NCBI GenBank assembly: GCA_051884775.1 | Contig: JBJEVY010000075.1 | Coordinates: 1-62,333, forward strand | Length of the DNA stretch: 62,333 nucleotides | Source of the DNA: Candidatus Spyradenecus sp. | Lineage (GTDB): Bacteria > Verrucomicrobiota > Kiritimatiellia > RFP12 > DVOR01 | Direction: 5' to 3' | In this document: piece after piece, positions 1 to 62,333 of the stretch | How the letters are laid out: every line of letters starts with the position of its first letter | How positions within the stretch are numbered: position 1 is the first letter of the stretch | Notes under the pieces: generated by a model | What the model was told of the DNA's origin: nothing | The model's input: the letters and a program-made list of their open reading frames with translations, nothing else | Database searches by the model: none | Program-made: the position numbers and the translations under genes

Positions 1-90
1 ACTTCAAACTCCGCAGTAAGCCTTCAACGACAACATACATTACCAACACAAAGAGCACAAAGAAACATAAAGAAAGGCACGCAGGGAAGG
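1..90 (-). repeat. Partial copy of family-A intergenic repeat (CACAAAG-rich), reverse orientation, at contig edge
   Basis: caacacaaagagcacaaagaaacataaagaaaggcacgcaggg resembles the reverse complement of units at 11861-12250 and 62000-62290. Nt 1-55 are the exact reverse complement of 62279-62333. Confidence 0.7.
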
Positions 91-439
91 TGTGGGGGCT
101 ACTCGCCCCCACACCCCTCGGGAGCACGGGGTGCTCCACCCCGGCGCAAGCGCCCTGCGGGCACTTGCGCAATAGAGGAGCGCGTTGGGTGGTAAGCGTT
201 TTGCAGTGGCCTGCTCCGCCAGGCCACCCGATGCGCTGGGGGCTTGGGGGCAGCGCCCCCAAACGGCCCTGGCAGGGAGGCGCGAAGCGCATCCCTGCTG
301 CGCGTGCCACCGTGTGCCCGGCGTGCCCATAGCCGAAGTGCCCGCAGGGCGCTTTGGCTGGGGTGGAGCGCACTGCGCTCCCGGGGTGCAGGGCGAGTAG
401 CCCTGCCGGGGGGTGCGGGGGCGAGGAGTCCCCGGGGCG
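91..439. repeat. Chain of short GC-rich stem-loops (REP-like hairpin modules)
   Basis: Stems seen at 91-113 (tgtgggggc/gcccccaca), 121-137 (ggagcac/gtgctcc), 206-227 (gtggcctg/caggccac), 365-381 (ggagcgc/gcgctcc). 191-227 is a reverse copy of the CGGCCTGGCGGAGCAGGCCG...GCTTACC module found at 11761, 29278 and 30028. Confidence 0.6.
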
Positions 440-1246
440 TTAGAGCACGCCGAGGGTGTGGAGGTAGCGCACCACGCCGTTGTCCGTGTTGGAGGGGGCG
501 TGGTGCGGGCAGAGGGCGAGGAGGTCGGGGTGGGCATTGGCCATCGCCACGGCGTGGGTGCCCAGGGTCATCATCTCGGTGTCGTTGAGGTAGTCGCCAA
601 AGACGACGGCCTCGGCCGGCTGCAGGCCCCGGCGTTGGAGGAGCGCGGCGAGGGCGCGGCCCTTGTTGATGCGCGCGGGCTGGACGTCGATCCAGTAGGG
701 GCTCGAGTGGATAACGCGCAGGTCGGCGCGCGCCAGGGGGGCGAGGCGCTGCCAGAGCACGCCGCCGGCATCGGGGTGGTAGATGGCCACTTTGCAGAGG
801 CGCACGGGCGGGAGCGGATCGAGCGGCAGGTGCTCGCTGCGCGAAAAGTAGTGGCCCACCGCCTCGAAGTTCGCCGGATAGGCATCATCGACCCAGGCGC
901 AGGTGGCCCCGCAGAGGACTGGCGTGGCCCCCGGCACGCGCCGGGCTGTGGCAATCACTTCGGCAAAGAAGTCCACTGGCGTGAGGTCCTCGAAGAAGGG
1001 CTCGCACTCGCCGCCGAGCAGCGCCAGGGCGCCATTCTCGGCGATGATATCCAGCGTCAAGCCCAGTTCGGCGAACTGCGCTTGGAGGTTGGCCAACTGC
1101 CGGCCGCTGGCGATGGCCCAGCCAATGCCGCGCTCGGCCAGGCCGCGCACAATGGCCGGGAAGTGCGCCGGCAACTGCCGCTGACCATCGAGCAGCGTGC
1201 CATCCATATCGGTGACAATCAGGCGCGGGGCAGGCGCGGCGCTCAT
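440..1246 (-). CDS. Cof-type HAD-IIB family phosphatase
   Basis: 268-aa ORF. HAD motif I is IVTDMDGTLL; C-terminal GDYLNDTEMM resembles motif IV. The ATG overlaps the larE stop (ATGA). Confidence 0.8.
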   Translation of the reverse strand: MSAAPAPRLIVTDMDGTLLDGQRQLPAHFPAIVRGLAERGIGWAIASGRQLANLQAQFAELGLTLDIIAENGALALLGGECEPFFEDLTPVDFFAEVIATARRVPGATPVLCGATCAWVDDAYPANFEAVGHYFSRSEHLPLDPLPPVRLCKVAIYHPDAGGVLWQRLAPLARADLRVIHSSPYWIDVQPARINKGRALAALLQRRGLQPAEAVVFGDYLNDTEMMTLGTHAVAMANAHPDLLALCPHHAPSNTDNGVVRYLHTLGVL

Positions 1247-2133
1247 ACAAGCCCTCCATCAAAGGAGCCCGAGCGGAAGCCCGCCAGATCCAGCGTCACA
1301 AAGGTGTAGCCCACGGAGCGGAGGAGATCCAGGACGCTCTCGCGGCAGTCGAGCACCGTCTGGAGGCTCTCCAGCGGCACCTCTAGGCGGGCAATCGGCA
1401 GATGGTCACGCACGCGCAGCTCCCGCACCCCGGGCAACATGCGCCGCAGCAGCGCCTCGGCAATGCCCACGCGCTCGAGCCCCTCGGCCGTAATCGCCGT
1501 GCCATAGGGGAAGCGCGTGGCCAGGCAGGGCGCGCTCGGCTTCTGCGCCACGCCCAGAGCCCACGCCGCGGCCAACGCGCGAATGTCGGGCTTGGTCAGC
1601 CCCGCCTCGGCCAAGGGCGAGAAGATCCCCAGCTCCGCCAAGGCCTTGCGTCCCGGCCGCCACCCGGCACTGTCGCCGGCGTGCGTGCCCTCCATCACTG
1701 TGGCCAGACCCTCCGCCGCGGCCAGGGTCAGCAACTGACCAAAGAGCGCGCGCTTGCAGTGGTAGCAACGGTCGGGCGGATTGGCCACCACCGCCGCGTT
1801 CTGCAAGGTGTCGATGCGTAGCAGGCGGTGGGGCACGCCGAGTTGCCGGGCCACCTCGGCCGCTTCCTCGCCCTCGCGCACCAAGTGAAAGGGCGTTGCC
1901 GCCGTCACCGCCAAGAGTTTGAAGGGCGCCTCGCGCTGCAACCGCGCCAGCGCCGCCAGAACCACCGCGCTATCCACGCCCCCCGAAAGCGCCACGAGCA
2001 CCCCGCCCGCCACGCGTCCACGCAGCACCGTCAGCAGCTTCTCAGTCGACAGTCGGCAGTCGACAGTCGGCAGGGCTGGCGCTTGGTGTGTTTGGCCCGT
2101 CTGAGCCGAGGAAACTTGACCTATCGGGTTCAT
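1243..2133 (-). CDS. larE: LarE, ATP-dependent sacrificial sulfur transferase (PP-loop) for nickel-pincer cofactor synthesis
   Basis: PP-loop ALSGGVDSAV and LarE-like length. The ATG at 2133 lies 4 nt after the larC stop. The ORF stays open to 2178 through a heptad array, so the start is somewhat uncertain. Confidence 0.75.
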   Translation of the reverse strand: MNPIGQVSSAQTGQTHQAPALPTVDCRLSTEKLLTVLRGRVAGGVLVALSGGVDSAVVLAALARLQREAPFKLLAVTAATPFHLVREGEEAAEVARQLGVPHRLLRIDTLQNAAVVANPPDRCYHCKRALFGQLLTLAAAEGLATVMEGTHAGDSAGWRPGRKALAELGIFSPLAEAGLTKPDIRALAAAWALGVAQKPSAPCLATRFPYGTAITAEGLERVGIAEALLRRMLPGVRELRVRDHLPIARLEVPLESLQTVLDCRESVLDLLRSVGYTFVTLDLAGFRSGSFDGGLV

Positions 2134-2187
2134 CTGTCTATCCGTTGTGTACGCAACTGTCGACTGTCGACTGTTCACTGTTCACGG
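2043..2187. repeat. Inverted pair of GTCGACA-type heptad arrays flanking the larC stop / larE start
   Basis: Left arm 2043-2073 is cagtcgacagtcggcagtcgacagtcggcag. Right arm 2157-2187 is ctgtcgactgtcgactgttcactgttcacgg. The inner 17 nt are complementary apart from one G-T pair. Confidence 0.85.
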
Positions 2188-3388
2188 CTGCGGCGGCTGC
2201 CGCGGCATAAACCTCCGGGTAGCCAACCCCGGCGCGATCGGCCACCGCGCGCACGCTCTCGCTTTCGGGGTAGACGCGCTCGAGCGCCCCATAGCGGCAG
2301 CACTTGGCCCGCACCGGGCCATAGGGCGTGGCAACCGTCACCGCCTCGCGCGCCATCGTGATGCGGCGGACCTTGTGGGTGCGCAGGCCGATGGTGGTGG
2401 TTTCGCGCAAGAGCACCTCAGCCAAGGCCGGCACATCGGCCTCGCGGGCCAAGGCGCGCAGGATAATCCCGGGGCGAGACTTCTTCATCGTGCAGGGCAC
2501 CAGCGCCACATCGAGCGCGCCGGCGGCCAGGAGCTTCTCGCTGGCCACGGCCAACGCCTCGCCCGTGCAGTCATCGAGGTTTGCCTCGATCTCCACCGCC
2601 TCCTCGTCCGGTCCCGAGGCCGCCTCAATCACCATTGCCCGCAACACATTCGCGCAACCGAAGTCGCGCTCCCCCACCCCAATGCCCACCTGGCGCACCA
2701 CAAAGCGTTCAGGCAGCGCCGCAGCCGTCCGCATCGCAGCGGCCAAGGCAATCCCCGTGGGCGTGACCCGCTCGCCGCGTACCGCCGTTCGCTCCAAGGG
2801 CAGGCCCGTCTTCCGGGCGATATTGAGCACCGCGGGCACCGGCACCGGTAGCTCCCCGTGCGCGCAGTGGACCGTTCCGCACCCCTCGGAGAGCGCCTCG
2901 ACCACGCACCCGGCCACCCCCAGGTCGGCAAAGAGCACCGCCGTGGCCACAATATCGGCAATCGAATCGAGCGCCCCCACCTCGTGGAAGTGAACCTCCT
3001 CCACCGCGCACCCGTGCGCCTCGGCCTCGGCCTCGGCCACCAACGCAAAGGCCGCCTCGGCCAGGGCCCGCGCCCGGGGCTCCATCGGCAGTCGCGCCAA
3101 AATCGCCTGCACATCGGCTAAATGGCGGTGGGCGTGCGCGTGACCGTGATGTGCGTGCGGCGCGTGATGCGCATCCTTCCCAAAGGCCTCCGGCAGTTCC
3201 ACCGCAAAGCGCTCACCCGCAATCCCGTGCGAGGCGGCCTTCGTCCATCCAAAACGCAACCCCTCGGCCTCCAACGGCGCCAAGGCTGCGCGGACCTTCG
3301 CCTCGCTTCCGCCCAACGCATGCAGCGCCGCAGCCAGCATATCCCCGCTCGCCCCGCAACTGCCCTCAAGGTAAAGGTAGGTGTTCAT
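2138..3388 (-). CDS. larC: LarC, nickel insertion protein (DUF111 family)
   Basis: N-terminal YLEGSCGASGDM signature and His-rich HHAPHAHHGHAHAHRH stretch. GGAGGAG SD before the ATG at 3388. The C-terminal tail (NSEQSTVDS) is encoded by a heptad array. Confidence 0.85.
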   Translation of the reverse strand: MNTYLYLEGSCGASGDMLAAALHALGGSEAKVRAALAPLEAEGLRFGWTKAASHGIAGERFAVELPEAFGKDAHHAPHAHHGHAHAHRHLADVQAILARLPMEPRARALAEAAFALVAEAEAEAHGCAVEEVHFHEVGALDSIADIVATAVLFADLGVAGCVVEALSEGCGTVHCAHGELPVPVPAVLNIARKTGLPLERTAVRGERVTPTGIALAAAMRTAAALPERFVVRQVGIGVGERDFGCANVLRAMVIEAASGPDEEAVEIEANLDDCTGEALAVASEKLLAAGALDVALVPCTMKKSRPGIILRALAREADVPALAEVLLRETTTIGLRTHKVRRITMAREAVTVATPYGPVRAKCCRYGALERVYPESESVRAVADRAGVGYPEVYAAAAAAAVNSEQSTVDSCVHNG

Positions 3389-3398
3389 CTCTCCTCCG

Positions 3399-4088
3399 TC
3401 ATCTCTTCCTTAACATCCGGCACGCTTGCGCGGCGGCACCGAAGCCATTATCGATATTCACCACGCTCACCCCCTCCGCGCAGCCATTGAGCATCGCCAA
3501 GAGCGGGGCCAAGCCCCCAAAGGCCGCCCCATAACCCACCGAGGTCGGCACCGCAATCACCGGCACCTCCACCAACCCCGCCAGCACCGTCGCCAGCGCC
3601 CCCTCCATCCCTGCCACCGCAATCACCACATCCGCGCGCCGGATCGCCTCCAGCTGCCCCAGCAGTCGCTGCAACCCCGCCACCCCCACATCATAAAAGC
3701 GCTCCACCTCCGCTCCAAAGAAGCTCGCCGTCTGCGCCGCCTCCTCCGCCACCGGCACATCCGCTGTGCCCCCCGTGCAGACCGCCACCCGCCCGCGCAC
3801 CGGCCGCTTCGCCCCCGGCAACTGAATCGTCCGCCCCACCGCCTCATAGCGCGCCCCCGGCACCGCCGCCTCCACCGCCGCGCCCAACGCCGCCGAAGCC
3901 CGCGTCCCCAACGCCGCCTGACCCGAACGCGCAAAGGCCGCAAAGATTGCCGCCGCCTGCTCGGGCGTCTTCCCCGCGCAATAGACCGTCTCGGCCATGC
4001 CCGTCCGCCTCAAACGCGCCAAGTCCAGCCGGGCGAAGTCGCCCACCTGCGCCACACCATCGGCCGCATCATACTCGCTCATCACCAA
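3399..4088 (-). CDS. larB: LarB, pyridinium-3,5-biscarboxylic acid mononucleotide synthase (PurE-like)
   Basis: AGMEGALATVLAG...VIAVPTSVGYG motif of the AIR-carboxylase-like fold. AAGGAG SD at 4094-4099. The start is ambiguous among TTG 4088, GTG 4085 and ATG 4082. Confidence 0.8.
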   Translation of the reverse strand: MVMSEYDAADGVAQVGDFARLDLARLRRTGMAETVYCAGKTPEQAAAIFAAFARSGQAALGTRASAALGAAVEAAVPGARYEAVGRTIQLPGAKRPVRGRVAVCTGGTADVPVAEEAAQTASFFGAEVERFYDVGVAGLQRLLGQLEAIRRADVVIAVAGMEGALATVLAGLVEVPVIAVPTSVGYGAAFGGLAPLLAMLNGCAEGVSVVNIDNGFGAAAQACRMLRKR

Positions 4089-4180
4089 AGAGTCTCCTTG
4101 TGCCCCATACTATCCCACATTCCACCGCCGCTTGCCAATACCTGAATTGCGAAATTAGCTTGCTCTAATAGAAGGAGGTG

Positions 4181-4189
4181 TGATACACT
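4181..4189 (+). promoter_or_regulatory. Candidate extended -10 (TGaTACACT) for pflB
   Basis: Matches the TGnTAYAMT pattern recurring upstream of other genes in this window. It lies about 78 nt before the pflB ATG. Confidence 0.35.
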
Positions 4190-4266
4190 GTGGGCACTTT
4201 CTCGGCTTGATGAGCGGCAGCGGTCGCATGGGTCGAGAGTTCACACCGAAAAACGGAGGATACGAG

Positions 4267-6504
4267 ATGTTCCAGTACCCCGCATTTAAGTCCGGCGCTT
4301 GGGAGAAGTCCATTGACGTCCGCGACTTTATCCAGACCAACTACACGCCCTACGAGGGCGATGCTTCCTTCTTGGTGGGCCCGACGGCGCGCACGCAGAA
4401 GGTGAACGCCGAGTACGAGCGCCTGCACAAGGAGGAGTTCGACAAGGGCGGCGTGCTCGATGTGGATACGGACAACGCGTCCAGCCTGCTCAATCACAAG
4501 CCCGGTTATCTGGACAAGGAAAATGAGCTGATCGTGGGGCTGCAGACGGATGCTCCGCTGAAGCGCTCGGTCAACCCCTTCGGTGGCATGCGCATGGCCG
4601 AGCAGGCTGCCGAAGCCTATGGCTATCATCTGAGCGAAAAGCTGAAGACCGAGTTTACCTATCGCACCACGCACAACGATGGCGTCTTCCGCGCCTACAC
4701 CAAGGAGATGCGCGCGCTGCGTTCGGCCCACGTGCTCACCGGGTTGCCGGACGCCTACGGCCGCGGGCGCATCATCGGCGACTATCGCCGCGTGGCGCTC
4801 TACGGCATTGACCGCCTGATCGAGGAGAAGCAGAAGGACCTCGACCAGATCGGCACCGCGCCCGATGCGATTATGGACGATGAGACCATCCGCCTGCGCG
4901 AGGATGTCTGGCGCCAGATTGACTACCTTGGCCGCTTGAAGGAGATGGCCAAGATGTATGGCATCGATATCTCCAAGCCTGCCGTGACCGCCCGCGAGGC
5001 CATCCAGGCCACGTACTTGGGCTACCTGGCCGCCATCAAGGAGCAGAATGGCGCGGCGATGAGCCTCGGCCGCACCGCCACCTTCCTGGACATCTATATC
5101 GAGCGCGACCTGGCCGCCGGCGTCCTCACCGAGGAGACCGCCCAGGAGCTCATCGATGATTACGTGCTCCACCTGCGGATGAACCGCCAGCTGCGCACCC
5201 CCGAGTATAACGACATCTTTGCCGGCGACCCCACCTGGACCACCGAGTCCCTCGGCGGGATGGGCCTCGACGGCCGCACGCTGGTCACCAAGACCACCTT
5301 CCGCGTGCTCCACACCCTCGAGAACCTCGGCCCCGCGCCCGAGCCGAATATGACCGTGCTCTGGGCCCAGGCGCTGCCGCAGGGCTGGAAGGATTACTGC
5401 GCGCACGTCTCGATCGTCACCGACTCGGTGCAGTACGAGAATGACGACCTGATGCGCGAGCGCTTTGGCGACGATTACGCCATCGCCTGCTGCGTCTCGG
5501 CAATGACCGTCGGCAAGGACATGCAGTTCTTCGGCGCGCGCTGCAATCTGCCCAAGGTGCTCCTGATGGCCATCAACGGCGGCCGCGAGGAGATCAAGGG
5601 CAAGCAGGTCGGCCCGGTGAGCGACCTCCCGGCCGAGGGCGTGCTCGACTACGAAGACGTGATGGCCCGCTACAAGAAGCTTCTCTCCTGGCTCGCGCAT
5701 CAGTATGTGAACACGATGAACGTCATTCACTACATGCACGACAAGTACGCCTACGAGAAGATCCAGATGGCCCTGCACGATACGCACCTCGCGCATCGCT
5801 GGATGGCCTTCGGCTGCGCCGGCATCTCCGTGGCGGCCGACTCCCTCTCCGCCATCAAGTACGCCAAGGTCACCCCCATCCGTAACGAAGCCGGCCTCGC
5901 CGTCGACTTCAAGGTGGAAGGCGCCTTCCCCAAGTTCGGCAACGATGACGACCGCGTGGACGCCATCGCCAAGGAACTCGCCGAGTTCTTCTATGCCGAG
6001 CTCAAGAAGACCCCCTGCTACCGCGGCGCCGAGCACACCCTCTCGCTGCTCACCATCACCTCCAACGTGATGTACGGCCGCAACACCGGCGCCACCCCCG
6101 ATGGCCGCAAGGCCGGCGAAGCCTTCGCCCCCGGCGCCAACCCCATGCACGGGCGCGACGCCTCCGGCGCCACCTTCTCCCTCAACTCCGTGGCCAAGCT
6201 CAACTACGACGCCTGCCGCGATGGCATCTCCAACACCTTCACCATCAACCCGATGGCGCTGGGCAAGGTGGAGCCCGAGCAGGTCCAAAAGCTTACCCGC
6301 TTGATGGATGGCTACTTCGTCCAGGGCGCGCACCACCTCAACGTCAATGTCTTCAACACCGACCTCCTCCGCGACGCCCAGGCGCACCCGGAGAAGTATC
6401 CGAACTTGACGATTCGCGTCTCCGGCTACGCTGTGCGCTTCATCAACCTCAGCAAGAAGCATCAGGACGAGGTCATCGCCCGCACCTGCCACAGCTGCCT
6501 GTAA
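4267..6504 (+). CDS. pflB: Pyruvate formate-lyase (formate C-acetyltransferase)
   Basis: [20 protein letters not shown]-terminus, catalytic IACCVSAM, and glycyl-radical motif RVSGYAV near the C-terminus. GGAGGA SD before the ATG at 4267. Confidence 0.95.
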
Positions 6505-6515
6505 GGAAGCAAAGG

Positions 6516-6567
6516 CCCCTTAGAAGCGAACGGCACCGCAGTCGCGGTGCCTTTCGCTTCTAAGGGG
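6516..6567 (+). terminator. Long stem-loop downstream of pflB
   Basis: Outer stem ccccttagaagcgaa (6516-6530) pairs with ttcgcttctaagggg (6553-6567). Inner stem is ggcaccgc/gcggtgcc. There is no clear U-tract. Confidence 0.55.
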
Positions 6568-6589
6568 GATGACGGATGACAGATGAAAG
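6568..6589 (+). repeat. Heptad array (GATGACG GATGACA GATGAAA)
   Basis: Three consecutive 7-nt units directly after the pflB hairpin. Confidence 0.6.
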
Positions 6590-6640
6590 GGTGCGGACAG
6601 CGCTCTCAGTTTATCCATCGCGGCACGCGTGCTGTCATCT

Positions 6641-6692
6641 GCGCTACAACAAAGCGGGGCAGCCGACTGGCTGCCCCGCTTTGTTGTAGCGC
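6641..6692. terminator. 24-bp perfect-stem hairpin between convergent pflB and rplI
   Basis: gcgctacaacaaagcggggcagcc-gact-ggctgccccgctttgttgtagcgc. Confidence 0.65.
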
Positions 6693-6701
6693 GCGTACGC
6701 C

Positions 6702-7160
6702 TTATTCCGCCTCGACCTTGAGGTTGAGCTGGCAGGAGACTTCGCTCATCAGGGCGATGGTCACCTCCAGGGTGCCCAGCTTCTTGATGGGCTCGGGGAG
6801 GAGCACCATCGCCGGGTCGACGGCCACGCCGGCGTCGGTGAGCGCCTTGGCGATATCCGCGGCGGTCACAGAACCGTAGAGCTTGCCCTCTTCGTCGCCC
6901 TCGACGGCCTTGACGACGAGCGTCAGGGTCTGACCCTTGAGCTTGGAAGCCTTGTCGAGCGCCTCGGCCTTGCGGATCTTGAGGAGCTCTTCGCGCTCCT
7001 TGCGGATCTTCTCGAGCTTGCGCAGGGCATTCTTGGTGACGGGCTCAGCGAGGCCCTGGGGCAGGAGGTAGTTGCGGGCGTAGCCATCACGCACGTGCAC
7101 AGTGTCGCCAATCTTGCCGAGGTGGGCGACATCATCCATCAGAATCACTTGAACGGACAT
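6702..7160 (-). CDS. rplI: 50S ribosomal protein L9
   Basis: MSVQVILMDDVAHLGKIGDTVHVRDGYARNYLLPQGLA is a typical L9 N-terminus. Confidence 0.95.
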   Translation of the reverse strand: MSVQVILMDDVAHLGKIGDTVHVRDGYARNYLLPQGLAEPVTKNALRKLEKIRKEREELLKIRKAEALDKASKLKGQTLTLVVKAVEGDEEGKLYGSVTAADIAKALTDAGVAVDPAMVLLPEPIKKLGTLEVTIALMSEVSCQLNLKVEAE

Positions 7161-7178
7161 GGTGTCATTCCTTTCGGG

Positions 7179-7421
7179 TTAGGCGAGCAGGCCCATGTTA
7201 CGAGCGCGGCGGATGCCCTTCTTGATGTGGCGCTGCTGGAGGGCGGTGACGCCCGAGACGCGCGCAGGGATAATCTTGCCGTACTCGGTGATAAAGTGGC
7301 TCAGGAGCTCGACGTTGTTAATGTCGACGAGTTCGGTGGGCTCGATGATGGGCTGACGCTTGCGGGGGACCAGGTCGGTCTTCGGCTTGCGGGAACCGGG
7401 GCGTTTGGGTTTCATAGGCAT
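7179..7421 (-). CDS. rpsR: 30S ribosomal protein S18
   Basis: LLSHFITEYGKIIPARVSGVTALQQRHIKKGIRRARNMGLL is the S18 core. Confidence 0.95.
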   Translation of the reverse strand: MPMKPKRPGSRKPKTDLVPRKRQPIIEPTELVDINNVELLSHFITEYGKIIPARVSGVTALQQRHIKKGIRRARNMGLLA

Positions 7422-7448
7422 GGTGAAAGTTCCTTGCTTACAGAGTGG

Positions 7449-7934
7449 TTAGAAGGGGAGATCTTCGGGGTCTTGGCTCTCAGGAGCGGGCGCGGCGGCC
7501 GGGGCCGGCGCAGGGGCCGAAGCGGTGGGTGCCGCGGGAGCGGGGGCCCACTCGCTGCTGACCGTTGCTCCGCTCGTCTCGCGCCGATTGGCGTTGGGCG
7601 AGTAGAGGAACTGGACGCGGTCGGCGCGCACACGCAGTCGGCTACGCTTCTGGCCAGTGGTCTTGTCTTCCCAGGAGTCGGTCACCAGACGGCCTTCCAC
7701 GAAGACCGGGCGGCCCTTGGTCAGGTACTGACCGCAGTTTTCCGCCACACGGCCCCAGACCGTGACATCGACGTAGGTGACGACCTCGCGGACTTCGTTG
7801 GTGGCGCGCGAGCGGAACTGCTCGCTCACCGCCAGGCTCATATCCGCGACGGTCTCGCCCGAGGGGGTCTGCTTCACGTCGGGATCCCGCGTGAGGTTCC
7901 CCATCAGGAAGACTTTATTGAGGGTTGCGGCCAT
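7449..7934 (-). CDS. ssb: Single-stranded DNA-binding protein
   Basis: OB-fold N-terminus NKVFLMGNLTRDPDV, Pro/Ala-rich linker and acidic tip EDLPF. Confidence 0.95.
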   Translation of the reverse strand: MAATLNKVFLMGNLTRDPDVKQTPSGETVADMSLAVSEQFRSRATNEVREVVTYVDVTVWGRVAENCGQYLTKGRPVFVEGRLVTDSWEDKTTGQKRSRLRVRADRVQFLYSPNANRRETSGATVSSEWAPAPAAPTASAPAPAPAAAPAPESQDPEDLPF

Positions 7935-7952
7935 CGAAGGCTCCCGTTTAGG

Positions 7953-8336
7953 TTAGGCTTCCACGGGGGCGGCTTCGGCGGCGGCCTTAGCGGCGGCTTC
8001 CTGGCGGGCCTTCTTCTCAGCGGCCTGCTTGGCCAGCTTCGCCTCCACGATCGGGTCGATCGCGAGGATCTGCAGGCGGAAGATCTCTTCAATCAGGGCA
8101 TAGCGAGCGCGCAGCTCGTTGACCTTGGCGGCATCCAGCTCAAAGCGGATGGTGAGGTAGGTGCCGCTCTCCTTCTTCTGCTGAACGCGGGCGAAGGTCT
8201 TCTTGCCAAGATCCTGGGTGTCGAGGACCTTGCCGCCGATGCGGGTGATTTCGCCCTGCATCCGCTCAATGGTTTTCGCCCAGGCCTCATCGCGGCCGTT
8301 CTGGACGAAGATGAAATGTGCGTCGTACTGCTTCAT
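7953..8336 (-). CDS. rpsF: 30S ribosomal protein S6
   Basis: MKQYDAHFIF start and position in the rpsF-ssb-rpsR-rplI order. Confidence 0.9.
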   Translation of the reverse strand: MKQYDAHFIFVQNGRDEAWAKTIERMQGEITRIGGKVLDTQDLGKKTFARVQQKKESGTYLTIRFELDAAKVNELRARYALIEEIFRLQILAIDPIVEAKLAKQAAEKKARQEAAAKAAAEAAPVEA

Positions 8337-8344
8337 TACAATTC

Positions 8345-8929
8345 CTAAGGGTTCGGTTGCCGGGGGGCATTGTAGCGGTTCTGGGCCTCAGCGGTGCCGC
8401 AGTCGATCCAGCAGAGCGCCGCTTCGGCGGCTCGCTGGGCGGTCTGCGCGGCTTCCTCGGCCTCCTCGGGGGAGAAGCGGTGGAGGACGAAGTCAATCAA
8501 TCCTCTGCGCTCTCCGGCGCGGCGCCCGGCTCCAAGGCGGAGGCGGGCAAAGGCTTCGGTGCCGACATGCGCGATGATGCTCTTAAGGCCGTTGTGGCCG
8601 CCGGCGGAACCGGCTGGGCGAAGACGGAGCTGCCCGGGGGGCAGGTCGCAATCGTCGCTCAAGACGAGCAAGTCATCGGCACTTGCGCCGTAGTACTTCA
8701 GGAAGGGGCCCACAGATTCTCCGGAGAGGTTCATGTAGGTCTGCGGCTTGAGCAGCCACAGGGTTTCCCCCTTGCGAAGGACTTTGGCAACGAGGGCTTT
8801 GAAGCGCGGTTCGTTTTTCCACTCTGCTTCGAGCTGCGCGGCGAGCGCGTCGAGGGCCAAGAAGCCGAGATTATGGGGAGTTTGGGCGTATTGCGCGCCG
8901 GGGTTCCCGAGACCAACCAACACTTTCAT
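8345..8929 (-). CDS. pth: Peptidyl-tRNA hydrolase
   Basis: MKVLVGLGNPGAQYAQTPHNLGF and GGHNGLKSI motifs. The start was chosen at the internal ATG 8929. Confidence 0.95.
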   Translation of the reverse strand: MKVLVGLGNPGAQYAQTPHNLGFLALDALAAQLEAEWKNEPRFKALVAKVLRKGETLWLLKPQTYMNLSGESVGPFLKYYGASADDLLVLSDDCDLPPGQLRLRPAGSAGGHNGLKSIIAHVGTEAFARLRLGAGRRAGERRGLIDFVLHRFSPEEAEEAAQTAQRAAEAALCWIDCGTAEAQNRYNAPRQPNP

Positions 8930-8976
8930 AGCGTCATTGCCGTGGCCCAGCCGCACGGATGCGGCCGGCCGGTGGA

Positions 8977-9633
8977 TTACTTCTTGGCGGGCTCAGCGGC
9001 CGCGTCAGGCTTCTTCGCGCCGATCACTTCGGGCTCGGCGGCGGCACCGTCAGCGGCGGCGGGGAGAGCGATCTCCTCGTCGGCGGCCACCACGGCGGCC
9101 ACGACGGTATCCTTGTGGGTTGTAACGTGATACTTCTCGCCGAGGTTGAGCTGCGAAGCGAGGAGCGAATCACCGACCTTGAGGGCGGAGACGTCGATAT
9201 CAAAGCTTTCGACGATGTCCGAGGGCAAGCAGTCGACGTGGATGGCGCGGAGTTCCTGCTCGAGCACGCCGTTGGCATTCTTGACGCCATCGGGGGTGCC
9301 GACGAGGTTGATAGCGATTTCCACGCGCACGGTGTGGCCCATGTCAACTTCACCGAAGTCGACGTGCGAGACCTTGCCGGTCATCACATCGTGCTGGGTT
9401 TCGCGCAGGAGCGCGGAGAGCTTGGTGCCGCCGAGATCGATCGAGACGAGGAGCTGATCGCCGTGGTGGGCGCGCATCGTCATATCGTAGGCGTGGGCAT
9501 CCAACTCAATGAGGGTCGACTCCCCCGACATACGCTTGATGACGCCGGGAATCTTCCCCGCGCGACGCAAACGACCGGCGGCCTTGGATCCCTGCTCGGT
9601 GCGCACGGAGGCGTTGAGTGTGATCTGATTCAT
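8977..9633 (-). CDS. rplY: 50S ribosomal protein L25 / general stress protein Ctc
   Basis: RTEQGSKAAGRLRRAGKIPGVI N-terminus and long-form L25 length. Confidence 0.9.
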   Translation of the reverse strand: MNQITLNASVRTEQGSKAAGRLRRAGKIPGVIKRMSGESTLIELDAHAYDMTMRAHHGDQLLVSIDLGGTKLSALLRETQHDVMTGKVSHVDFGEVDMGHTVRVEIAINLVGTPDGVKNANGVLEQELRAIHVDCLPSDIVESFDIDVSALKVGDSLLASQLNLGEKYHVTTHKDTVVAAVVAADEEIALPAAADGAAAEPEVIGAKKPDAAAEPAKK

Positions 9634-9677
9634 GGATGTGTGTGTCCTTGGTTTCTGGAAAGGTCCATCGCTCGCGC

Positions 9678-10628
9678 TTACGACAGGCGGAAGAGCGAGG
9701 AGACGGACTGGTTGTTATGGATGCGAGTGATCGCCTCGGCCAGCAAGGGCGCGACGGAGAGCACCTTGATCGACGGCAACCCCGAGATGGATTCATCCAA
9801 GGGAATGGAGTCGGTGGTAATCAGCTCTTCGATGAGCCCATCGTTGGCGCGCAGGCGGTCAATGCCCACCTGCGTGAGGGGAATGTGCGAGACAACGGCA
9901 CGCACACTGCGCGCACCGCGAGACTTCAGGAGCTTCGCAGCTGCACAAAGCGTCCCGCAAGTCGTCGTCATGTCATCGACCATAATCACGTCACAGCCGT
10001 CGACGTCACCGACGACGCTGAACGCATCCACTTCCGCGGCACCCAAACGCTGCTTCGCCACGATAGCCAGGCCGGTGCCCAGCATCTGCGAATAAGCGTA
10101 AGCCGTCTTGACCCCGCCGGTATCGGGAGAAACGACAAGCGGCTTAGCGAGCTTCATTTCGCGCAGGTACTTCACCATAACCGGCGCGGCGTGAAGGTGA
10201 TCCACGGGAATATCGAAAAAGCCCTGAATCTGCGCGGCGTGCAAATCCATCGTCAACACGCGGTTGGCACCGGCGGCGACGAGGAGGTTAGCCACGAGCT
10301 TCGAGGTGATCGGCACGCGCGGCTGATCCTTACGATCCTGGCGCGCATAGCCAAAATAGGGAAGAACCGCCGTGATGCGCTCGGCCGAAGCGCGGCGCGC
10401 GGCGTCAATCATAATCAGCAGCTCCATCAACATCTCGTTGGGCTGCTTGCAAATCGGCTGCACGAGGAAGAGGTCGGCCCCGCGCACATTGTCGCTCATC
10501 TTGCACCACGTCTCCCCATCCGGGAAATGGCGAATATCCACCGCGCCTAGTGTGGTGCCGATGCACGCGGCAATCTTCTCGGCCAAAGGCTGATTGGCTG
10601 TTCCTGAAAAAACCTGCAAGTTTTCCAT
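9678..10628 (-). CDS. prs: Ribose-phosphate pyrophosphokinase
   Basis: HFPDGE, DLHAAQIQGFF and MVDDMTTTCGT motifs. The start is MENLQVFSG at 10628; the 415-aa ORF extension runs through the tRNA and is not credible. Confidence 0.95.
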   Translation of the reverse strand: MENLQVFSGTANQPLAEKIAACIGTTLGAVDIRHFPDGETWCKMSDNVRGADLFLVQPICKQPNEMLMELLIMIDAARRASAERITAVLPYFGYARQDRKDQPRVPITSKLVANLLVAAGANRVLTMDLHAAQIQGFFDIPVDHLHAAPVMVKYLREMKLAKPLVVSPDTGGVKTAYAYSQMLGTGLAIVAKQRLGAAEVDAFSVVGDVDGCDVIMVDDMTTTCGTLCAAAKLLKSRGARSVRAVVSHIPLTQVGIDRLRANDGLIEELITTDSIPLDESISGLPSIKVLSVAPLLAEAITRIHNNQSVSSLFRLS

Positions 10629-10663
10629 CGCGCTTCCTCGTTTACCAGACGCTGCACCAACCG

Positions 10664-11620
10664 TTATGGTTGCCCGACATGGATTCGAACCATGACTATG
10701 GGCGTCAAAGGCCCGTGTGCTGCCATTACACCATCGGGCAGCGTCTGAACACATGCTCGCCAACACCCCGCCAAAGCCGGATGCCCGAGCGCCCGCTCCC
10801 CCTCCTCGCGACTGCGCACCAGCCCAAAGACCGTTGCACCGCTGCCACAAAGCGTGACCCCTTGGCAGCCGGCCGCCCGCAAAGCTTCCGCCGTCCGGGC
10901 AACCCCCGGGAAAAGCCCAAAACACGCCGCCTCCAGGTCGTTCCCGACCGCCTCAGCCACGCGCGAAACTTCTCCCGCTTGGAAAGAGAGGCGCACAGTA
11001 TCCCACAAATCATTCCCATTTGTCAACTTTTCCCCCGCCCCTCCGGCGCAATCATAGGCCCGATAAACCGCCGGCGTGGGGCAATGCGTCCCATCATTGG
11101 CCAGCACCATCCACACCCCCGGCCCAAAGGCCCCCGTCGCGCGCTCCACCACCTCCCCGCGCCCACGCATCCGCACCAACCCATCCAGCACAAACTGCGC
11201 CACGTCCGACCCCAGTTCCGCCCCCAACTCACACAACCGCTCGCGCGCCACCCCCAGCGCCCACAGCTCGTTCACCCCCCGCAACACCGTCGCCGCATTC
11301 GAGCTCCCCCCGCCAAGCCCCCCACCCAACGGAATCCGCTTGCGGATCTCCAGCCGCGTTGGCAACGCTCGCCCCACCTCCCGCTCCAAGAGCCGCACCG
11401 CCCGCACCGCCAAGTTCTGCTCCGGATCCGCCGGCATCGCCCCCAACGCCACTCCCTCGCCAACCACCGAGAGCGTCGTCTCCGCCGCGCGCGCCAACCC
11501 CACCTCATCGCACAACCCCACCGGCACCACCGCCGAATCCAACGCGTGAAACCCATCTTCCCGGACCCCAAGCACCCTCAGAGTCACATTAACCTTCGCC
11601 GGCGACAACATCTGCATCAT
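10664..11620 (-). CDS. ispE: 4-diphosphocytidyl-2-C-methyl-D-erythritol kinase
   Basis: GHMP-kinase motif KRIPLGGGLGGGSSNAA and N-terminus LSPAKVNVTLRV. The frame has no stop until 10664, so the last 25 codons overlap tRNA-Gln. Confidence 0.85.
   Translation of the reverse strand: MMQMLSPAKVNVTLRVLGVREDGFHALDSAVVPVGLCDEVGLARAAETTLSVVGEGVALGAMPADPEQNLAVRAVRLLEREVGRALPTRLEIRKRIPLGGGLGGGSSNAATVLRGVNELWALGVARERLCELGAELGSDVAQFVLDGLVRMRGRGEVVERATGAFGPGVWMVLANDGTHCPTPAVYRAYDCAGGAGEKLTNGNDLWDTVRLSFQAGEVSRVAEAVGNDLEAACFGLFPGVARTAEALRAAGCQGVTLCGSGATVFGLVRSREEGERALGHPALAGCWRACVQTLPDGVMAAHGPLTPIVMVRIHVGQP
10667..10740 (-). tRNA. tRNA-Gln (anticodon UUG), CCA encoded
   Basis: Minus-strand sequence tgcccgatggtgtaatggcagcacacgggcctttgacgcccatagtcatggttcgaatccatgtcgggcaacca. 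Cloverleaf folded by eye; anticodon loop CTTTGAC; T-loop GGTTCGAATCC. Confidence 0.9.
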
Positions 11621-11628
11621 ACCCGCGC

Positions 11629-11658
11629 AGTATAGCAAAAGGGGCGCTGGCGCGCCCC
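11629..11658 (-). promoter_or_regulatory. GC hairpin plus T-tract fused to extended -10 (TGCTATACT), 8 nt upstream of the ispE ATG
   Basis: Minus strand reads GGGGCGCGCCAGCGCCCC-TTTTGCTATACT-gcgcgggt-ATG. The same unit occurs before hisH. Confidence 0.5.
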
Positions 11659-11860
11659 GTGAACGGTGAGAGGTGAACGGTGAACGGTGAGGTGCTCGCT
11701 ACGCTCGCGTGAGGTGCCGCTGCGCGGCGTGAGGGTGGCGGCTGCGCCGCCGTGAGGGGGCGGCCTGGCGGAGCAGGCCGCTGCACAACGCTTACCGCCC
11801 TCACGCGCGCCCCTGCGCGCCTTTCCCCTTTTTGACATAACTCCTTCGCTTCGCTCGGAC
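11641..11860 (+). repeat. Composite intergenic cassette, copy 1 (heptads, GTGAGG-anchored hairpins, conserved TTGACATA..CTCCTTCGCTTCGCTCGGAC block)
   Basis: 11687-11771 is near-identical to 36877-36961. 11826-11870 is near-identical to 37061-37105. Heptads (GTGAACG/GTGAGAG) span 11659-11694. Confidence 0.85.
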
Positions 11861-12250
11861 TTGTGGTTGCTAACCTGCGTCCATTTCAGCGTGACAAGGC
11901 CTCCACAACCCTTTGTGCCCGCTGTGGTTGCTCATCCTGCGTGCGTTTCGGCGTGCTCTGTGCGTCTTTGTGGTTGCTAACCTGCGCGTATTTCGGCGTG
12001 CTCGGCGTGCGTTCCTTTGTGTTTCTTTGTGTTCTTTGTGGTTAAATCCTGCGTGTGTTTCGGCGTGACAAGGCCTCCACAACCCTTTGTGTTTCTTTGT
12101 GTTCTTTGTGGTTAAATCCTGCGTGCGTTTCGGCGTGACAAGGCCTCCACAACCCTTTGTGTTTCTTTGTGTTCTTTGTGGTTAATATCCTGCGTCTATT
12201 TCGGCGTGCTCGGCGTGCTCTGTGCGTCTTTGTGGTTGCTAACCTGCGCT
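11861..12250 (+). repeat. Family-A tandem array, about 70-bp unit
   Basis: Three near-identical 70-bp units start at 12015, 12085 and 12155 (ctttgtgtttctttgtgttctttgtggttaaatcctgcgtgYgtttcggcgtgacaaggcctccacaacc), flanked by degenerate units. Confidence 0.9.
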
Positions 12251-12263
12251 GCTTTGGGGCGCT

Positions 12264-15200
12264 TTAGTCAACGAGTTTAGCGTGGCGGAGGCGGCGGAGG
12301 AGGGTTTCGTAGCCGGAGCGGTTTCCGCGGGCGAATTCGATAGCGCGCAGTTGGATGAGGGCCTTTTGGAGGTATCGCAGGCCCTGATCGGAGTAGATTT
12401 CGGGCCGGGAGAGGACGCGATAGGCGAGCTTGAGATATTGGGCGGCGGCATCCTCGCGGCGGAGCTGTTTCTCGAAGATTCGACCAATCTTGTACTGATA
12501 AGCGAGGGCGGCATCGGGGTCGCTCTCCAGGTGAGCGAGGGCCTCGCGGTAGGCCTCGAGGGCGAGGGCGTAGCGGGCGGGGTCATCGGTGGCGGTGAGC
12601 AGGAGGCAATCTCCGCGGCGACCATAGGCCTCCCCGATCCACGAGGCGGTGGGGGAGGTCCGAATAAGGGCATCCAGGAGGTCGCGGGCTTCAGCGTGGC
12701 GAGCGAGCTCCATCAAAGCCTCGGCCTGAAGGAAGCGGGCATCGGACAAGCGTTCGGCGCGGGGGAACTCCTTGGCCAGGCGCCCAACGAGTTCAACACA
12801 CTGGACGTAGTCGCTATCCTGGTAAGCGGCGCGGGCGGCGAGGAAAAGGGCTTGGGGCACGCGCGCATCTTTGGGCCAGCGGCGGGTGAACTCGAGGAAG
12901 ACCTTGGTGGCGGCGGCGTAGGCGCCGCGGTTAAAGTCGCTCTTCGCGAGCCAGAGGAGGACATCGGGGATTCGCGGCGAATCGGGATAGGCGGCCACAT
13001 AGGCGCTGGCAAGTTCGCGGGCGCGCTCCTCTTCGCCGAGACCATAGAGACAGAGAACGAGGAAGAAGCGGGCTTCGGCGGCGCAATCGGGATCGGCTGC
13101 CCCCTGCAGAAGGGCGAAGTCATCGCGGGCCTTATCGAGCTGCCCGAGAGCGTAGTAGGTGCGGGCGCGGGTGGCGCGCAAGGGCTCCTGGAATTGCGGC
13201 GCTTGCAGCCGTCCGAGGGCGCGGGAGTACTCGGCCACGGCGTCGATTTGCCGCCCCTCGGCGCAGAGCAACTCGCCCAACCGCGTGCTCGCCACGAAGA
13301 CATCTTCGGGGGGGGCATCGGGCAACTCGCGCACCTCGGCATAGGCCTTGGCGGCCTCGACAACCTTGCCATCGGCCTCCAAGGCGCGGGCCAGACGCAG
13401 CCGGATGGCAGGATCGGCGGAATCGAGACTGCGATAGAGGGCGGCGGCGCGGGCGGGACGCTTGGCGACCATCGCAGCCTCGGCGGCCTCCAGAAGCAAG
13501 CCCTGACGGCGGTCGGGCGAGGACTCGAAGTCGGCCGCTTCGGAGAAGGCGGCAAGGGCCTCGTCAGGACGGTTAAGCTGCAGGAGCGTGCGGGCCTTCC
13601 CCTGACGGACGCGGGCGCGGAACTCAGGGAGGTCGTAGCCGGCAAGGTACTGATCGTAGGCCTTGAGCGCCTCGGCGAGGGAACCGGCGCGCTGAAGGGT
13701 CTCGGCAGAGAAGAGGAGGAGTTCGGGGACCTCGGCCGCGGAGGGGTTCAGGCGAATCGCCTCATCAAGCAATTGGAGCCCCTCCTCGCGGGTGGCAGCC
13801 TCCTCGCACAAGAGCTTCCCCAGCAGGGCGAGCGCTGTGCGCCGGGTGGTCTCCTCCCGGGCGGCTGAGAGGGCGCGGCGGGCGTGCGCCACCTTGGCCT
13901 CGCGCTCGGCATCCAGCTCGGCGGCGGCGAGGGCCAAGCGCGCTTCAATGACCGAGGTCAGCCCCTTGAGCGCCAGCAGGCGATCGAGACAAGCCACCGC
14001 CTCGGCACGATTATCGGCCTGGGCAAAGGCCTTGGGCAAGGCAAGGGCGCAGGAGAGATAGATCCCTCCGCGGTCGGCCGACTCCGCCGCGCGCAGCAGG
14101 GCAACACGGGAGGTGGCATTCGGGAAGCGCGAAGCCCACTGCAGGGCGTTTTCGGCGCGCAAACGCGCATCGGCGCCCTTGGCCTGGTCGATAGCCGCGA
14201 AGTGCTCGGCGGCCGGCAGGTGCTTGCCCAGTTCGAGTTCGGCCTGCAGGGTCATCCGCAGCGCGGCCACGCCCCAGGCATCCTCGGTGCCCACGGCGGC
14301 CTGCGCGTAGGTCTCCAGCGTCTTGGCATAGTCGCCGCGACCATTGTAGACGGCGAGTTGGAAGGCGAGACGGTGGCTGGCGGGCAACTCAGGGGTGGCC
14401 TCGACGCGCGCGAGCGCCTCCGCCCACTCCCCCTTGGCAAGATGGGCGCGAATAAGCACCTCCTCGGCCTTGATCCGCTCCTCGGGCGAGATCCCCAGCG
14501 TGGCGAGGAGGGTCTTAGCCGTCCGCTCGGCGAGCGAGACATTGCCATCATCCATCGCCATCTCGGCGGTGGGCAGCAGCGGCTCGGCGGCCGACAACGC
14601 GCCCGCCACGAGCACAAGCGCCATCAGGCAGCACGCGCGGCGCAGCCGGCAGGCAAAGCGCGCCAACCACACCCCCAAGAGCAAGAGCACGCAGCCCGCC
14701 CCAAAGGTGAGATCCCCCCACCGCAGATAGGCCCCGGCGAAGGGACGCTCAGCCACTGGCAAACGCGTGGGGAAGGCCTCGACGTCGATGGGGCGGCCAA
14801 CGGCATCAAAGGCGGCATTCTGCCCGCCATTGGTGGAGCGAATGATGGGCACGCCGCACTCAATGGCGCGCAGCAGGGCGTGACGAGCGTGCTGCGCGGC
14901 CTGCGCAGAGGGGGCGTACCACGCATCGTTGCTCATATTCACCAGCACCTGCGCGCCGGCAAGGACCGATTCGCGCGCCACATCGCAGACCGTATCTTCA
15001 AAGCAAATCAGCGGCCCGACCACCAGCCCCGAGGGCAGACGCACGGCGGCCACCTCGCGGCCGGGGGTGTTGCTCACGCCGGTGGGGGCGAAGCGCTGCA
15101 GCGCGGGGAAGAGGGTGTCGCCGGGGATATATTCGCCAAAGGGGACCAAGTGGCGCTTACCGTAGACTTGGCGGATGTCCAAGCCATTGCCGGTGAAGAG

Positions 15201-16208
15201 GAGTGCGGCGTTGTAGTTCTCATCCTTCTGCGCGCCATCGCGCTTGAAGTAGAGTCCGCCCACAAGCAGCGGCACGCCGGCCTTGCGAGCAAGCGAGCCC
15301 AACCGCGCCTGCGGCTCGCCATGCAGCGGGAAGACCCACCCGGCGGCAGAGCTCTCGGGCCAGAGCCACAAATCGGGCTTCTGGGGCAACATGGCCAGCA
15401 GCTCGGCCTTCTGCGCGTTTTCGCTGGCCCACATCGGCGGCACCTTCTGCCCGGTAAAGATACACGGCACCTGCGTGGCCTCGCAGACAATAGTGGCCTG
15501 GGTGTGCGGCGCCTGCGTGTAGGCCTTCATCCGCCCGAGCCCCCACAGGAAACTCCCCAACAACAGCGCCAACGGCAACAAGCTCTCGGCCGAAAGCAGC
15601 AGGCGCCCGCGCCAATCGCTCGGCAGGCGCCCGGTCACCCCCAGCCAACAGCGCTCGCAGAGCGTGGCCACCGCGCCATTGACCGAGGCCACGAGCGCGC
15701 TCACCAGCGTCACTCCGCCCACCGAAGCCAGCTGCATCACCGGCAGCGCCTCCGAGCACGCCAATCCCAGCGGATGCCACGCAAAGCCGGTAAAGATCTT
15801 CGAGCGCAGGATCTCCGCCCCGGCCCAGAGCATCGGCTCGAGCAGCACGGTGCAGAGCAGTGCCAGGGACTGGGGCAACACTTGGCGCAGCCGCGCGGCG
15901 GTGGCGGCAAAGGCGCCGATAAAGAGCGCGAGCACCGCGCTCAGCCCCGCCAAGGCCGGCACCACCAAGGGCCACGGCCCGCCATTCTCCGTCAGGCGCA
16001 GCATCCACCCCAACTGCACACACCAGGTGACAAAGCCGCAGAGCCAGCCCCACCCAAAGGCGGCGCGCGGGCTCACCCGGCGAATCAGCAGCAACAGCGG
16101 CACGAGCGCGAACCACGCGGCCGCCGCTTGATTGAAGGGCGCCCAAAGCGCGGCAAGAAGCAGGGCAGAAGAGAGCGCGGCAAAGGCGGAAAGCAGGCGG
16201 GTTTTCAT
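12264..16208 (-). CDS. lnt: Apolipoprotein N-acyltransferase (Lnt) fused to a long C-terminal TPR-like repeat domain
   Basis: Polytopic N-terminus plus CN-hydrolase pattern (WPESS, YGKRHLVPFGEYIP, LICFED). Two further TM segments are followed by about 750 aa of Ala/Leu-rich TPR-like helical repeats. The ATG at 16208 has an AAGGTGA SD. Confidence 0.8.
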   Translation of the reverse strand: MKTRLLSAFAALSSALLLAALWAPFNQAAAAWFALVPLLLLIRRVSPRAAFGWGWLCGFVTWCVQLGWMLRLTENGGPWPLVVPALAGLSAVLALFIGAFAATAARLRQVLPQSLALLCTVLLEPMLWAGAEILRSKIFTGFAWHPLGLACSEALPVMQLASVGGVTLVSALVASVNGAVATLCERCWLGVTGRLPSDWRGRLLLSAESLLPLALLLGSFLWGLGRMKAYTQAPHTQATIVCEATQVPCIFTGQKVPPMWASENAQKAELLAMLPQKPDLWLWPESSAAGWVFPLHGEPQARLGSLARKAGVPLLVGGLYFKRDGAQKDENYNAALLFTGNGLDIRQVYGKRHLVPFGEYIPGDTLFPALQRFAPTGVSNTPGREVAAVRLPSGLVVGPLICFEDTVCDVARESVLAGAQVLVNMSNDAWYAPSAQAAQHARHALLRAIECGVPIIRSTNGGQNAAFDAVGRPIDVEAFPTRLPVAERPFAGAYLRWGDLTFGAGCVLLLLGVWLARFACRLRRACCLMALVLVAGALSAAEPLLPTAEMAMDDGNVSLAERTAKTLLATLGISPEERIKAEEVLIRAHLAKGEWAEALARVEATPELPASHRLAFQLAVYNGRGDYAKTLETYAQAAVGTEDAWGVAALRMTLQAELELGKHLPAAEHFAAIDQAKGADARLRAENALQWASRFPNATSRVALLRAAESADRGGIYLSCALALPKAFAQADNRAEAVACLDRLLALKGLTSVIEARLALAAAELDAEREAKVAHARRALSAAREETTRRTALALLGKLLCEEAATREEGLQLLDEAIRLNPSAAEVPELLLFSAETLQRAGSLAEALKAYDQYLAGYDLPEFRARVRQGKARTLLQLNRPDEALAAFSEAADFESSPDRRQGLLLEAAEAAMVAKRPARAAALYRSLDSADPAIRLRLARALEADGKVVEAAKAYAEVRELPDAPPEDVFVASTRLGELLCAEGRQIDAVAEYSRALGRLQAPQFQEPLRATRARTYYALGQLDKARDDFALLQGAADPDCAAEARFFLVLCLYGLGEEERARELASAYVAAYPDSPRIPDVLLWLAKSDFNRGAYAAATKVFLEFTRRWPKDARVPQALFLAARAAYQDSDYVQCVELVGRLAKEFPRAERLSDARFLQAEALMELARHAEARDLLDALIRTSPTASWIGEAYGRRGDCLLLTATDDPARYALALEAYREALAHLESDPDAALAYQYKIGRIFEKQLRREDAAAQYLKLAYRVLSRPEIYSDQGLRYLQKALIQLRAIEFARGNRSGYETLLRRLRHAKLVD

Positions 16209-16212
16209 CGCT

Positions 16213-17730
16213 TCACCTTTCGGCAAGGGTTAATGGGGTGTGGCCCTGACCGAAGTCGGGCCATTGGAGGAGCGTGTTGGGGTAGACCCGGCGCAGGTGC
16301 GCCAAGCGCTCGGCGCGGTCGGGCGCGGGGGCCAAGTCGGGAAAGTGAAGGGCATAGGTGTAGCCGGCCCAAGCGGCGAGCTTCGGCCCCTCGGCAGCGG
16401 GCGCAGCGCAGGGCGGGGAGAAGGGCCCCATCTCCAAGCCGCGGGGAACCTCAAGCCCGGCCTCGACCGCGAGATAGGTCTCCTGCGTCCAGACCTGGCG
16501 TTCGCCGCGCGCGGCGGCCCAGGTGCGCAGTTGCAGCCCCACGCGGCGCAGGGCCGCAAGGTCGCTCTCGGGCTTGAGGCGGATCCAAAAGCGATCTTGC
16601 GGCAGGGCCACCCAATCCTGAATGAGGGGCGAACCCAGGCAGGTGAGCGCAAGGGCGGCCGGAAGCATCACCTTGGCAAGCGCCAAGCGAAGCGAATCGA
16701 AGGGCAAGCGCGTGAAGGCAAAGGCCACCACCATCGCCAAAGGCAGGGTGGCGGGCACCTGATAATCCTCGTAGGGCACCGGCGCGCAGAGGTGCGCCAG
16801 CCCCAACGCCGCCGCGCACCAGAGCCACAGATTGGCCAGATGCTCGCGCTCGGAGGTTGCCCGCTTCAACGCCGGGCGCGCGGTCACCTGCAGCCACCCC
16901 AGCAAAATCATCCAAAAGGCGAGCAGCGGATTGAAGCGCAGCCACCGCGCCACGCACCCCGCACGCCCCAAGAGCCCCATCGGCTCGCGGGCGCTGTGGA
17001 AGCGAATCGCAGCCAGCAGCTCGGCCGGCCAGCCGATGAGTTCAGGCCCAAAGGCCGCCACCAGCCCAGCCGCCGCACCGGCACCAAACCAGAGCCACGC
17101 CCGGCGGCCCATCTGCGCGCGATGCCACCACAGCCACGCCGTCACCGCCGGCAAGAGCACGCCCATCGACAGGCGAATATCGGCCAGCAGGGCCAGAAGC
17201 GCACCGGCGGCCAACGCGCAGAGGGGGTCGAGCCCCGACCCATCGCGCCGCAACCCGGTGAGCAGCCGCAGCGCCCCGGCGATCCCCAGCGTGCAGAGCG
17301 CGTAGGTCTTGGGGATGACCGTGAAGTAGCCATACCACACATTCAGCCCCAGCAGGCACCAGAGCGTCACACGCGCAGCCCACCGTTCATCCAACCGCCG
17401 GCACCCGGAGGTGACGCAGCCATCGGCCAGAAAGAGCGCCGCCAGACCAAAGAGCGCCGTCAAGATTCGCCCGCCAAGCACACCGAGGCCCGACCACGCC
17501 CAGCCGAAGACCGCGTAGAGGAACGGGAAGAGAAGCCCTTGCGTGAAGAAGAAGTCGCGATGGGGCACCTCGCCGGCCATCATGCGCCGGGCCGCGTAGA
17601 GCCCCCACCCCTCATCTTGGTTGAGCGGCCCGAACCACACATTGAGCACGAGCATCACCACCGTCAGCCCCAGCGCGGCAAGGGCCCACCGCCGAAGCGG
17701 ATTTTGACCCGCCCCGGGTGGTGTTTTCAA
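16213..17730 (-). CDS. GT-C fold glycosyltransferase (family 39/83-like, PMT/ArnT type)
   Basis: First-loop acidic motif GPLNQDEGWGLYAARR and many TM helices. The stop lies 4 nt before the lnt start. The start is uncertain: TTG 17730, or ATG 18159 if the 198-bp repeats are translated. Confidence 0.65.
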   Translation of the reverse strand: MKTPPGAGQNPLRRWALAALGLTVVMLVLNVWFGPLNQDEGWGLYAARRMMAGEVPHRDFFFTQGLLFPFLYAVFGWAWSGLGVLGGRILTALFGLAALFLADGCVTSGCRRLDERWAARVTLWCLLGLNVWYGYFTVIPKTYALCTLGIAGALRLLTGLRRDGSGLDPLCALAAGALLALLADIRLSMGVLLPAVTAWLWWHRAQMGRRAWLWFGAGAAAGLVAAFGPELIGWPAELLAAIRFHSAREPMGLLGRAGCVARWLRFNPLLAFWMILLGWLQVTARPALKRATSEREHLANLWLWCAAALGLAHLCAPVPYEDYQVPATLPLAMVVAFAFTRLPFDSLRLALAKVMLPAALALTCLGSPLIQDWVALPQDRFWIRLKPESDLAALRRVGLQLRTWAAARGERQVWTQETYLAVEAGLEVPRGLEMGPFSPPCAAPAAEGPKLAAWAGYTYALHFPDLAPAPDRAERLAHLRRVYPNTLLQWPDFGQGHTPLTLAER

Positions 17731-18125
17731 TAGACGAGAGGCGATAGACGAGGAGGCTGTCGCCGGAGGTGGAGCGTCCGTCCGATGGACCGCCAGTTCC
17801 TCCGTCGCGGAACGCGCACTGTCGACTGTCGACTGTTGACTGTCGACTGGGCGCGCAGCGCCCCGCCCCGGGTTGACCTCGCATCCGCCCCGGGTTCGAG
17901 GTCGATCCGCCCCGGGTGAAGTTTTCGATAGGCAAGAGGCGGTAGGCGAGGAGGCTGTCGCCGGAGGTGGAGCATCCGTCCGATGGACCGCCAGTTCCTC
18001 CGTCGCGGAACGCGCACTGTCGACTGTCGACTGTTGACTGTCGACTGGGCGCGCATCGCCCCGCCCCGGGTTGACCTCGCATCCGCCCCGGGTTGGGGTC
18101 GGACTCGGGGCGGGTGCGTTTTCGG
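17711..18125. repeat. 198-bp tandem duplication (about 2.1 copies) upstream of, or in the 5' end of, the GT-C gene
   Basis: Unit 1 is 17711-17908 and unit 2 is 17909-18106, with a partial third. Each unit carries a GTCGACT heptad array (17819-17849, 18017-18047), a CCGTCGCGGAACGCGC core and three 22-bp-phased CCGCCCCGGGTT motifs. Confidence 0.9.
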
Positions 18126-18174
18126 GGTGAGGGAGGGGTGTGGGAAGGGGCTCGGCCATCGGCAGGGACCTCAA

Positions 18175-20112
18175 TCAGAGCGAGTGGGTGAATTGGCGCC
18201 AACGGAAGGCGGTCACGCGGCAGAGGTGGCCGGGGATCTCGGGAATCGTCCGGGCGATGACGCCGAGGACATTGCGCACGGAGAAGGGCTTGTGGGGTTG
18301 GCCGGCGTAGTCGTGCATCCCGGGCAGACGGATGAGGGTGGGATCCTGCGGCCAATACCAGAAGTTCTCGCCCAAGTAGAAGCACGGGGTGCCGGCGGCA
18401 CGCAAGTCGCGCATCTGCGCGGGGGTCTGCCAGGCCGGGGTGCGAATGCCGCACTCTGGGAGCATCGCGCGGTAGTAGAAGTCGAAGACATGCGGGGCGG
18501 GAATGCCGCGCGGAAGCGTCTCCCAGGCGGCCAGACAGCGACCATCCTCGCGGTAGCGATCGTGGAGGGAGAGGGTGTAGACGCGCGGGGCCGCCTCGCT
18601 CCGCATCGACTGAACCATCGAGAGGGCGTAGACGCTCAACCCCAGCGACATAAAGAGCTTGCCCGCGGCAAAGAGGTAGGAACTCGAGGCCATAATCGAC
18701 ATCCCCACCGTCCCCAAGAGCCGCCCGCACCAAGGACTGCGCGGCACATTGGCGGTGATGGCATTGAAGCAGACCAGGAGCGGGAACATCCACAGCTGCG
18801 GCACATAGCGCACATAGCCCATCGTCTTGGTGGGCTGGAGGAAGGAGGTAAGCAAAATGGCCGCCAACAGCCACGGCACCGCGCAGCGCCGCGTGAAGCA
18901 GAGCGTCAGGAGCGTCAGGCACATCACAATGCGGAAGCCCGGACCCAGACCGCCCACTTGGTCGAGGTGGAAGATCGGCCGGAAGGGCTTGCGCCCCAGC
19001 TTCCATTCGTAGTAGCGATGGGCGAGGTACTTGGAGAGATAGGCATTCACCAGGCGCCCGCAGTAACCCATCTCGGCCGCGTCATCATTCTGCAGGTCAA
19101 AGTCCGCCGTCATCGCCGGCAGCGGCTCGGTCTTGGAGAAGGTGTGCTCGGGGTAGAGCGGACCGCCGTGGTTGGCCCAATTGGTTAGGTAGGGCGAAAA
19201 GCCCACCGTCAGCGCCAGGACAAAGCCGGCGGCATTGGCAATCACCCACTTCCAGAAGGCGTGGCCGCGCGCCTCGCGTACCGCTCGCCACAGCACCGGC
19301 ACCGTAAAGAGCCCCGCCGAGAGCACCAGCGAAATCATCCCCGTGAACTTCAGGTTGCACCCCAGCACCGGCGCCAACGTCACATAGGTGAGCCACGCCG
19401 TGCGCCCCGTCTTGCGATAGGCACAGGCCGCCAGGAGGAAGATCAGCAGCAGCGCATACTGCGTGCCATCCTGCGCGCCGCAGAAGGCACTCGCCACCAC
19501 CCCCGGCGACAGAAGCGTCAGCGAGGCAAAGAAGAGCCGCTTCCACCGCCCCGGCCCAAAGAGCAACGGCGTCACCCGCCACGAAAGCGCCCCCAGCACC
19601 ACCGCCGCCAACAAAATCAAGGTGTCGCCCGATTCCGAATTGCCCGTCAGCGCCGCCGTGGCCGCACTCCAAGTCCACCCCGCCCGCGGCAGATAGGCCA
19701 CATGATAGGCATTGAAGGTGACCGCATCCGCCCCCGTGGCCGCGAGCATCGCCTCGCGCGTGGCGGCAAAAACCGGATTCCAGCCGCCCAAGAGCAGCCG
19801 CGCCGCCGGCAGATGGTAGGCCTGCGCATCCCACCACGAGAAGAAAAGGAAGATGGCATCCACCGCAAAAATGGCCGCCACCGCTCCGGCAAACCACCCC
19901 GCGCGCTTCAACCCCTCGCGCCAGGTGCCCCCGCCGGCAATCGCCAGCGCCCCGGCCAGCACAAACCCCGCCACCGCCCAACGCCCAGAAGCCGGCAGCC
20001 CCAGCAGATACCCCACCGAAGCGAGCAGCACCGTCAGCGTGGGAAAGGCCAGCAACACCGCCGGCAACGGAAAGAGCCCCCGCGCCCGGAAGCCCGAAAG
20101 AAAGCCCGCCAT
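18175..20112 (-). CDS. Large polytopic membrane protein, function unknown (GT-C or polymerase-like topology)
   Basis: 645 aa from MAGFLSGF, with at least 12 hydrophobic segments and a soluble C-terminal domain of about 180 aa. The ORF is open to 20226 through a heptad region. Confidence 0.6.
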   Translation of the reverse strand: MAGFLSGFRARGLFPLPAVLLAFPTLTVLLASVGYLLGLPASGRWAVAGFVLAGALAIAGGGTWREGLKRAGWFAGAVAAIFAVDAIFLFFSWWDAQAYHLPAARLLLGGWNPVFAATREAMLAATGADAVTFNAYHVAYLPRAGWTWSAATAALTGNSESGDTLILLAAVVLGALSWRVTPLLFGPGRWKRLFFASLTLLSPGVVASAFCGAQDGTQYALLLIFLLAACAYRKTGRTAWLTYVTLAPVLGCNLKFTGMISLVLSAGLFTVPVLWRAVREARGHAFWKWVIANAAGFVLALTVGFSPYLTNWANHGGPLYPEHTFSKTEPLPAMTADFDLQNDDAAEMGYCGRLVNAYLSKYLAHRYYEWKLGRKPFRPIFHLDQVGGLGPGFRIVMCLTLLTLCFTRRCAVPWLLAAILLTSFLQPTKTMGYVRYVPQLWMFPLLVCFNAITANVPRSPWCGRLLGTVGMSIMASSSYLFAAGKLFMSLGLSVYALSMVQSMRSEAAPRVYTLSLHDRYREDGRCLAAWETLPRGIPAPHVFDFYYRAMLPECGIRTPAWQTPAQMRDLRAAGTPCFYLGENFWYWPQDPTLIRLPGMHDYAGQPHKPFSVRNVLGVIARTIPEIPGHLCRVTAFRWRQFTHSL

Positions 20113-20118
20113 GCTCGC

Positions 20119-20207
20119 GATGACGGAAGACGAATGACAGAGAACAGAGGCCTCGGCCGATCCGTCTCGGAACGTGTCCTGTCCTCTGTCCTCTGTCATC
20201 GGTCGTC
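20119..20207. repeat. Inverted pair of GATGACA/GAGGACA heptad arrays immediately upstream of the membrane-protein ATG
   Basis: Left arm 20119-20150 is gatgacggaagacgaatgacagagaacagagg. Right arm 20174-20207 is gtgtcctgtcctctgtcctctgtcatcggtcgtc. An 18-bp stem has 2 mismatches; the core is ccgtctcggaacgtg. Confidence 0.8.
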
Positions 20208-20230
20208 TGCGCGCGTCAGCGCGCATACTG

Positions 20231-21595
20231 TTACTTCGCCAATTCCGGGAAGAGCGTGCAGGTGATGCCCTGCTTCGCGCGCTGTTCCTCGAAGAACTTC
20301 ATCGCCGCTTCGCGCTTGCGCATCTCGGTGAGCTGCTCGGTCAGTTCCTCGGCCGTCGGCACACGCGGAGCCTGCTTGAGCAGCGGGCGCACCGTCACCA
20401 TCGCGGGGGTGTCCTCCACCTTGATGAGAATGTGGGAGGCCTGAACCTTGCCAGCCGCGTCATCGCGCTTGGTCACCTTGACGATGTGGTAGCCAAAGGC
20501 GGTCTTGATAATCGGGCCAACCTCGCCCACCGGCTGCTCAAAGGCCGCCTTCTCAAACTCCGGCACCATCGCGCCCTTGCCAAACTCGCCCAAATCGCCC
20601 CCGGCGCGCGCGCCGCTCGGGCAATCGGAGAAGACCTTGGCCTGATCCTCGAAGGTGGCCTCACCCTTGACGATACGGTCGCGGATCTCCGTCAGCTTGG
20701 CCTGCGCGCCCGCCGCGTCGCCCTGCTTGGCGGCCTCGCGCTTAATGACCTTGAAGATCACCTTCGCCCCGGGCACATCCATCACCGGCGTCATCCCGCC
20801 CTCGGGCACGCTCGTAAGCTGCGCCTGCGCCTCAGCCGTCAGCCCCAACTGGGCCAGACGATTCTCGGGCAAGGGCATCTCATCCTTAATCATCGAGTTG
20901 GCCTTCACCAAATCCTCGAAGGTCGCGGTCCCCTCCACGAGCTGCTTGGCATAGCCAGCCATCTCCTCATCCAGAAGCTTGGCAGCCACCTGCTGCTTCT
21001 CAATCTCAGCCTGCACTTCGGCCGGATCCACCGTCACCTGCGGGAAGACCTTCTCCTCAAGCAACTTCAGCTCCAGCCACTGCTTCTCAAGCATCGACTT
21101 CGCCTCCGCCTCACCCAGCGGGAAGCTCTTGAGGATCTCGTCAAAGGTCTGACCCTGACGCTTCTCCAGCTCGGCAATCTGCTTGGCACGGAAGTCATCA
21201 TCCACCGCCACGCCCAACTCCTTGGCCGCCGCGGCAATCACATTATCCACGATAAACATCTGCACCTGCTGACGGCGAAACTCCTGCTTGGCCTGCGGCA
21301 ACTGCGCGGTAGGAATCGCCCCGCCCGTCATCTTCGCGTAGAGCCCGACCATCTCATCGACCTTGGCCGAGAGATCGCCCCAGGTCAGCTGCGCCTCGCC
21401 CACGCTCACAATCACATCGCTATCCTTCGGCGGCGGCGGCAACGCCACCACATCGCTCTCCACCGAGGCTTTCGGCTTCACTTCGGCCGCAACCGCGCCC
21501 TGCCCCTCGGCAGGCTGCTCCTCGGTCTTGCTGCACCCGGTCAACGCCACGGCCGCAGCCAACGCCGACATCACAAACAAAGGCATCTTCAACAT
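20231..21595 (-). CDS. Parvulin-type peptidyl-prolyl isomerase lipoprotein (PrsA/SurA-like)
   Basis: Lipobox AVALTGC and PPIC motif GGDLGEFGKGAMVPEFEKAAF...AFGYHIVKV. Confidence 0.85.
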   Translation of the reverse strand: MLKMPLFVMSALAAAVALTGCSKTEEQPAEGQGAVAAEVKPKASVESDVVALPPPPKDSDVIVSVGEAQLTWGDLSAKVDEMVGLYAKMTGGAIPTAQLPQAKQEFRRQQVQMFIVDNVIAAAAKELGVAVDDDFRAKQIAELEKRQGQTFDEILKSFPLGEAEAKSMLEKQWLELKLLEEKVFPQVTVDPAEVQAEIEKQQVAAKLLDEEMAGYAKQLVEGTATFEDLVKANSMIKDEMPLPENRLAQLGLTAEAQAQLTSVPEGGMTPVMDVPGAKVIFKVIKREAAKQGDAAGAQAKLTEIRDRIVKGEATFEDQAKVFSDCPSGARAGGDLGEFGKGAMVPEFEKAAFEQPVGEVGPIIKTAFGYHIVKVTKRDDAAGKVQASHILIKVEDTPAMVTVRPLLKQAPRVPTAEELTEQLTEMRKREAAMKFFEEQRAKQGITCTLFPELAK

Positions 21596-21640
21596 ATCAA
21601 CTTCGCTCCATTACAGCGGGGTTCACAAAAAGTAACGCCT

Positions 21641-21649
21641 ATCATACCA
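21641..21649 (-). promoter_or_regulatory. Candidate extended -10 (TGGTATGAT) for the parvulin gene
   Basis: Minus strand reads gattgTGGTATGATagg, about 45 nt upstream of the ATG at 21595. Confidence 0.4.
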
Positions 21650-21672
21650 CAATCACGCCCGCCCCGCGCACG

Positions 21673-21857
21673 CAACCACAGAGGCACGCAAAGCCACGCC
21701 GAAATAGACGCGGGGTGAGCAACCACAGAGAAGCGCAAAGACACGCAAAGAAGCACAAAGGGTTGTGGAGGCCTTGTCACGCCGAAATAGACGCAGGGAA
21801 GCAACCACAGAGAAGCACAGAGTTCACAAAGAAAGGCACGCAGAGGCACGCAGGGGT
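21673..21857 (-). repeat. Family-A repeat array, reverse orientation
   Basis: aaccacagag..cacaaagggttgtggaggccttgtcacgccgaaatagacgcaggg is the reverse complement of units at 12015-12224. Confidence 0.85.
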
Positions 21858-21935
21858 TATCGAAGCAGGTACATGAAGCGAAGCACATAGCCATTAAGAG
21901 TTTTGCTGTGGCCTGCTCCGCCAGGCCACCCGCAC

Positions 21936-22072
21936 GCGCCAAAGGCGCACCTCACGGCCCGAAGGGCCACCCTCACGCGCCGAAGGCGCACCTCACGGCC
22001 CGAAGGGCCACCCTCACGCGCCGAAGGCGCACCTCACGGCCCGAAGGGCCACCCTCACGCGCCGAAGGCACC
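21936..22072 (+). repeat. 41-bp tandem repeat (3.3 copies) of paired GAA-triloop hairpins
   Basis: The unit gcgccgaaggcgcacctcacggcccgaagggccaccctcac starts at 21936, 21977, 22018 and 22059. Confidence 0.9.
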
Positions 22073-22080
22073 GCAAGGGG

Positions 22081-22114
22081 CAAAAAAGGGGGCCCCGCAG
22101 TTGCCTGCGGGGCC
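22081..22114 (-). terminator. Rho-independent terminator of the giant exported-protein gene
   Basis: Minus strand reads GGCCCCGCAG-gcaa-CTGCGGGGCC followed by CCCTTTTTTG. Confidence 0.8.
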
Positions 22115-22149
22115 GAGGATTTATATATTCTTTAGGGATGAAATGGGGG

Positions 22150-25100
22150 TTAGGGGGTGGAGGTCGTCTTCGAGGCGCGGACGGTGAAGCCATGCGTGCC
22201 AAGACCCAGACCCGACATCGGCAGGGCGAACCACCGCTCGCCCGTGCCCGCTGTAATGCCGAACTGAGCGGAAAGCGTATCGGCATCGAGCAACGTCGCG
22301 CCAGAATCGGCGTCATTGAGCCACAGCGTCACCGTGGTGCCCTCGGCGTATCCGGCGGCGGAAGCATCCTCCGCCTTGCCATTGGAGACCTTGGCGCAAG
22401 TCAGCACATAGAGCTGCGCGGCAGCATCGCCCGCCAACTGCGCCTCCTTGATGGTAATATCACTCACGCCAAAGTCGTAGGTGACCACGGCCGTAGCCGT
22501 TGTGCTGAAGCCACCATCCCAATCGGGCGTAAGAACCAGGGTCGTCTCCAGGTTCGTGAAGCAATCGACCGCTTGTACGCTGCCCTTTACCTCACCGACC
22601 GTACTCTGCGTTGTGATGTCCGTGACCTTCGTGATGATATAGCCCTTGCCGGCCCACGCATCAAGCTCCTCTTGAATGGCCGTCTTCACCGCATCGTTCT
22701 CGGAAACCGCTGCGGGCAGGGTGTCTGTCCCCAGCTTCTTCAACACGCTCATCGTCACATCCGTGCCAAAGAAGCCCGTTGCTTCGCTCAGATAGAGTTC
22801 CAGCGCAGTGGCGGAGGTTTCCAGCGTGAAGTGCTCCGACGACCCGGCAGCAAAGACCATCAGCTGGACCGGCTCAGTGGCGCGGACAGTCACCGTGCCA
22901 CTCTCGGGCCAGGTAATGTCTACGCCCGCCAGCGACAGCGATCCGCCAGCGACAGAGTTCTTGGCATCGAAGATGGCCCCCGCCTCAAAGACGATTGGCA
23001 TCTCAATGGCCCCCTCACCAGAGAGCACCTGATTGGCTGCAACTGTCACCACCGGCTTGGTCGTCACCGACTCCGCAAGCTCCATAGAGAGTGTTGCGCT
23101 CTTAAGCGTCAACTCGTTCACGCTCAAGCCCGTCTCGTTGTCACGCGCGGCGTGCAACACCAAGCCACTCTTAAGCGTCAACTTGCCGGGTGCCAAGCGG
23201 TTCGTCTGGTCGGCCGCAAAGACATACTTCGATGCAGCCTTGACCTCCACTTCACCTGCGCCAGTCACATTCGCATTCATCTGACGGGCCGTGTCGACGA
23301 CCAGCTTGCCGCCCTCGGCGACCGTCACCGTCGTCGTTGCCGGCAACATCACACTCTGCGTCCCGGCCGTGCCAACCGTGTAGGTGGCCCCGGCAGCAAT
23401 ATCAATGGCGCTGATGTCGCACCCAGCGGCCGCCTGCGAGACCTGCGTCGCGGCCGTGCCATCGCCGATGACCACCTTGCCCGCGCCCGTCACCGAGGCG
23501 GACAGCGTCGTAGCCAAGGTAGGCATAAGACGCAGTTCCGAGTTGGCGGCCACCTCAATGGCCCCCGCGTAAGTCGCCACGCCATCGGCCACTGTACCCA
23601 GTGTTCCGGCCAGGGTGAGCGTAGAGGCGGTTGTGCCATCGCCGAGGGTGAGGCGGCCGGTACCACTGGTGCCCGCCACCACCGCGCCAGTCACCGTCGC
23701 GACCGAGGAAGAAGCAAAGGTGAAGTAGGAGTTCTTGCTAATCGCCAAGGTTCCGCCAAAGGTCGAGGCGGTCTGCCCCGTCAAGAAGCGACCCTTGAGG
23801 ACCAATCCAGAGGTCTGAGAGCCATTGCCGATGACCAGGCGGCTCGTCCCATCTGCGATGGCAATATCGCCCGACATCTCCTGCTTGATGGGCGAAGTCA
23901 AGGTCAGCGTGGCGCCGCGCCCCACCAGAAGGCTACCCTGGAAGGTCGCCAAATCGTTCGTCGCCGAGCCCAAGGTTGAGGCGATAGTCACAGCACTGTT
24001 CGACAACACGCCAACAACACCCGTGCCAGTAATCGACTTCGTGAGCGGCGTCACCGTATCTGCCACATCAAGCGGATAGAGCGTACCCGAAACGGCAACA
24101 CTGCTACTTGTCAGATGGTTGAGTGCGGCAATCTCCACCGCCGCAACACCCTCCACCGTCAGGGACTTGAAGTTTGCCACGGCCTCTTCAGTGCCCTCGT
24201 AGAAGACCATAAGGTTCTCGCCGCTCAGCGTAAGGTCAATCGTTGAGCAGTAGGCCGAGGACATATCCAGCGCAACATAGGCTCCATCCGCGGCCGCGGA
24301 GACATCCGCCGTTAGGTCCAGGCCCAACATAAAGATGTTCGAACTCACCTCCAGGCCATCCGAGCTCTTCCACGGCAAGGCGCTCCAGGCTGTAGCCGAT
24401 TCGCTCGCCGGCGCAACAGCCGAAAGAACCTTGGCCGTGTCCTTGACCAGCCAGTAGTAGCCCTGCTTCCATGGCAGCGTGTAGCCCGAGATGGCCGCGA
24501 AGCTGACATCGCTCTGCGCTGTGTAAAGCACCGGCTGCACCGCCGCCGTATGACCCGTCACCGTCACCGTGCCCGTGACCGACGAAACCCCCAGCACCCC
24601 CTGGCTCACATCCAACTGCGCGCCCTCAGCAAAGGTGACCTCGCCGGTGACCTTCCCCTTGCCAGAGATAACCGCTGTGCTGGCGAGGTTGACCGTGCCC
24701 GAGAGCGTGACATTCTCCGGCACCGAGAGGGTGCTGCCAAAGGTGAGGCTCGCGTCCGAAGCCATTGTAGCCGAGACCTCATTCGCGAAGGCCACGGGCA
24801 CATTGATGGTGCCGCTGCCCGAGAGGCTCTTCCCGGCGGAGAGGGTGAGCGTTGCGCCCCCAGAGAGCGTGCCATTCACCGTTACATCGCAGTTCTCCAC
24901 GGTGTAGGGGGTCGACGCATAGTTCGGCAAGGCGAGTGTAGCGGTGTTCGTCACTTCGAGGGTGCCGGCAAAGCCATCCTCGCCCGCGACAAGCCCCGTC
25001 TTCCCGGTGTCGCTATCGCGCCCGAGCGTCAAGGTCTTCCCCTCTGCCACGCTAATCTTGCCCGCGCCAACCACCTGGCGATAGGCCGTCGTCGTCTCCG

Positions 25101-28100
25101 TCACAGAGAGCTCGCCATCCACTGTCAGGAGCGCTGTGGCGTGATAGTCGATGGTCGGCCCGGCGAGGGTGCACGTGGCCCTTTCCGCAACCGTCAGCGC
25201 GGCCCCGGCCCCCAGCGTGGAGCCCGAGGCCAAAGTGCCCGTCCCCGTCACCTTGAGCGTCGGCGTTGCGCTCTGGTCTTGCGTAACCTTGCCGTTAAGC
25301 GTCAGTGTCGGCACCACGAGCGTTGCTGCGTAGAAGGTGCGCAACTGCAGCTCGCCTGTCGCCTCGACCGTCAGACTGTTCGTGAAGGGAGCCGTATAGT
25401 TATCGCCACCAATGCCGAAGATGAAACGCGAACTTGCCGGGACAACCGTCTCGCCCGCCCCGGTCACATTGATATAGGCGTAGCCGGAGGTCAACTTCAA
25501 GGTGCCCGCGTTCTCAATCGTTGCATTATCGGTGAACGAGCGCGCTGTCGTTTCGGTAATCGACTCGGGCGTGCCGGTGGCGACCTCCAGCGTGGCACCG
25601 GAAAGCACGCGAATCTTGCCGCCGCTGGCCGGAACCCACGGCTTCTTCACCGAGACCGTAGCCCCATTGACAATCGAGATGTTCTTGAGGAAGTCCGTCG
25701 TGCTACTCGGTGCCGTGGTCGAGCCAATCTGAATGACGAGCTGGTCGTTGCTGGCATTCGCCGGGGTTAGCTCGAAGCTGCCCTCGAAGTCTGCCGCAGA
25801 CCCAATCAGGAGGCTATACATCCACGCTCGGCTACTACCATCCGTTGCACCTTGGAACTTGCCGGTGCCGACCAAGGTGTTGACAACGATGTTCGCATTG
25901 CTAGTTGAGCTTCCATTGGAGAGGGTCAACCCCTCGCCGGTGAGGCGCAGCCGCGGGACCGTCAGGGCATTCATCCAGCCCGCCACGCCATCGAACTCCA
26001 CGGTGGAGTTGGCGTTGCCGTAGGCGTTCGGCCGCAGTTGCGTGTTCGAGCCCGTAATGCCGGAGACCGTGATGGTGCCGGTCCACGCAGCGCTATTGGA
26101 GATGCCGGGGAGGCCATCGACGGCACTCCCAGTCACATTCGGCACCACGCCTTGGAAGCGGAGCGTGCCCGAGCCGGTGATGGCGCGGCAGCTCTTCACG
26201 GCGGCACCATTGCTCACGCGCAGCGTTGCGCTCGCGTCGAGGTCCAGCGTGCCGGTGAAGTCGGCGAAAGGCTCGGTGGTGGCGTAGCCATTGGTCAGCG
26301 AAACCGTGCCGGTACCCGTGAAGGTCGGGAGGGTGGCGGGCGCCTCGGCGGTAGCCGCGCCCATGTCGAGCGTCAGGATTGCGTCGCTGCCCACCGAGCG
26401 CGTGGTAATCGCCGCCGTGCAGGGGAGCTGGACGCGGCTGTACCCCAGGAGCTCCAAGGTCCCAATCGTCGCGCCCTCGGCCAGCGAAAGGGTCAGCAGC
26501 TGGGCGGCGGCCGCGCTCTCAAAGCCCGTCACCACCACCTTCGTCAACTGCGCCTCGGCCGGGATTTCGAGGTTAATCGCCGCCGTTAGCGCGCTGCAGT
26601 CAATCGTGACAAGGCCCTCGGTCGGAACCGTCTGGCCGGACCACAGGGAAGTGTCGCTCCACGTGTGGTTCGCGTTGGTGGGCGACCAGATGGCGGAGGC
26701 GTTGGTGAGGACGAGGTCACCCGTGTCCTCCGCCAGCGAGGCGCTGAACTGGGTCTGCTCAACGCCCATACTGTCCCAAACCTTCACCTGCGAGAGGTTA
26801 CCGCTCCAGCGAACATTCGTCGTCAGCGTTGGCGAGCCCAACTGCTCGTCGCTCAGGCGCAGGACCAAGGTGCCCGTGCAACCTTCGGCGTTGGGCGTGA
26901 TGGTTTGGGCCGCGCTCTGCACTGGCAATACCAGCGTGCCGGAGGTCAATGTAACGGTGCCCGAGCCGAGGCAGCCATCCCCGACTTCCCAGGTGCCGCT
27001 CCCGGCCACTTCAATATTGAGGTGGGGCCCAATCGTGCCAAGCCAGGTGCCATTCTGCGCGCCAATCAGCTTGAGCGTGCGGTCGGTCCCGTCGCCCGTG
27101 CGCAGGGCGCAGCCGCTATTCACGGCCGGCTCGGTCAGCCCCGAGAGGACGTACGCGTAGGCCGTGCCGCGCAGGGTGCCCACGGTCACGGTATCGGCGT
27201 TTACGGCAAGGGACGAGTAGTTCTGGGCGTTCGCGCCATTGAGGTAGAGGTTGGCCGAGCCGAGGGCCGTATTGCTCGCCGCCACAAGGTAGTGCTGATA
27301 GGGGCGCGACTCGGTGCCGCCGGAAGCGCGGACGGTCTCAATGGCCCCGACGAAGCCAGTGTTATCGCCGGTAATTGTCAGCGTGGAGGGCGTGTAGTGG
27401 TTCGTGGTCTGGTTCCACTTTAAGGTGCCGGTGCCGCTCAGGGTGCCGGTGCCATCGGGGCTGCCCACGCTGATGAAGTTGTTCCACGAGGTTTGAGTGA
27501 CCGTCACGGTCGCGCTCCCGAGCGAGAGGACTTCGATATTCTCGCGGATGCTCTCGGCGTTACTGCCCAGCGCGATCGTCAAGGCCGACCCACTGGCCGC
27601 GACCTTCTTGACCGTGTGCCCGCCGGTCCCTGCGAGCGTGAGCGTGCCGGCCGCCTGTTGGAGTTCGCCGCCAAAGGTGGTGCCGCTGTTGAGCGTAACG
27701 ATGCCACTGGGCTTGGAGAGCGTGCCGGTATACCCCGCAGCATTGCCGATTGTCAGGTTCGGCGTGCCGGAATAGGTGGCGAAGGTGAGGTCCTTCGAAC
27801 CCGAAAGCGTCGAGAGGGTCAACGTGGTGCTGCCCGCCTGCGTAATCTTGGCGTTCTCGATAACCTCAACGGTCGAGAGCGTTGCCGTGCCATCCGCGCG
27901 CAAGGCCGCACCCCCATAGGCGTTTGTTTCGCTGTAGTTGGAGGCGCCGAGCACAAAGCGCGTCTGGGTACCCGTCTTACTCGCCGAATTGCTGTCTAAC
28001 CACAACTGGCCGCCCGTGAGGAAGATGGTGGCAACATTGGCAAAGCCGCCCGCCGACCCCACCAACCAACGGCCGGACTGAATATTGAGCGAGGCGGCAT

Positions 28101-29052
28101 TGCTGGCGCCATTGAAGGTCATATTCGTGTCATTCGCGGCTGCGAAGGTGGTAGAGTTCTCGACCCAGGTGCTGCTCTCGCCCAGCCCGGAGAAGGCACC
28201 CGTCGACAGCAAGAGGTTATAGAAGGCGCCGCTTGCATCGGTCGCGGTGAGGCCAGCACCGTTGCTCACCCCGGCGTTGCCGCCGTTCGTGTAGTTCACC
28301 CAGCTGTTCTGCGTCACCGAGACCTGTCCGCGCCCGGCCGTACCCGTGCTGATGTTCCCGGTGTAGTTCGAGCGCAGCGGCTTGCCCGTCTCGTCCAGGG
28401 CGAGCGCCATACATCCCGCTGCGCGGTGCATCAATGCCCCCGCCGCACTGACCGCGTCCGCCGATGTCAGGCGCTCGGTGTAGAGACTCACGCCATAGAG
28501 CTTCATCCCCGCCAAGCCAATCGTAAAAGACTTATAGACCCGACCTGACCACCTGAGGCCATTCTCCCCTAGGATGGACGCGCCGTCTTTGTAGATGTTG
28601 GTGCCATCGCTGGAGCCGTGCACGAGCGTCAACTTCGCACGCGTGCCGTCCCAAGCGGAGGTGGTGCTGTAGTTAGTGCCCGCGCTGTGGCCGAGATTGA
28701 GCGTTGTGCCGGTGAACTTAAGCCAGCCAACATTGTTATCCGTCGCAGTAAAGGCAAAGACGCGCCCCTCGGCGTTCGGGGTTCCCGCGAGCTCGGCCAT
28801 CAGGGAGAAGGCACCCGTGCCATCGCCTGTACCCGTCAGCGTGGCAGCACCGGTGAGCGTAATCGCGCCGGTTTCCGTATCCAGCGTGCCGGGGATCGTG
28901 AGCGTCCATTCGCCTTGAGTCAGCGTGTGCGTCGTCTCCTCGGCAGACGTCGTGCTCTTAAAACTTGCCCAATTAGCCGCGGGGGCGGCCCAGAGAAAAC
29001 CTGAACCTATCGCGGCGATAGAGGCCGCGACAAAGCGGATTAATGCTTTCAT
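22150..29052 (-). CDS. Giant exported protein: signal peptide, LamG/concanavalin-like domain, then about 2,000 aa of beta-strand (autotransporter-associated type) repeats
   Basis: Starts MKALIRFVAASIAAIGSGFLWA after an AGGAAAG SD. The segment LTLVHGSSDGTNIYKDGASI..YKSFTIGLAGMKLYGVSLY is LamG-like. The rest is G/T/S/A/L-rich repeats (GTLTLAGTG, TLTLSG etc.). No C-terminal anchor was recognised. Confidence 0.85.
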   Translation of the reverse strand: MKALIRFVAASIAAIGSGFLWAAPAANWASFKSTTSAEETTHTLTQGEWTLTIPGTLDTETGAITLTGAATLTGTGDGTGAFSLMAELAGTPNAEGRVFAFTATDNNVGWLKFTGTTLNLGHSAGTNYSTTSAWDGTRAKLTLVHGSSDGTNIYKDGASILGENGLRWSGRVYKSFTIGLAGMKLYGVSLYTERLTSADAVSAAGALMHRAAGCMALALDETGKPLRSNYTGNISTGTAGRGQVSVTQNSWVNYTNGGNAGVSNGAGLTATDASGAFYNLLLSTGAFSGLGESSTWVENSTTFAAANDTNMTFNGASNAASLNIQSGRWLVGSAGGFANVATIFLTGGQLWLDSNSASKTGTQTRFVLGASNYSETNAYGGAALRADGTATLSTVEVIENAKITQAGSTTLTLSTLSGSKDLTFATYSGTPNLTIGNAAGYTGTLSKPSGIVTLNSGTTFGGELQQAAGTLTLAGTGGHTVKKVAASGSALTIALGSNAESIRENIEVLSLGSATVTVTQTSWNNFISVGSPDGTGTLSGTGTLKWNQTTNHYTPSTLTITGDNTGFVGAIETVRASGGTESRPYQHYLVAASNTALGSANLYLNGANAQNYSSLAVNADTVTVGTLRGTAYAYVLSGLTEPAVNSGCALRTGDGTDRTLKLIGAQNGTWLGTIGPHLNIEVAGSGTWEVGDGCLGSGTVTLTSGTLVLPVQSAAQTITPNAEGCTGTLVLRLSDEQLGSPTLTTNVRWSGNLSQVKVWDSMGVEQTQFSASLAEDTGDLVLTNASAIWSPTNANHTWSDTSLWSGQTVPTEGLVTIDCSALTAAINLEIPAEAQLTKVVVTGFESAAAAQLLTLSLAEGATIGTLELLGYSRVQLPCTAAITTRSVGSDAILTLDMGAATAEAPATLPTFTGTGTVSLTNGYATTEPFADFTGTLDLDASATLRVSNGAAVKSCRAITGSGTLRFQGVVPNVTGSAVDGLPGISNSAAWTGTITVSGITGSNTQLRPNAYGNANSTVEFDGVAGWMNALTVPRLRLTGEGLTLSNGSSTSNANIVVNTLVGTGKFQGATDGSSRAWMYSLLIGSAADFEGSFELTPANASNDQLVIQIGSTTAPSSTTDFLKNISIVNGATVSVKKPWVPASGGKIRVLSGATLEVATGTPESITETTARSFTDNATIENAGTLKLTSGYAYINVTGAGETVVPASSRFIFGIGGDNYTAPFTNSLTVEATGELQLRTFYAATLVVPTLTLNGKVTQDQSATPTLKVTGTGTLASGSTLGAGAALTVAERATCTLAGPTIDYHATALLTVDGELSVTETTTAYRQVVGAGKISVAEGKTLTLGRDSDTGKTGLVAGEDGFAGTLEVTNTATLALPNYASTPYTVENCDVTVNGTLSGGATLTLSAGKSLSGSGTINVPVAFANEVSATMASDASLTFGSTLSVPENVTLSGTVNLASTAVISGKGKVTGEVTFAEGAQLDVSQGVLGVSSVTGTVTVTGHTAAVQPVLYTAQSDVSFAAISGYTLPWKQGYYWLVKDTAKVLSAVAPASESATAWSALPWKSSDGLEVSSNIFMLGLDLTADVSAAADGAYVALDMSSAYCSTIDLTLSGENLMVFYEGTEEAVANFKSLTVEGVAAVEIAALNHLTSSSVAVSGTLYPLDVADTVTPLTKSITGTGVVGVLSNSAVTIASTLGSATNDLATFQGSLLVGRGATLTLTSPIKQEMSGDIAIADGTSRLVIGNGSQTSGLVLKGRFLTGQTASTFGGTLAISKNSYFTFASSSVATVTGAVVAGTSGTGRLTLGDGTTASTLTLAGTLGTVADGVATYAGAIEVAANSELRLMPTLATTLSASVTGAGKVVIGDGTAATQVSQAAAGCDISAIDIAAGATYTVGTAGTQSVMLPATTTVTVAEGGKLVVDTARQMNANVTGAGEVEVKAASKYVFAADQTNRLAPGKLTLKSGLVLHAARDNETGLSVNELTLKSATLSMELAESVTTKPVVTVAANQVLSGEGAIEMPIVFEAGAIFDAKNSVAGGSLSLAGVDITWPESGTVTVRATEPVQLMVFAAGSSEHFTLETSATALELYLSEATGFFGTDVTMSVLKKLGTDTLPAAVSENDAVKTAIQEELDAWAGKGYIITKVTDITTQSTVGEVKGSVQAVDCFTNLETTLVLTPDWDGGFSTTATAVVTYDFGVSDITIKEAQLAGDAAAQLYVLTCAKVSNGKAEDASAAGYAEGTTVTLWLNDADSGATLLDADTLSAQFGITAGTGERWFALPMSGLGLGTHGFTVRASKTTSTP

Positions 29053-29132
29053 CTCATCTTTCCTTTCATCTCTAGTAGAAGAGGTTATGGGGCCTCTTCT
29101 CCCACTTGACAGGTTCAGTTTAACATCTTTTA

Positions 29133-29142
29133 CCCCCCCCCC
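29133..29142 (-). promoter_or_regulatory. Homopolymeric C10 (G10 on the coding strand) tract in the upstream region of the giant gene
   Basis: tacccccccccc-gtgcaa. On the minus strand, TTGCAC (candidate -35, 29143-29148) is followed directly by G10. It lies about 80 nt upstream of the ATG at 29052. Confidence 0.45.
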
Positions 29143-29215
29143 GTGCAAGTGGTTTTGCGACTATTTTTTGTGGGCGCGAGGCGCTAGGCTCGCAGCGGCT
29201 GGGCGCTGCGAGCCC

Positions 29216-29276
29216 GTGAACGGTGAACGGTGAACGGTGAGAGGGGGCGGAGAGCCCAGCGGACAGCGGACAGCGG
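29216..29276 (+). repeat. Heptad arrays (GTGAACG x3-4, then GCGGACA x2)
   Basis: gtgaacggtgaacggtgaacggtgagagg at 29216-29245 and gcggacagcggacagcgg at 29259-29276. Confidence 0.85.
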
Positions 29277-29385
29277 GCGGCCTGGCGGAGCAGGCCGCTG
29301 CACAACGCTTACCGGCGCTCGCTGACGCTCGCTGCACCGCGCAAGCGCGGTGCCACGGAACGGGCAACGGCAGGAGGAGGGCTGG
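29262..29385 (+). repeat. 124-bp direct repeat, copy 1 (flanks an AT-rich DUF3800 remnant)
   Basis: Identical by eye to 30012-30135. Contains the CGGCCTGGCGGAGCAGGCCG and GCACCGCGCAAGCGCGGTGC hairpins. Confidence 0.9.
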
Positions 29386-29425
29386 CCTTCCGGTAAAGGG
29401 GCCCCAGCGCCGGGCGGGGTGGAGG

Positions 29426-29493
29426 CCAGGCGCGGCCATTGGAGCGGCCGAGGTGCCGGCCAGGCGCGGCCATTGGAGCGGCCGGGGTGCCGG
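29426..29493 (+). repeat. 34-bp tandem repeat x2 (CCAGGCGCGGCCATTGGAGCGGCCGRGGTGCCGG)
   Basis: Units at 29426-29459 and 29460-29493, with related single copies near 30193 and 42494. Confidence 0.8.
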
Positions 29494-29509
29494 GCGGATT
29501 GAACACTTT

Positions 29510-29893
29510 ATGCGCGAGTGCCACGATAAGCATACCGCAATCTTGATTACCGACGATGTGAGTAAGCAGAAGAACCTACAGACGACCATCGCGCATGTTA
29601 ATCTTTATCGAATGGGTTCAACGGCTGGTGTTAAGTTAAAGCATATCATTGAAATGCCGCTCTTCGTCAGTAGCGCCACCTGTGTGGGTGTTCAATTGGC
29701 GGATCTTTGCGCCTACAATGTCTATCGGCGTTTCACGGCCAACGACCCAGACTATCCCTTCTTCAAGAAGATTGAGCCTTACTTCTACTCTTCGGGCCGG
29801 ACGCCGGCACAAAAAACGGACGGATTGAAAGTCTTTCCGCCCGATCAAAAACAAGAGAATGAAGTTCGGCTGGGATTATCCATATCGAGCTAA
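29510..29893 (+). pseudogene. Truncated DUF3800-like gene fragment in a visibly AT-richer segment
   Basis: C-terminal-type motif VGVQLADLCAYNVYRRF. No N-terminal DUF3800 half was seen. Only the part from ATG 29510 looks coding; the upstream part of ORF 29237-29893 is repeat-derived. Confidence 0.45.
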
Positions 29894-30011
29894 CTAGTAG
29901 CACCGAACTGTGATTAGTGTATAACAAGGTGCACCACAAAGTCAACTTGGGCGCTGCGCGGTGGGGGGCGCGGGGCGCCCGTGAACGGGGGAGAGCGCTG
30001 CGCGCCTAGCA

Positions 30012-30135
30012 GACAGCGGACAGCGGGCGGCCTGGCGGAGCAGGCCGCTGCACAACGCTTACCGGCGCTCGCTGACGCTCGCTGCACCGCGCAAGCGCGG
30101 TGCCACGGAACGGGCAACGGCAGGAGGAGGGCTGG
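30012..30135 (+). repeat. 124-bp direct repeat, copy 2
   Basis: Identical by eye to 29262-29385, offset 750 bp. Confidence 0.9.
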
Positions 30136-30155
30136 ATGGGGGGCGCGGGGCGCCC

Positions 30156-30190
30156 GTGAACGGTGAGAGGTGAACGGTGAGAGGTGGAGG
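30156..30190 (+). repeat. Heptad array (GTGAACG/GTGAGAG)
   Basis: gtgaacggtgagaggtgaacggtgagaggtggagg. Confidence 0.85.
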
Positions 30191-30260
30191 GGGCCAGGCG
30201 CGGCCATTGGAGCGGCTGGGGTTTCTTGGAGTGCGGGGGCGTTGCCCCCCGCGCCGGGGG

Positions 30261-30288
30261 CTAGCAGCTAACAGCTAACCGCTAGCGG
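30261..30288 (-). repeat. Heptad array of the TAGC family (reverse orientation) overlapping the mnmA stop
   Basis: ctagcag ctaacag ctaaccg ctagcgg, the reverse complement of units in 35417-35535. Confidence 0.75.
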
Positions 30289-31379
30289 CTTTCTTCGGCG
30301 ATGGTGGCGCCGCCGAGGAGGTAGGCTCCGCGATAGAAGACGCAGGCTTGGCCTGGGGTGAGGAGGGCTTGGGGGGAGGCGGGGTGGACGGTGAGGTCCT
30401 CGGTGAGGGTGCAGTCGAAGGGGGGGTGGTGGTAGCGGGTGACGGCTTGGCAGGTGAGGGGGAAGGTGGGGGGGATGAGCCAGTGGGGGTCGCGGACGGC
30501 GAAGGCGGGGCGGAGGAGGGCTTCGCGGGGGCCGAGGGTGAGGGTGTTGGCGGCGCGGTCGAGGGCGACGACGAAGGCGCGCGAGCCGGTGGCGATGCCC
30601 AGGCCTTTGCGTTGGCCGCGGGTGTAGTTGGCCAGGCCGGTGTGGGTGCCGAGGCGGCGGCCGGCGGTATCGAGGATGGGGCCGGGGGTGGCGGTTTCTG
30701 GGTGGCGGCGGCGGAGTTCGGGGCGGTAGTCGCCACTGGGGAGGAAGCAGATGTCTTGGCTGCCGGCGGCGAGTTTGGCCTCGGGGATGGGGAGGCGCCA
30801 TTCGCGGGCGAGGGCGACGACTTGGGCGCGGGTCATGCCGGCGAGGGGGAAGTGGAGGTGGGGGAGGAGCTCGGGGGGGAGGGCGTAGAGGAAGTAGGAT
30901 TGGTCCTTGGCGGCATCGGTGGCGCAGCGGAGGGTGAGGCGGCCAGAGAGGGGCTCGCGGTCGAGGGCGACGTAGTGACCGGTGGCCATGGGGCCGCCGA
31001 TGGCGCGCTGGAGGAGGCCGAACTTGAGGCGGGGGTTGCACCAGGCGCAGGGATTGGGGGTCTGACCGGCGGCGTAGGCGGCAAAGAAGGGGGCGACCAC
31101 CTCGCGCTCGAAGGCGTCGCGCAGGTCGAGGAGGTGGAGGGGCACGCCCAGGGCAGCGGCGAGCTCGACCACGCCGGGGGCCGGTTCGGCCGAGCAGGTG
31201 AGCATGTGCCAGGCTTCCACCGCGTAGCCTTGGCGCTGGAGCAGCCGGACGCAGACGGCGGAATCGACCCCGCCGGAAAAAGCGACACCAATGGAAGGGA
31301 GCTCGCTACGCTCGCAGTGAACAGTCGACAGTCGACAGTCGACAGGGCTCGCTTCGCTCGCGCAGGGGAGGTCAGCCAT
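30282..31379 (-). CDS. mnmA: tRNA-specific 2-thiouridylase MnmA
   Basis: PP-loop GVAFSGGVDSAV plus NPCAWCN and DQSYFL motifs. GGAG SD lies 6 nt before the ATG at 31379. The first roughly 25 codons are encoded by repeat modules. Confidence 0.9.
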   Translation of the reverse strand: MADLPCASEASPVDCRLSTVHCERSELPSIGVAFSGGVDSAVCVRLLQRQGYAVEAWHMLTCSAEPAPGVVELAAALGVPLHLLDLRDAFEREVVAPFFAAYAAGQTPNPCAWCNPRLKFGLLQRAIGGPMATGHYVALDREPLSGRLTLRCATDAAKDQSYFLYALPPELLPHLHFPLAGMTRAQVVALAREWRLPIPEAKLAAGSQDICFLPSGDYRPELRRRHPETATPGPILDTAGRRLGTHTGLANYTRGQRKGLGIATGSRAFVVALDRAANTLTLGPREALLRPAFAVRDPHWLIPPTFPLTCQAVTRYHHPPFDCTLTEDLTVHPASPQALLTPGQACVFYRGAYLLGGATIAEESR

Positions 31380-31434
31380 CGGTCACTCCGTCGCGGCACG
31401 CGCCTGTCGACTGTTCACTGTCAACTGACGACTC
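31317..31434. repeat. Inverted pair of GTCGACA/GTGAACA heptad arrays bracketing the mnmA start codon
   Basis: Left arm is 31317-31345 and right arm is 31404-31434. The core contains ccgtcgcggcacgcgc (31388-31403), the SD and the ATG. GCTCGCTACGCTCGC lies at 31302-31316. Confidence 0.85.
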
Positions 31435-32401
31435 ATTCTAACGGCAGCTCCAATTGGCCGGAGATCATCATCTTGTGGGCGCCGGTGCCGTCGGAGGTGT
31501 CGTAGACACAGAACTTGACGGTGGGAAAGCGGCGGACGAGGTCCTGCTCGATGTATTGGCGGACGGCTTGGATGTTGTGGGGGTCGTCATCAGAGAAGCC
31601 GATGGAGATGGGCAGGCGCAGGGCGGACATGCCGGTGCGCTCGAGGATGCGCTCGATGTGGTCCATAAAGTCCTGAATGGCAAAGCGCTTGCGCAGTTCG
31701 GGCTTGAGGGGGGCTTCGCTGCCGAGGCGCTCGCTAAAGGACTTGGAGGTGATGGCGTGGTAGCGATTGAGGGCGAGGTAGTTGCGGATGACGCCGGTCT
31801 GCGAGGGGAAGGTCTGAATGTGGTCGAAGCAGTAGGCGTAGCCGCGGAGGTTGATGAGCATCACTTCGCGCTCGACGGGGGTGAGGACGCGCTCGATGAA
31901 GCGCTCAACGCCGCGGCGGAGGGTCTCGGGCTCGTGGCCGCGGGCGGTGACGATGGCGAAGAGGCGGCCTTCAACGAGGGTCTTGCGAAAGGTCTCGAAG
32001 CTTGGCGGGGCGTTGCGGCGCGCGGCGAGGATGTCATCGAGCGCGTGCTCGAGATCCTCCATAAAGGTGCCGCCGCCGAGGGGGGTGCGCTCATCTTGGA
32101 ACTCAACGAAGGCGAGTTCGCGGCGGCCCTGGGGGTAGCGATAGTGCGCAGTGTCCTTGCGGATGATGCTATAGGCGGCGGTGGAGCAGATGTGCGGGAC
32201 CCACCGGCCATCGGGCTCCAAGCGCTCCATGTGGATACGCGTGGGCATGGAGAGGATGTTGTCGTCCCAGTCGAAGATGTAGTACTTGAGGTCTCGGCCG
32301 CGAACGGACTCATTGACCCAGACGCCGTCGACGAAGGCGAGCTTGGCGAGCTCGAACTGCGCCAGGGCGGCGTGGAGGGTCTCGCTTTCGGCAGGGCTCA
32401 A
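31433..32401 (-). CDS. HAD-superfamily-like hydrolase, specific function unknown
   Basis: YYIFDWDDNIL (motif I-like), FAIVTARGH (motif II) and GFSDDDPHN (motif IV). The TTG start overlaps the speB stop (TTGA); the start is uncertain. Confidence 0.55.
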   Translation of the reverse strand: MSPAESETLHAALAQFELAKLAFVDGVWVNESVRGRDLKYYIFDWDDNILSMPTRIHMERLEPDGRWVPHICSTAAYSIIRKDTAHYRYPQGRRELAFVEFQDERTPLGGGTFMEDLEHALDDILAARRNAPPSFETFRKTLVEGRLFAIVTARGHEPETLRRGVERFIERVLTPVEREVMLINLRGYAYCFDHIQTFPSQTGVIRNYLALNRYHAITSKSFSERLGSEAPLKPELRKRFAIQDFMDHIERILERTGMSALRLPISIGFSDDDPHNIQAVRQYIEQDLVRRFPTVKFCVYDTSDGTGAHKMMISGQLELPLE

Positions 32402-33276
32402 GCCATCAGCCCCATCAGCTTTTGGGTGAGTTTGGCGGCGGTGAAGGTGGCGTGGTGGAGGCCGGGAATGGGGGCAAGCTCGACCACATCGCAGCCGACG
32501 ATGTCGTGGGAGGAGGCGATTTCGCGCAGAATGAAGAGGGCCGAATACCAGAGCAGACCGCCGGGGACAGGCGTGCCCGTGGCGGGCATCACCGCGGGGT
32601 CCAGACCGTCGACATCGAAGGTGACGTAGACGCGCTTGGGGAAGCCTTTGGGCAGGATGGGATCGGGCGGGCCCTTGAGGGCAAGGGTCTCGGCATCCAT
32701 CGCGAAGAGGGACTTCTTGTTGGCGGCGCGGTAGGCGGCCTCATCGGCACAGTAGGCGCGGGTGGCGAACTGGGCGAGGGGGAAGCCGAGCTCGTGGCAG
32801 CGGCGCAGGACGCAGGCGTGGGAGAGGGGCGAGCCTTCGTAGCTATCGCGCAGGTCGGCGTGGGCATCGAAGTGGACAATGCCAATCTCCTCGCCGCGGA
32901 CCTTGTAGGCCAAGAGCGCGCCGAGGGTGACGGTGTGCTCGCCGCCGAGGACGACCGGGCGGGCCCCGCAATCGAGCGCCTCGCCGACGGCCTTCTCGAT
33001 GGCGCGCAGCCAGGCTTCGGGGTCCTTGGCCTTGGCGGCGGTGGGCTTGACGGCCGGGCGGGTGTAAATGCCCCCGGCGCAGGGCTCTTCGCCGGCCTCG
33101 TAGGCCTCGAGCTGGTCGGAGGCTTCCAGAATAGCCGCCGGGCCATTGGCCGCGCCGGCGCCGTAGGAGACCGAGAGCTCCATCGGCACGGGGATCACAT
33201 GAAAGCGCGCGGCCTCCTTGTCGGCCGGTTCGTGTTCCGAGCCCAAGAAGGGCTGCTTATTCTGCTTGCTTGCCAT
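32398..33276 (-). CDS. speB: Agmatinase (ureohydrolase family)
   Basis: GGEHTV, HFDAHADL, VTFDVDGLDP and CDVVELAP Mn-ligand motifs. The start was chosen at MASKQNK (33276). Confidence 0.85.
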   Translation of the reverse strand: MASKQNKQPFLGSEHEPADKEAARFHVIPVPMELSVSYGAGAANGPAAILEASDQLEAYEAGEEPCAGGIYTRPAVKPTAAKAKDPEAWLRAIEKAVGEALDCGARPVVLGGEHTVTLGALLAYKVRGEEIGIVHFDAHADLRDSYEGSPLSHACVLRRCHELGFPLAQFATRAYCADEAAYRAANKKSLFAMDAETLALKGPPDPILPKGFPKRVYVTFDVDGLDPAVMPATGTPVPGGLLWYSALFILREIASSHDIVGCDVVELAPIPGLHHATFTAAKLTQKLMGLMA

Positions 33277-35410
33277 GGTCTGTTGCCTCCACCGGGATTG
33301 CCACACACGCATCGCCCTCGCAGGTCGGCGCTTCGGCCGCCGGGGTTTCCGCCGCCGCGCAGCGTTGACGCGGGGAGCAGGGGCAGAAGAACCACCACCC
33401 GGCCGCGACCGCCGCGCCGAGCAGCAGCACCGCCAGCGCGGTCCAGAGGGCCTTGTGGCTCACACGGGCCATCGGCGGGGCGGGGACGAAGCGCTTGCCC
33501 ACATAGCAGGCCTTTTGGGTGTAGTAGCGCCCGAGGGCGGCGGTCAGGCCAATGCGGCGGTTGACGGCCCAGCCCGAGGCGTTGAGAATCGGCGCGAGGT
33601 CGCGCGCACGCAGCTTGAGCCAGGTGAGGATAACGCTGGGCACGGAGACGGCCAAGATGAGCCCCACCACCACCAGCGCGGTCTTCCAGAGCGGCGTGCT
33701 GGTGAGGGCGGCCATCAACCCGGTCACGGCCGTGGCCACAAAGGAGAGGGCGATGCCCAGGGTCGCCACCGAGGCCATGGCCACGCCACCGCCGGGCGCC
33801 GCGGGCTTGTCCCCTTCGGCAGCGGCCTTCCCGGCGCTCTCGGCTTGGGCGGCGAGGGCAGCGGTCGCGGCCTCGTGCTTGCCGGCGAAGGTCTTGCGAA
33901 TGGCACCGGCGAAGGCATCGGCCACCTTGCGCCAGGGGGTGAAGAAGGCCTCGGTCAGGCTCATCGGGTTGGGCTCAAGGGTGGTGAGCGTGGCCTCCCA
34001 ATCGCGCCCTTCCAGATCGTAGAAGATGCCGTTGCGCCCAACGGCGAGGGTGGCGGCCGATCCGGCGGTAAAGACCGCGCAGATGGTGCGCTTTTCGCCG
34101 GTGGCCGGACGCGAGAGGGCGCAGTAGGCCAGGCAGCACTGCGAGGCCTTGGCCTGGGCGGCGTGGGCGGCGGCCGCTTGGTCGATGGGGAAGCAGAGCG
34201 AGCAGGCGCGGCCATCGAGGTAGAGCGTGCCCACCTGGTAGAGGGCGCCGGGCTGCGGGGGATAAAGTGCCTCGGTGTTCACGAAGTTGCGCAGGAAGCT
34301 TAGCAACCCGGTGCGCAGCGTCAGCAGACGGCAGAGGTCGCCATACGCGGCGGCCAGAGGCGCGCGCTTGGCATCGGCGGCAATGGCGCGCGTGAAGGCT
34401 TCGGCCACGGCGGGCTCGGCGGCCAGCGCGAGGACCTGCTCATCGAGCGCGGCGAAGCAGTCAGTCCCGGCGGGCTTGGCGGCCTGCCAGGCTTCGAGCG
34501 GGGCGACCTCGGCAGCGAGTTGCTGCCAGGCGGCCTCGGTGAGTGCCGGCGCCTTAGCCCAGGCCACGATGGGGGCCATCTGCGCAGCATAGAAGGGATT
34601 GAGGCGCCCGCCCTCCAGGGGCAACGCGCCCTCGGCCGTCGGCTCCAGCGCGAGCGGCGCGGCGGCCAACTCTTCGGCGGACTTGGGATTGGGGCGGCCC
34701 TCGGCGGCAGCGGGGTTGTAGCGCACCAGCTTGGCAGCGGCGAAGAAGGCCTCGATGGGCGCGCGCATCGCCGTTACGGCGGCGGCCAACTCCGGCGAAA
34801 GGGCGGCAACGGGCTGGGCGGCGCGCCAGACCTTGTAGGCTTCGAGCGCGGCAGCAAAGGCGGTCAGGTTCTCGGCCGAGAGCCCTTGCTTGCCGTCGAC
34901 CCCAGCCGTGCCGCCGGTGACGGCCACAACGGCCTCGCCCACCGGGGCAAACTTGCTGCCGGCGGCCTCAGGGGCCACCACGCCATCGCCATTCTCGGCG
35001 GCAGCCTTGAAGCCGGCGAAGGCCGCTTCCATCGCCTCGGGGGCCAGACGCTCCCCGGCGGCAACGAGGGTGCCAAAGAGCTCGGCCAGCGGCGCGCCCT
35101 CGGGCGTATTGGCGGCAATTTCAGCAAGGGAGAGCCCCGCCTCGCCGGCGAAGAGGCAATCGAAGGAGGCCAAGCGCGGCTTGAGCCAATCAATGGCCCC
35201 GAGCACTTCGGCCACGCGCACGCGCCCATCGTGATCGGTATCAAGCGCTTCGGCCACGGCGCGACCGCGGGGTCCGAGCCCCTTCACGGGGCAGGAGAGC
35301 GCCAGCCAGTAGGGCTTGGGCAACTCAGCGAGATGGGCAATATCCTCGCCCGAACGCAGGCGCACCTGCACGGTCCGGGCAACAGTACTGAAAGCAAAGG
35401 CGTGGCTCAT
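33257..35410 (-). CDS. Hypothetical 717-aa protein with N-terminal EF-hand loop, Ala-rich helical region and C-terminal TM helices
   Basis: Canonical EF-hand loop DTDHDGRVRVAE. Hydrophobic segments occur near the C-terminus, followed by a Cys-rich tail. The 3' end overlaps the speB start by 20 nt. Confidence 0.6.
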   Translation of the reverse strand: MSHAFAFSTVARTVQVRLRSGEDIAHLAELPKPYWLALSCPVKGLGPRGRAVAEALDTDHDGRVRVAEVLGAIDWLKPRLASFDCLFAGEAGLSLAEIAANTPEGAPLAELFGTLVAAGERLAPEAMEAAFAGFKAAAENGDGVVAPEAAGSKFAPVGEAVVAVTGGTAGVDGKQGLSAENLTAFAAALEAYKVWRAAQPVAALSPELAAAVTAMRAPIEAFFAAAKLVRYNPAAAEGRPNPKSAEELAAAPLALEPTAEGALPLEGGRLNPFYAAQMAPIVAWAKAPALTEAAWQQLAAEVAPLEAWQAAKPAGTDCFAALDEQVLALAAEPAVAEAFTRAIAADAKRAPLAAAYGDLCRLLTLRTGLLSFLRNFVNTEALYPPQPGALYQVGTLYLDGRACSLCFPIDQAAAAHAAQAKASQCCLAYCALSRPATGEKRTICAVFTAGSAATLAVGRNGIFYDLEGRDWEATLTTLEPNPMSLTEAFFTPWRKVADAFAGAIRKTFAGKHEAATAALAAQAESAGKAAAEGDKPAAPGGGVAMASVATLGIALSFVATAVTGLMAALTSTPLWKTALVVVGLILAVSVPSVILTWLKLRARDLAPILNASGWAVNRRIGLTAALGRYYTQKACYVGKRFVPAPPMARVSHKALWTALAVLLLGAAVAAGWWFFCPCSPRQRCAAAETPAAEAPTCEGDACVAIPVEATDHGKQAE

Positions 35411-35416
35411 AGGAAT

Positions 35417-35535
35417 GTTAGCGGTTAGCTGTTAGCTGTTAGCGGTTAGCTGTTAGCGGATAGCTGTTAGCGGATAGCTGTTAGCAGATAGCAGATAGCC
35501 GTTAGCGGATAGCTGTTGGCGGATAGCAGTTAGCG
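35417..35535 (+). repeat. 17 uninterrupted heptads (GTTAGCG/GTTAGCT/GATAGCT) filling the whole intergenic spacer
   Basis: gttagcg gttagct gttagct gttagcg gttagct gttagcg gatagct gttagcg gatagct gttagca gatagca gatagcc gttagcg gatagct gttggcg gatagca gttagcg, with no indel over 119 nt. Confidence 0.95.
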
Positions 35536-36708
35536 CTTGGCGCGAAGGCGCTCGCAGAAGCGGGCGAAGCGGGCGAGGCCTTCCTCGATGTTCTCCATCG
35601 AGCAGGCGTAGCTCAGGCGGACGCAGCGGTCGTTGCCAAAGGCGATGCCCGGCACCACGGCCACGTACTCCTCCTCCAGGAGGCGCGTGGCGAAGGTGAG
35701 CGAATCGAGACCGAAGGAGGCAATGTTCGGGAAGACATAGAAGGCGCCCTCGGGCTTGGGGCACTTGATGCCCTCAATGGCGGAGATGAGCTCGTAGATG
35801 CGGTCGCGCCGCTGGGTGAAGGCGGCGACCATCTTGGCGACGTCCGGCGCGGCCTCCTTGAGCGCAGCCACGGCGCCCCACTGCGCGAAGGTGTTCGGCG
35901 CGGAGGCCATGTGGCTCTGCAGCGAGGAGAGCGCCTTGGCGAAGGGCTTGGGGGCGGCGGCGTAGCCCAGACGCCAGCCGGTCATCGCGAAGGTCTTGGA
36001 GAAGCCGTTGACGGTGATGGTGTGGTCGTAGAAGTCGGGCCCGAAGGAGGCCATCGAGACCTGCGGCACGCCGCCGTAGGCCATCTTCTCGTAGATTTCG
36101 TCGGAGACCATCCACAGGTCGTGCTTCAGGGCCACGGTGCCCAGGGCCTTGAGCTGCTCGGGGCTGTACATCATGCCGGTGGGATTGGAGGGCGAGTTGA
36201 TGACCACGGCCACCGTGCGCGGGGTGATGGCCGCCTCCAGCTGCTCGGGGCTCATCAAGAAGCCGCTCTCCACGCGCGTCTCCACAAAGACCGGCACGCC
36301 GCCGGCCACCTTCACCATCTCGGGATAGGAGAGCCAGAAGGGCGTGGGGATGATGACCTCGTCGCCAGGGTTGATGAGCGTCTGAAAGACCTGCGCGAGC
36401 GCCGGCTTACCGCCATTGGCCACCACCACCTGCGAGGGCTCGTAGTGAACGCCATTCTCGCGCGCCAACTTCTCGCAAATCGCCTCGCGCAATTCGGGCA
36501 GACCCGCGGCCGCCACATAGCGCGTCTTGTTCTGCGCCAGGGCCTCCTCGCACGCGCGCTTAATGCAATCGGGGGTGTTGAAGTCCGGCTCACCGGCGGC
36601 AAAGGCGCAAACAGCCACGCCCTTGGCTTTCAACTCTGCGGCCTTGCTGGAAATGGCCAACGTGGCAGACGGCGCAATGGCCGCGACAGTCCTATTCAAG
36701 TCCTTCAT
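35530..36708 (-). CDS. Class I pyridoxal-phosphate-dependent (aspartate-type) aminotransferase
   Basis: AAGEPDF, NSPSNPTG and FSKTFAMTGWRLGY (PLP-lysine) motifs. The start is MKDLNRT at 36708. The 666-aa ORF extension is repeat DNA. Confidence 0.9.
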   Translation of the reverse strand: MKDLNRTVAAIAPSATLAISSKAAELKAKGVAVCAFAAGEPDFNTPDCIKRACEEALAQNKTRYVAAAGLPELREAICEKLARENGVHYEPSQVVVANGGKPALAQVFQTLINPGDEVIIPTPFWLSYPEMVKVAGGVPVFVETRVESGFLMSPEQLEAAITPRTVAVVINSPSNPTGMMYSPEQLKALGTVALKHDLWMVSDEIYEKMAYGGVPQVSMASFGPDFYDHTITVNGFSKTFAMTGWRLGYAAAPKPFAKALSSLQSHMASAPNTFAQWGAVAALKEAAPDVAKMVAAFTQRRDRIYELISAIEGIKCPKPEGAFYVFPNIASFGLDSLTFATRLLEEEYVAVVPGIAFGNDRCVRLSYACSMENIEEGLARFARFCERLRAKR

Positions 36709-36771
36709 CTGCTCAATCCTTCTCTCAATCGAAGTCGCACTTGCAAGAGGCTCTTTCCCTCTTTCGTGCGC

Positions 36772-36780
36772 ATTGTAGCA
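36772..36780 (-). promoter_or_regulatory. Candidate extended -10 (TGCTACAAT) for the aminotransferase gene
   Basis: Minus strand reads ..GGGGCGCGCAGCGCCCC..gttgTGCTACAATgcgc, about 60 nt upstream of the ATG. AGAAGGA SD nearer the start. Confidence 0.5.
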
Positions 36781-36802
36781 CAACTGCGCGCGCCGCGCGC
36801 AG

Positions 36803-37105
36803 AAGGGGCGCTGCGCGCCCCGTGAACGGTGAACGGTGAACGGTGAACGGTGAACGGTGAGAGGTGAGAGGTGAACGGTGAGGTGCTCGCTACGCTCGCG
36901 TGAGGTGCCGTTGCGCGGCGTGAGGGTGGCGGCTATGCCGCCGTGAGGGGCGGCCTGGCGGGCCGTTGGGTGCGCCCCAGCGCCCCCGGATTTCCCGGAT
37001 TTTCCGGACTTTCCGGACTTTCCGGGTCCCTGCGTGCCTTCCCCACCCTGCGCAACCTTTACCCTTTTTGACATAGCTCCTTCGCTTCGCTCGGACTTGT
37101 GCTTC
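36803..37105 (+). repeat. Composite intergenic cassette, copy 2
   Basis: Nine heptads at 36822-36885 (GTGAACG x5, GTGAGAG x2 ...). 36877-36961 is near-identical to 11687-11771. A 9-nt repeat ccggayttt x5 lies at 36986-37029. 37061-37105 matches 11826-11870. A short family-A remnant spans 37095-37150. Confidence 0.85.
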
Positions 37106-37159
37106 TTTGCGTGTCTTTGCGCTTCTTTGTGGTTGCTCATCCTGCGTGCCTTTGCGGCA

Positions 37160-39217
37160 TTAGCGCTGGGCGAGGAGGGCGGTGGCGCGGGCGAGTTCGG
37201 GGTCGGAGCCGACGAGGACAAGGCTGTCGCCGGCGGCGAGGCGGGTGTCGCGGCCGGGGGAGACATTGAGCTTGCCGCCGCGGGCGGTGACGGAGATGAC
37301 GGCCGCGCCGGTGGTGCCGCGTAGGTTGAGTTCGCCGAGGGTTTTGCCGACCGCGGCGCTCTCGCGCGGGAGGAGGAAGGTCTCGGTGTGGACGGCGAGG
37401 ATGGCGCCGAGGGTGACAGGATCTTCCGGCGGCAGGGCATTGAGGTCGAAGGCTTGGGAGAGGAGGTTGTGCGAGGCGTTGTATTCGGCGCGCAGGCGCT
37501 TGGAGTGGCGCGTACCGAAGGCCAAGGCAAAGAGGACCAGCGGGGCGAGCAGCAGGAAGTTGCTCACAAAGCCCGAACAGAGGATGGCGGCATAGACGAT
37601 GATGCCCGCCCAACCGATCGCGCGCAGGATGGTGCGGATAAAGCGGCGCACGCGCGTGAGGCCGCTCACCTCGCCGGCAAAGGCGTCTTCAGCCACATGG
37701 CGGGCGATCTCGGCCCAGGTGTGCCAAGCGGCCCAGAAGACGGGCGTGGTGATGAGGAGCGCGCCCAGGCAGCAGAGGAGGCGGCCGGCCGGAAAACCGG
37801 GCCAGGGGAGCGCATCATCGAGTTGCGCGAGGAAGGTGGCCACGGGGCGCAACCGCGAGAGGGCGTGGACGCCGGCAAAGAGGATGGCGCAGCACGCGAG
37901 GTCGATGCCCAGGAAGATGGCATGGCCGCGCAGGTGCGCGGCGAGGGAGGAGCCGGACTCGGTGCGGCGCGCGGAGAGGGCGGTGAGCCAGCGGCGATAC
38001 CAGTGGAAGGTCTCGCGGGCGCGCGGACCAAAACAGCGGGCGAGGCCATTGTAGAGGCGGTCGGAGCCGCGCAGGAGGTAGGGGTTGGTGGCGGTGCAGA
38101 GGAGCGCCACGCCGATGGCGATTTGGTAGAGCGGGCGCTGCGAGAGCCCCTGGGCCATCGCCAGGGCGGCAATGATGAAGGAGAACTCGGCCACTTGGCC
38201 CATCCCCAGCCCCACCTTGAAGGCATCGCGCGGACGCTCGCCCACCAGGGTGCAGGCCACGGTGTTATTCACGGCCTTAAGCAGAATCATCACCCCGGTA
38301 ATCAGCAGAATGACCCCGGCATTCTCCCAAAGCACGCGCGGCTGGAGTTGCAAGCCCACCGAGACAAAGAAGACCGCCGCAAAGAGGTTGGTGACCGGAT
38401 GGACAATCCGCTCGATCCGCCGCCGGGCGCGCGCCTCGGCCACCACCGCCCCGGCCAGGAATGCCCCCACCACCAGCGAGAGCCCCAACCCATTCTGCGC
38501 CAGGCACGCGATGGCAAAGCAGACGCCCAGGGCCGCCAGCAGCACCAGTTCGTCATCGAAGCGCTCGGCCGCCCAATTCATCAGCCGCGGCACCAGGAGC
38601 AATCCAAAGACGATTGCCCCCACCAAAAAGAGCAAGAGCACGCCAATCTGCCGAGCCACCGTCAGCACGGTGGCCCAGGCCGCCCCCTCCCCGCCGCCGC
38701 CCACGCCGCCCAGTACCGCGATGAGCAAGATGGCCAAAATATCCTCAATCAGCGCAATGGCGAAGGTGCTATCCGAGAAGCGCTTGCCCAGCCAACCGAG
38801 GCTCTCAAGGGTCTTCGCAGCGATGGAGGTGGAGCTGTCGCACAAAATCAGCCCCAACAGGAAGCCCTCCAGGTTCCCCCACCCCAACGCCTTGCCCAGG
38901 CAAAAGCCGCCGAGCACCATAAAGGCCACATCCCAAATCGCCGGGAAGACGACCCCCGCGCCCATCTGCCGCACCTTACGGAAGGAGAAGCCCAGGCCAA
39001 TGGAGAACATCAGGAACATCACACCCAGATCCGAGAGCATCCGGATGTTCTGCTCATTCTGAATGAGTGCCGGTCCGGCGTGGGGCCCGGCCAACACCCC
39101 GGCCAGAATGTACCCCACCGTCAGCGGCAGACGAAAGCGCGAAAAGAGCAGCCCCACCGCCGCCGCTACCGCAATCACAATGCTCAAATCCGCGAAAAAG
39201 AGTGTGGCGCTATCCAT
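37160..39217 (-). CDS. Cation:proton antiporter (CPA2/Kef-like) with extra membrane domain and C-terminal TrkA-C (RCK_C) domain
   Basis: Na+/H+ exchanger-type N-terminus (LPLTVGYILAGVLAGPH). C-terminus is GKTLGELNLRGTTGAAVISV...GDSLVLVG. GAGGA SD before the ATG at 39217. Confidence 0.8.
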   Translation of the reverse strand: MDSATLFFADLSIVIAVAAAVGLLFSRFRLPLTVGYILAGVLAGPHAGPALIQNEQNIRMLSDLGVMFLMFSIGLGFSFRKVRQMGAGVVFPAIWDVAFMVLGGFCLGKALGWGNLEGFLLGLILCDSSTSIAAKTLESLGWLGKRFSDSTFAIALIEDILAILLIAVLGGVGGGGEGAAWATVLTVARQIGVLLLFLVGAIVFGLLLVPRLMNWAAERFDDELVLLAALGVCFAIACLAQNGLGLSLVVGAFLAGAVVAEARARRRIERIVHPVTNLFAAVFFVSVGLQLQPRVLWENAGVILLITGVMILLKAVNNTVACTLVGERPRDAFKVGLGMGQVAEFSFIIAALAMAQGLSQRPLYQIAIGVALLCTATNPYLLRGSDRLYNGLARCFGPRARETFHWYRRWLTALSARRTESGSSLAAHLRGHAIFLGIDLACCAILFAGVHALSRLRPVATFLAQLDDALPWPGFPAGRLLCCLGALLITTPVFWAAWHTWAEIARHVAEDAFAGEVSGLTRVRRFIRTILRAIGWAGIIVYAAILCSGFVSNFLLLAPLVLFALAFGTRHSKRLRAEYNASHNLLSQAFDLNALPPEDPVTLGAILAVHTETFLLPRESAAVGKTLGELNLRGTTGAAVISVTARGGKLNVSPGRDTRLAAGDSLVLVGSDPELARATALLAQR

Positions 39218-39247
39218 AGTTCATCCTCTAAGCTCGCTACGCTCGCA

Positions 39248-39459
39248 GCGGACAGCCGACAGCTGACAGCTGACAGCGCTGGCGCTCGATGTGCTTAACC
39301 CGTCTGAGCCGTTTGAGATTGAGCGGACAGCGGACAGCTGACAGCGCGCACTGCGTGCGACGGGCGGGCTCTTGGTCTGTGAAATGTGGTTTCATCGTTT
39401 CTTCCGTTTGCTTATCCGTCGCGCAAGCGGCTGTCCGCTGTCGGCTGTCCGCTGTCGGC
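39248..39459. repeat. GCGGACA/GCTGACA heptad arrays in direct (39248-39278, 39323-39346) and inverted (39427-39459) orientation around a conserved core
   Basis: The core shares cccgtctgagccg (39299-39311) and flanks with 2075-2156. 39323-39346 pairs with 39427-39459 over 21 bp with 1 mismatch. GCTCGCTACGCTCGC lies at 39232-39246. Confidence 0.85.
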
Positions 39460-39519
39460 TTGCTTCATTTGCTTCCCTCGCCGCCATTCCTTGCCTCGGG
39501 CGCAACGCCGGCGTCCCCC

Positions 39520-40278
39520 TCACCACGGCAAATCAAGGTCCAGGAACTCCACCTCCAGGCCCGTCTGCTCGGAAAGCCAAGCGCCCAGGGCGCGCACGCC
39601 AAAGCGCTCGGTGGCATAGTGCCCGGCAAAGAGCGCATTCGCGCCCCACTGCTTGGCCAAATTGTAGGCCACCAAGTTCGCCTCGCCACAGAGGTAGACA
39701 TCCAACCCCTCGCGCGCGGCCTCCTCGACCCCCTCGGGCGCGCCCCCCGAGCAAATCCCCACCGTCCGAATCTCCTCGGGGCCGTAGTCAAAGCGCACCA
39801 CCTGCCGCGGCTTGACCACCGCACGCACCGCCGCTTCAAACGCCGCTCGCGTCATCGCCTGGGGCAAGCGCCCGGCAAAGCCAATCTGCTGCCCGTGATA
39901 GGTCATAAACGGCCGCAACTCCGTCAGCCCCAAGGCCTGCGCCAACTGCGCATTATTCCCCAGGCGCGGATGCGCATCCAGCGGCAAGTGCGCGGCATAG
40001 ACCGCGAGATTGTGCGAAAGCAGGTAGGCCAGCAACTTGCGATTGAGCCCGGTGACGCGCGCCAAGCTCCCGTGCCACGAGAGCCCGTGGTGCACCAAGA
40101 GCATCTGCGCGCCGGCGGCCACCGCCGCCTCAAAGGTCTCCAGCGAAGCATCGACCGCCGTTGCCACCTTCCGCACCGGCCCCACGCCAGCCACCTGCAG
40201 GCCATTATCCGAAACATCCCGGAAGGCCCCCAGGCGCAGCTCGCCATCCAGCAACGCCGCAATCGCCTCGGAATCCAT
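39520..40278 (-). CDS. Nif3-like dinuclear metal centre protein (YbgI family)
   Basis: MLLVHHGLSWHG and VYAAHLPLDAH motifs; 252 aa. Confidence 0.85.
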   Translation of the reverse strand: MDSEAIAALLDGELRLGAFRDVSDNGLQVAGVGPVRKVATAVDASLETFEAAVAAGAQMLLVHHGLSWHGSLARVTGLNRKLLAYLLSHNLAVYAAHLPLDAHPRLGNNAQLAQALGLTELRPFMTYHGQQIGFAGRLPQAMTRAAFEAAVRAVVKPRQVVRFDYGPEEIRTVGICSGGAPEGVEEAAREGLDVYLCGEANLVAYNLAKQWGANALFAGHYATERFGVRALGAWLSEQTGLEVEFLDLDLPW

Positions 40279-40287
40279 CGCCGCTCC

Positions 40288-41481
40288 TTAGCTCAAAAGT
40301 TCCACCTTCGGCACGCGGAAGGGCACCCACTTGACCACCGCGTCATCCGAGAGCGGCGTCAAGCTGCGCGCGGCCAAGTCGTTGAAGGTGGCCACGCGCA
40401 GCGCGGCATCCACCTCCACGCACTGGCTCTCATACGCCTTCCCGGCGCGTGCCGCCAAAATCTGCCCGGCAAAGTCACGATACGCCGCGGCCAACGCGGC
40501 AATGTAAGCGGCATCCTCGCCATAGGGCTCGCCAAAGCGCGTGGGGCTCTGCGTCGGCACCGGCGCGCCCTCGACCACATGCTCCACGCACTCGCCCGCC
40601 GCCGAGATAAAGCGCCAACGGTTCCCCGTCCCCTGCTGCCAATAGACGCTTCCCTTGTCGCCATAAATCGCCAGCTCCAGGCCATTCGCCTCGCCCAACG
40701 CAATCTGGCTCACCGCCACCATCCCCATCGCGCCATTCTCAAAGCGCAGCAGCACCGTGGCATCGTCATCCAACAGCCGCCCGGCCACCGCAGGGTGACC
40801 CGCCGCGCACAACGCCGCCAACTCCACCCCGCTCGCCCACTCTGCCACCAACGCGCACGAGCCGGCCAAGTCGTAAATTGCCCCCGCCGCCCCGCACCGC
40901 CGCGGATCCACCCGCCACAGCGCCGAACGGTTCCCAGCCGTCTCCAACCGCACCCCCATCCACCCGTGATAGAAGCGCGTATCGACCCGCCGCACATTCC
41001 CAATCTCCCCCGCCGCCACACACGCCCGCAGCGCCTGCAACGCCGGATAGAAGGGGAAGACATAGGCCGTGGCGTAAATCTCCGGACTCATCAACGTCCG
41101 CCGCTTCAGATTCTGCGCCTCATCCATATTGCAGCTCATCGGCTTCTCGGAAAAGACCGGGAAGCCTGCGTCAAAGGCCGCCATTGTCACTGGATAATGC
41201 ATATTGTTCGGCGCCACCACCGTGATGAAGTCCAGCCGATCCGGCCCCTCCACCTTCGACTCCCGCCGGAACATATCACGATAGACCCCGTAGACCCGAT
41301 GCGGATCCACGCCCAACCGCTTCCCCGTCTCAAACGACCGCTGCCGCGTTGACCCAAACGCTCCGCCTACCAATTCCACACACCCACTCGCCTCAATAGC
41401 CGCCCGGTGAATGTGCCCCATAAAGGACTCATTCCCGCCGCCGACCATCGCGACCTTCAACTTTGCCTCTTGCTTCGTCAT
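40288..41481 (-). CDS. Gfo/Idh/MocA family oxidoreductase
   Basis: Rossmann KVAMVGGG and VFSEKPMS motif. The ATG at 41481 has a GAGGTG SD. Confidence 0.8.
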   Translation of the reverse strand: MTKQEAKLKVAMVGGGNESFMGHIHRAAIEASGCVELVGGAFGSTRQRSFETGKRLGVDPHRVYGVYRDMFRRESKVEGPDRLDFITVVAPNNMHYPVTMAAFDAGFPVFSEKPMSCNMDEAQNLKRRTLMSPEIYATAYVFPFYPALQALRACVAAGEIGNVRRVDTRFYHGWMGVRLETAGNRSALWRVDPRRCGAAGAIYDLAGSCALVAEWASGVELAALCAAGHPAVAGRLLDDDATVLLRFENGAMGMVAVSQIALGEANGLELAIYGDKGSVYWQQGTGNRWRFISAAGECVEHVVEGAPVPTQSPTRFGEPYGEDAAYIAALAAAYRDFAGQILAARAGKAYESQCVEVDAALRVATFNDLAARSLTPLSDDAVVKWVPFRVPKVELLS

Positions 41482-41537
41482 ACTCACCTCAAGGCTCCTG
41501 CCTACTCATATAGCCAACACTCATCAATTCATTGCAT

Positions 41538-41566
41538 ATATTACCGCATCAATGGCAAAAAGGCAA
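41538..41566 (-). promoter_or_regulatory. Candidate sigma70-type promoter (TTGCCT-17 nt-TAATAT) for the oxidoreductase/Nif3 operon
   Basis: -35 at 41561-41566 and -10 at 41538-41543 (minus strand), directly downstream of heptad array 41576-41629. Confidence 0.45.
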
Positions 41567-41575
41567 CTCCCTGAA

Positions 41576-41629
41576 GCGACAGCGGACAGCCGACAGCAGA
41601 CAGCGGACAGCGGACAGTGGACAGCAGAC
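41576..41629 (+). repeat. Heptad array, 7.5 units of NNGACAG
   Basis: gcgacag cggacag ccgacag cagacag cggacag cggacag tggacag cagac. Confidence 0.9.
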
Positions 41630-41630
41630 T

Positions 41631-41666
41631 GCCAAAACAAACGCGGACCGGTTCACCCGGCCCGCG
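41631..41666 (-). terminator. Rho-independent terminator of the PEP-CTERM gene
   Basis: Minus strand reads CGCGGGCCGGGTGAACCGGTCCGCG followed by TTTGTTTT. Confidence 0.7.
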
Positions 41667-41693
41667 CTCGCGTAAGGATCTATCCGCCAATCG

Positions 41694-42272
41694 TTAAGCC
41701 CGGCGGCGCAACGCCAACCCAGCCACGCCCAGCGCCAACAGCGCCAATGCCGTCGGCTCAGGCACCGTTGTGTGGTTGACCGTATCCTTGGCCCATTCGA
41801 GCGTTGTACCCGTAAGGTCGACGGTTTTATCTGCCTCAAGCCCCCACACCGTCAGCAAGGCATAACCAGCACTCGAACTCCCCAAGTTCCACTTGTTGAA
41901 GAGAACGAAGGTGACCGTATCGCCCGTCAAATCGAAGGTCGTCGAGAAATCCGCGAGCGTGACCGGCGCATCTGCTCCCAGATCCCCATAGGTGTTGGAA
42001 TCCTTCACATTCACCTGCGCCAGTGCGCCAAGCGAGGAATCCAACGTCACCGTCGTGTTACCACTATCAACCGAAATCGCAGAATTCAGCGTCTCGCGCG
42101 TCAAGGAGCTACCATCACCGGCAACAAGAAACAGGCCGCAGTATCCCGGCCCATACCCCGGAGTGCCGCTGTTGTTCGGACCACCGAGCGTCAAGTTACT
42201 CCATGTAATTGTAATTGCCTGGAGCGAAAGGGTTGCACACGCAACCGCAAACAGCAAAACAAGCTTCTTCAT
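41694..42272 (-). CDS. PEP-CTERM sorting-signal protein (secreted/surface)
   Basis: Signal peptide MKKLVLLFAVACATLSLQA and C-terminal VPEPTALALLALGVAGLALRRRA. GAGAGG SD lies 7 nt before the ATG. Confidence 0.85.
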   Translation of the reverse strand: MKKLVLLFAVACATLSLQAITITWSNLTLGGPNNSGTPGYGPGYCGLFLVAGDGSSLTRETLNSAISVDSGNTTVTLDSSLGALAQVNVKDSNTYGDLGADAPVTLADFSTTFDLTGDTVTFVLFNKWNLGSSSAGYALLTVWGLEADKTVDLTGTTLEWAKDTVNHTTVPEPTALALLALGVAGLALRRRA

Positions 42273-42346
42273 CGCATGTCCTCTCTTCAAGATGAAAGAG
42301 CTTCTGACGACCGCCGCCAAGAGAACTCCTCAAAAAGAACGCCACT

Positions 42347-42375
42347 AGTATACATCCCCCCCCCCATCAAGTCAA
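42347..42375 (-). promoter_or_regulatory. sigma70-type promoter TTGACT-17 nt-TATACT whose spacer contains a G10 (C10 on plus strand) tract
   Basis: -35 at 42370-42375 and -10 at 42347-42352. The spacer is tgat + G10 (42356-42365) + atg = 17 nt. Confidence 0.6.
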
Positions 42376-42405
42376 GCCCCATATTTTTCCTTGTTTGCCC
42401 CACGA

Positions 42406-42493
42406 GCCAACCTCGGGCGGGTGCGCGGCCAACCTCGGGCGGGTGCGTGGCCAACCTCGGGCGGGTGCGCGGCCAACCTCGGGCGGGTGCGTG
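42406..42493 (+). repeat. 22-bp tandem repeat x4 (GCCAACCTCGGGCGGGTGCGYG)
   Basis: Units start at 42406, 42428, 42450 and 42472. On the minus strand they lie about 30-120 nt upstream of the PEP-CTERM -35. Confidence 0.9.
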
Positions 42494-42646
42494 GCCATTG
42501 GAGGGGCCGGGGGTGCCGGGCGGGTTTTCTCGGGGTGCGGGGGCGTTGCCCCCCGCGCAGGTGCGTGCCGGGGGTTTAGGGGCAGGGCCCCCAACGGCCT
42601 GGGCGGCGAGGCGCGTAAGCGCATCGCCGCGCGGTGTGCTGGCGAG

Positions 42647-42691
42647 GAGGTGAACGGTGAACAGTGAACGGAGAACGGTAAACAGCGGAGG
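42647..42691 (+). repeat. Degenerate heptad array (GTGAACG/GTGAACA/GAGAACG)
   Basis: gaggtgaacggtgaacagtgaacggagaacggtaaacagcggagg. Confidence 0.7.
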
Positions 42692-42715
42692 TGCCCAACG
42701 GGCGCCTCCGCGCGG

Positions 42716-43708
42716 TTAGCGCTGGGCGCTGGCGAGCCAATGGGGCATCGGGGGCGGAATGGGGGCGCAGGAGAAGTGGGAGAGGCCAGCCTGCTGCATC
42801 CAGCCCTCGAGCTCCTGGGCGGAGAAGACCCAGCCGTGGTCGGTGGTCAGGGCCATATTCAGGGCGAAGAGGGCGGAGAAGGGAGGCGTGGTGTGGTCGG
42901 GGCCAGTCATCATATCGAGCACATAGAGGCGGCCGCCGGGACGGAGGGCGGCGGCGGCGCGGCGGAGGATATCGACAATCTGCTCGGGGGATTCCTGATG
43001 GAGGCAACCGAAGAGGGTGACCACATCATAGGCGGCTGCGGGGTAAGTATCCTGATGGTAGTCGCCGGCGTGGCAGGTAATCCGATCGGCGCAAGGGGCG
43101 GTGATTTCGCGGGCGACCTCGGCGATGGCGGGCAGGTCGTAGGTATCGACCGTGCAGGTAGGGTCGGCTTGAGCCATCAGCAGGGCGTAGGTGCCCGGGC
43201 CGCCGGCGAGATCGAGAATCCGCGCGCCGGCAGGCAGCGCGAGGGCGGGGATGACAGCGCGGCCGATGCCCAGGGCGCGCCCGTGCATCGAGAGGGCGAA
43301 GGTGCGGGTGCGCTCGCGGTCGGAGCCCAGATGGAGGGCGGGAGCCTCGACAGGGCGACCGGTACGGGCGAGGGTGGCCAGGCGGCCCCAGGCGGGGTAG
43401 ACATCGCGGTTATAGGCGATCGCGCGGGTGAGATCGTGCGGAGCGCCGCGGACGAGACTGGCGGCGGAGGCCTCGGTCAGCGCAAAACGATCGCCAGACT
43501 TCGTGAGCAGGCCCACCGCCACCGCGCCATTGAGGAGGAGTTCCAGACCCCGCGGGTCGGCGCCGAGCTCGGCGGCGAGGGCGGGGGCGGTGGGGTCGGC
43601 CGCGCGGGAGAGGGCGGTAAAGAGGTCGAGCTCCAGGGCGGCGAAGAGGACGGCCGAGCCGTAGTAGGCGCTGGCGAGAGAGACGATTTCGGGGAGTTGC
43701 AGGGGCAT
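42716..43708 (-). CDS. SAM-dependent O-methyltransferase (family 2 type)
   Basis: SAM-binding ILDLAGGPGTYA and an N-terminal helical dimerisation-like segment; 330 aa. Confidence 0.75.
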   Translation of the reverse strand: MPLQLPEIVSLASAYYGSAVLFAALELDLFTALSRAADPTAPALAAELGADPRGLELLLNGAVAVGLLTKSGDRFALTEASAASLVRGAPHDLTRAIAYNRDVYPAWGRLATLARTGRPVEAPALHLGSDRERTRTFALSMHGRALGIGRAVIPALALPAGARILDLAGGPGTYALLMAQADPTCTVDTYDLPAIAEVAREITAPCADRITCHAGDYHQDTYPAAAYDVVTLFGCLHQESPEQIVDILRRAAAALRPGGRLYVLDMMTGPDHTTPPFSALFALNMALTTDHGWVFSAQELEGWMQQAGLSHFSCAPIPPPMPHWLASAQR

Positions 43709-43717
43709 AGGCTTTCC

Positions 43718-46700
43718 TTATCGACAGGAGGGCTTGGGGGTGAAGAGGCGGACAAGGCGCGAACCGAGGGCGTGGCGCAGGTGCCAGAGGGCGCGGTACC
43801 AGGCCCAGTTGGCGCGGCGGGGACGCGGCGGAGGGATAATGGAGCTCGCCACCCGGCTCGGCGTGCAGGGGAAGGGACGCAGCCAGCAGACCTCAAGCCC
43901 CAGGGCGCGGAAGAAGTCCCAATCATCGGCCAAGACGCAGACGGCGGCATTCGCGCGCTGGAGGAGACGGGCGGCGGGGCGATTGAGGAGGTAGGCGGCG
44001 GCGCTCCAGGCGCGGGGGGCGGTGGGGCGAAGGGTAAAGTCGGCGGGCTCGGGGGTGCCTTCGGTGAGCGAGCAGCCGTGGAGGAGCCAGAGGGCGGGTC
44101 GGTCGGCCGGGAGGTGGGTGCGAGCGTAAGCGAGGGCGGCATCCAGGCGCGCGCGGTCCAGGCAAATATCGTCTTCCAACATCAGCGCGCAGGTGGCCGA
44201 GCTTTCGAGGAAGCGGGCGTAGGCACGTTGGTGACTGAGGGCGCAGCCGACCTCGGCCGGCAGGAGGCGCCGGGCGTTAGCGAGCCAGAAGCGGAAGCGA
44301 GCGACGCGCGCGCCGGGCGGAATGCCATCGACCGCGCGCAGGCGCTCACAGGGGAAGCCACGCAACTGCGCACGCATCGCGGCCAGACGCCCGGGGGCGC
44401 GGTCGAGATTGATGAAGCAGGCGTAGGGAAGGGTGTGGCGGAGCGGGGCGGCGGCGAGGGGGAAGGGCGGGGCGTACCACGTGCGGCGGGCGCAGTGGAG
44501 AGCGTGGCGAAGCCAGCGCCAACGCTCGAGGGCGTAGGTGAAGGTGCGCAGCGGCCAGGCGTTGCCCGTGCGCAGCAGGTGATGGAGGAAGGGGAGGAAC
44601 TTGCGCTCCAGGACCCCCTCGCGCCAGAGGGGCGAGCGGGTGAGCGCGGCAACCTCGCGCCACAGCTCGGCGATGGCAGCCGGGGACTCGGAGGCGTGGT
44701 CGCGGAGGTATTCAGTGAGCGAGCCCCAACAGAAGTCGGTCATCGCGCGGGCGCCGAGGTCGGTGCGGCCGGTGCGCTCCCAGAGCGCGGTGGCCTCGCG
44801 AAAGGCGCGGCAGAGCTCGGCGGTGCGGCGGGGACGGCGAAGGGCGGAGCCGGGCGTGAGCCGGTAGTCGTAGGCGGCCAGGTTGTCCCAAGCGAGCGCG
44901 CGCAGGTGGGGGATGAGGGCGCTGTAGAAGAGGGCATCCTCCTTATAGGCGTAGCCCGGGGCGAAGCGGAGGGAACCCAAGGTGGCGCGGCGGACTTGGT
45001 AGAGGAAGACCCAGCCCGTCTGCGCGCAGAGCGTCCAGGCGGTGGCCGGCAGCGCCTCGCCCGAGGCACACCCGCTGGCGGGGAAGTTGGGGGGATAGTT
45101 CTCGTGGCGCAGGGAGGTCATCCGCAGGCGGAGGAGATCGGCCTGGGGGTGACGCATGCGCAGGGCCTCGAAGGCGGCGAGGTAGCCGGGGCGGAGGGTG
45201 TCGTCGGCATCCAAGAAGCCAATCCAGGGGGCGGTGGCGCGGTCGAGGGCCCGGTTGCGCGCCCGAGAGACGCCGCCATTGCGCGTATGGAGGATGCGGA
45301 AGCGGCGGTCGGCGCGCGCGGCGGCATCGAGGAGGCAGCCGGTGGCATCGGGCGAACCGTCGTCAACGGCCAGGCAGCGCCAGCGGGGGGAGCTTTGGGC
45401 GCGGAGGGAGGCGAGGAGATCGGGGAGCCAGCGCGCGGCGCGGTAGGCCGGGAGGATGAGGTCGCACGGTTCGGGCTCGGGCGTGGGGGCGGAGAGGCGC
45501 GCGAGCCAGGGGCCGATGCTCTCGGCGAGCGTGGGGGGCGCGGGGGGTGACCAGGGCGCGCGAAGGAATTGGCGCAGGCGCTCGGCGAGGGCGGCAGGGT
45601 CGCGTGGCGGGACGAGCGAGGGGTGGCCGGGGGGGACCCAGTCGTCCGTACCTTGGCCGGCGCAGGCGAGGAAGGGGATGCCGCAGGCGGCGGCCTCGGC
45701 ATAGACGCAGCCATAGCCCTCGAAGACGGAGGGGAGGACGAAGAGGTCGAGGGCACGGAAGAAGTCGGGCAGCGCGCTGTGGTCGCGCTCGGGCTCAAAG
45801 GTGACGTGGCCGCGCAAGGCCGGGGTGCGGCGGATGAAGCGCTCGCAGGCGCGGCGGGTCGGGCCCGTGCCAATGCAGCGCAAACGCCAGCCGGCGGGGA
45901 GATCGGGGGCGGCCAGGCGGAGGGCGCGCAGGAGCGTCAGGTGATCCTTGAGGGGGACGAAGTTGGCCACACAGCCGAGGGTGAAGGGGTGCTCGGCGGC
46001 GGGGGCGGGATGGAAGCGCGCGGGGTCGACCCCGTTGGGCAGCACGGAGGCCGCGCGCAGGGTGAAGGGGCGCAGTCCGCGGAGGCAGCGCATGGCGCGG
46101 CGGTAGTCGCCCCAGAGGGTCCAGCGGCCATCGGGGAGGGCGCGGAAGGCGCGTTCGGCAGCGCGGGAGATGAAGACATGCTCATCGATCTGCGCGTGGC
46201 GCTTGGCGAAGGCGCGGTGGAGGAGGCGCTGGTGGGGGGCAAAGTGGCGCAGGAGGCCTTGGGCGAGGCCCGAATCGTCGAGGCTGTGATGGTGAAGGAG
46301 GGTGCGCAGGCGGGGGTTGAGGGCCTTGAGGGCGAGGGGATACTCGACCATCGGCGAACCGTGGGCGTGGCAGATGGCCACCTCCGCCGGGTCGATGCCC
46401 AGGGCGCTCAGGCGTTGAAGGAAGGCCGCGCAGTTGCGGCGAGCGAACAGGAAGGGGAGAATAAAGCCGCGCAGCGCCCGGCGCGAAAAGCGGTGGACGG
46501 TGAGTTCGCCCTGGAGCGGAGCCGGGAGCGGCAGGGTGTAATCCGCGCCCGGCCCGGGCACGAAGACCGAGACGCGGTAGCCCCCGGCGCGGAGAAGTTC
46601 GCAGACGAAGTCGAAGACAAAGCTGCCGCGCCAGGACTCCGGGGAGGGGAAGTGCTGGGTGACGATGAGATAGCGCGGGGGCTGGGCACAGTCGACAGGG

Positions 46701-46759
46701 CGCATACCGCAATGGTCCAGTGCGCCCGCCGCTGTCATCTCTCCTCTGTCATCTGTCAT
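43718..46759 (-). CDS. Three-domain glycosyltransferase fusion (GT4-like, GT2-like, GT25-like)
   Basis: GT4: LFVLPSVFEGYGCVYAEAAACGIP. GT2: LILPAYRAARWL..CLAVDDGSPD..GFLDADD. GT25-like: YACFINLDRAPGR..GCALSHQRAY..LEDD. The ATG at 46759 has a GAGGAG SD 7 nt upstream; an alternative ATG is at 46705. Confidence 0.75.
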   Translation of the reverse strand: MTDDRGEMTAAGALDHCGMRPVDCAQPPRYLIVTQHFPSPESWRGSFVFDFVCELLRAGGYRVSVFVPGPGADYTLPLPAPLQGELTVHRFSRRALRGFILPFLFARRNCAAFLQRLSALGIDPAEVAICHAHGSPMVEYPLALKALNPRLRTLLHHHSLDDSGLAQGLLRHFAPHQRLLHRAFAKRHAQIDEHVFISRAAERAFRALPDGRWTLWGDYRRAMRCLRGLRPFTLRAASVLPNGVDPARFHPAPAAEHPFTLGCVANFVPLKDHLTLLRALRLAAPDLPAGWRLRCIGTGPTRRACERFIRRTPALRGHVTFEPERDHSALPDFFRALDLFVLPSVFEGYGCVYAEAAACGIPFLACAGQGTDDWVPPGHPSLVPPRDPAALAERLRQFLRAPWSPPAPPTLAESIGPWLARLSAPTPEPEPCDLILPAYRAARWLPDLLASLRAQSSPRWRCLAVDDGSPDATGCLLDAAARADRRFRILHTRNGGVSRARNRALDRATAPWIGFLDADDTLRPGYLAAFEALRMRHPQADLLRLRMTSLRHENYPPNFPASGCASGEALPATAWTLCAQTGWVFLYQVRRATLGSLRFAPGYAYKEDALFYSALIPHLRALAWDNLAAYDYRLTPGSALRRPRRTAELCRAFREATALWERTGRTDLGARAMTDFCWGSLTEYLRDHASESPAAIAELWREVAALTRSPLWREGVLERKFLPFLHHLLRTGNAWPLRTFTYALERWRWLRHALHCARRTWYAPPFPLAAAPLRHTLPYACFINLDRAPGRLAAMRAQLRGFPCERLRAVDGIPPGARVARFRFWLANARRLLPAEVGCALSHQRAYARFLESSATCALMLEDDICLDRARLDAALAYARTHLPADRPALWLLHGCSLTEGTPEPADFTLRPTAPRAWSAAAYLLNRPAARLLQRANAAVCVLADDWDFFRALGLEVCWLRPFPCTPSRVASSIIPPPRPRRANWAWYRALWHLRHALGSRLVRLFTPKPSCR

Positions 46760-46777
46760 CCGTCATCTCCTCTCACC
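46731..46777 (-). repeat. GATGACA/GAGGAGA heptad array spanning the ung stop, the SD and the start codon of the glycosyltransferase fusion
   Basis: Minus strand reads TGA-gaggaga tgacgga tgacaga tgacaga ggagaga tgacagc. The repeat itself contains the GAGGAG and ATG elements. Confidence 0.8.
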
Positions 46778-47426
46778 AGTCGATGGGCTGCTGGCCGTGG
46801 GCGAGGAGGTAGGCATTGGCTTGGGAGAAGTGGCGGCAGCCGAAGAAGCCGTTGTAGGCCGAGAGGGGCGAGGGGTGCGCGGCGGTCAGCACCAGGTGGC
46901 GGGCGGGATCGATGAGCGCGCGCTTGGCCTTGGCCTTCGAGCCCCAGAGGAGGAAGACCACGTGCTCGCGGCGTTCGTTGACGGTGCGGATAATGGCATC
47001 GGTGAAGGCCTCCCACCCCAGGCCGGCGTGCGAGAGCGGGGCGTGGGCGCGCACGGTAAGCACGGCATTGAGCAGGAGGACGCCCTGCCGCGCCCAAGGG
47101 GTCAGGTCGCCCAAGGTGATGTGGGCCGGGCGGCCGAGGTCGGAGGCGATTTCGGTGAGGATATTGCGCAGGGAGGGCGGCGGCTGAGTGGGCGGCTGAA
47201 CCGAGAAGGCTAGTCCGTGGGCGTGGCCGGGCGTGGGATAAGGATCCTGCCCCAGGATGACCACGCGCGTCTGAGCCAGGTGGCAGAGCTGGAGCGCGGC
47301 ATAAATGTGTTCGCGCGCCGGGAGGATTTGCTCGCAATCGTAGGCGGAGCGAACCCGAGCACGGAGGGCGGCGAAGTCGGCGCTCGTGATGAAGGGCTCC
47401 AGGGCATCACGCCAATCGGTGCGCAC
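46773..47426 (-). CDS. ung: Uracil-DNA glycosylase (family 1)
   Basis: VILGQDPYP and AAHPSPLSA motifs. The GTG start lies 5 nt after the upstream stop. Confidence 0.9.
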   Translation of the reverse strand: MRTDWRDALEPFITSADFAALRARVRSAYDCEQILPAREHIYAALQLCHLAQTRVVILGQDPYPTPGHAHGLAFSVQPPTQPPPSLRNILTEIASDLGRPAHITLGDLTPWARQGVLLLNAVLTVRAHAPLSHAGLGWEAFTDAIIRTVNERREHVVFLLWGSKAKAKRALIDPARHLVLTAAHPSPLSAYNGFFGCRHFSQANAYLLAHGQQPIDW

Positions 47427-47431
47427 GGGGG

Positions 47432-47875
47432 CTACTCCTCGTCGTTGAAGCAGTCGGTCGGCTCGGCCATGGTCTTGGGGTCGCGCGGCGCGTAGTAGTC
47501 GCGGAAGGCCTCGGTGAAGTCGTAGACCGCATGGAAGTCGGAGAGGGAGTCGGACTGGGTCTTGCCGAAGATGCCCACGGAGATGAGATTGTAGACGAGG
47601 TTACCGATGTCGTCGGTGGAGCGGATATTCATCTCATCGAGGAGATCTGCGGCGAAGGGACCAAACTCGGCGAGGAGGTAGTCGCGGAAGCCGAGAGCTA
47701 GCTGGCGGCCGGAGACATGCCCCTGCGGGCGCGGCGGCTCGCCGGGGTCAACCGGGGCCGGATGGCGGACGGTGTAATCGATCACCGCCGGCATGAGGTC
47801 GTAGGCACGGGCCGGATAGCGCTTGTCATGCGCCAAAATCCGGGCAACGGCCTTATCAAAGCGCTTATCTCGCAT
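47432..47875 (-). CDS. Conserved hypothetical protein (147 aa, acidic C-terminus)
   Basis: The ATG at 47875 has a GGAGAG SD. No motif was recognised with confidence. It sits between hisF and ung with short gaps. Confidence 0.55.
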   Translation of the reverse strand: MRDKRFDKAVARILAHDKRYPARAYDLMPAVIDYTVRHPAPVDPGEPPRPQGHVSGRQLALGFRDYLLAEFGPFAADLLDEMNIRSTDDIGNLVYNLISVGIFGKTQSDSLSDFHAVYDFTEAFRDYYAPRDPKTMAEPTDCFNDEE

Positions 47876-47885
47876 AACGCCTCTC

Positions 47886-48656
47886 CTAGCGCACGGGGAT
47901 GGCCGCCGCGCGCAGCGCCTGCTTAATGCCCTGGCAGGTGTAGCCCATCGTGTGAACCATTGAAGCAACGAGCGCGGCATCGGCCTTGCCCGCGGTCAGC
48001 ACCTCCACCAGATGCTGCGGTGCGCCGGCCCCGCCCGAAGCGATGACCGGCACCTTCACCGCTTCGCTCACTTGGCGAGTAATCTCCAGCTCGTAGCCTT
48101 CGCGCACGCCATCGGTGTCGATCGCGTTCAGGCAAATCTCACCCGCGCCCAGAGCCACCGCCTCCTTGGCCCAGGCCACAGCATCGCGTCCGGTGGGCTC
48201 GCGACCGCCCCGGATGACCACCTCGTAGCCCGAGGGGATAGCCGCCGAAACGCCCACGCGCTTGGCATCCATCCCCAGCACCACGCACTGGCGACCAAAG
48301 GCGCGCGCGCCCTCGGCCAAGATCTCGGGTTTCTCCACAGCCAGGGAGTTGAGCGAAACCTTGTCTGCGCCGGCCAGAAGCGCTGCGCGCATATCCTCCA
48401 CCCCGCGGATGCCCCCGCCAACGGTGAAGGGAATGGTGAGGGCGCGGGCGGCGCGCTCGACCATCTCCAGGTCGCAGCGGCGGTGTTCGGCGCTGGCGGT
48501 GATGTCGTAGAAGACCATCTCATCGGCGCCCTCATCGCAGTAGCGCGCGGCCATCTCCACGGGGTCGCCCACGTCGATATTGCCCTTAAACTTCACGCCC
48601 TTGGTGACGCGCCCATTGCGCACGTCTAGGCAGACAATCAAGCGTTTCAGGAGCAT
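47886..48656 (-). CDS. hisF: Imidazole glycerol phosphate synthase, cyclase subunit
   Basis: [26 protein letters not shown] and IASGGAG motifs. Confidence 0.95.
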
Positions 48657-48657
48657 C

Positions 48658-49272
48658 TCAGGCCTCCCAGGCAAGGAAGTTGCGCAAGAGTTGTTCGCCC
48701 GCGCGGCCACTGCGCTCGGGGTGGAACTGCGTGGCCACCAGCGAGCCGCGGCCGATGACCGCAGCAAAGCGCTCGCCGCAGTACTCCGTCCGCCCGAGGA
48801 TATCCGCCTCGCACGCGGGTTTGGCAAAGTAGGAGTGAACAAAGTAGAAGGCTTCACCCTGGGCGATGTTGGCAAAGAGGGGATGCTCAACGTGGTCGAG
48901 GGTGTTCCAGCCCATGTGCGGAATCTTGGCTTCGGGATCCTTAGCCGGGTCAAAGCCCACGCACGCGCCGGGAATGAGTCCGAGCCCCGCCGTGCCGCCA
49001 TCTTCTGCCGAGGTGTCCAAAAGCAGCTGCATCCCCAGGCAAATCCCCAGCACCGGCACTCCGCGCTTGACCTGTTGCGCGAGCAAGGTGTCAAAGCCAC
49101 GTGTGCGTACGCCAGCTATCCCGCTCCCGGCCGAACCCACGCCCGGGAAGACCAACCGCCCGCCCGTAAACTGCGCGGCATCGATAATCACCCGGGGCTG
49201 CTCCCCGAGTCGCTCAAAGGCCAAGCAGACGCTTGTCAGGTTGCCGGCCCCATAATCCAATATCGTAACCAT
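48658..49272 (-). CDS. hisH: Imidazole glycerol phosphate synthase, glutamine amidotransferase subunit
   Basis: ILDYGAGNL, catalytic GICLGMQLL and ATQFHPE motifs. Confidence 0.95.
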
Positions 49273-49278
49273 AGGGCT

Positions 49279-49323
49279 ATTGTAGCAAAAGCGCGCTGCG
49301 CGCGCGTGAACGGTGAACGGTGG
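49279..49323 (-). promoter_or_regulatory. Heptads plus GC hairpin plus TTTTGCTACAAT located 6 nt upstream of the hisH ATG (possible leaderless start)
   Basis: Minus strand reads CACCGTTCACCGTTCAC-GCGCGCGCAGCGCGC-TTTTGCTACAAT-agccct-ATG. Confidence 0.5.
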
Positions 49324-49460
49324 CGGCTGCGCCGCGGGGAGGGGGCCCTGCGGGCCGAGCGGTGCGGCTGCGCCGCGTAAGGCGCGTGCCGCGACAGGCA
49401 AGCTGGGGCGGCAACGGTCGAAGGGACCGAACTCCTAACGCCGCCGGGGACGGCGGCGGT

Positions 49461-49519
49461 CAAAACGGGCGACGCTGCTAACACGATGGGCAAAACGGGC
49501 GACGCGCTAATACGATGGG
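49461..49519 (+). repeat. 30-nt direct repeat x2 (CAAAACGGGCGACGC(T)GCTAAYACGATGGG)
   Basis: Copies at 49461-49490 and 49491-49519. Confidence 0.8.
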
Positions 49520-49520
49520 T

Positions 49521-49566
49521 AAAGCAAAGGCCCCGCGAGCGTGTTACCACAGCTCAGGCGGGGCCT
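49521..49566 (-). terminator. Stem-loop downstream of the PpiD-like gene
   Basis: aggccccgc (49528-49536) pairs with gcggggcct (49558-49566). On the minus strand it is followed by TTGCTTT. The loop is large (21 nt). Confidence 0.45.
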
Positions 49567-49586
49567 GCTTGGAGAACGCCAGCGCG

Positions 49587-51260
49587 TTATTCTGCGGCGG
49601 CGGGTTCTTCCTCTGCGGCGAAGAGGGGATAGCCCTCGGCGTTGGTGAGGGACTGGCGGGCCAAGTTCCAGGTGAGCCAATCTTCGGCCACCAAGAAGGC
49701 GGTGCGCGGCTGGGCAACATCGGTGCGGCGCGTAGTCTTCTGGAGGGCATCGCCGGCCTGACGATCGGCCACATAGACGAAGAGGAGGTCGTTGCCCGGC
49801 AGAAGAATCGGCTCGGAGAGGGCCTTGACGCCGAGGGTGCCCACCGCGCTCATCACTTCGGCACGGTTGGGAATCTCGAGCTTGGCCGAGTCGGAGAGGA
49901 CGCAGGTAACGGCGGTCGAAGCGGTCAGCCCTTCCACCGCGCAGGCGGCGACGGCCTTGTCAAAGGCGCTCTCGGTGGCAAGAGCCTCCAGGAGCTTGGT
50001 GCGCAACGCCTCGCCATTGGCCTTCTGGCGCTTGGCCAGGAGGTCGCGGCGCAGATCGGCCTGCACGCGCGCCTTGACATCGGCCAGCGGCTCAACATGC
50101 TTGGCGGTAATCTTCTGCAGCTGCACCAGGTAGACGCGGTCGGTGCCCGAAACGGCATTGAAGTTGTTCTCGGTTTCGTCCATCTCGAAGACCGAGCCGA
50201 TGAGCTCGGAGGCGTTCTGGAAGCCGAAGGGGCGATCCTGGCGGACGGTGGTCTGCTTGGGCTCGCCATAGTCCTTGGCCGCTTCGGCCAGACCGGCCAC
50301 CTGGGCCTTGGCCACGAGCTGCTCGTTGACGATGGTCTGGGCGAGCTCAAGGGCCTTTTCGGCGCGGGCCTTGGCAATCACCTGCTCCTTGACCTCTTCG
50401 TAGGGGAGGACCTGGGTGGCATTGGTGCCGGTACCCTTGAACTCCTCGCTGTGGTCGTCGTAGTACTGCATCGCGTCCATCTCTTCGATCGTGACCTGCG
50501 CCTCAAAGGCGGAGGCGGGCACTTCAACATAGGCAATGGTGCGCTGTTCAGGGAGGGTGTAGGTTTCGGCATGGCCGTCATACCACGCCTGCACCTCGGC
50601 CTCGGGCGTTTCAATCTCCTCGACCTTGAGGGTGTTCTTGAGGGTGGCGGTGTAGAGGGTGGTGGTGTCGTAGAGGGCATCGAGGAGGAAATCCTGCTCC
50701 ATGGGCGAAACCCAACCCACGGCATTGAAGACGCAGGAGGTCATCGTCTGCGCAGGCAGCCAAACGGTGGCGAAGGTCTTCTCGAAGAGCGAGGCCTCGG
50801 CGTAGTTATTGCGCGAGAGGAAGGCGCGGTAGTAACCGGGATTGAAGACGCCCTGACCATCAGTGAAGAAGCGAGAGAGGACCTGCTCGGCACCGGCCTG
50901 GGTGGTGGTGAGGCCGTGGTTCAAGGCCACTTCACGCGCGGCAAGCAACTTCCACACCGCCTGACGGCGCGCCTGGGCCGCTTCCTCACTCTCGCCCGGA
51001 TCGGTGCGCATCAGCGCGCCGAAAATCTGCGCGCTCGGCGGCAGGAAGTAGGCATACTCCGAGAGGATGGAGAGGGTCTTGGCAGCGCTTTCGCTCTCCT
51101 GATAGGTCACCGCATTGCCATCCAGAAAACCGGCCACATTGGCGTTGGGCGCGGAGCTCCGGCAAGAATCGGCCACCACGAAGGCGAAGACCATCAGCAG
51201 GGCCAGAAAGCCCCAAATCAACTTGCTCTTAATCAGACGGGAGAAGTGGTAGATGAACAT
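49587..51260 (-). CDS. PpiD/SurA-N-like membrane-anchored periplasmic chaperone
   Basis: N-terminal anchor LIWGFLALLMVFAFVVA and PpiD-like length and composition. No clear parvulin catalytic motif was seen. Confidence 0.6.
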   Translation of the reverse strand: MFIYHFSRLIKSKLIWGFLALLMVFAFVVADSCRSSAPNANVAGFLDGNAVTYQESESAAKTLSILSEYAYFLPPSAQIFGALMRTDPGESEEAAQARRQAVWKLLAAREVALNHGLTTTQAGAEQVLSRFFTDGQGVFNPGYYRAFLSRNNYAEASLFEKTFATVWLPAQTMTSCVFNAVGWVSPMEQDFLLDALYDTTTLYTATLKNTLKVEEIETPEAEVQAWYDGHAETYTLPEQRTIAYVEVPASAFEAQVTIEEMDAMQYYDDHSEEFKGTGTNATQVLPYEEVKEQVIAKARAEKALELAQTIVNEQLVAKAQVAGLAEAAKDYGEPKQTTVRQDRPFGFQNASELIGSVFEMDETENNFNAVSGTDRVYLVQLQKITAKHVEPLADVKARVQADLRRDLLAKRQKANGEALRTKLLEALATESAFDKAVAACAVEGLTASTAVTCVLSDSAKLEIPNRAEVMSAVGTLGVKALSEPILLPGNDLLFVYVADRQAGDALQKTTRRTDVAQPRTAFLVAEDWLTWNLARQSLTNAEGYPLFAAEEEPAAAE

Positions 51261-51307
51261 AATCTGTATCGTGTGTTGTGTGAGAAAAGACGTCCGACCC
51301 GCGCTGA

Positions 51308-52270
51308 TTAGAGCAGGTCGCCGTCGTCAAAGTCGCCAAAGTCATCCGAGGTCGTACCGGAGGTTTCGTCTCCGCCCTCTTCACCCAGCTCCTCGCCTTC
51401 CTCTTCTTCGGCAAAGACCTCTTCAAAGAGTTCGCCGGTGCGGAAGCCTTCGCCGCGGTTCTCGACATAGGCAAAGTAGTTCTTCGCCTTCCCATTATTA
51501 TAGAGCGTAAGCACCGAGACGGTCCAGTTATCCGAGGCACGGGCCTTGGCACGGGTAATCTTGACCGTCGAACCGGGCTGCAGGGGGAAGGTGGTTGTCT
51601 TGCCGGCACCGGAAGGTAGGTCGAGCTTCACTTCGCCCACGCGCCCGGTCACTTCCGTCAAGGCTTCGGAGGCTTCGGCGCCGATAAAGGCATTGGTCTG
51701 CGTCAACTCCGGGGCCGAGAAGTGCTTGCCCTGGAAGCTCGCCGTGCCCGAGAGCAGACGGAAGAAGAAGTTCTCATCGCTCAATTCCGCACCCGGAGCC
51801 ACCTGGTCCATCCGCAAACGCGAACGGCCAACCAGCGAACCAAAAGTTCCCAGCGGCGTCACCACCTGGAACTGACCCGGCTGCACGCGGTCATCCACCG
51901 CCACATTGCACTCGCCGTAGTCCACCGCCACGGTCACGGCCGACCAATCGTCATTGCTCTTCGGGCAGAACTTTGCCGGACCGCGCACCGCCACATAGGT
52001 AAACGGCTCGAAGTTGACGCGCACCTTGGTCCCTTCAGTCACCGTAAAGACCGTTCCATAGGGATAGGCCTTGTAGGGCACCACGGGGACGGCCGCTTCC
52101 GCGCCAGGCTTGAGCACCATCACGCCGGCGCCTTCGCCCGCAACCGCCAACTCGCCCACCTTGACCAAGGCCTCAAAGCGCACCGGCTTGGCTTCGGCTT
52201 CCTGGGCATAGACCACCGGCGCACCGAGCACCAAGCCCAGGGCCAACAACATCATCGGTTTGCGAACCAT
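51308..52270 (-). CDS. Secreted beta-rich protein with strongly acidic C-terminal tail, function unknown
   Basis: Signal peptide MMLLALGLVLGAPVVYAQ. The tail is FAEEEEGEELGEEGGDETSGTTSDDFGDFDDGDLL. AAAGGAG SD. Confidence 0.65.
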   Translation of the reverse strand: MVRKPMMLLALGLVLGAPVVYAQEAEAKPVRFEALVKVGELAVAGEGAGVMVLKPGAEAAVPVVPYKAYPYGTVFTVTEGTKVRVNFEPFTYVAVRGPAKFCPKSNDDWSAVTVAVDYGECNVAVDDRVQPGQFQVVTPLGTFGSLVGRSRLRMDQVAPGAELSDENFFFRLLSGTASFQGKHFSAPELTQTNAFIGAEASEALTEVTGRVGEVKLDLPSGAGKTTTFPLQPGSTVKITRAKARASDNWTVSVLTLYNNGKAKNYFAYVENRGEGFRTGELFEEVFAEEEEGEELGEEGGDETSGTTSDDFGDFDDGDLL

Positions 52271-52339
52271 TCTCGGCTCCTTTCTCTGCGCGGAAAGACC
52301 TGTATCTCACCACGGCTCTGTCAACTTCTAGTTGCGTAT

Positions 52340-52348
52340 AGTGTAGCA
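52340..52348 (-). promoter_or_regulatory. Candidate extended -10 (TGCTACACT)
   Basis: About 70 nt upstream of the ATG at 52270. Confidence 0.4.
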
Positions 52349-52432
52349 CGCCCAACCCCTTGGTGCAAGCAGAAAACGCGAAAGTCCCTGCCTGCGCAGT
52401 CACCTGGTCCGCGCGCAGCGAGAGCGTACGGC

Positions 52433-54034
52433 TTAGAGCGCCTCGGCGGCGCAGTCGATGAGGCAGTGGGTCTTGGGATCAAAGGCCAGGCCAATGGCGT
52501 AGATGGGCAGATTGTGGCAGCGCTGCGCCTCGGCGTAGTTGCGTTCGCGAATCTGCGCAAGGGCCGCCTGGGCGCCGGTCTTGCCATCGCGATTGACCTT
52601 GAGCTCAAAGATGAAGACGGCATCGAGGAAGACGAGCACGAGGTCAGGCCGAGTCGCGGTCTGCTGACGCTCGAAGCAGACTTGCGTGGTGGCAAAGCGC
52701 GAGCGCAGGAGGCAGTAGAGGAGGCGCAGATAGGCAGCTTCGGTAATCTCGGCGCCCTCGGTGGCGTGGTAAGGCAGGTCGGCGTAAAGGACCTTGAGGT
52801 GCGCGAAGAACTCCGGGAAGTCGCGCGTGGTCAGGGCCGTAATCGTTTCGCTAAACCAGGGGTCTCCACCCGGGCGCTTGGCGATAGACTGGGTGACAAT
52901 CGTCAGCAAATCGCGCCGGACTTCCTCATCGGGGATGCCCAAGGTGTAGCCCGCCATCGGATGATAGGCCTTAATGGTGAGGTACCCGGCCTGGAAGAGA
53001 AGGGCTATGGCAGAGAGATTCGCAAGGTCACTGGCGGCCATCAAGTCTTCGGTGACCCCGGGGATATTCTCATAGTCCATCTTGACCAGCTGCTCGCGCG
53101 AGAGGTAGTTCATCAGCATCGAGGGTTTGCCGGTGGTCGACCAGGTGGGCACAAACTCCGGCTCCTGATCGGCCAGCGTATTGGAGATGGCGTAGGGGTT
53201 GTAAACGGCAGACTCCGGCCCGAGATGGAAGCGCGCGAAATGATACCCGTTATACCAGAAGCGCAGCTGCGCGCGATAGGTTTCGTAGTCCAGCCCCATC
53301 ACCTGGGCGTGAGCGGCCATCGCCTCGTGGAAGTAGGTCTCCAATTCCGCTTCGGTGTAACCCAGCAGCGTGGCGGCACGCGCGTCCAGAGTTAGGTCCT
53401 TGACGTTGTTGAGTGCCGAGAAGACCGAGACCTGCGAGAACTTCGAGACGCCGGTCATCATCAGGAAGCGAATCTTGTCGACATTCTTTTTGAGGATGGC
53501 ATAGAAGTCCGCCATCACCTTGCGCACGGCCAAGGCGAGGTCGAGGTTGTCGAGCGTATGGCCGATGGGCGCGTCATATTCATCCACGAGCACCACAACG
53601 CGCTTACCCGTGCGCTCGAAGAGCTCCTGAATGGCGTGGTCAAAGTTGCTTCCAGCCGTCTCTTGGGGGTGGATGGTCGCACCGGCAAGTTGCAACTTCT
53701 GCAAGACGGCACTTCTAAAATCCTGCTTGAACTCCTCCAGCGAGGAGGTCGAGAGTCCCGAAAAGTCGAAGCGGAAGACGGGGTGAACCGGCCAGTCGTA
53801 ATCGGTCTTGGAGATAGCCAACCCCTCGAAGAGCTCCTTGCGGCCACGGAAGATGCTCTCAAGCGTCGAAATCATCAGCGACTTGCCAAAGCGCCGCGGA
53901 CGCGAGATAAAGTAGAAGGCCGAGAGGGGGGCCGAGACGATTAAATCATAGAATGTCTGCGTCTTGTCGACGTAGATGGAATTACTTTCCCGCATCCCCG
54001 GGAAGTCATAACTCATCGTCTCAATGCGTGCCAT
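52433..54034 (-). CDS. AAA-ATPase-like domain protein with C-terminal PD-(D/E)XK nuclease-like domain
   Basis: FYFISRPRRFGKS P-loop-like N-terminus and C-terminal PDLVLV..FIFELKV motif. The start is MARIETMSYDF at 54034 with a GGAGGA SD. Confidence 0.75.
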   Translation of the reverse strand: MARIETMSYDFPGMRESNSIYVDKTQTFYDLIVSAPLSAFYFISRPRRFGKSLMISTLESIFRGRKELFEGLAISKTDYDWPVHPVFRFDFSGLSTSSLEEFKQDFRSAVLQKLQLAGATIHPQETAGSNFDHAIQELFERTGKRVVVLVDEYDAPIGHTLDNLDLALAVRKVMADFYAILKKNVDKIRFLMMTGVSKFSQVSVFSALNNVKDLTLDARAATLLGYTEAELETYFHEAMAAHAQVMGLDYETYRAQLRFWYNGYHFARFHLGPESAVYNPYAISNTLADQEPEFVPTWSTTGKPSMLMNYLSREQLVKMDYENIPGVTEDLMAASDLANLSAIALLFQAGYLTIKAYHPMAGYTLGIPDEEVRRDLLTIVTQSIAKRPGGDPWFSETITALTTRDFPEFFAHLKVLYADLPYHATEGAEITEAAYLRLLYCLLRSRFATTQVCFERQQTATRPDLVLVFLDAVFIFELKVNRDGKTGAQAALAQIRERNYAEAQRCHNLPIYAIGLAFDPKTHCLIDCAAEAL

Positions 54035-54052
54035 CGGGTCCTCCGTGCGCGT

Positions 54053-54061
54053 AGTATAGCA
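54053..54061 (-). promoter_or_regulatory. Candidate extended -10 (TGCTATACT) for the AAA-ATPase gene
   Basis: 18 nt upstream of the ATG at 54034. Confidence 0.45.
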
Positions 54062-54122
54062 TAAGGTGCGTGCGCGGTGTGTGCGGAGCCGAGAGAGGGG
54101 TAACGCGGGGCGAGGGGTGTGC

Positions 54123-54163
54123 GTACCCCAATTGGGGTACCAGTCATTCCCCAATTGGGGTAC
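54123..54163. promoter_or_regulatory. Two copies of palindrome CCCCAATTGGGG (the first extends to a perfect 18-bp palindrome GTACCCCAATTGGGGTAC)
   Basis: Copies at 54123-54140 and 54149-54163, centres 23 bp apart, about 70-110 nt upstream of the AAA-ATPase -10. Confidence 0.6.
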
Positions 54164-54170
54164 GACCTTG

Positions 54171-54203
54171 ACCTCGGGCGGAGACGATTGAAACCTCGGG
54201 CGG
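54171..54203 (+). repeat. Two ACCTCGGGCGG iterons with 22-bp spacing
   Basis: Copies at 54171-54181 and 54193-54203, with the same core and phase as 42406-42493. Confidence 0.75.
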
Positions 54204-54212
54204 GGGAACCAT

Positions 54213-54260
54213 TAAGACTGAGTCTTATTGCAATTAAGAGTTAGTCTTATTGCAATTAAG
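54213..54260. repeat. AT-rich palindrome (TAAGACT-g-AGTCTTA) and 18-nt direct repeat AGTCTTATTGCAATTAAG x2
   Basis: Palindrome at 54213-54227. Direct repeats at 54221-54238 and 54243-54260 (22-bp period). Confidence 0.7.
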
Positions 54261-54361
54261 TCTGGCTCTTAATTATCGGACCCGGGGCTGGGCGGAATTC
54301 GCCCCGGGCGAGAAGGCGGTTTCCGCCGCGCGCGGGTTGGGGCCCGAGCGGCGAGTTCCTG

Positions 54362-54757
54362 TTACTGAAGCGAGCGAGCGATACGCTGGTCGAGGTTGCG
54401 GATCCACTGGTTGTACTTGCGGGAGATGGTCTTGGCCTCGGGGTCGTAATCCATATCAACAGCATCGACGAGCGTGATGGTGTAGTTGGTGGCGGTGTAG
54501 GCGATCTTGGCGGTGACCGAGCGGGGACCGTGGCCGCGGACGAGGCGGACGGTGATCTCACCGGGGTTGTCGCTGATGATGGTCCAGGGGGTGGTCTTGA
54601 TGGCGGTGACGAGGGTCTGGTGGAGGGAATCTGTGGTGGCACCGGGGAGGGTGATGGCGGTGGTAGGCTCGAAGACAGGCTGGCCGGGTTTGAAGGCGCA
54701 GCCGGCGGTGAGGAGCGCGGCGAGGGCGAGGGTCGCGAGGAGGGGGAGCTTGTTCAT
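54362..54757 (-). CDS. Small lipoprotein, function unknown
   Basis: Lipobox LLTAGC after MNKLPLLATLALAA; 131 aa. Confidence 0.7.
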   Translation of the reverse strand: MNKLPLLATLALAALLTAGCAFKPGQPVFEPTTAITLPGATTDSLHQTLVTAIKTTPWTIISDNPGEITVRLVRGHGPRSVTAKIAYTATNYTITLVDAVDMDYDPEAKTISRKYNQWIRNLDQRIARSLQ

Positions 54758-54804
54758 TGTGAGTTTCCTTTCAGTTGTCGGGATTGGGAAAAAGGGGGCC
54801 GGGC

Positions 54805-55596
54805 CTACTGACCGTAGCGGGCGGAGAAGGCATCGAGGATGCGCAGGAGGTCGGGGGTGAGGTGGCGGCGGAGGTCGGGGAGGCGGGCTTCGTCGGCGCC
54901 GTAGTAGGCTTCTGCGATGGAACAGGCGATGGCGGCCTGGGTGTCGGCATCGCAGCCGAGGGCGATGGCCTGGCGGAGGCAGTCATCGAAGGAATCGGTG
55001 AGGAGGAAGGCGGCGATGGCGTGGGGGACGGCGCGGTAGGTGGCGTCAAAGCCGGCTTGAGCGGCCTGGGCGCGGAGTTCTTCCAGGGAGTCGGGGAAGG
55101 TGTAGTTGAAACGGGCCTCGAGTTCGTCGCGGATTTCGGCTTGGTCTTGGCCTTTGCGGGCGAGGAAGATGGCCAGGGCGGTGGCTTGGGCGGAGGCAAT
55201 GGCTTCGGGGGTGTTGTGGGTGCAGGCGGCGGAGGCTTCGGCTTCGCGCAGGAGGTCGAGAAGGGTGTTGTACGCCCAGGCAATGGGGGAGACGCGCATG
55301 GCCGCGCCGTTGCCGAGGCTGCCGTAGGGCTCCGGGCGGCGCTGGTCGAGCCACTGGGCGCGGAAGCGATTGCCGTAGCCGACGGTGGGATGGGCAAGGG
55401 CGAGTTCGAGGAGCGTGGCGTGGTAGGGGCGGCGCTCGAGGAGGGCCTTGGCGATGGCGAGGGTCAGGACGGTGTCGTCGGTAAAGCGGCGCGCGGGGTG
55501 CGCGAGGTCGATGCGGGCCGCTTCGCGTTCAGGGGCGAACTCGTAGGGCGAGCCGCAGAGGTCGCCAATCAGGGCACCGAGGAGGATGTGGGGCAT
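54805..55596 (-). CDS. ADP-ribosylglycohydrolase family protein
   Basis: GDLCGSPYEF, FTDDT and GNGAAMR motifs. The start is MPHILLG. Confidence 0.8.
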   Translation of the reverse strand: MPHILLGALIGDLCGSPYEFAPEREAARIDLAHPARRFTDDTVLTLAIAKALLERRPYHATLLELALAHPTVGYGNRFRAQWLDQRRPEPYGSLGNGAAMRVSPIAWAYNTLLDLLREAEASAACTHNTPEAIASAQATALAIFLARKGQDQAEIRDELEARFNYTFPDSLEELRAQAAQAGFDATYRAVPHAIAAFLLTDSFDDCLRQAIALGCDADTQAAIACSIAEAYYGADEARLPDLRRHLTPDLLRILDAFSARYGQ

Positions 55597-55600
55597 AGGC

Positions 55601-57013
55601 TTAGGCGGCGAGGAGACGCGCGTTGGCGCGGCGCTCGCGGAGGTGGAAGGCAAAAGCGATGAGGACGGAGAGGACATCGGAGACCGGCGCGGCCCACCAG
55701 ACGCCGATGGGCCCGAGGACGAGCGGGAAGGTGAGCATCATCGGCACGAGCAGGAAGCATTGGCGCGAGAGGCTCATCACCAGGCTGATGGTACCGCGGC
55801 CGATGCTCTGGAAGTATTGGCCCACGAGGATGGCGTAGCCCACGAAGGTGAAGCCGCAGAAGAAGATGAGCATCTCGGTGGGGCCGTGGGCCAGCAGCTC
55901 GGGGGCCATCTCCGCGCGGCAGAAGAGGCGGAAGATGGGCACGCGCAACAGCATCACTAGCCCCGAGCAGAGGGCGATGTAGCCCCCACCCCAGAGGGCG
56001 GCGAGGTTGAAGGTGCGGCGGACGCGGTCGAACTGCCGCGCGCCGTAGTTGAAGCCCAAGATCGGCTGCATTCCCTGTGCCACGCCGAGGACAGGCATGC
56101 AGATGAGCATCTGGACGGTCATCACGATGCCGATGGCGGCGATCTCGCGCCCGGCGGTGGCTTCGTCGGGGGCGTAGGTGCGGAAGAGGATGTTGTAGAG
56201 GGCGTTGACAGCACTGCCAACGAGGTTGAGGGCGAAGGGCGGCAAGCCCAGGAGGATGACTTGGCGCAGGAGCCGAGGGTAGACTTTGACAAAGCCAGGC
56301 TTGAGGCGTAGCGTGGCCGAGGGGCGCAGGAAGTGGGTCATCACCCACGCCGCCGAGATTGTTTGCGAGATAACCGTGGCAATGGCCGCGCCCTGGATAC
56401 CCAGGTTCATCGCCGGGAGGGTGCAGAAGCCCAGGGGCACTTCCTCAAAGATAAAGAAGGGGTCGAGGAGGATATTGGCCACCGCGCCGATGAGCATCGT
56501 CATCAGGGCCTTGGTGGGGTGGCCCTGGGCGCGGAGGGTGTGGTTGAGGCCAAAGCCCAGATACTGCGCCAGCGCGCCGCCAAAGTAGATGCGCATATAG
56601 GCCGCTGCGGCCGGGACCGTGGCCGGGGTGCCGCCGATGGCCGCCATGATCTCGCCCGAGAAGAGCGCGCAGAGGGGGTAGACCGCCAGCGAGAGGAAGA
56701 GGTAGATGGCCACGGCCTGGCCCAGGTAACACTGCGCAATGGTGCGCTTGCCCTGCCCCATCGCAATGGAGATGCGCGTGGCCGTGCCCACGCCGATGAG
56801 CAGACCGCACGCGAGCATCACCATCGTGGCCGGGAAGGTCAGCGCCAGCCCGGCCAGGCCGTCCGCCCCCACGCAGCGGCCCACATAGAGGCGGTCGACC
56901 ACATTGTAGAGGGCCATCACCAGCATGCCGACGATGGCGGGCAGGGAATACTTCCAGAGGAGCGCGCCCACCGGCCAGCGCCCAAGCTGTTTGGCGGCGT
57001 CGCTCGCGGCCAT
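55601..57013 (-). CDS. MATE family efflux transporter
   Basis: LWKYSLPAIVGMLVMALYNVVDRLYVG N-terminal signature and about 12 TM segments. Confidence 0.85.
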   Translation of the reverse strand: MAASDAAKQLGRWPVGALLWKYSLPAIVGMLVMALYNVVDRLYVGRCVGADGLAGLALTFPATMVMLACGLLIGVGTATRISIAMGQGKRTIAQCYLGQAVAIYLFLSLAVYPLCALFSGEIMAAIGGTPATVPAAAAYMRIYFGGALAQYLGFGLNHTLRAQGHPTKALMTMLIGAVANILLDPFFIFEEVPLGFCTLPAMNLGIQGAAIATVISQTISAAWVMTHFLRPSATLRLKPGFVKVYPRLLRQVILLGLPPFALNLVGSAVNALYNILFRTYAPDEATAGREIAAIGIVMTVQMLICMPVLGVAQGMQPILGFNYGARQFDRVRRTFNLAALWGGGYIALCSGLVMLLRVPIFRLFCRAEMAPELLAHGPTEMLIFFCGFTFVGYAILVGQYFQSIGRGTISLVMSLSRQCFLLVPMMLTFPLVLGPIGVWWAAPVSDVLSVLIAFAFHLRERRANARLLAA

Positions 57014-57017
57014 AAGG

Positions 57018-57695
57018 CTAGCAGGTTGCGGCGGCCCGGGCGCAGCGCTCGCGCATCTCACGCACAGCCGCGCCCATATCGGCCTGTTTGAAGAGGAAGG
57101 AGCCGGCCACGAAGGCGTTGGCCCCGGCGGCGGCGGCGCGCTCGGCCGTCTCGAAGTTGACCCCACCATCGACCATCAGCTCCAGCGCCGGGGCCTGGGC
57201 GCGCAGCGCGGCAATCTTGGGCAGCACGCTCTCGATGAAGGCCTGACCGCCGTAGCCGGGGAAGACGGTCATGCAGAGCACCTCATCGGTGCACTCGAGG
57301 TAGGGGAAGGCCGCCTCGGCAGGGGTGTCGGGGTTGAGGACCAGCCCCACGCGGGCGCCGCGGGCGTGGATTTCAGCGGCCAGGGCGCGCACATCTAGCC
57401 GGTCGCGTAGCTCCAGGTGGAACTGGATGGTGCTCGAGCCCTTCTCCACGAAGCGCGTGGCGTAGGCCTCGGGGTTGGTGATCATTAGGTGGGTGTTGAT
57501 TTCGCGCTCGGGGCCAAGCACCTTGCGGCAGAGGGCCGAGACGTCGGGAGAGAAGGAGAGGTTCGGCACGAAGTGGCCATCCATAATATCCAGGTGCAGC
57601 GCGTCCGCACCCGAGGCGCCCACCCGGGCAATCTCATCGCCCAGACGCGCAAGGTCCGCCGCCAGCAGCGAGGGCAATATCCGTATCGACTTCAT
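57018..57695 (-). CDS. rpe: Ribulose-phosphate 3-epimerase
   Basis: PSLLAADL, LHLDIMDGHFVPN and MTVFPGYGGQ motifs. Confidence 0.95.
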   Translation of the reverse strand: MKSIRILPSLLAADLARLGDEIARVGASGADALHLDIMDGHFVPNLSFSPDVSALCRKVLGPEREINTHLMITNPEAYATRFVEKGSSTIQFHLELRDRLDVRALAAEIHARGARVGLVLNPDTPAEAAFPYLECTDEVLCMTVFPGYGGQAFIESVLPKIAALRAQAPALELMVDGGVNFETAERAAAAGANAFVAGSFLFKQADMGAAVREMRERCARAAATC

Positions 57696-57724
57696 CTTGC
57701 TTCCTTCCGTTCCCACTGCCGCGC

Positions 57725-57733
57725 ATTGTAGCA
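57725..57733 (-). promoter_or_regulatory. Candidate extended -10 (TGCTACAAT) for rpe
   Basis: Minus strand reads GCGAGCGACGCTCGC-gaattgTGCTACAAT, about 30 nt upstream of the ATG. GGAAGGAAG SD. Confidence 0.5.
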
Positions 57734-57769
57734 CAATTCGCGAGCGTCGCTCGCAGAGCGCCACCTGCC

Positions 57770-58732
57770 TCAGCACCCCAGCAGCCAGAGGCCAATGGGC
57801 ACCGTGAGAATGCAGAGCGCGTGGGTGTTGAGGATCATTGCCGAGACGAAGGGAATGTCCCCGCCGTAAACTTCGGCCATCGACACGCCCACCATCGCTC
57901 CGGGCATCAGCGCAATCACCCCAAAGACCATCCGTACCTCTGGCGCGAGCGGCAGCACGTAGAGCAGCGCCAGGATCATCGCCGGAATCACTACCATCCG
58001 CAGCAGCGTGACGGCAATCTGCAGCGGCGTAAAGAGTCCGCTCAGCTTCAACTGCCCCAGGCGCATTCCGCAGACAATCGCGCTCGCGGGGATCGTCGCC
58101 CCGCCGAGATACTTGTAGAGCGTCTCCAACGCCACACGCGTGGGCAGGCAGCCCATCAGGTCCGCCGAGTTCACGCCGAAGGGGTGCAGCAGCGCCAGGG
58201 TGAGCACGGCGGCGGCCAGGGCGGCAATCGGCGGGCGCAGCAGGAGCGAGGGGAGCGTCCGCAGCTTGAGTTTCTGCCCTGTGAAGGTGCGGAAGCCCAG
58301 GGTCCACATCATCGTGTCCGAGCCAATGGTGGTGAGCGCGACCATCGCCACCCCCTGCTCGCCCAACGCGGTCCCGGCGATAATCATAATCGGCAGGAAG
58401 GAGTAGTTATTCATCGTGCAGGCGAAGTGGAAGGCGCGGCGCGTTGGCGCCCGGAAGTGGCGCACGAAGTAGCGCTTGGCCACCCACCCCACGCACCAGC
58501 CCACCACCATAATCCCCACCGCCCCGGCCGGCAAGAGCCAGTTCTCGGCAATCTTCGCGAGCGTATAGTTACGCAGAATCGCCGAATAGAGCAAGGAGGG
58601 ATAGAAGACCTGCAGGAGCAGTTTCGAGAGCTGCGTGGAGAAGTCCTCGGCAAACCACTGCCGCCGCGTGGCCACCACCCCCACGCCAATCATCGCAAAG
58701 ATGCCCAGGATCTGAATTGCTATCTCAATCAT
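57770..58732 (-). CDS. AEC (auxin efflux carrier) family transporter
   Basis: 10-TM layout and N-terminus MIEIAIQILGIFAMIGVGVVATRRQWF. Confidence 0.75.
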   Translation of the reverse strand: MIEIAIQILGIFAMIGVGVVATRRQWFAEDFSTQLSKLLLQVFYPSLLYSAILRNYTLAKIAENWLLPAGAVGIMVVGWCVGWVAKRYFVRHFRAPTRRAFHFACTMNNYSFLPIMIIAGTALGEQGVAMVALTTIGSDTMMWTLGFRTFTGQKLKLRTLPSLLLRPPIAALAAAVLTLALLHPFGVNSADLMGCLPTRVALETLYKYLGGATIPASAIVCGMRLGQLKLSGLFTPLQIAVTLLRMVVIPAMILALLYVLPLAPEVRMVFGVIALMPGAMVGVSMAEVYGGDIPFVSAMILNTHALCILTVPIGLWLLGC

Positions 58733-58734
58733 AC

Positions 58735-58809
58735 GAGTGAACCGTGAGAGGTGAACGATGAGAGGTGAACGATGAGAGGTGAACGATGAGAGGTGAACGG
58801 TGAACGGTC
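58735..58809 (+). repeat. Heptad array with 14-nt super-period (AGGTGAACGATGAG x3, then GTGAACG x2)
   Basis: gagtgaaccgtgagaggtgaacgatgagaggtgaacgatgagaggtgaacgatgagaggtgaacggtgaacggtcg. Confidence 0.9.
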
Positions 58810-58843
58810 GCTGCCCGTTCTGACAGGCCGCGTCCCCGCGGCC
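58809..58843. repeat. Conserved 3'-end element GCCCGTTCTGACNGGCCGCGTCCCCGCGGCC, copy 1
   Basis: Hairpin ggccgcg-tccc-cgcggcc abuts the stop at 58844. A near-identical copy lies at 60838-60870. Confidence 0.75.
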
Positions 58844-59530
58844 TTAACTCCGCGGCAGCAGGCGCACCAGGGCCGCCCCGCGCTCGGCAATCGGCAGGCG
58901 GATGCGCGCGTCCCAACCTACCGCTTCGTCGCGCTGCTCAGGGAGGCCATCCGCCGCCGAGAGCACATCCATCGTGGCGAAGGGCCGCTCCCCGGGCAAC
59001 GCCTCAATTAGGTCCGCCGCGCGGAAGGTCAGCACCGCCGGCTTCCCGCACGGCAGCACGAAGGCGCCCATCGTGTAGCTGCCATCGACTTCGCGCAGGC
59101 CAAACTGCAAGAACCACCCCGGCTCGCCCCGCCGGCACCAACGCGCCTCCGGCGCGCAACGCAACATCCGCAGCAGCGCGGCAAAGGTTTCGCGATAGAG
59201 TGGCGAGAAGCCGCCCGAGGCGTCCAACATCCACGCCCCCTGCGGACAGAGCGGCATCTCCCGGAAGGCTGCGAAGAGCACCGCCTCGGCGCTCTCCAAC
59301 ACGCGCGGCGAGGCTACGGCCTCGGGGTCCGCCGCCTGGCAGAGCAGCGCGGCCGGCGAAGGGACCTGCCGCTCGACCACGCACCCATCGGCGCGCCAGT
59401 AGCGCAGCGCCGTCCGCCCCTGCGCCGTGAAGTAGAGATTGACGGGCAAGCGCTCGCGGGCATCCAAAACTGCCCCCGTGCCTGCCCGTCGCGGAACGCG
59501 CCCTGTCGACTGTCGGCTGTCGACTGTCAT
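58844..59530 (-). CDS. Hypothetical protein (228 aa)
   Basis: The ORF follows the S1-domain gene stop by 3 nt. The first 10 codons (MTVDSRQSTG) are a heptad array. No motif was recognised and the start is uncertain. Confidence 0.45.
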   Translation of the reverse strand: MTVDSRQSTGRVPRRAGTGAVLDARERLPVNLYFTAQGRTALRYWRADGCVVERQVPSPAALLCQAADPEAVASPRVLESAEAVLFAAFREMPLCPQGAWMLDASGGFSPLYRETFAALLRMLRCAPEARWCRRGEPGWFLQFGLREVDGSYTMGAFVLPCGKPAVLTFRAADLIEALPGERPFATMDVLSAADGLPEQRDEAVGWDARIRLPIAERGAALVRLLPRS

Positions 59531-59531
59531 C
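59503..59531 (-). repeat. GTCGACA heptad array preceded by the CCGTCGCGGAACGCGC core (59486-59502)
   Basis: ctgtcgactgtcggctgtcgactgtcatc. Confidence 0.85.
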
Positions 59532-59535
59532 TTCC

Positions 59536-60735
59536 TTACAGCGAGAGGTTCGCGAAGGGATTGTTGCCGAAGTTGGCATGCTTGGCGCGGTTGGCGCGGA
59601 GCCACTCGCGCGCATCGGCCTCCGGATCGTTCTCCGGGGCGGCGTCCTTGGCCACCGGCTCCTCGGCCGTCACCGGCTTGAGGGCAATCTTGTGCGCGTC
59701 GAGGTCAATCGATTCAATCCGCACTTCGAGCAGCTGCCCCTCCTCGACCACCTCGTGCGCCGAAGCAATCCGCTTGCCCTTGGCCAACGCGGCCAGACGC
59801 CCATTGGAGAGGAGCCCATCGACCCCCGGCGCCACCTGCGCAAAGGCCCCGAAGGTGGCAATGCGCACAATCTTCGCGTTCAGCACGTCGCCCACGCGAT
59901 ACTGCGCGGTGAAGGCCTCCCAAGGATTCTGTCGCAGCGCCCGCAGCGAGAGCGAGATCCGCTCGGTCACGGCATCCACATGCTGCACCAGCACCTCCAC
60001 CTTATCCCCGGGCTTGACCAGCTCCTCGGCCTTTGCGTCGCGCTCCCAGGAGAGCTCGCGCTTGGGCACCAGCCCCTCGGCCCCGCCCAGGTCCACAAAG
60101 ACGCCGAAGTCGACGATGCGCGTCACCGTCCCCTCGCGCGTCTGCCCCTCGGCGAGTTCGGCGAAGAGCGCCTCGCGCGCGGCCTTCTGCTCGCGCTCCA
60201 AGAGCGCCCGGCGCGAGACCAGCAGGTTCATCCCCCGCTCGTCCTCGCCATACTCAGTAATCAGGAAGGTCTGCTTGGTGCCCACGAACTCGGCCGGCTC
60301 CTTTGTCCGGAAGCGCTCCATCTGCGAGTAGGGGCAGAAGGCGCGCTGACCGGCCAGGTCAATCTCATAACCGCCCTTGGTCTCGGCCTTGACCAGACCA
60401 TCGATGGGCGTGCCGGCGGCGTAGGCCTGCGCGATGGCCGCATCGCCGCGCCCGGTGGCCTTATTGCGCGCGGTAAAGGTCAGGTTCCCCTGCCGCATCC
60501 CCACGAACCAGACCTTCACGCGCTCGCCCTCCTGGGCCCGCAGCGTGCCATCTTCCAGGATAAACTCCTCCTTGTCCACCACCCCTTCGTCCTTCGCCCC
60601 CACATCCAACACCACATAGTGGCCCTTCGTCGAGACCACCCGGGCCGTCACCTCCTCGCCGGGGTTAAACCCGCGCCGATAGTTCAAGCCACTGGCCGCC
60701 AACATCGCGGCGAAATCTGCCTTCGCATCCTTCAT
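59536..60735 (-). CDS. rpsA: S1 RNA-binding domain protein (four S1 repeats; ribosomal protein S1-like)
   Basis: Repeated G..V.G.V..I..FGAFV-type OB-fold motifs (e.g. GTVTRIVDFGVFVDLGG, NAKIVRIATFGAFAQV). At 399 aa it is shorter than six-domain S1. Confidence 0.75.
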   Translation of the reverse strand: MKDAKADFAAMLAASGLNYRRGFNPGEEVTARVVSTKGHYVVLDVGAKDEGVVDKEEFILEDGTLRAQEGERVKVWFVGMRQGNLTFTARNKATGRGDAAIAQAYAAGTPIDGLVKAETKGGYEIDLAGQRAFCPYSQMERFRTKEPAEFVGTKQTFLITEYGEDERGMNLLVSRRALLEREQKAAREALFAELAEGQTREGTVTRIVDFGVFVDLGGAEGLVPKRELSWERDAKAEELVKPGDKVEVLVQHVDAVTERISLSLRALRQNPWEAFTAQYRVGDVLNAKIVRIATFGAFAQVAPGVDGLLSNGRLAALAKGKRIASAHEVVEEGQLLEVRIESIDLDAHKIALKPVTAEEPVAKDAAPENDPEADAREWLRANRAKHANFGNNPFANLSL

Positions 60736-60778
60736 CTTCTGTCGTTCCTTTGCTCAACAACAAACAAAAAGCGCGCAG

Positions 60779-60787
60779 ATTGTAGCA
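60779..60787 (-). promoter_or_regulatory. Candidate extended -10 (TGTGCTACAAT) for the S1-domain gene
   Basis: About 45 nt upstream of the ATG at 60735. Confidence 0.5.
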
Positions 60788-60837
60788 CATCCGCAGTTCG
60801 CGCGCCGTCAGGTGGCCCTGCGGGCTGAGAGGAGGCG

Positions 60838-60870
60838 TTGCCCGTTCTGACCGGCCGCGTCCCCGCGGCC
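60838..60870. repeat. Conserved 3'-end element, copy 2
   Basis: ttgcccgttctgaccggccgcgtccccgcggcc, about 10 nt beyond the stop at 60881. Confidence 0.75.
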
Positions 60871-60880
60871 GCGCGTAGTG

Positions 60881-61444
60881 CTAGAGCTGCTTCAAAAAGA
60901 GCCGCCGTAGGAGCGAATCTTCTGCCACCGCCCCATTTAGAATCAGAAAGCACAGCGCCGTCACGCACACCCCCGCCAGCACCACCCCCGCCACATTCGC
61001 CAAATAGAAGCGCTTGCGGTCGAACCCCAGCAAAAAGGCCCCAATCGCCCCCGTCACAGCCCCCGTCCCAGGCAACGGCACCCCGATGAAGATCGCCAGC
61101 CCCCACTCGCCATACTTCTCCACCACCGGGCGCAACTTCTCCTGCCGCCGCTCGAAAATCGGCCACAGCCGCCGCTCAAACCACGCCCAACGCCGCATCA
61201 ACCGCAAACACGGCAGCAGCACCTCAAAGACCGCCACCCCCAGCACCACATTCGCCGCCACGCACACCCCCGCCACCAACCACGGACTCATCTCCACCCC
61301 CGTCCATTCCACCCCCAGCACCCCCGCCAGGCGCTCGCACATCGGCCCCAACGCAAAAAAGCCCACCGGAATTGACGCGCGCAACTCCAACGCCGGAATG
61401 CACGTAATCGCGCACAACACCAAAACCGCAAACAGCCAATTCAT
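60881..61444 (-). CDS. Small multidrug-export-like membrane protein (COG2426-type)
   Basis: IPALELRASIPVG motif and 4-5 TM segments. The start is MNWLFAV at 61444. Confidence 0.65.
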   Translation of the reverse strand: MNWLFAVLVLCAITCIPALELRASIPVGFFALGPMCERLAGVLGVEWTGVEMSPWLVAGVCVAANVVLGVAVFEVLLPCLRLMRRWAWFERRLWPIFERRQEKLRPVVEKYGEWGLAIFIGVPLPGTGAVTGAIGAFLLGFDRKRFYLANVAGVVLAGVCVTALCFLILNGAVAEDSLLRRLFLKQL

Positions 61445-61521
61445 CGCCTCTGCCTCCGCAACGCGCTCCCAAAACAAGAAAAGGCCGCCCTTCGGCAGCC
61501 TTCCATCTCAACCTTCTTAAC

Positions 61522-61612
61522 TGGCGGAGAGGGTGGGATTTGAACCCACGGTACCCATAAAGAGTACACAAGATTTCCAGTCTTGCGCCTTCGACCACTC
61601 GGCCACCTCTCC
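61522..61612 (-). tRNA. tRNA-Ser (anticodon GGA), long variable arm, CCA encoded
   Basis: Minus strand reads ggagaggtggccgagtggtcgaaggcgcaagactggaaatcttgtgtactctttatgggtaccgtgggttcaaatcccaccctctccgcca. The anticodon loop is CTGGAAA. Confidence 0.9.
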
Positions 61613-61628
61613 GTAAAGAAGTGCGCAC

Positions 61629-61637
61629 ATTATGGCA
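61629..61637 (-). promoter_or_regulatory. Candidate extended -10 (TGCCATAAT) for tRNA-Ser
   Basis: 16 nt upstream of the mature tRNA 5' end. Confidence 0.45.
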
Positions 61638-61692
61638 CAACCCTCCCCCAAAAAGCAAGCACTTTTTGCGCACGCCTGCGAAATACACGCTG

Positions 61693-61990
61693 GAGGTGAA
61701 CGGTGAGAGGTGCTCGCTGCGCTTGCGTGAGGGTGGCGGCGGCGCCGCCGAGAGGTGCGCCTACGGCGCGTGAGGTGGCCCTGCGGGCCGTGAGGCGCTC
61801 GCTGCCGCTCGCGAGAGGGGCACCTTCGGCGCGCCGGGGGCCACGCCCCCATGCCCCCGCCCACGAGCAAGCTCATGGGCACGCCGGGCCGCGCCGCCTT
61901 TGGCGGACGCGTGGGGTTGCCGAGGACGGCGGCACACAGAACACAGAACGCCCGGCCTAGATAGCCCTTCAGGCAGCAGACCCACCACAC
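61693..61990 (+). repeat. Heptads (61693-61712) followed by GTGAGG-anchored GC hairpin modules
   Basis: gaggtgaacggtgagaggtgctcgctgcgcttgcgtgagggtggcggcggcgccgcc... parallels 11683-11771 and 36877-36961. Confidence 0.75.
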
Positions 61991-61999
61991 CGCGCCCTT

Positions 62000-62333
62000 C
62001 CTGCGTGTCTGCGTTTCTCTGTGGTTTCCACCTGCGTGTGTTTCAGCGCGACAAGGCCTCCGCAGCCCTTCTTTTCTTTGTGTCTCTTTGCGTTCTTTGT
62101 GGTTGCTAATCCTGCGTGTATTTCGGCGTAACAAGGCCTCCACAGCGCTTCTTTTCTTTGTGTTCCTTTGTGGTTGCTAATTCTGCGTGTATTTCGGCGT
62201 GCTTTGCGCTTCTCTGTGGTTTCCCCTCGCGTGTGTTTCGGCGTGACAAGGCCTCCACTGCGCTTCTTTTCTTTGTGTCTCTTTGTGTTGGTAATGTATG
62301 TTGTCGTTGAAGGCTTACTGCGGAGTTTGAAGT
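62000..62333 (+). repeat. Family-A tandem array (forward orientation) running into the contig end
   Basis: Repeated ..ttctttgtggttgctaatcctgcgtgtatttcggcgtRacaaggcctccac.. units. The last 55 nt are the reverse complement of nt 1-55. Confidence 0.85.

Follow-up and report, generated by a model that had tools for sequence, protein, structure and literature searches.

The junction between two co-directional genes of Candidatus Spyradenecus (Kiritimatiellia), one for an aminotransferase and one for a conserved 717-aa protein, is taken up by a tandem array of 17 seven-nucleotide units. The array is a real, lineage-specific simple repeat: it is confined to one clade, its copy number differs between close relatives and it carries internal duplications. 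Bacterial heptanucleotide repeats of this class have been described before, and the array gives no pointer to a new mechanism. We consider it probable that the array is a heptanucleotide 'long SSR' made by slippage in an operon junction, transcribed by read-through and tolerated as a leader that lacks a Shine–Dalgarno (SD) sequence. All positions given here refer to the window, that is, the whole 62,333-nucleotide stretch of DNA that was analysed.

Anatomy of the array

The array and the two elements that frame it are as follows.

35416..35534, minus strand: heptad array, 17 in-register units GCTA[A/T]CN in gene sense (sequence reading, TRF and pattern search)
35530..35532, minus strand: TAA stop codon of the aminotransferase gene, inside unit 1 (GC-TAA-CT)
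35411..35415, minus strand: five-nucleotide pyrimidine linker UUCCU from the last heptad to the ATG, without an SD

In gene sense, the units read:

Units 1–6: GCTAACT GCTATCC GCCAACA GCTATCC GCTAACG GCTATCT
Units 7–12: GCTATCT GCTAACA GCTATCC GCTAACA GCTATCC GCTAACA
Units 13–17: GCTAACC GCTAACA GCTAACA GCTAACC GCTAACA, then UUCCU, then ATG

On the plus strand the same array appears as G[TA]TAGCN units, and it was in this form that the original prediction described it: 17 in-register heptads with no indel, overlapping the upstream stop codon and beginning 6 nt from the ATG. Direct reading and TRF (35417-35535, period 7, 17.0 copies, 0% indels, score 119) agree with each of these points. The distance to the ATG, which lies at 35410-35408 on the minus strand, depends on the phase chosen: it is 6 nt in the G[TA]TAGCN phase (35417-35535) and 5 nt in the GCTAWCN phase (35416-35534) used here. 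Together, the array and its 5-nt linker make up the whole intercistronic spacer from the aminotransferase stop to the ATG of the 717-aa gene. Located between a stop codon and a start codon, the array is non-coding. Moreover, neither of its strands can be read through as coding sequence, since TAA is present in each A-type unit in sense and TAG in each unit in antisense.

Within the window this is the longest heptad array. It had also been called the cleanest, and that half of the description does not hold: adjacent units are 76% identical, against 100% in several shorter arrays. A search with the two-unit pattern GCTAWCNGCTAWC (at most one mismatch) returned 19 matches in the window where 0.41 were expected, all of them confined to the 17-unit array and to 30260-30286. 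The latter place is the stop codon of mnmA, so the inverted recurrence that had been noted there is real.

The operon around the array

The array separates two cistrons of the minus strand.

35530..36702, minus strand: upstream cistron, class I/II aminotransferase, 390 aa from MKDLNR (Pfam PF00155, E 9e-76)
33257..35410, minus strand: downstream cistron, conserved 717-aa protein with C-terminal hydrophobic segments

Gene calls in relatives likewise give the aminotransferase 390 aa, and an exact-sequence look-up with both its 400-aa and its 390-aa versions matched no record. The 717-aa protein matches no Pfam family at E<=0.01. Its 'EF-hand' label goes back solely to a DxDxDG-like loop seen by eye at residues 57–68, and we do not retain it. 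The best 120 of its 459 homologues are likewise without a listed Pfam domain, and nearly all are named 'hypothetical'. In the genome collection, its relatives are found in MAGs labelled Candidatus Spyradenecus, Lentisphaeraceae or Kiritimatiellia, and the contig of the window shares a 90% protein cluster with proteins of Ca. Spyradenecus.

The 717-aa gene is followed by an arginase-family gene, a 322-aa gene without an assigned family and mnmA (assigned by Pfam PF03054/PF20259/PF20258). These downstream genes form a conserved co-directional cluster whose junctions are overlapping or short. The order aminotransferase, 717-aa homologue, arginase, unknown gene, mnmA is intact even in a relative with 64% protein identity, and the aminotransferase and 717-aa genes are adjacent in all Kiritimatiellia relatives examined. 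No candidate DNA-binding protein is encoded adjoining the array.

The same junction in related genomes

GCTAWCN-family heptads are found at the orthologous junction in eleven distinct assemblies of close relatives, which share about 90% nucleotide identity with the window. Across these junctions and the window the array has 3, 5, 6, 10, 11, 12, 14 or 17 units, as counted in short-read metagenome assemblies.

Window: 17 units
L016/L017: 14 units
L140/L141: 12 units plus a 5-nt out-of-register insert
L001: 11 units
L002: 11 units
L142: 10 units
L018: 6 units
L003/L019: 5 units
L146: 5 units, then a C9 run
L143, L144, L145: 3 units

The original prediction would have counted an invariant unit number against itself; the range of 3 to 17 units in relatives is far from invariant. 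At the same time, identical counts recur in independent samples that share one protein sequence (L016/L017, L140/L141, L143-145 and L003/L019), which suggests that slippage is not fast. While the number of units changes, the position of the array does not. In all eleven assemblies it ends 5 nt before the ATG, no SD is present, and the linker reads CCCCC, ACCCC, ATCCC or ACCCT.

The units themselves are unevenly conserved. In six orthologous arrays, G1, C2 and A4 are invariant in 64/64 units, and position 7 is nearly random. Simple neutral decay would lead one to expect less constraint than this.

Outside this clade the junction looks different. At 71% protein identity, one more distant relative (L013/L014, 69% GC) has 42 nt of C-rich spacer in which both array and SD are missing, and relatives at 50–64% protein identity have spacers of 15–40 nt that contain SD-like sequences and no array; the gene order is unchanged in each case. 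Because the spacers of distant relatives are short and free of arrays, the array is best seen as a derived, clade-specific filling of an operon junction that was ancestrally short. In L013 the aminotransferase stops two codons earlier, at a TAA of its own; in the window that earlier stop appears to have been lost, such that the reading frame runs into the first heptad, which gives the TAA.

Internal duplications

Three perfect tandem duplications lie side by side within the array.

35416..35457, minus strand: 21-nt tandem duplication, units 12–14 = units 15–17
35458..35485, minus strand: 14-nt tandem duplication, GCTAACA-GCTATCC twice (units 8–9 = 10–11)
35486..35499, minus strand: 7-nt tandem duplication, GCTATCT twice (units 6–7)

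Other measures pick up the same higher-order periods. A repeat finder reports spacings of 14 and 21 nt in the array, identity is higher at period 14 (0.876) than at period 7 (0.768), and for the same array TRF offers alternatives of period 21 (score 133) and period 35 (score 131). When the three duplications are taken out, 11 units are left, which is the count in L001 and L002. Between the 14-unit array of L016 and that of L001, the main difference is a single block of 3 units; a few units towards the 3' end are substituted as well. Perfect internal duplications of 7, 14 and 21 nt look like the signature of replication slippage.

The counts 17, 14, 11, 11 and 5 are all 2 mod 3, and a change of unit number in 21-nt steps was considered on this ground. 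Orthologues with 10, 6 and 3 units refute it, and the metagenome arrays, among the matches listed, show no mod-3 preference.

Expression signals and RNA structure

The spacer had been predicted to contain no promoter, terminator or SD, and our scans bear this out. On the gene strand, a consensus scan found no promoter-like or terminator-like site in the array or adjoining it, and no SD was found in the array spacer. As a second approach, we used a recurrent extended -10-like motif, TGCTAYAMT, which was found by reading the intergenic regions of this genome. It matches 7 times in the window, where 0.39 matches would be expected, and each match is on the minus strand and upstream of a gene. The copy nearest to the array on its upstream side is conserved in L001-L003.

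36772..36780, minus strand: TGCTACAAT, extended -10-type promoter motif, nearest one upstream of the array

This copy precedes the aminotransferase gene and lies about 1.2 kb upstream of the array; between 36772 and the 717-aa gene the motif was not found. Together with the adjacency of the gene pair in all relatives examined, and with their spacers of 15–42 nt where the array is absent, this leaves read-through from the aminotransferase gene, one of the two routes originally named, the likely route of expression; the other, the array itself as an expression signal, gains no support.

At the RNA level, the sense strand is predicted to be open. The sense RNA of 35381-35560 has an MFE of -33.9 kcal/mol (z +1.5), and 191/200 shuffles fold at least as well. 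For the antisense RNA, on the other hand, a long G-U-containing hairpin is predicted (MFE -76.1 kcal/mol, z -4.7). In sense, the array RNA contains 34% C and 15% G and is free of ATG, GTG and TTG. Its C content equals the strand average (0.34), and its C-minus-G excess stands at the 87th percentile of same-strand 78-nt windows.

Two structural candidates were considered and rejected. A DNA cruciform is contradicted by the lack of inverted repeats in 35300-35650. An intrinsic terminator or other structured RNA fits poorly with a sense RNA less structured than 191/200 shuffles, with no terminator-like site and with no Rfam match; at gathering score, Rfam gives no match at the array and only two tRNAs in the window.

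Heptad arrays elsewhere in the genome and in metagenomes

The array is one of many. The window contains 16 period-7 arrays and at most 1 of any other period from 4 to 12; L001-L003 share this period-7 excess, and the 50%-GC relatives have none. The heptad families of the window include CGTTCAC/CTCTCAC, GACAGNN (as CGACAGT, GACAGCG and ATGACAG) and GCTAWCN, with at least five heptad families in the same genome. Only two GCTAWCN arrays are present in the window, and they are oppositely oriented.

30260..30288, plus strand: second GCTAWCN-family array, about 4 units, in opposite orientation (mRNA GUUAGCN), overlapping the mnmA stop

In the sense RNA of this second array a hairpin is predicted (MFE -38.5 kcal/mol, z -2.26). 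Other arrays lie close to start codons: one of about 10 units (58737-58808) ends 4 nt before an SD-less ATG, and three ATGACAG-type arrays in the window overlap start codons. Elsewhere, the intergenic regions turn over fast among close relatives, and orthologous places carry arrays of different units.

The GCTAWCN family is not restricted to this lineage. When metagenome contigs were scanned for exact runs of four GCTAWCN units, at least 120 contigs contained them, in both orientations; among the matches listed, contig GC lies between 29 and 73% and array length between 4 and 27 units. The family had been singled out in the original prediction as distinct from the others, a view that its frequency in unrelated contigs and its place among the many heptad arrays of this genome do not support. 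Among the matches listed, the contigs with GCTAWCN contain 212 period-7 arrays and at most 5 of any other period, which indicates that the family lives in 'heptad-rich' genomes generally.

Orientation relative to genes was also analysed. A rule whereby unstructured GCUAAC arrays precede starts and hairpin-forming GUUAGC arrays follow stops is obeyed by the two arrays of the window. It was rejected, as it is not significant in the 122 metagenome arrays listed, with crude ORF calls. Among the matches listed and with simple ORF calls, the genes that flank the metagenome arrays are 69 in sense and 93 in antisense, and for A-type arrays upstream of starts the figures are 9 sense and 14 antisense (crude gene calls). 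A first pass of ORF calling was confounded because the arrays' own stop codons end spurious ORFs.

How the array may have arisen

The reading that we hold to be probable can be laid out as a series of steps. Replication slippage would create and resize the array inside a junction of an operon that is itself old (aminotransferase, 717-aa protein, arginase-family protein, 322-aa protein and mnmA). This would have happened in one high-GC clade of Ca. Spyradenecus, to which the array is restricted, in genomes that seem prone to period-7 intergenic arrays. The starting material may have been the sequence at the aminotransferase stop codon, a stop that the array itself now supplies. From there the array would have extended to 5 nt before the next ATG and displaced the SD that more distant relatives have at this place. 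The 717-aa gene would then be transcribed by read-through from the aminotransferase promoter and translated without an SD, on a leader that is G-poor, presumably unstructured and free of ATG, GTG and TTG. We infer that the array is tolerated rather than required: in this orientation it would give an open leader without alternative start codons that also ends the upstream ORF in any frame, and this would be why it persists.

Three observations count against this reading, namely the invariance of G1, C2 and A4, an array end that lies always exactly 5 nt before the ATG, and the identical counts in independent samples that share one protein. The constant 5-nt distance and the 58737-58808 array at an SD-less ATG hint at a role in translation initiation.

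Alternative explanations

Such a role is the core of the main alternative. Here the array would be a functional initiation element, i.e. an unstructured standby or landing platform for ribosomes that substitutes for the SD, or a site for an RNA-binding protein (S1, Csp or CsrA-like), and the number of units would adjust how much 717-aa protein is made relative to the aminotransferase. In eleven of eleven orthologous assemblies, 5 nt separate the end of the array from an SD-less ATG; the distant array-free relatives do carry an SD; of the two orientations, it is the unstructured one that is in sense; G1, C2 and A4, the core positions, do not vary; and the 58737-58808 array abuts another SD-less ATG at +4. 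We nevertheless rate this explanation as unlikely, though with a real chance of being right. The relative at 71% identity has a C-rich, SD-less spacer without any array, and SD-less initiation can therefore do without one; unit numbers anywhere between 3 and 17 are tolerated; upstream of starts, the metagenome A-type arrays show 9 in sense against 14 in antisense (matches listed, crude calls); and in the precedent, the TAACTGA repeats discussed below, the role is itself a proposal only. A bolder version would make all heptad arrays the output of a period-7-specific system in scattered 'heptad-rich' bacteria, in which a factor binds the G1/C2/A4 core, arrays replace the SD as ribosome-loading leaders and unit number sets the translation ratio of the cistrons. 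This we regard as quite unlikely. The untranslated RNA might instead act on transcription. Rho needs roughly 70–80 nt of RNA at its rut sites, and 119 nt of G-poor sense RNA (34% C, 15% G), predicted to be unstructured and free of ribosomes between stop and start, could serve as a rut-like loading site; the degree of polarity between the aminotransferase and the genes after it would then depend on how long the array is, as the longer arrays exceed what Rho requires and the 3–6 unit alleles fall short of it. With C at the strand average and a C-minus-G excess at only the 87th percentile, such a reading is possible and not compelling. No sign of transcripts that end at the array was seen, and the genes beyond it are clustered in a conserved, co-directional arrangement, with junctions that overlap or are short; we judge Rho loading to be very unlikely.

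Explanations at the level of DNA fare worse. Contiguous 7-bp units without spacers, with a conserved core and one free position, might be iterons for a cooperative DNA-binding protein, all the more as the GCTAWCN family occurs in both orientations in the genome and as the heptads of the ctxAB promoter also vary in number between strains (10.1101/2021.05.14.444153). This is highly improbable, however, given that no promoter lies in or adjoining the array to be regulated, that no candidate binding protein is encoded beside it, that a genome with at least five heptad families would have to encode many cognate proteins and that GCTAWCN is spread over unrelated metagenome contigs of 29–73% GC (among the matches listed). 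An internal promoter for the 717-aa gene can be given even less credit and is, in our view, extremely improbable. The T-GCTAAC and T-GCTATC junctions between units do resemble the first five bases of TGCTAYAMT, and TAACAT in the last unit matches TATAAT at 4/6 positions. Yet the TG and a final T in the -10 hexamer do not occur together in any unit, the array contains no match to TGCTAYAMT or to the consensus, and TAACAT is only 4 nt from the ATG and not conserved (relatives have TAACAC or TAACGA). Finally, the array or its length could be an artefact of assembly, seeing that every count comes from metagenome assemblies and that one short-read contig (L012), whose protein is identical to the 717-aa protein of the window, breaks off inside the array, as repeats commonly do in short-read assemblies. 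This is scarcely credible: eleven further assemblies, which come from different projects, have the same family at this place, independent samples with one and the same protein gave identical counts (four sets, listed above), and 119 nt is shorter than a typical 150-nt read.

Significance

Few bacteria are known for abundant heptanucleotide arrays, and a gut lineage of the PVC superphylum (Ca. Spyradenecus, Kiritimatiellia) now joins them. In addition, a single junction offers an unusually clean natural series, from a short spacer with an SD, through a C-rich spacer without one, to arrays of 3 to 17 heptads. With this series one could test whether an array influences translation or polarity and ask what favours period 7. 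Should the array be no more than a tolerated product of slippage, the value of the case is mainly descriptive. Gene callers and assemblers should also be used with care at such places, since contigs break in the array and the array supplies the stop codon of the upstream gene.

Comparison with known repeat systems

Our literature search found no paper that mentions strings of the GCTAWCN unit and, among the matches listed, none on tandem repeats or heptamers in Kiritimatiellae, Kiritimatiellota or Spyradenecus. Phase-variation tracts, operator arrays, terminators and CRISPR are each defined by features that the array does not show. CRISPR consists of repeats of 23–50 nt with unique spacers, whereas the units here are 7 nt long and contiguous. 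Phase-variation tracts lie inside an ORF or between promoter elements; because the present array lies between a stop and a start, a change by one 7-nt unit leaves both reading frame and promoter spacing unaltered.

Contiguous 7-bp heptads are also bound by regulators, for example by the omega repressor of pSM19035. In the Vibrio cholerae ctxAB promoter, TTTTGAT heptads are bound by ToxR and H-NS and differ in number between strains (10.1101/2021.05.14.444153). The present array resembles both systems in its contiguous 7-bp units, whose number varies between strains or sites. Unlike them, with their location in promoters and their known regulators, it has no promoter that we could find.

Several families of heptamers in one genome are known from the intergenic STRR heptamers of heterocystous cyanobacteria, with units such as CCCCAGT, TTGGTCA and CAACAGT. 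The genome studied here likewise has several heptamer families, and the CGACAGT family of the window even includes CAACAGT units (17818-17849). Spyradenecus belongs to a different phylum, however, and GCTAWCN is, to our knowledge, not a classical STRR unit. The GGGNATC and GGGGA(C/T)T heptamers of Xanthomonas and Nostoc occur genome-wide, are over-represented in non-coding DNA and have 2–26 units (Rehm et al. 2015, PMC4692102). Their preferred places are between co-directional ORFs, no more than 50 bp from a start or stop, and they are mostly transcribed; being G-rich, they form G-quadruplexes, with four units preferred (PMC4692102). The GCTAWCN array shares their heptameric unit and their location between co-directional ORFs near a start or stop. 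On the other hand, its single G per sense unit makes a G-quadruplex impossible.

A more general class is formed by the LSSRs, prokaryotic repeats with units of 5–11 nt (Mrazek et al. 2007, as summarized in PMC4679880). According to the same summary, heptanucleotides are the most abundant class of long SSRs in most prokaryotic genomes surveyed, and polymerase slippage has been proposed as their origin (Mrazek 2007 via PMC4679880). On every feature tested, the array agrees with the generic heptanucleotide class of LSSRs as it is summarized there: it consists of tandem 7-nt units without spacers or indels, runs far beyond chance length, is non-coding, stands in a lineage with a period-7 excess and shows copy-number polymorphism with block duplications. 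Sporadic, lineage-specific abundance, a strong preference for period 7 and slippage as the proposed generator are common to both. Two differences can be named. Kiritimatiellia is not among the taxa named in the PMC4679880 summary, and the Spyradenecus array fills a complete operon junction, where it stands in place of the SD as well as of the stop codon context.

The closest described case is that of the TAACTGA arrays of Beggiatoaceae, which the GCTAWCN array matches in architecture and not in unit sequence. TAACTGA heptamers are intergenic direct repeats of marine Beggiatoaceae that some Cyanobacteria and Bacteroidetes have as well (MacGregor 2015, PMC4679880). There are 2–6 units in the Beggiatoaceae genome and up to 43 in other species; of 170 sets, 132 are directed at a start codon that lacks an RBS, those that end 1 nt upstream of it make up the largest class, 14 sets overlap the end of the upstream ORF and related variant heptamers are interspersed (PMC4679880). 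Each unit has one G and gives stops in all forward frames, and a translational role through S1, Csp or CsrA has been proposed (PMC4679880). The differences from this system are the unit GCTA[A/T]CN, the 17 units, the host phylum (Kiritimatiellota), the presence of several heptad families in the Ca. Spyradenecus genome rather than one, and the lack of a forward bias toward start codons in metagenome GCTAWCN arrays (matches listed, crude gene calls). The likenesses concern how the array is built and placed. Although the GCTAWCN units share with TAACTGA the tetranucleotide TAAC and nothing more, they too are heptamers joined head to tail without spacers, with one G per unit in sense, stops in all forward frames and related variant heptamers interspersed, and the 17-unit array runs forward to within 5 nt of an ATG without an SD, its first unit holding the stop codon of the gene upstream.

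Motifs bordering the heptad arrays

Two short motifs adjoin the heptad arrays. The 15-mer GCGAGCGNAGCGAGC has six matches in the window (0.17 expected) and, by comparison of coordinates, all six are directly adjoined by a heptad array. Its reverse complement occurs in two relatives' assemblies, L001 and L016, in whose lineage it follows the aminotransferase stop at once. The 15-mer may serve the arrays as an anchor or as a seed. The second motif, GCGT[T/G]CCGCGACGG, lies immediately 3' of GACAGNN arrays at five sites in the window, which suggests that array and motif together form a composite dispersed element.

15-mer and GCGT[T/G] motif in the window and in relatives
11694-11708, 31301-31315, 31347-31361, 36885-36899, 39232-39246, 61712-61726, minus strand: GCGAGCGNAGCGAGC
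L001 ~5897-5911; L016 ~666-680: reverse complement of GCGAGCGNAGCGAGC
17802-17815, 18000-18013, 31388-31401, 59486-59499, minus strand: GCGT[T/G]CCGCGACGG, exact
20162-20175, minus strand: GCGT[T/G]CCGCGACGG, degenerate

An extended -10-like motif, TGCTAYAMT, is also enriched in the window (seven matches versus 0.39 expected), with every copy on the minus strand and upstream of a gene, and CGTTCAC heptads with a GC-rich hairpin often lie 5' of these copies. Coding ORFs in the window are nearly all on the minus strand, the sole clear plus-strand gene being 4159-6504, and therefore, within the contig, how the arrays are oriented to transcription is inseparable from how they are oriented to replication.

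Extended -10-like motif in the window
11629-11637, 36772-36780, 49279-49287, 52340-52348, 54053-54061, 57725-57733, 60779-60787, minus strand: TGCTAYAMT

Neighbourhood of the aminotransferase in relatives

In some relatives the ATG of the 717-aa gene is directly preceded by a poly-C run (C8-C9) or by a 42-nt C-rich tract (L146 ~1480-1500; L142 ~1490-1500; L013, 2958-3000). These tracts suggest that a C-rich leader lacking a Shine-Dalgarno sequence is older than the heptad array at this junction.

On the other side of the aminotransferase, between it and the Na+/H+ exchanger, the relative L003 carries an RNase P RNA gene (RF00010, 216 bits) at 2616-2971. No match to RNase P RNA was found anywhere in the window; the orthologous place (36986-37025) holds a 9-nt array, GGAAAGTCC x4.4, similar to the GGAAAGUCCGG that is conserved in RNase P RNA.

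Other repeats

Several intergenic regions of the window contain a dispersed family of ~70-nt repeats, rich in CACAAAGAA and with GGTTGTGGAGGCCTTGTCACGCCGAAA inside, which occur in both orientations and in tandem up to 2.8 copies. There are also other tandem repeats, the AT-rich one lying just upstream of a gene.

Dispersed and tandem repeats in the window
11860-12260, 21660-21900 (inverted), 37100-37180, 61990-62333: ~70-nt repeats
17709-18101: 198 nt x2, 94% identical, heptad arrays inside
21924-22069: 41 nt x3.6, 98%
42406-42497: 22 nt x4.2, 95%
54211-54271: AT-rich, 22 nt x2.8, palindromic TTAAGACT/AGTCTTAA halves

Arrays at start codons and inverted array pairs

A second long array shares the architecture of the 17-unit array at 35416-35534, for it fills the stretch that starts at a small hairpin 3' of a stop codon and stops 4 nt short of an ATG without a Shine-Dalgarno sequence. 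Three further arrays either extend over a candidate start codon or come immediately after one. Unit changes in them could move the start codon or alter the reading frame, and for this reason these arrays are possibly true contingency loci. Elsewhere, heptad arrays form inverted pairs, the two members of a pair belonging to one family and lying 60-110 nt apart, both in the window and in the relative L018.

Start-codon arrays and inverted pairs
58737-58808: ~10 units, CGTTCAC/CTCTCAT in gene sense
46732-46768, 20179-20209, 59503-59528: ATGACAG/AGGACAG/CGACAGT arrays
2043-2073 / 2156-2185; 31321-31345 / 31404-31433; 39322-39346 / 39428-39460: inverted pairs
L018, 1331-1353 / ~1430: inverted pair

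Two of the pairs (2043/2156 and 39246-39346) contain a similar inner sequence, GGCTCAGACGGG...AGCGCCAGC. The inverted pairs resemble MITE-like modules or long-stem RNA modules.

Follow-up and report, generated by a model that had tools for sequence, protein, structure and literature searches.

A run of ten G residues (G10) lies in the 17-nt spacer of a sigma-70-like promoter upstream of a gene for a small exported PEP-CTERM protein, in a 62,333-nt stretch of DNA from Candidatus Spyradenecus sp. (hereafter the window). Homology between the orthologous loci starts at the -35 hexamer of this promoter, the length of the run differs among close relatives, and runs of the same kind recur upstream of other PEP-CTERM genes and in other genomes of the lineage. 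Judging from these sequence comparisons, the G10 tract is probably a phase variation element of the porA and tp0126 type, in which slipped-strand mispairing changes the length of a promoter spacer.

The promoter and its G10 tract

On the minus strand, positions 42375 to 42347 read TTGACT-tgat-G10-atg-TATACT, with a spacer of 17 nt between the two hexamers. The same layout, including the exact 17-nt spacing, had been given in a preliminary description of this DNA and was confirmed here. The elements of the core promoter are the following.

42370..42375, minus strand: -35 hexamer TTGACT, from the sequence and a consensus scan; invariant in all orthologous contigs that reach the -35
42353..42369, minus strand: 17-nt spacer tgat-G10-atg, with tgat at 42369-42366 and atg at 42355-42353
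42356..42365, minus strand: G10 homopolymer (C10 on the plus strand), the proposed slippage tract, from a homopolymer scan
42347..42352, minus strand: -10 hexamer TATACT; unchanged in every orthologue, also in contigs whose start is inside the tract
Anchor sequences flanking the tract: TTGACTTGAT and TGTATACTAG

A consensus scan of positions 41000-43500 returned the TTGACT/TATACT pair as the sole sigma-70-like site, with 10 of 12 positions matched, which agrees with the earlier statement that both hexamers are near consensus. Across the whole 62 kb, three sites with at least 10 of 12 matches were observed, compared with 0.55 expected from Markov simulations. The G+C content of the window is 65.6%, and runs of 6-9 nt are mildly depleted in it (30 observed, 39 expected under a second-order Markov model). 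Under a model of that order, 0.14 runs of 10 nt or more were expected, with a probability of about 0.02 of finding at least two. Only two homopolymers longer than 8 nt are present, the G10 at 42356-42365 and a C10 at 29133-29142. These had been described as the two longest homopolymers of the window, each preceding a gene for an exported protein, and both statements hold: the first precedes the PEP-CTERM gene, and the second a gene for a 2300-aa protein with a signal-peptide-like N-terminus.

A sigma-70-like promoter, aaagtgcTTGCTT-18-CATAAT, is also found at 61613-61672 (minus strand), upstream of a tRNA-Ser gene at 61522-61612, and its spacer includes G5AG3. Its arrangement, TTGCTT-18-CATAAT, is similar to that of the TTGACT/TATACT pair. 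The aaagtgcTTG context of the tRNA-Ser promoter recurs in other MAGs, in the PEP-CTERM promoters of group C (L017, L020, L027 and L030). None of the other candidate promoters in the window has a spacer rich in G, and a general preference for G-rich spacers in the promoters of this genome was therefore unsupported.

Several other repeats were observed in the window. A 22-nt unit, GCCAACCTCGGGCGGGTGCGCG, is present in 4.2 copies at 42406-42497, with its start 31 nt upstream of the -35 hexamer; none of the orthologous loci has it, and it thus lies outside the conserved promoter unit. Tandemly repeated heptamers (GTGAACG, ACTGTCG, CAGCGGA and GTTAGCG, in up to 17 copies) fill most of the intergenic regions, for example at 35417-35535, 36822-36881, 41578-41629, 42649-42683 and 58737-58808, and also occur in the upstream region of the orthologous contig L067. 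They often stand right behind gene ends or hairpins, and call to mind the short tandemly repeated heptamers known from cyanobacteria. Larger non-coding tandem repeats are located at 12014-12208 (70 nt, 2.8 copies), 17709-18101 (198 nt, 2.0 copies) and 21924-22069 (41 nt, 3.6 copies).

The PEP-CTERM gene and its predicted transcription unit

The gene downstream of the G10 tract (42272-41694) is the window's sole PEP-CTERM ORF, and its features are listed below.

41694..42272, minus strand: CDS of a 192-aa exported PEP-CTERM protein (ATG at 42272), from ORF and Pfam analysis; signal peptide at residues 1-19, then a beta-sandwich domain, and the PEP-CTERM region at residues 169-191 (41700-41768)
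42273..42340, minus strand: predicted 5' UTR of about 68 nt, read from the sequence; conserved among orthologues
42284-42279, minus strand: Shine-Dalgarno sequence AGAGGA, ahead of the ATG at 42272
42347-42345 and 42332-42330, minus strand: in-frame stop codons TAG and TGA, between the tract and the ATG
41634..41659, minus strand: terminator-like hairpin with a T-rich tail, 35 nt past the stop codon; consensus match only
42685..42711, minus strand: GC-rich hairpin GCGGAGGCGCCC-gtt-GGGCACCTCCGC, right after the stop codon of the upstream O-methyltransferase gene; read from the sequence

The protein begins with a typical signal peptide, MKKLVLLFAVACATLSLQA, and ends in VPEPTALALLALGVAGLALRRRA, which comprises the PEP motif, a hydrophobic helix and a basic cluster. 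The match to the Pfam PEP-CTERM family PF07589 has an E-value of 7.6e-7 and 29.4 bits, against a cutoff of 20.7. An AlphaFold2 model (pLDDT 85.9) is mostly beta; a fold search with this model against the PDB returned no match with an E-value below 1e-3, and an exact-protein look-up with the window protein returned no record. With a signal peptide, a beta-sandwich and a PEP-CTERM anchor, the product of the controlled gene is predicted to be exposed at the cell surface.

Transcription from the TTGACT/TATACT promoter is predicted to start near 42340, and the tract lies 84-93 nt upstream of the ATG, with 83 nt between the two. The tract is non-coding, because in-frame stops separate it from the ATG, and phase variation of the translational kind, by changes of the coding frame, is thereby ruled out. 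As the tract is also upstream of the predicted start, any effect it has would have to be exerted at the DNA level. An RNA-level element was considered and rejected: an Rfam search of 41500-42800 returned no family, and the predicted fold of the 5' UTR is no better than that of shuffled sequences (z = 0.76).

The gene appears to be monocistronic and to have its own promoter. The hairpin at 42685-42711, which was not called by the terminator scan because of its weak T run, probably insulates it from transcription reading through from the O-methyltransferase gene.

Homology between orthologous loci starts at the -35 hexamer

A total of 259 homologues of the protein was detected, nearly all with PF07589. 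The closest, 67-87% identical, came from gut metagenomes, while more distant ones belong to named Kiritimatiellae. Among GTDB-representative MAGs, those encoding relatives carry the labels Kiritimatiellae, Lentisphaeraceae or Candidatus Spyradenecus, which all belong to the PVC group. No confirmed hits came from scanning GTDB genomes with a single protein, while alignment-based rescans did find relatives; when JGI metagenome contigs were scanned with a DNA pattern of the promoter in which the gap could vary, there were no hits. As a set of close orthologues, 21 gut-metagenome contigs were fetched, and the window was compared by blastn with 19 orthologous contigs (L001-L014 and L067-L071).

In this comparison the homology to the window starts at 42376/42377, one or two nucleotides 5' of the -35 hexamer, and stops at the stop codon (41692-41694). 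The upstream DNA and the neighbouring genes of the orthologues are unrelated to those of the window, and synteny with the window's neighbouring genes was found in none of the orthologous loci. Such a sharp boundary is a phylogenetic footprint, which places the 5' edge of the functional unit at TTGACT. Within the unit, TTGACT, the tgat linker and TATACT show no changes across the orthologues, and this conservation argues that the two hexamers belong to a functional promoter.

An explanation in which TTGACT/TATACT is not the functional promoter was weighed against this. Transcription could start elsewhere, by read-through from the methyltransferase gene or from a promoter for an alternative sigma factor, and the tract would then have no effect. 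In favour of this, a consensus scan works by pattern matching only. However, homology starts exactly at the -35, and neither the upstream genes nor the intergenic DNA are related, so that read-through from a conserved upstream gene is impossible; in addition, a hairpin follows the upstream gene, and the tRNA-Ser gene carries the similar TTGCTT-18-CATAAT arrangement. A further argument comes from L036, where a different PEP-CTERM gene has only the 47-nt promoter block at 42380-42334 (94% identity) and the C-terminal anchor in common with the window. We therefore regard this explanation as highly improbable.

The unit of promoter, 5' UTR and CDS is flanked by different genes in different lineages. 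The boundaries of the unit and the block in L036 suggest that the promoter and its tract may form a cassette that can move between genes or be exchanged among them.

Variation in the core promoter lies in the tract

Among the orthologues, all variation within the core promoter falls in the tract. The following alleles were found.

G10, spacer 17 nt: window, L009, L011, L014, L068, L071
G9, spacer 16 nt: L069 (flanks as in L068 and L071)
G8, spacer 15 nt: L008
G9 with the adjacent A lost, spacer 15 nt: L067
G3TG7, spacer 18 nt: L010 and L012 (two independent assemblies)
G9A, spacer 17 nt: L001-L004
G6AG3, spacer 17 nt: L007

Six independent changes have occurred in the 10-13 nt of the tract, compared with none in the 16 nt of the hexamers and linker. 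In two close pairs, L007/L008 (96% identity) and L009/L010 (99.4%), the sole indel in about 360 aligned nucleotides is in the tract. Some of these alleles have to be read with care: singleton length variants from low-coverage contigs, such as L008 at 5.6x, could be consensus errors, and G3TG7 is not a simple slippage product. The 17-nt spacer is kept in 8 of 12 distinct contigs or alleles, in two cases through substitutions that interrupt the run (G9A and G6AG3), a retention that would equally fit a constitutive promoter under purifying selection whose tract is decaying. L009, L011 and L014 are three independent samples of one strain-level lineage, and all carry G10. As most alleles are at 17 nt and these three samples agree, the presumed ON length dominates in the sampled populations.

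Four of eight Logan contigs (k=31), L005, L006, L013 and L070, end inside or at the tract. Read sets with such breaks are SRR23253252, SRR35641403, SRR23253297 and ERR2241710. A break of the k=31 graph at this point indicates branching or a loss of coverage, which fits heterogeneity among the reads, and contig breaks at poly-G may also reflect a drop in Illumina quality or coverage.

The length differences could also be artefacts of sequencing or assembly, with a real promoter and tract that are stable in vivo and a gene that is expressed constitutively. Several variant alleles were found once each, in short metagenomic contigs of low coverage, poly-G contig breaks are a known weakness of short-read assembly, and the three samples of a single lineage agree on G10. 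Against this, G3TG7 was recovered from two assemblies independent of each other and G10 from at least six, and consensus indel errors in a run of 10 nt are uncommon for Illumina assemblies. Differences in length are also found between curated MAGs of different species, at orthologous promoters (L026/L028/L029 and L027/L030, described below), and the excess of runs upstream of PEP-CTERM genes needs a biological explanation regardless. An artefact is for these reasons quite improbable as the source of the differences.

Poly-G and poly-C promoters of other PEP-CTERM genes

We surveyed 269 kb, made up of the window and the loci L014-L066, which had been fetched through PEP-CTERM matches. These contain 26 G/C runs of at least 8 nt, 18 of which sit 55-140 nt upstream of genes encoding both a signal peptide and a PEP-CTERM region. 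Seen from the side of the genes, 18 of the 65 signal-peptide and PEP-CTERM genes in these loci have such a run, with a length of about 8-11 nt. The runs are usually located between TTGAC(T/G/A) and TAnnnT, starting 0, 2, 4 or 9 nt past the -35 and ending 0-9 nt from the -10 depending on the promoter family, with inferred spacers of 14-19 nt. Across genes, the mode of the run length is exactly 10. Tract promoters were found in at least 7 MAGs, and this architecture recurs among MAGs of gut Kiritimatiellae/Lentisphaeraceae.

The run length differs between orthologous promoters (9, 8 and 10 nt in L026, L028 and L029; 10 and 9 nt in L027 and L030) and between paralogous pairs (10 and 9 nt in L017 and L020; 9 and 12 nt in L046 and L048). 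On the sense strand, 15 of the 18 runs are G and three are C (L015, L032 and L035), and strict specificity of this promoter class for G on the sense strand was rejected on account of these three cases. The poly-C versions lie upstream of PEP-CTERM genes at 1083-1095 in L015, 1354-1366 in L035 and 129-136 in L032, with the layouts TTG-C10 or C8 abutting TATAAT. The run in L015 is located in the loop of a 7-bp inverted repeat (ATAAGTC / GACTTAT).

PEP-CTERM genes with TTGAC-polyG promoters, of the type that is characteristic of the PVC MAGs, were also observed in the contigs L038, L045, L046, L048 and L051, which belong to a bin titled Agathobacter rectalis H07647-L1_cleanbin_000033. This Firmicutes-labelled bin is probably contaminated by, or mislabelled for, a Kiritimatiellae/Lentisphaerae genome.

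The survey bears on another explanation, in which the run is a fixed functional element, such as a spacer sequence that shapes the DNA or a regulator site common to PEP-CTERM genes, and the length differences are occasional neutral or deleterious mutations. The run has been kept over deep divergence and in front of different genes with a mode of exactly 10, 15 of 18 runs have G on the sense strand, and the tRNA-Ser promoter of the window also has a G5AG3 spacer. Most alleles of the window orthologues hold the spacer at 17 nt, twice by substitution and not by a change of length. However, the run is the least conserved segment of the core promoter, with six changes against none in the 16 nt around it, and the other promoter candidates of the window have no G-rich spacer. 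The distance of the run to the -35 and the -10 varies by promoter family and three families use C, which is hard to reconcile with a sequence-specific site. A G10 run is, in addition, intrinsically prone to slippage, whatever else its role. A fixed element is, on balance, rather unlikely.

Taken as a whole, these comparisons bear out the preliminary description in its main points. The proposal of a true promoter element agrees with the abrupt start of orthologue conservation at the -35 and with two invariant hexamers; the tract behaves as the mutational hot spot of the promoter, as length alleles give spacers of 15, 16, 17 and 18 nt among near-identical sequences; and similar tracts, for which it had been suggested that other PEP-CTERM or adhesin genes be checked, do recur upstream of PEP-CTERM genes in related MAGs with lengths that differ between orthologues. 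This comparative signature is that of simple-sequence contingency loci, which lends support to phase variation as the interpretation.

The second tract of the window

The second tract has the same orientation and the same distance to its gene as the main tract.

29133..29142, minus strand: second G10 (C10 on the plus strand), 80 nt upstream of the gene for the 2300-aa exported protein (29052-22150)

The presence of this tract and of an exported-protein gene downstream of it was correctly described before, but its promoter geometry is less clear than that of the main tract. The context reads TTGCAC-G10-taaaagaTGtTAAACT; the hexamers are poorer, with TAAACT at 20 nt and a TGn extended -10. The arrangement would be either a promoter whose spacing is 20 nt or one of the extended -10 type, in which the run lies over the -35 region, and the tract may belong to the same class as the one at 42356-42365. 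The 2300-aa protein has a signal-peptide-like N-terminus and no Pfam domain. A homologue search with its N-terminal 513 aa found none at an E-value of 1e-10 or below, and because the N-terminus has no detected homologues, the second tract could not be compared across relatives.

Discussion

We prefer to read the G10 run as a simple-sequence tract, hypermutable and situated in the spacer of a sigma-70-type promoter, which would drive a monocistronic gene for a small, exported and exosortase-sorted (PEP-CTERM) surface protein. Slipped-strand mispairing at replication would add or remove G residues, and the spacing between the -35 and the -10 would shift around the 17-nt optimum. Lineages within one population could then express the protein at high, reduced or negligible levels, in a heritable and reversible manner, and the window would presumably represent the 17-nt allele in the ON state. 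The locus would be one of a family of promoter-tract units on PEP-CTERM genes in gut Kiritimatiellae/Lentisphaeraceae. What the sequences establish is the architecture, the edge of conservation at the -35, the variation in tract length among relatives and the recurrence in other genes and genomes, while promoter activity, the transcription start, the dependence of expression on length, the rate of switching and surface exposure are inferred.

Precedents for such a mechanism exist. According to PMC7864442 and PMC3639595, a poly-G between the -35 and the -10 controls both porA of Neisseria meningitidis and tp0126 of Treponema pallidum, with an optimum of 17 nt, and tpr, opc and fim are related systems. 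The likeness to porA is close, as it also has a G run of about 9-11 nt in a sigma-70 spacer ahead of a gene for an exported or outer-surface protein, with expression graded by spacer length and its optimum at 17 nt (PMC7864442; PMC3639595). The two systems differ in their setting, a porin of a proteobacterial pathogen in one case and a small PEP-CTERM beta-sandwich protein of an uncultured PVC gut commensal in the other, and the present one is described from sequence comparison.

In T. pallidum, tp0126 and the tpr genes (tprE/G/J/F/I/L) form a set of paralogous surface-protein genes, and every gene has a private poly-G of 7-12 nt within or beside its promoter (PMC7864442). The tp0126 tract is between the -35 and the -10 and is optimal at 17-nt spacing, and tract lengths vary within and between isolates (PMC7864442). 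T. pallidum belongs to another phylum and the proteins to another family, and in several tpr genes the tract is located just upstream of the transcription start instead of in the spacer. Variation in T. pallidum was demonstrated by fragment-length analysis and reporters, with E. coli fusions for tp0126 and tprL, whereas the evidence here is comparative.

Tracts of C are found in the promoters of genes for surface structures in N. meningitidis opc, where the poly-C overlaps the -35, and in Bordetella pertussis fim2 and fim3, where it is upstream of the -10. These resemble the TTG-C10 variants in L015 and L035, and possibly the second tract of the window. In opc, fim2 and fim3 the tract affects the -35 or the positioning of an activator and not just the length of the spacer, whereas the G10 of the window is placed cleanly between two good hexamers.

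PEP-CTERM genes have been reported to be enriched near one group of invertons in gut bacteria (PMC11892184). Inverton control is similar to the mechanism proposed here in that it concerns genes with PEP-CTERM sorting domains, the gut habitat and ON/OFF heterogeneity of surface proteins. It differs in that an invertase brings about site-specific inversion, whereas homopolymer slippage is proposed here, and neither inverted repeats nor an invertase play a part at the locus of the window.

To our knowledge, nearly everything established about phase variation by homopolymers in promoters comes from a few pathogens, namely Neisseria, Haemophilus, Bordetella, Treponema and Campylobacter. The switches known from gut commensals are for the most part invertible promoters. 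Searches of the full-text literature found no paper pairing Kiritimatiell* with phase variation, or Kiritimatiell* with PEP-CTERM; in the literature searched, PEP-CTERM and homopolymeric tracts occurred together only in an Akkermansia genome paper, as unrelated remarks. The kind of mechanism is therefore well known, while the lineage, the gene class and the deployment across a whole family appear to be undescribed.

A broader proposal, which we consider evenly balanced between true and false, is that gut Kiritimatiellae/Lentisphaeraceae possess a phasome. It would consist of many small PEP-CTERM beta-sandwich paralogues and at least one giant exported protein, each with a private poly-G/C tract in its promoter spacer, resulting in a stochastic display of proteins in each cell. 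The promoter and its tract would act as a portable cassette, extending from the -35 to the stop codon and relocating between contexts or genes. If the tracts act in the proposed way, metagenome practice would also be affected, as such tracts break assemblies and consensus lengths hide the states of a population.

A phasome of this kind would be the first contingency system based on simple sequences to be described for exosortase substrates, and likewise the first for commensal PVC bacteria. Should the tracts act in the proposed way, a PVC lineage that is abundant in human and animal guts but uncultured would vary a multigene family of exosortase-sorted surface proteins by slippage. This would bear on the evasion of immunity and phages, on adaptation to niches in the gut, and on what PEP-CTERM proteins are for.

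Follow-up and report, generated by a model that had tools for sequence, protein, structure and literature searches.

The heptad array that separates ung from a glycosyltransferase fusion gene in Candidatus Spyradenecus is, as judged from sequence alignments, the left arm of a dispersed element with heptad arms, which probably inserted between the two genes. Insertion of this element and co-option of its arm as a new SD and start codon for the downstream gene form the best explanation of the locus, to which we give a probability of about 0.68. Positions below refer to the 62,333-nt stretch of DNA that was analysed (the window), which belongs to an assembly of 2.39 Mb in 120 contigs with 63.8% GC (G000); the genes and motifs of the junction all lie on its minus strand.

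The uracil-DNA glycosylase ORF (ung, 46773..47426; Pfam UDG, E=8.3e-20) ends with a TGA at 46775-46773. Directly 3' of this stop stand six 7-nt units (46772-46731), in the order GAGGAGA TGACGGA TGACAGA TGACAGA GGAGAGA TGACAGC, a layout described in an initial annotation of this DNA and borne out both by the sequence and by TRF (period 7, 5.3 copies, 80% matches, score 53). Period-7 self-matches amount to 24 of 35, a value attained in one of 100,000 shuffled versions of the 42-mer and in 321 of the 62,292 segments of 42 nt in the window, many of these being other heptad arrays. Units 3 and 4 are the sole identical neighbours. Further downstream, alignment places a remnant of a right arm made of inverted GACAG-type units (CTGTCGA CTGTGCC, 46685..46698), and the left arm, core remnant and inverted right arm together make up a 97-nt insert (46676..46772) between the ung stop and the conserved body of the glycosyltransferase. 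The glycosyltransferase fusion ORF (43718-46759) encodes 1,013 aa with GT4, GT2 and GT25 domains at residues 53-401, 434-528 and 783-870, respectively (Pfam), and has full-length orthologues at 83-88% identity in three genomes of the genus (G013, G021 and G003).

Four ATGs are found inside the array (46766, 46759, 46752 and 46738). The annotation had counted three; it was right that ATG 46759 is part of a unit, and the glycosyltransferase frame is shared by 46759 and 46738 only. The other two, 46766 and 46752, open ORFs of 5 codons, both ending at TGAs within the array, which has a TGA in all three frames. ATG 46759 (M1, 46757..46759) is the likeliest start of the glycosyltransferase, being in frame, 14 nt past the ung stop and preceded at the optimal distance by an SD-like AGGAG (46767..46771; -12..-8, 7-nt spacer), as the annotation had also noted. 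The second in-frame ATG of the array, 46738 (M8, 46736..46738), has a GGAG just upstream at -6..-3 and is kept as the second ATG in alleles of the G013 type. A third in-frame ATG, 46705 (M19, 46703..46705), lies without an SD in the conserved terminus of the element. A promoter and terminator scan of 46300-48300 gave no promoter-like site, and at the junction of the two genes neither a promoter- nor a terminator-like site, so that co-transcription of ung and the glycosyltransferase gene fits these data; one terminator-like site, at chance level, was located inside the glycosyltransferase ORF.

In public annotation the fusion ORF appears to be handled in another way, with only a short form on record and the full-length forms absent. 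A public protein of 277 aa (P0008), which comes from a contig of 62,333 nt, equals the last 277 residues of the ORF (43718-44551, the GT25 part), except that Met stands for an internal Leu codon, and the 1,013-, 1,006- and 995-aa forms of the glycosyltransferase had no exact match in the public protein collection.

The assignment of the spacer to an element family rests on its other copies in the genome. When the junction was compared with its own assembly by BLAST, ten other sites matched the array only, and the entire 97-nt spacer (46772-46676) aligned lengthwise with 11 other genome copies, as did the 117-nt spacer of G013. The common plan, roughly 100 nt in size, consists of an arm (GATGACAGA GGACGGA GGACAGA TGACAGA AGC) with heptads of the GATGACA/GAGGACR type, a variable stretch of some 13 bases, the conserved terminus CCGTCGCGG-AC-GCGCC and, in inverted orientation, a second arm of CTGTCGA heptads. 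An nhmmer profile was then built from the 11 copies, leaving the junction out, and run over the entire genome. It matched 46762-46688 at E=3.9e-11 and gave 224 genome matches at E<0.01, many of them comprising the terminus and right arm only. Pairs of GACAG arrays within 200 nt of each other were oriented forward to reverse in 41 cases and reverse to forward in none, with a core of 80-89 nt in 31 pairs, and the junction copy bears both the GATGACA arm and the inverted CTGTCGA arm. An SD-like GAGGA and ATGs are present in the consensus arm of the element and are therefore not products of local slippage. By eye, a target-site duplication was not evident at the junction.

A larger cassette with similar arms was observed elsewhere in G000, outside the window. 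A gene of the 23S_rRNA_IVP family (PF05635, 129 bits), at C64:7155-7469 and one of two PF05635 genes, has a GACAGCN array on either side (7072-7097 and 7540-7565), the two in inverted orientation. The core termini of this cassette (CCGCGTTCCGCGACGG ... GAGCGCCAGCG) recur in some 30 miniature elements that are dispersed in the genome and have cores of about 81 nt; one copy lies within the window at 39251-39456, and these miniature elements look like gene-less derivatives of the IVP-gene cassette (C64:7072-7565). Around the second IVP-family gene (C56:23322-23636) stands another inverted repeat, of the GTGAGGT/ACCTCAC type. The single, weak Y1_Tnp match in the genome (PF01797, 29.9 bits) was found at C56:20727-20999, approximately 2.3 kb from this second gene.

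Comparison of orthologous loci, which had been proposed as a check, showed the insert at the same junction in G000 and G013 and its absence from three sister species (G021, G003 and G017), whose glycosyltransferases have protein identities of 83-87%. The insert-free junctions read 'TGG TAG CGCCCCGCGCTATCTC', in which TAG is the ung stop and 7 nt replace the 97 nt. In these three species the glycosyltransferase frame is open back into ung, as far as an ATG that precedes the Tyr30 codon by 54 nt; two of these species also have a TTG, at 21 nt upstream. Of the public proteins with the insert-free form, eight have 1,002 aa and one has 991 aa; two contigs of public run X2 and one of run X6 were likewise array-less. 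The in-ung ATG persists in G000, but its frame is closed by the first TGA of the array (46765-46763). In G013, at 88% identity, the left arm has an equal number of units with a net difference of -1 nt and many substitutions, and the right arm is 21 nt (3 units) longer. The other 18 species in which ung was found have unrelated neighbours and no heptads after this gene, and more distant homologues of the glycosyltransferase are not adjacent to ung. Among the public sequences, two array-less proteins of 1,002 aa (P0009 and P0015) cluster at 90% with array-bearing proteins of the G013 type (the P0002 cluster); their N-terminal third is like that of the array-less cluster and their C-terminus like that of the G013 type, which suggests recombination within the gene between lineages.

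The history that we propose begins with two abutting genes, as in the relatives, where the glycosyltransferase ORF would have started at an ATG within the 3' end of ung. The element would then have inserted exactly at the junction in the common ancestor of the G000 species and G013 and, carrying a TGA in each of the three frames, would have closed the old reading frame within ung. Survival of the gene may be due to the units of the arm themselves, which bring ATGs and a purine-rich GAGGAG that resembles an SD. Translation would now most likely proceed from ATG 46759, 14 nt beyond the ung stop, and the new start would add some 25 repeat-encoded residues in front of the conserved N-terminus AQPPRYLIVTQ. 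That the event was an insertion rather than a precise loss is a direction we infer from a comparison made without an outgroup.

The annotation had held that the array supplies both the SD and the start codon of the glycosyltransferase, and this we consider probable. An SD-like 4-mer (GGAG, GAGG or AGGA) occurred at -20..-4 of 45% of 1,463 starts, against 14% of control positions, and GGAG peaked genome-wide at -12 and -11 (99 and 77 starts), while AGGAG began at -13 to -10 in 65, 51, 51 and 34 of the 1,463; all these are rough starts taken from an ORF model made here. The short conserved motif of the 16S 3' end was unmatched in the assembly, and the use of SD in this genome was accordingly read from start statistics, not from the anti-SD. 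At ATG 46759, GGAG stands at -11 and the AGGAG spacing is the one preferred across the genome; at ATG 46738, GGAG stands at -6, a position used by 14 rough starts.

Allelic comparison points the same way, in that alleles of the G013 and P0003 types have no in-frame ATG, GTG or TTG outside the array. In G013 these codons are limited to the two array ATGs. The P0003 allele type (1,007 aa) begins with MTDDSGQRIAADALDQRDAQLPRY and has a single start, which equals the first array ATG; its N-terminus reads MTDDSGQRIA... and has no further Met from the first residue to the conserved RYLIV. Six of the ten public proteins of the G013 type were called from the second ATG (MTEAG...), as seen in the protein records, and their first ATG may be lacking or out of frame. 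The three array-less sister species, as described above, start the ORF inside ung. Initiation within the array is thus the best reading, given the SD spacing of ATG 46759 and two allele types that lack an alternative start, and it is likely, from sequence, that translation begins at 46759 or 46738, the two taken together.

Another possible explanation is that the array is an untranslated intercistronic spacer, that translation starts at ATG 46705 and that the resemblance of the units to SD and ATG motifs is incidental. Alignments with homologues begin at residues 19-28 of the 1,013-aa ORF, where conservation sets in, so that a protein begun at ATG 46705 would be just as plausible; moreover, alleles show little conservation in the 29 residues that precede RYLIV, and GT4 enzymes usually begin a few residues ahead of the first strand. 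Against these points, no SD-like motif was found upstream of ATG 46705, although 45% of the rough starts have one, and full-length alleles of the G013 and P0003 types have no start at this place. The position reads ACG both in G013 and in the consensus of the element's conserved terminus, and ATG 46705 would therefore be a recent substitution. A search for shorter N-terminal protein fragments of the glycosyltransferase gave none at E<=1e-40. On balance we regard a start at ATG 46705 as unlikely, and initiation within the array as the preferred reading.

A different view of the same units, put forward in the initial annotation, is that of a frameshift-prone contingency locus, in which 7-nt slippage would alter both the SD spacing and the frame of the ATG and thereby switch the glycosyltransferase on and off. 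The period of 7 equals 1 mod 3, and successive units accordingly set ATG and TGA in all three frames; the loss or gain of a unit between the SD and ATG 46759 would put this ATG out of frame. Genes of the GT25 family are phase-variable in Haemophilus and Neisseria. Length differences do exist in the insert, namely the additional 21 nt in the right arm of G013 relative to G000 and, in one contig of run X7 (depth 6.7), 73 letters instead of 59 between 46678 and 46738; such a gain of 14 nt, of which the length alone is known, would break the frame from all three ATGs.

The claim of a combined change in spacing and frame holds for ATG 46759 only: the identical pair of units is followed by both ATG 46738 and ATG 46705, and a one-unit slip in the pair would leave these two in frame. 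The tract itself is a degenerate copy of a genome-wide element rather than a long perfect tract, with 80% matches and only two adjacent units identical, and repeats of its type occur genome-wide in spacers of all three kinds (convergent, divergent and tandem) and are not tied to surface genes. The distance from M1 to M8 is 7 codons (21 nt) in all six alleles that show both positions (that of G000 itself, P0002, P0005, P0010, P0013 and P0003), M8 and Tyr stand equally far apart in ten of ten proteins of the G013 type, and the differences in the left arm between lineages are substitutions. Nor was an indel seen in the tract in contigs from four public runs (X1, X2, X6 and X7), which represent relatives with array-less and G013-like junctions and from which rare variants are dropped; these contigs were compared at a likeness of at least 85%, the best runs contained 0.10-0.15 of the sampled words, and no contig spans the whole stretch. 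A scan of JGI metagenomes with the GT4 domain produced 564 pattern matches, with 0 confirmed. Unit-number switching at an appreciable rate is not supported, as nothing indicates it across the alleles and contigs of relatives, and we consider a phase-variable start highly improbable.

One may also conceive of the GATGACA-type arm as a frame-independent 'stop-and-restart' cassette, whose overlapping ATGA (start/stop) and SD-like GAGGA motifs, set in all three frames by the 7-nt period, would allow it to land between translationally coupled genes without killing the downstream gene. Changes in the number of arm units, such as the 21 nt in G013 and possibly the 14 nt of the contig, would then tune or switch how a surface-glycan enzyme with a GT25 domain is translated in these gut Kiritimatiellia. 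This is a speculative extension, and we think it improbable.

The wider occurrence of such repeats bears on how the junction is to be read. Genome-wide TRF analysis of G000 gave 533 period-7 rows at a score of at least 30 and 329 at a score of at least 40, in three families of heptad units: GACAGNN, GGTGAAC(-like) and GCTAACN. Arrays of at least three consecutive units, searched for by regular expression, numbered 178, 68 and 56, respectively (302 in total), with 0 in the shuffled genome. According to a rough ORF model made here (1,497 ORFs; 83% coding, 17% non-coding), 240 of the 418 merged arrays are intergenic, 42 extend across ORF ends and 136 lie inside ORFs, about 50 of the latter not more than 100 nt from the start of the longest ORF. 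By the same calls, the 178 GACAGNN arrays occur between convergent genes (27), between divergent genes (31) and in tandem spacers in sense (30) or antisense (22) orientation, as well as at the 5' ends of ORFs; as a class they are not start-region devices and, from this spread over convergent, divergent and tandem spacers, are not tied to surface genes. Arrays of the GGTGAAC type were strand-biased in tandem-gene spacers, at 25 antisense and 6 sense, and no such bias was seen for GACAGNN (22 and 30) or GCTAACN (13 and 16), all on the rough ORF calls.

Other arrays or copies of the element were located in the window by TRF and nhmmer at 6547-6669, 17789-18056, 20106-20223, 31295-31444, 35417-35535 (a GTTAGCG array of 17 units), 36822-36881, 41578-41629, 58737-58808 and 59474-59534.

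Among 28 genomes of the genus, GACAG x4 arrays were detected in five, with 163 matches in G000, 121 in G003, 65 in G017, 58 in G013 and 56 in G021, and in none of the 23 others; a reversed-pattern control of this search is uninformative, since the pattern reads identically backwards. The five are exactly those genomes that have the ung-glycosyltransferase junction. The heptad class in Candidatus Spyradenecus is lineage-restricted, with many sets per genome, and mostly intergenic.

These distributions also bear on the proposal that the tract is a binding site or an RNA structure regulating translation of the glycosyltransferase, by analogy with the TAACTGA repeats of Beggiatoaceae. For those repeats, the part of the published account drawn on here proposes that heptamers just upstream of starts serve as sites for post-transcriptional regulators (PMC4679880), and the array region at our junction is predicted to be unpaired, as would suit a site of this kind. 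On the other side, 27 of the 178 GACAGNN arrays lie between convergent genes, and an Rfam scan of the window returned two tRNAs only. RNA structure as an explanation of the junction was rejected, for the junction folds no better than its shuffles (minimum free energy z of -0.81 in G000 and +1.21 in G013). We regard a regulatory role of this kind as extremely improbable, and return to the insertion of a dispersed element with co-option of its arm as the preferred account.

For the annotation of these uncultured gut bacteria, the insert explains the differing start calls of the glycosyltransferase between records, in which the proteins range from 991 to 1,020 aa. The locus offers nothing fundamentally new on translation or phase variation. 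A practical consequence is that any repeat found at a gene start needs to be compared with the entire genome before a role in phase variation is assigned to it. No published accounts of repeats in Spyradenecus were found in a literature search confined to that name.

Among simple-sequence contingency loci are the LOS glycosyltransferase genes of Haemophilus, which carry tetranucleotide tracts in their 5' ends. The junction resembles them in having a short tandem repeat at the 5' end of a glycan-synthesis gene, where a change of units could shift the frame. It differs in that the tract is short, degenerate and part of a genome-wide family, that two in-frame ATGs follow the identical pair of units, and that no unit-number polymorphism was seen among the alleles compared. 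MITE-, REP- or Correia-like elements are small dispersed elements that insert between genes and supply expression signals, and with them the present family shares non-coding copies of about 100 nt, inverted arms, a homologous core, presence or absence at orthologous sites and, as predicted here, co-option for the expression of an adjacent gene. Unlike in those elements, the arms consist of tandem heptads instead of a unique terminal inverted repeat, and the one full-length relative found encloses a gene of the 23S_rRNA_IVP family, not a transposase.

Heptamer repeats have been described in other bacteria. GGGAATC heptamers of Xanthomonas and GGGGA(C/T)T heptamers of Nostoc are positionally stable (Rehm et al. 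2015, PMC4692102). As far as the portion of that paper used here extends, the heptads of Spyradenecus resemble them in forming over-represented, dispersed intergenic arrays near ORF ends, and we count as further shared traits that these heptamers are genomically stable rather than hypervariable and that their downstream genes belong to no particular class. In contrast to these heptamers as that portion presents them, the units here have another sequence and no G-quadruplex potential, and the junction copy is a presence/absence insertion that displaces a start codon. The TAACTGA heptamer repeats, which occur near start codons in marine Beggiatoaceae and in some Cyanobacteria and Bacteroidetes, show indels in 7-nt steps between close strains, according to the sections of the source relied on here (MacGregor 2015, PMC4679880). 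With them the present repeats have in common tandem 7-nt units in many dispersed, lineage-restricted sets that often adjoin start codons. In the present units G and A predominate (GACAGNN and relatives), and both ATGs and SD-like motifs occur in them, whereas TAACTGA has, in those sections, little SD character and most of its downstream ORFs are without an SD (PMC4679880); in addition, the arrays here occupy all intergenic contexts, often as inverted pairs around a conserved core, in contrast to TAACTGA as described in the same sections. The tract at the ung-glycosyltransferase junction is an ordinary member of this known, still unexplained class of heptamer repeats, and it would provide a natural example of a dispersed heptamer element that breaks an overlapping gene junction and is then co-opted as ribosome-binding site and start codon.
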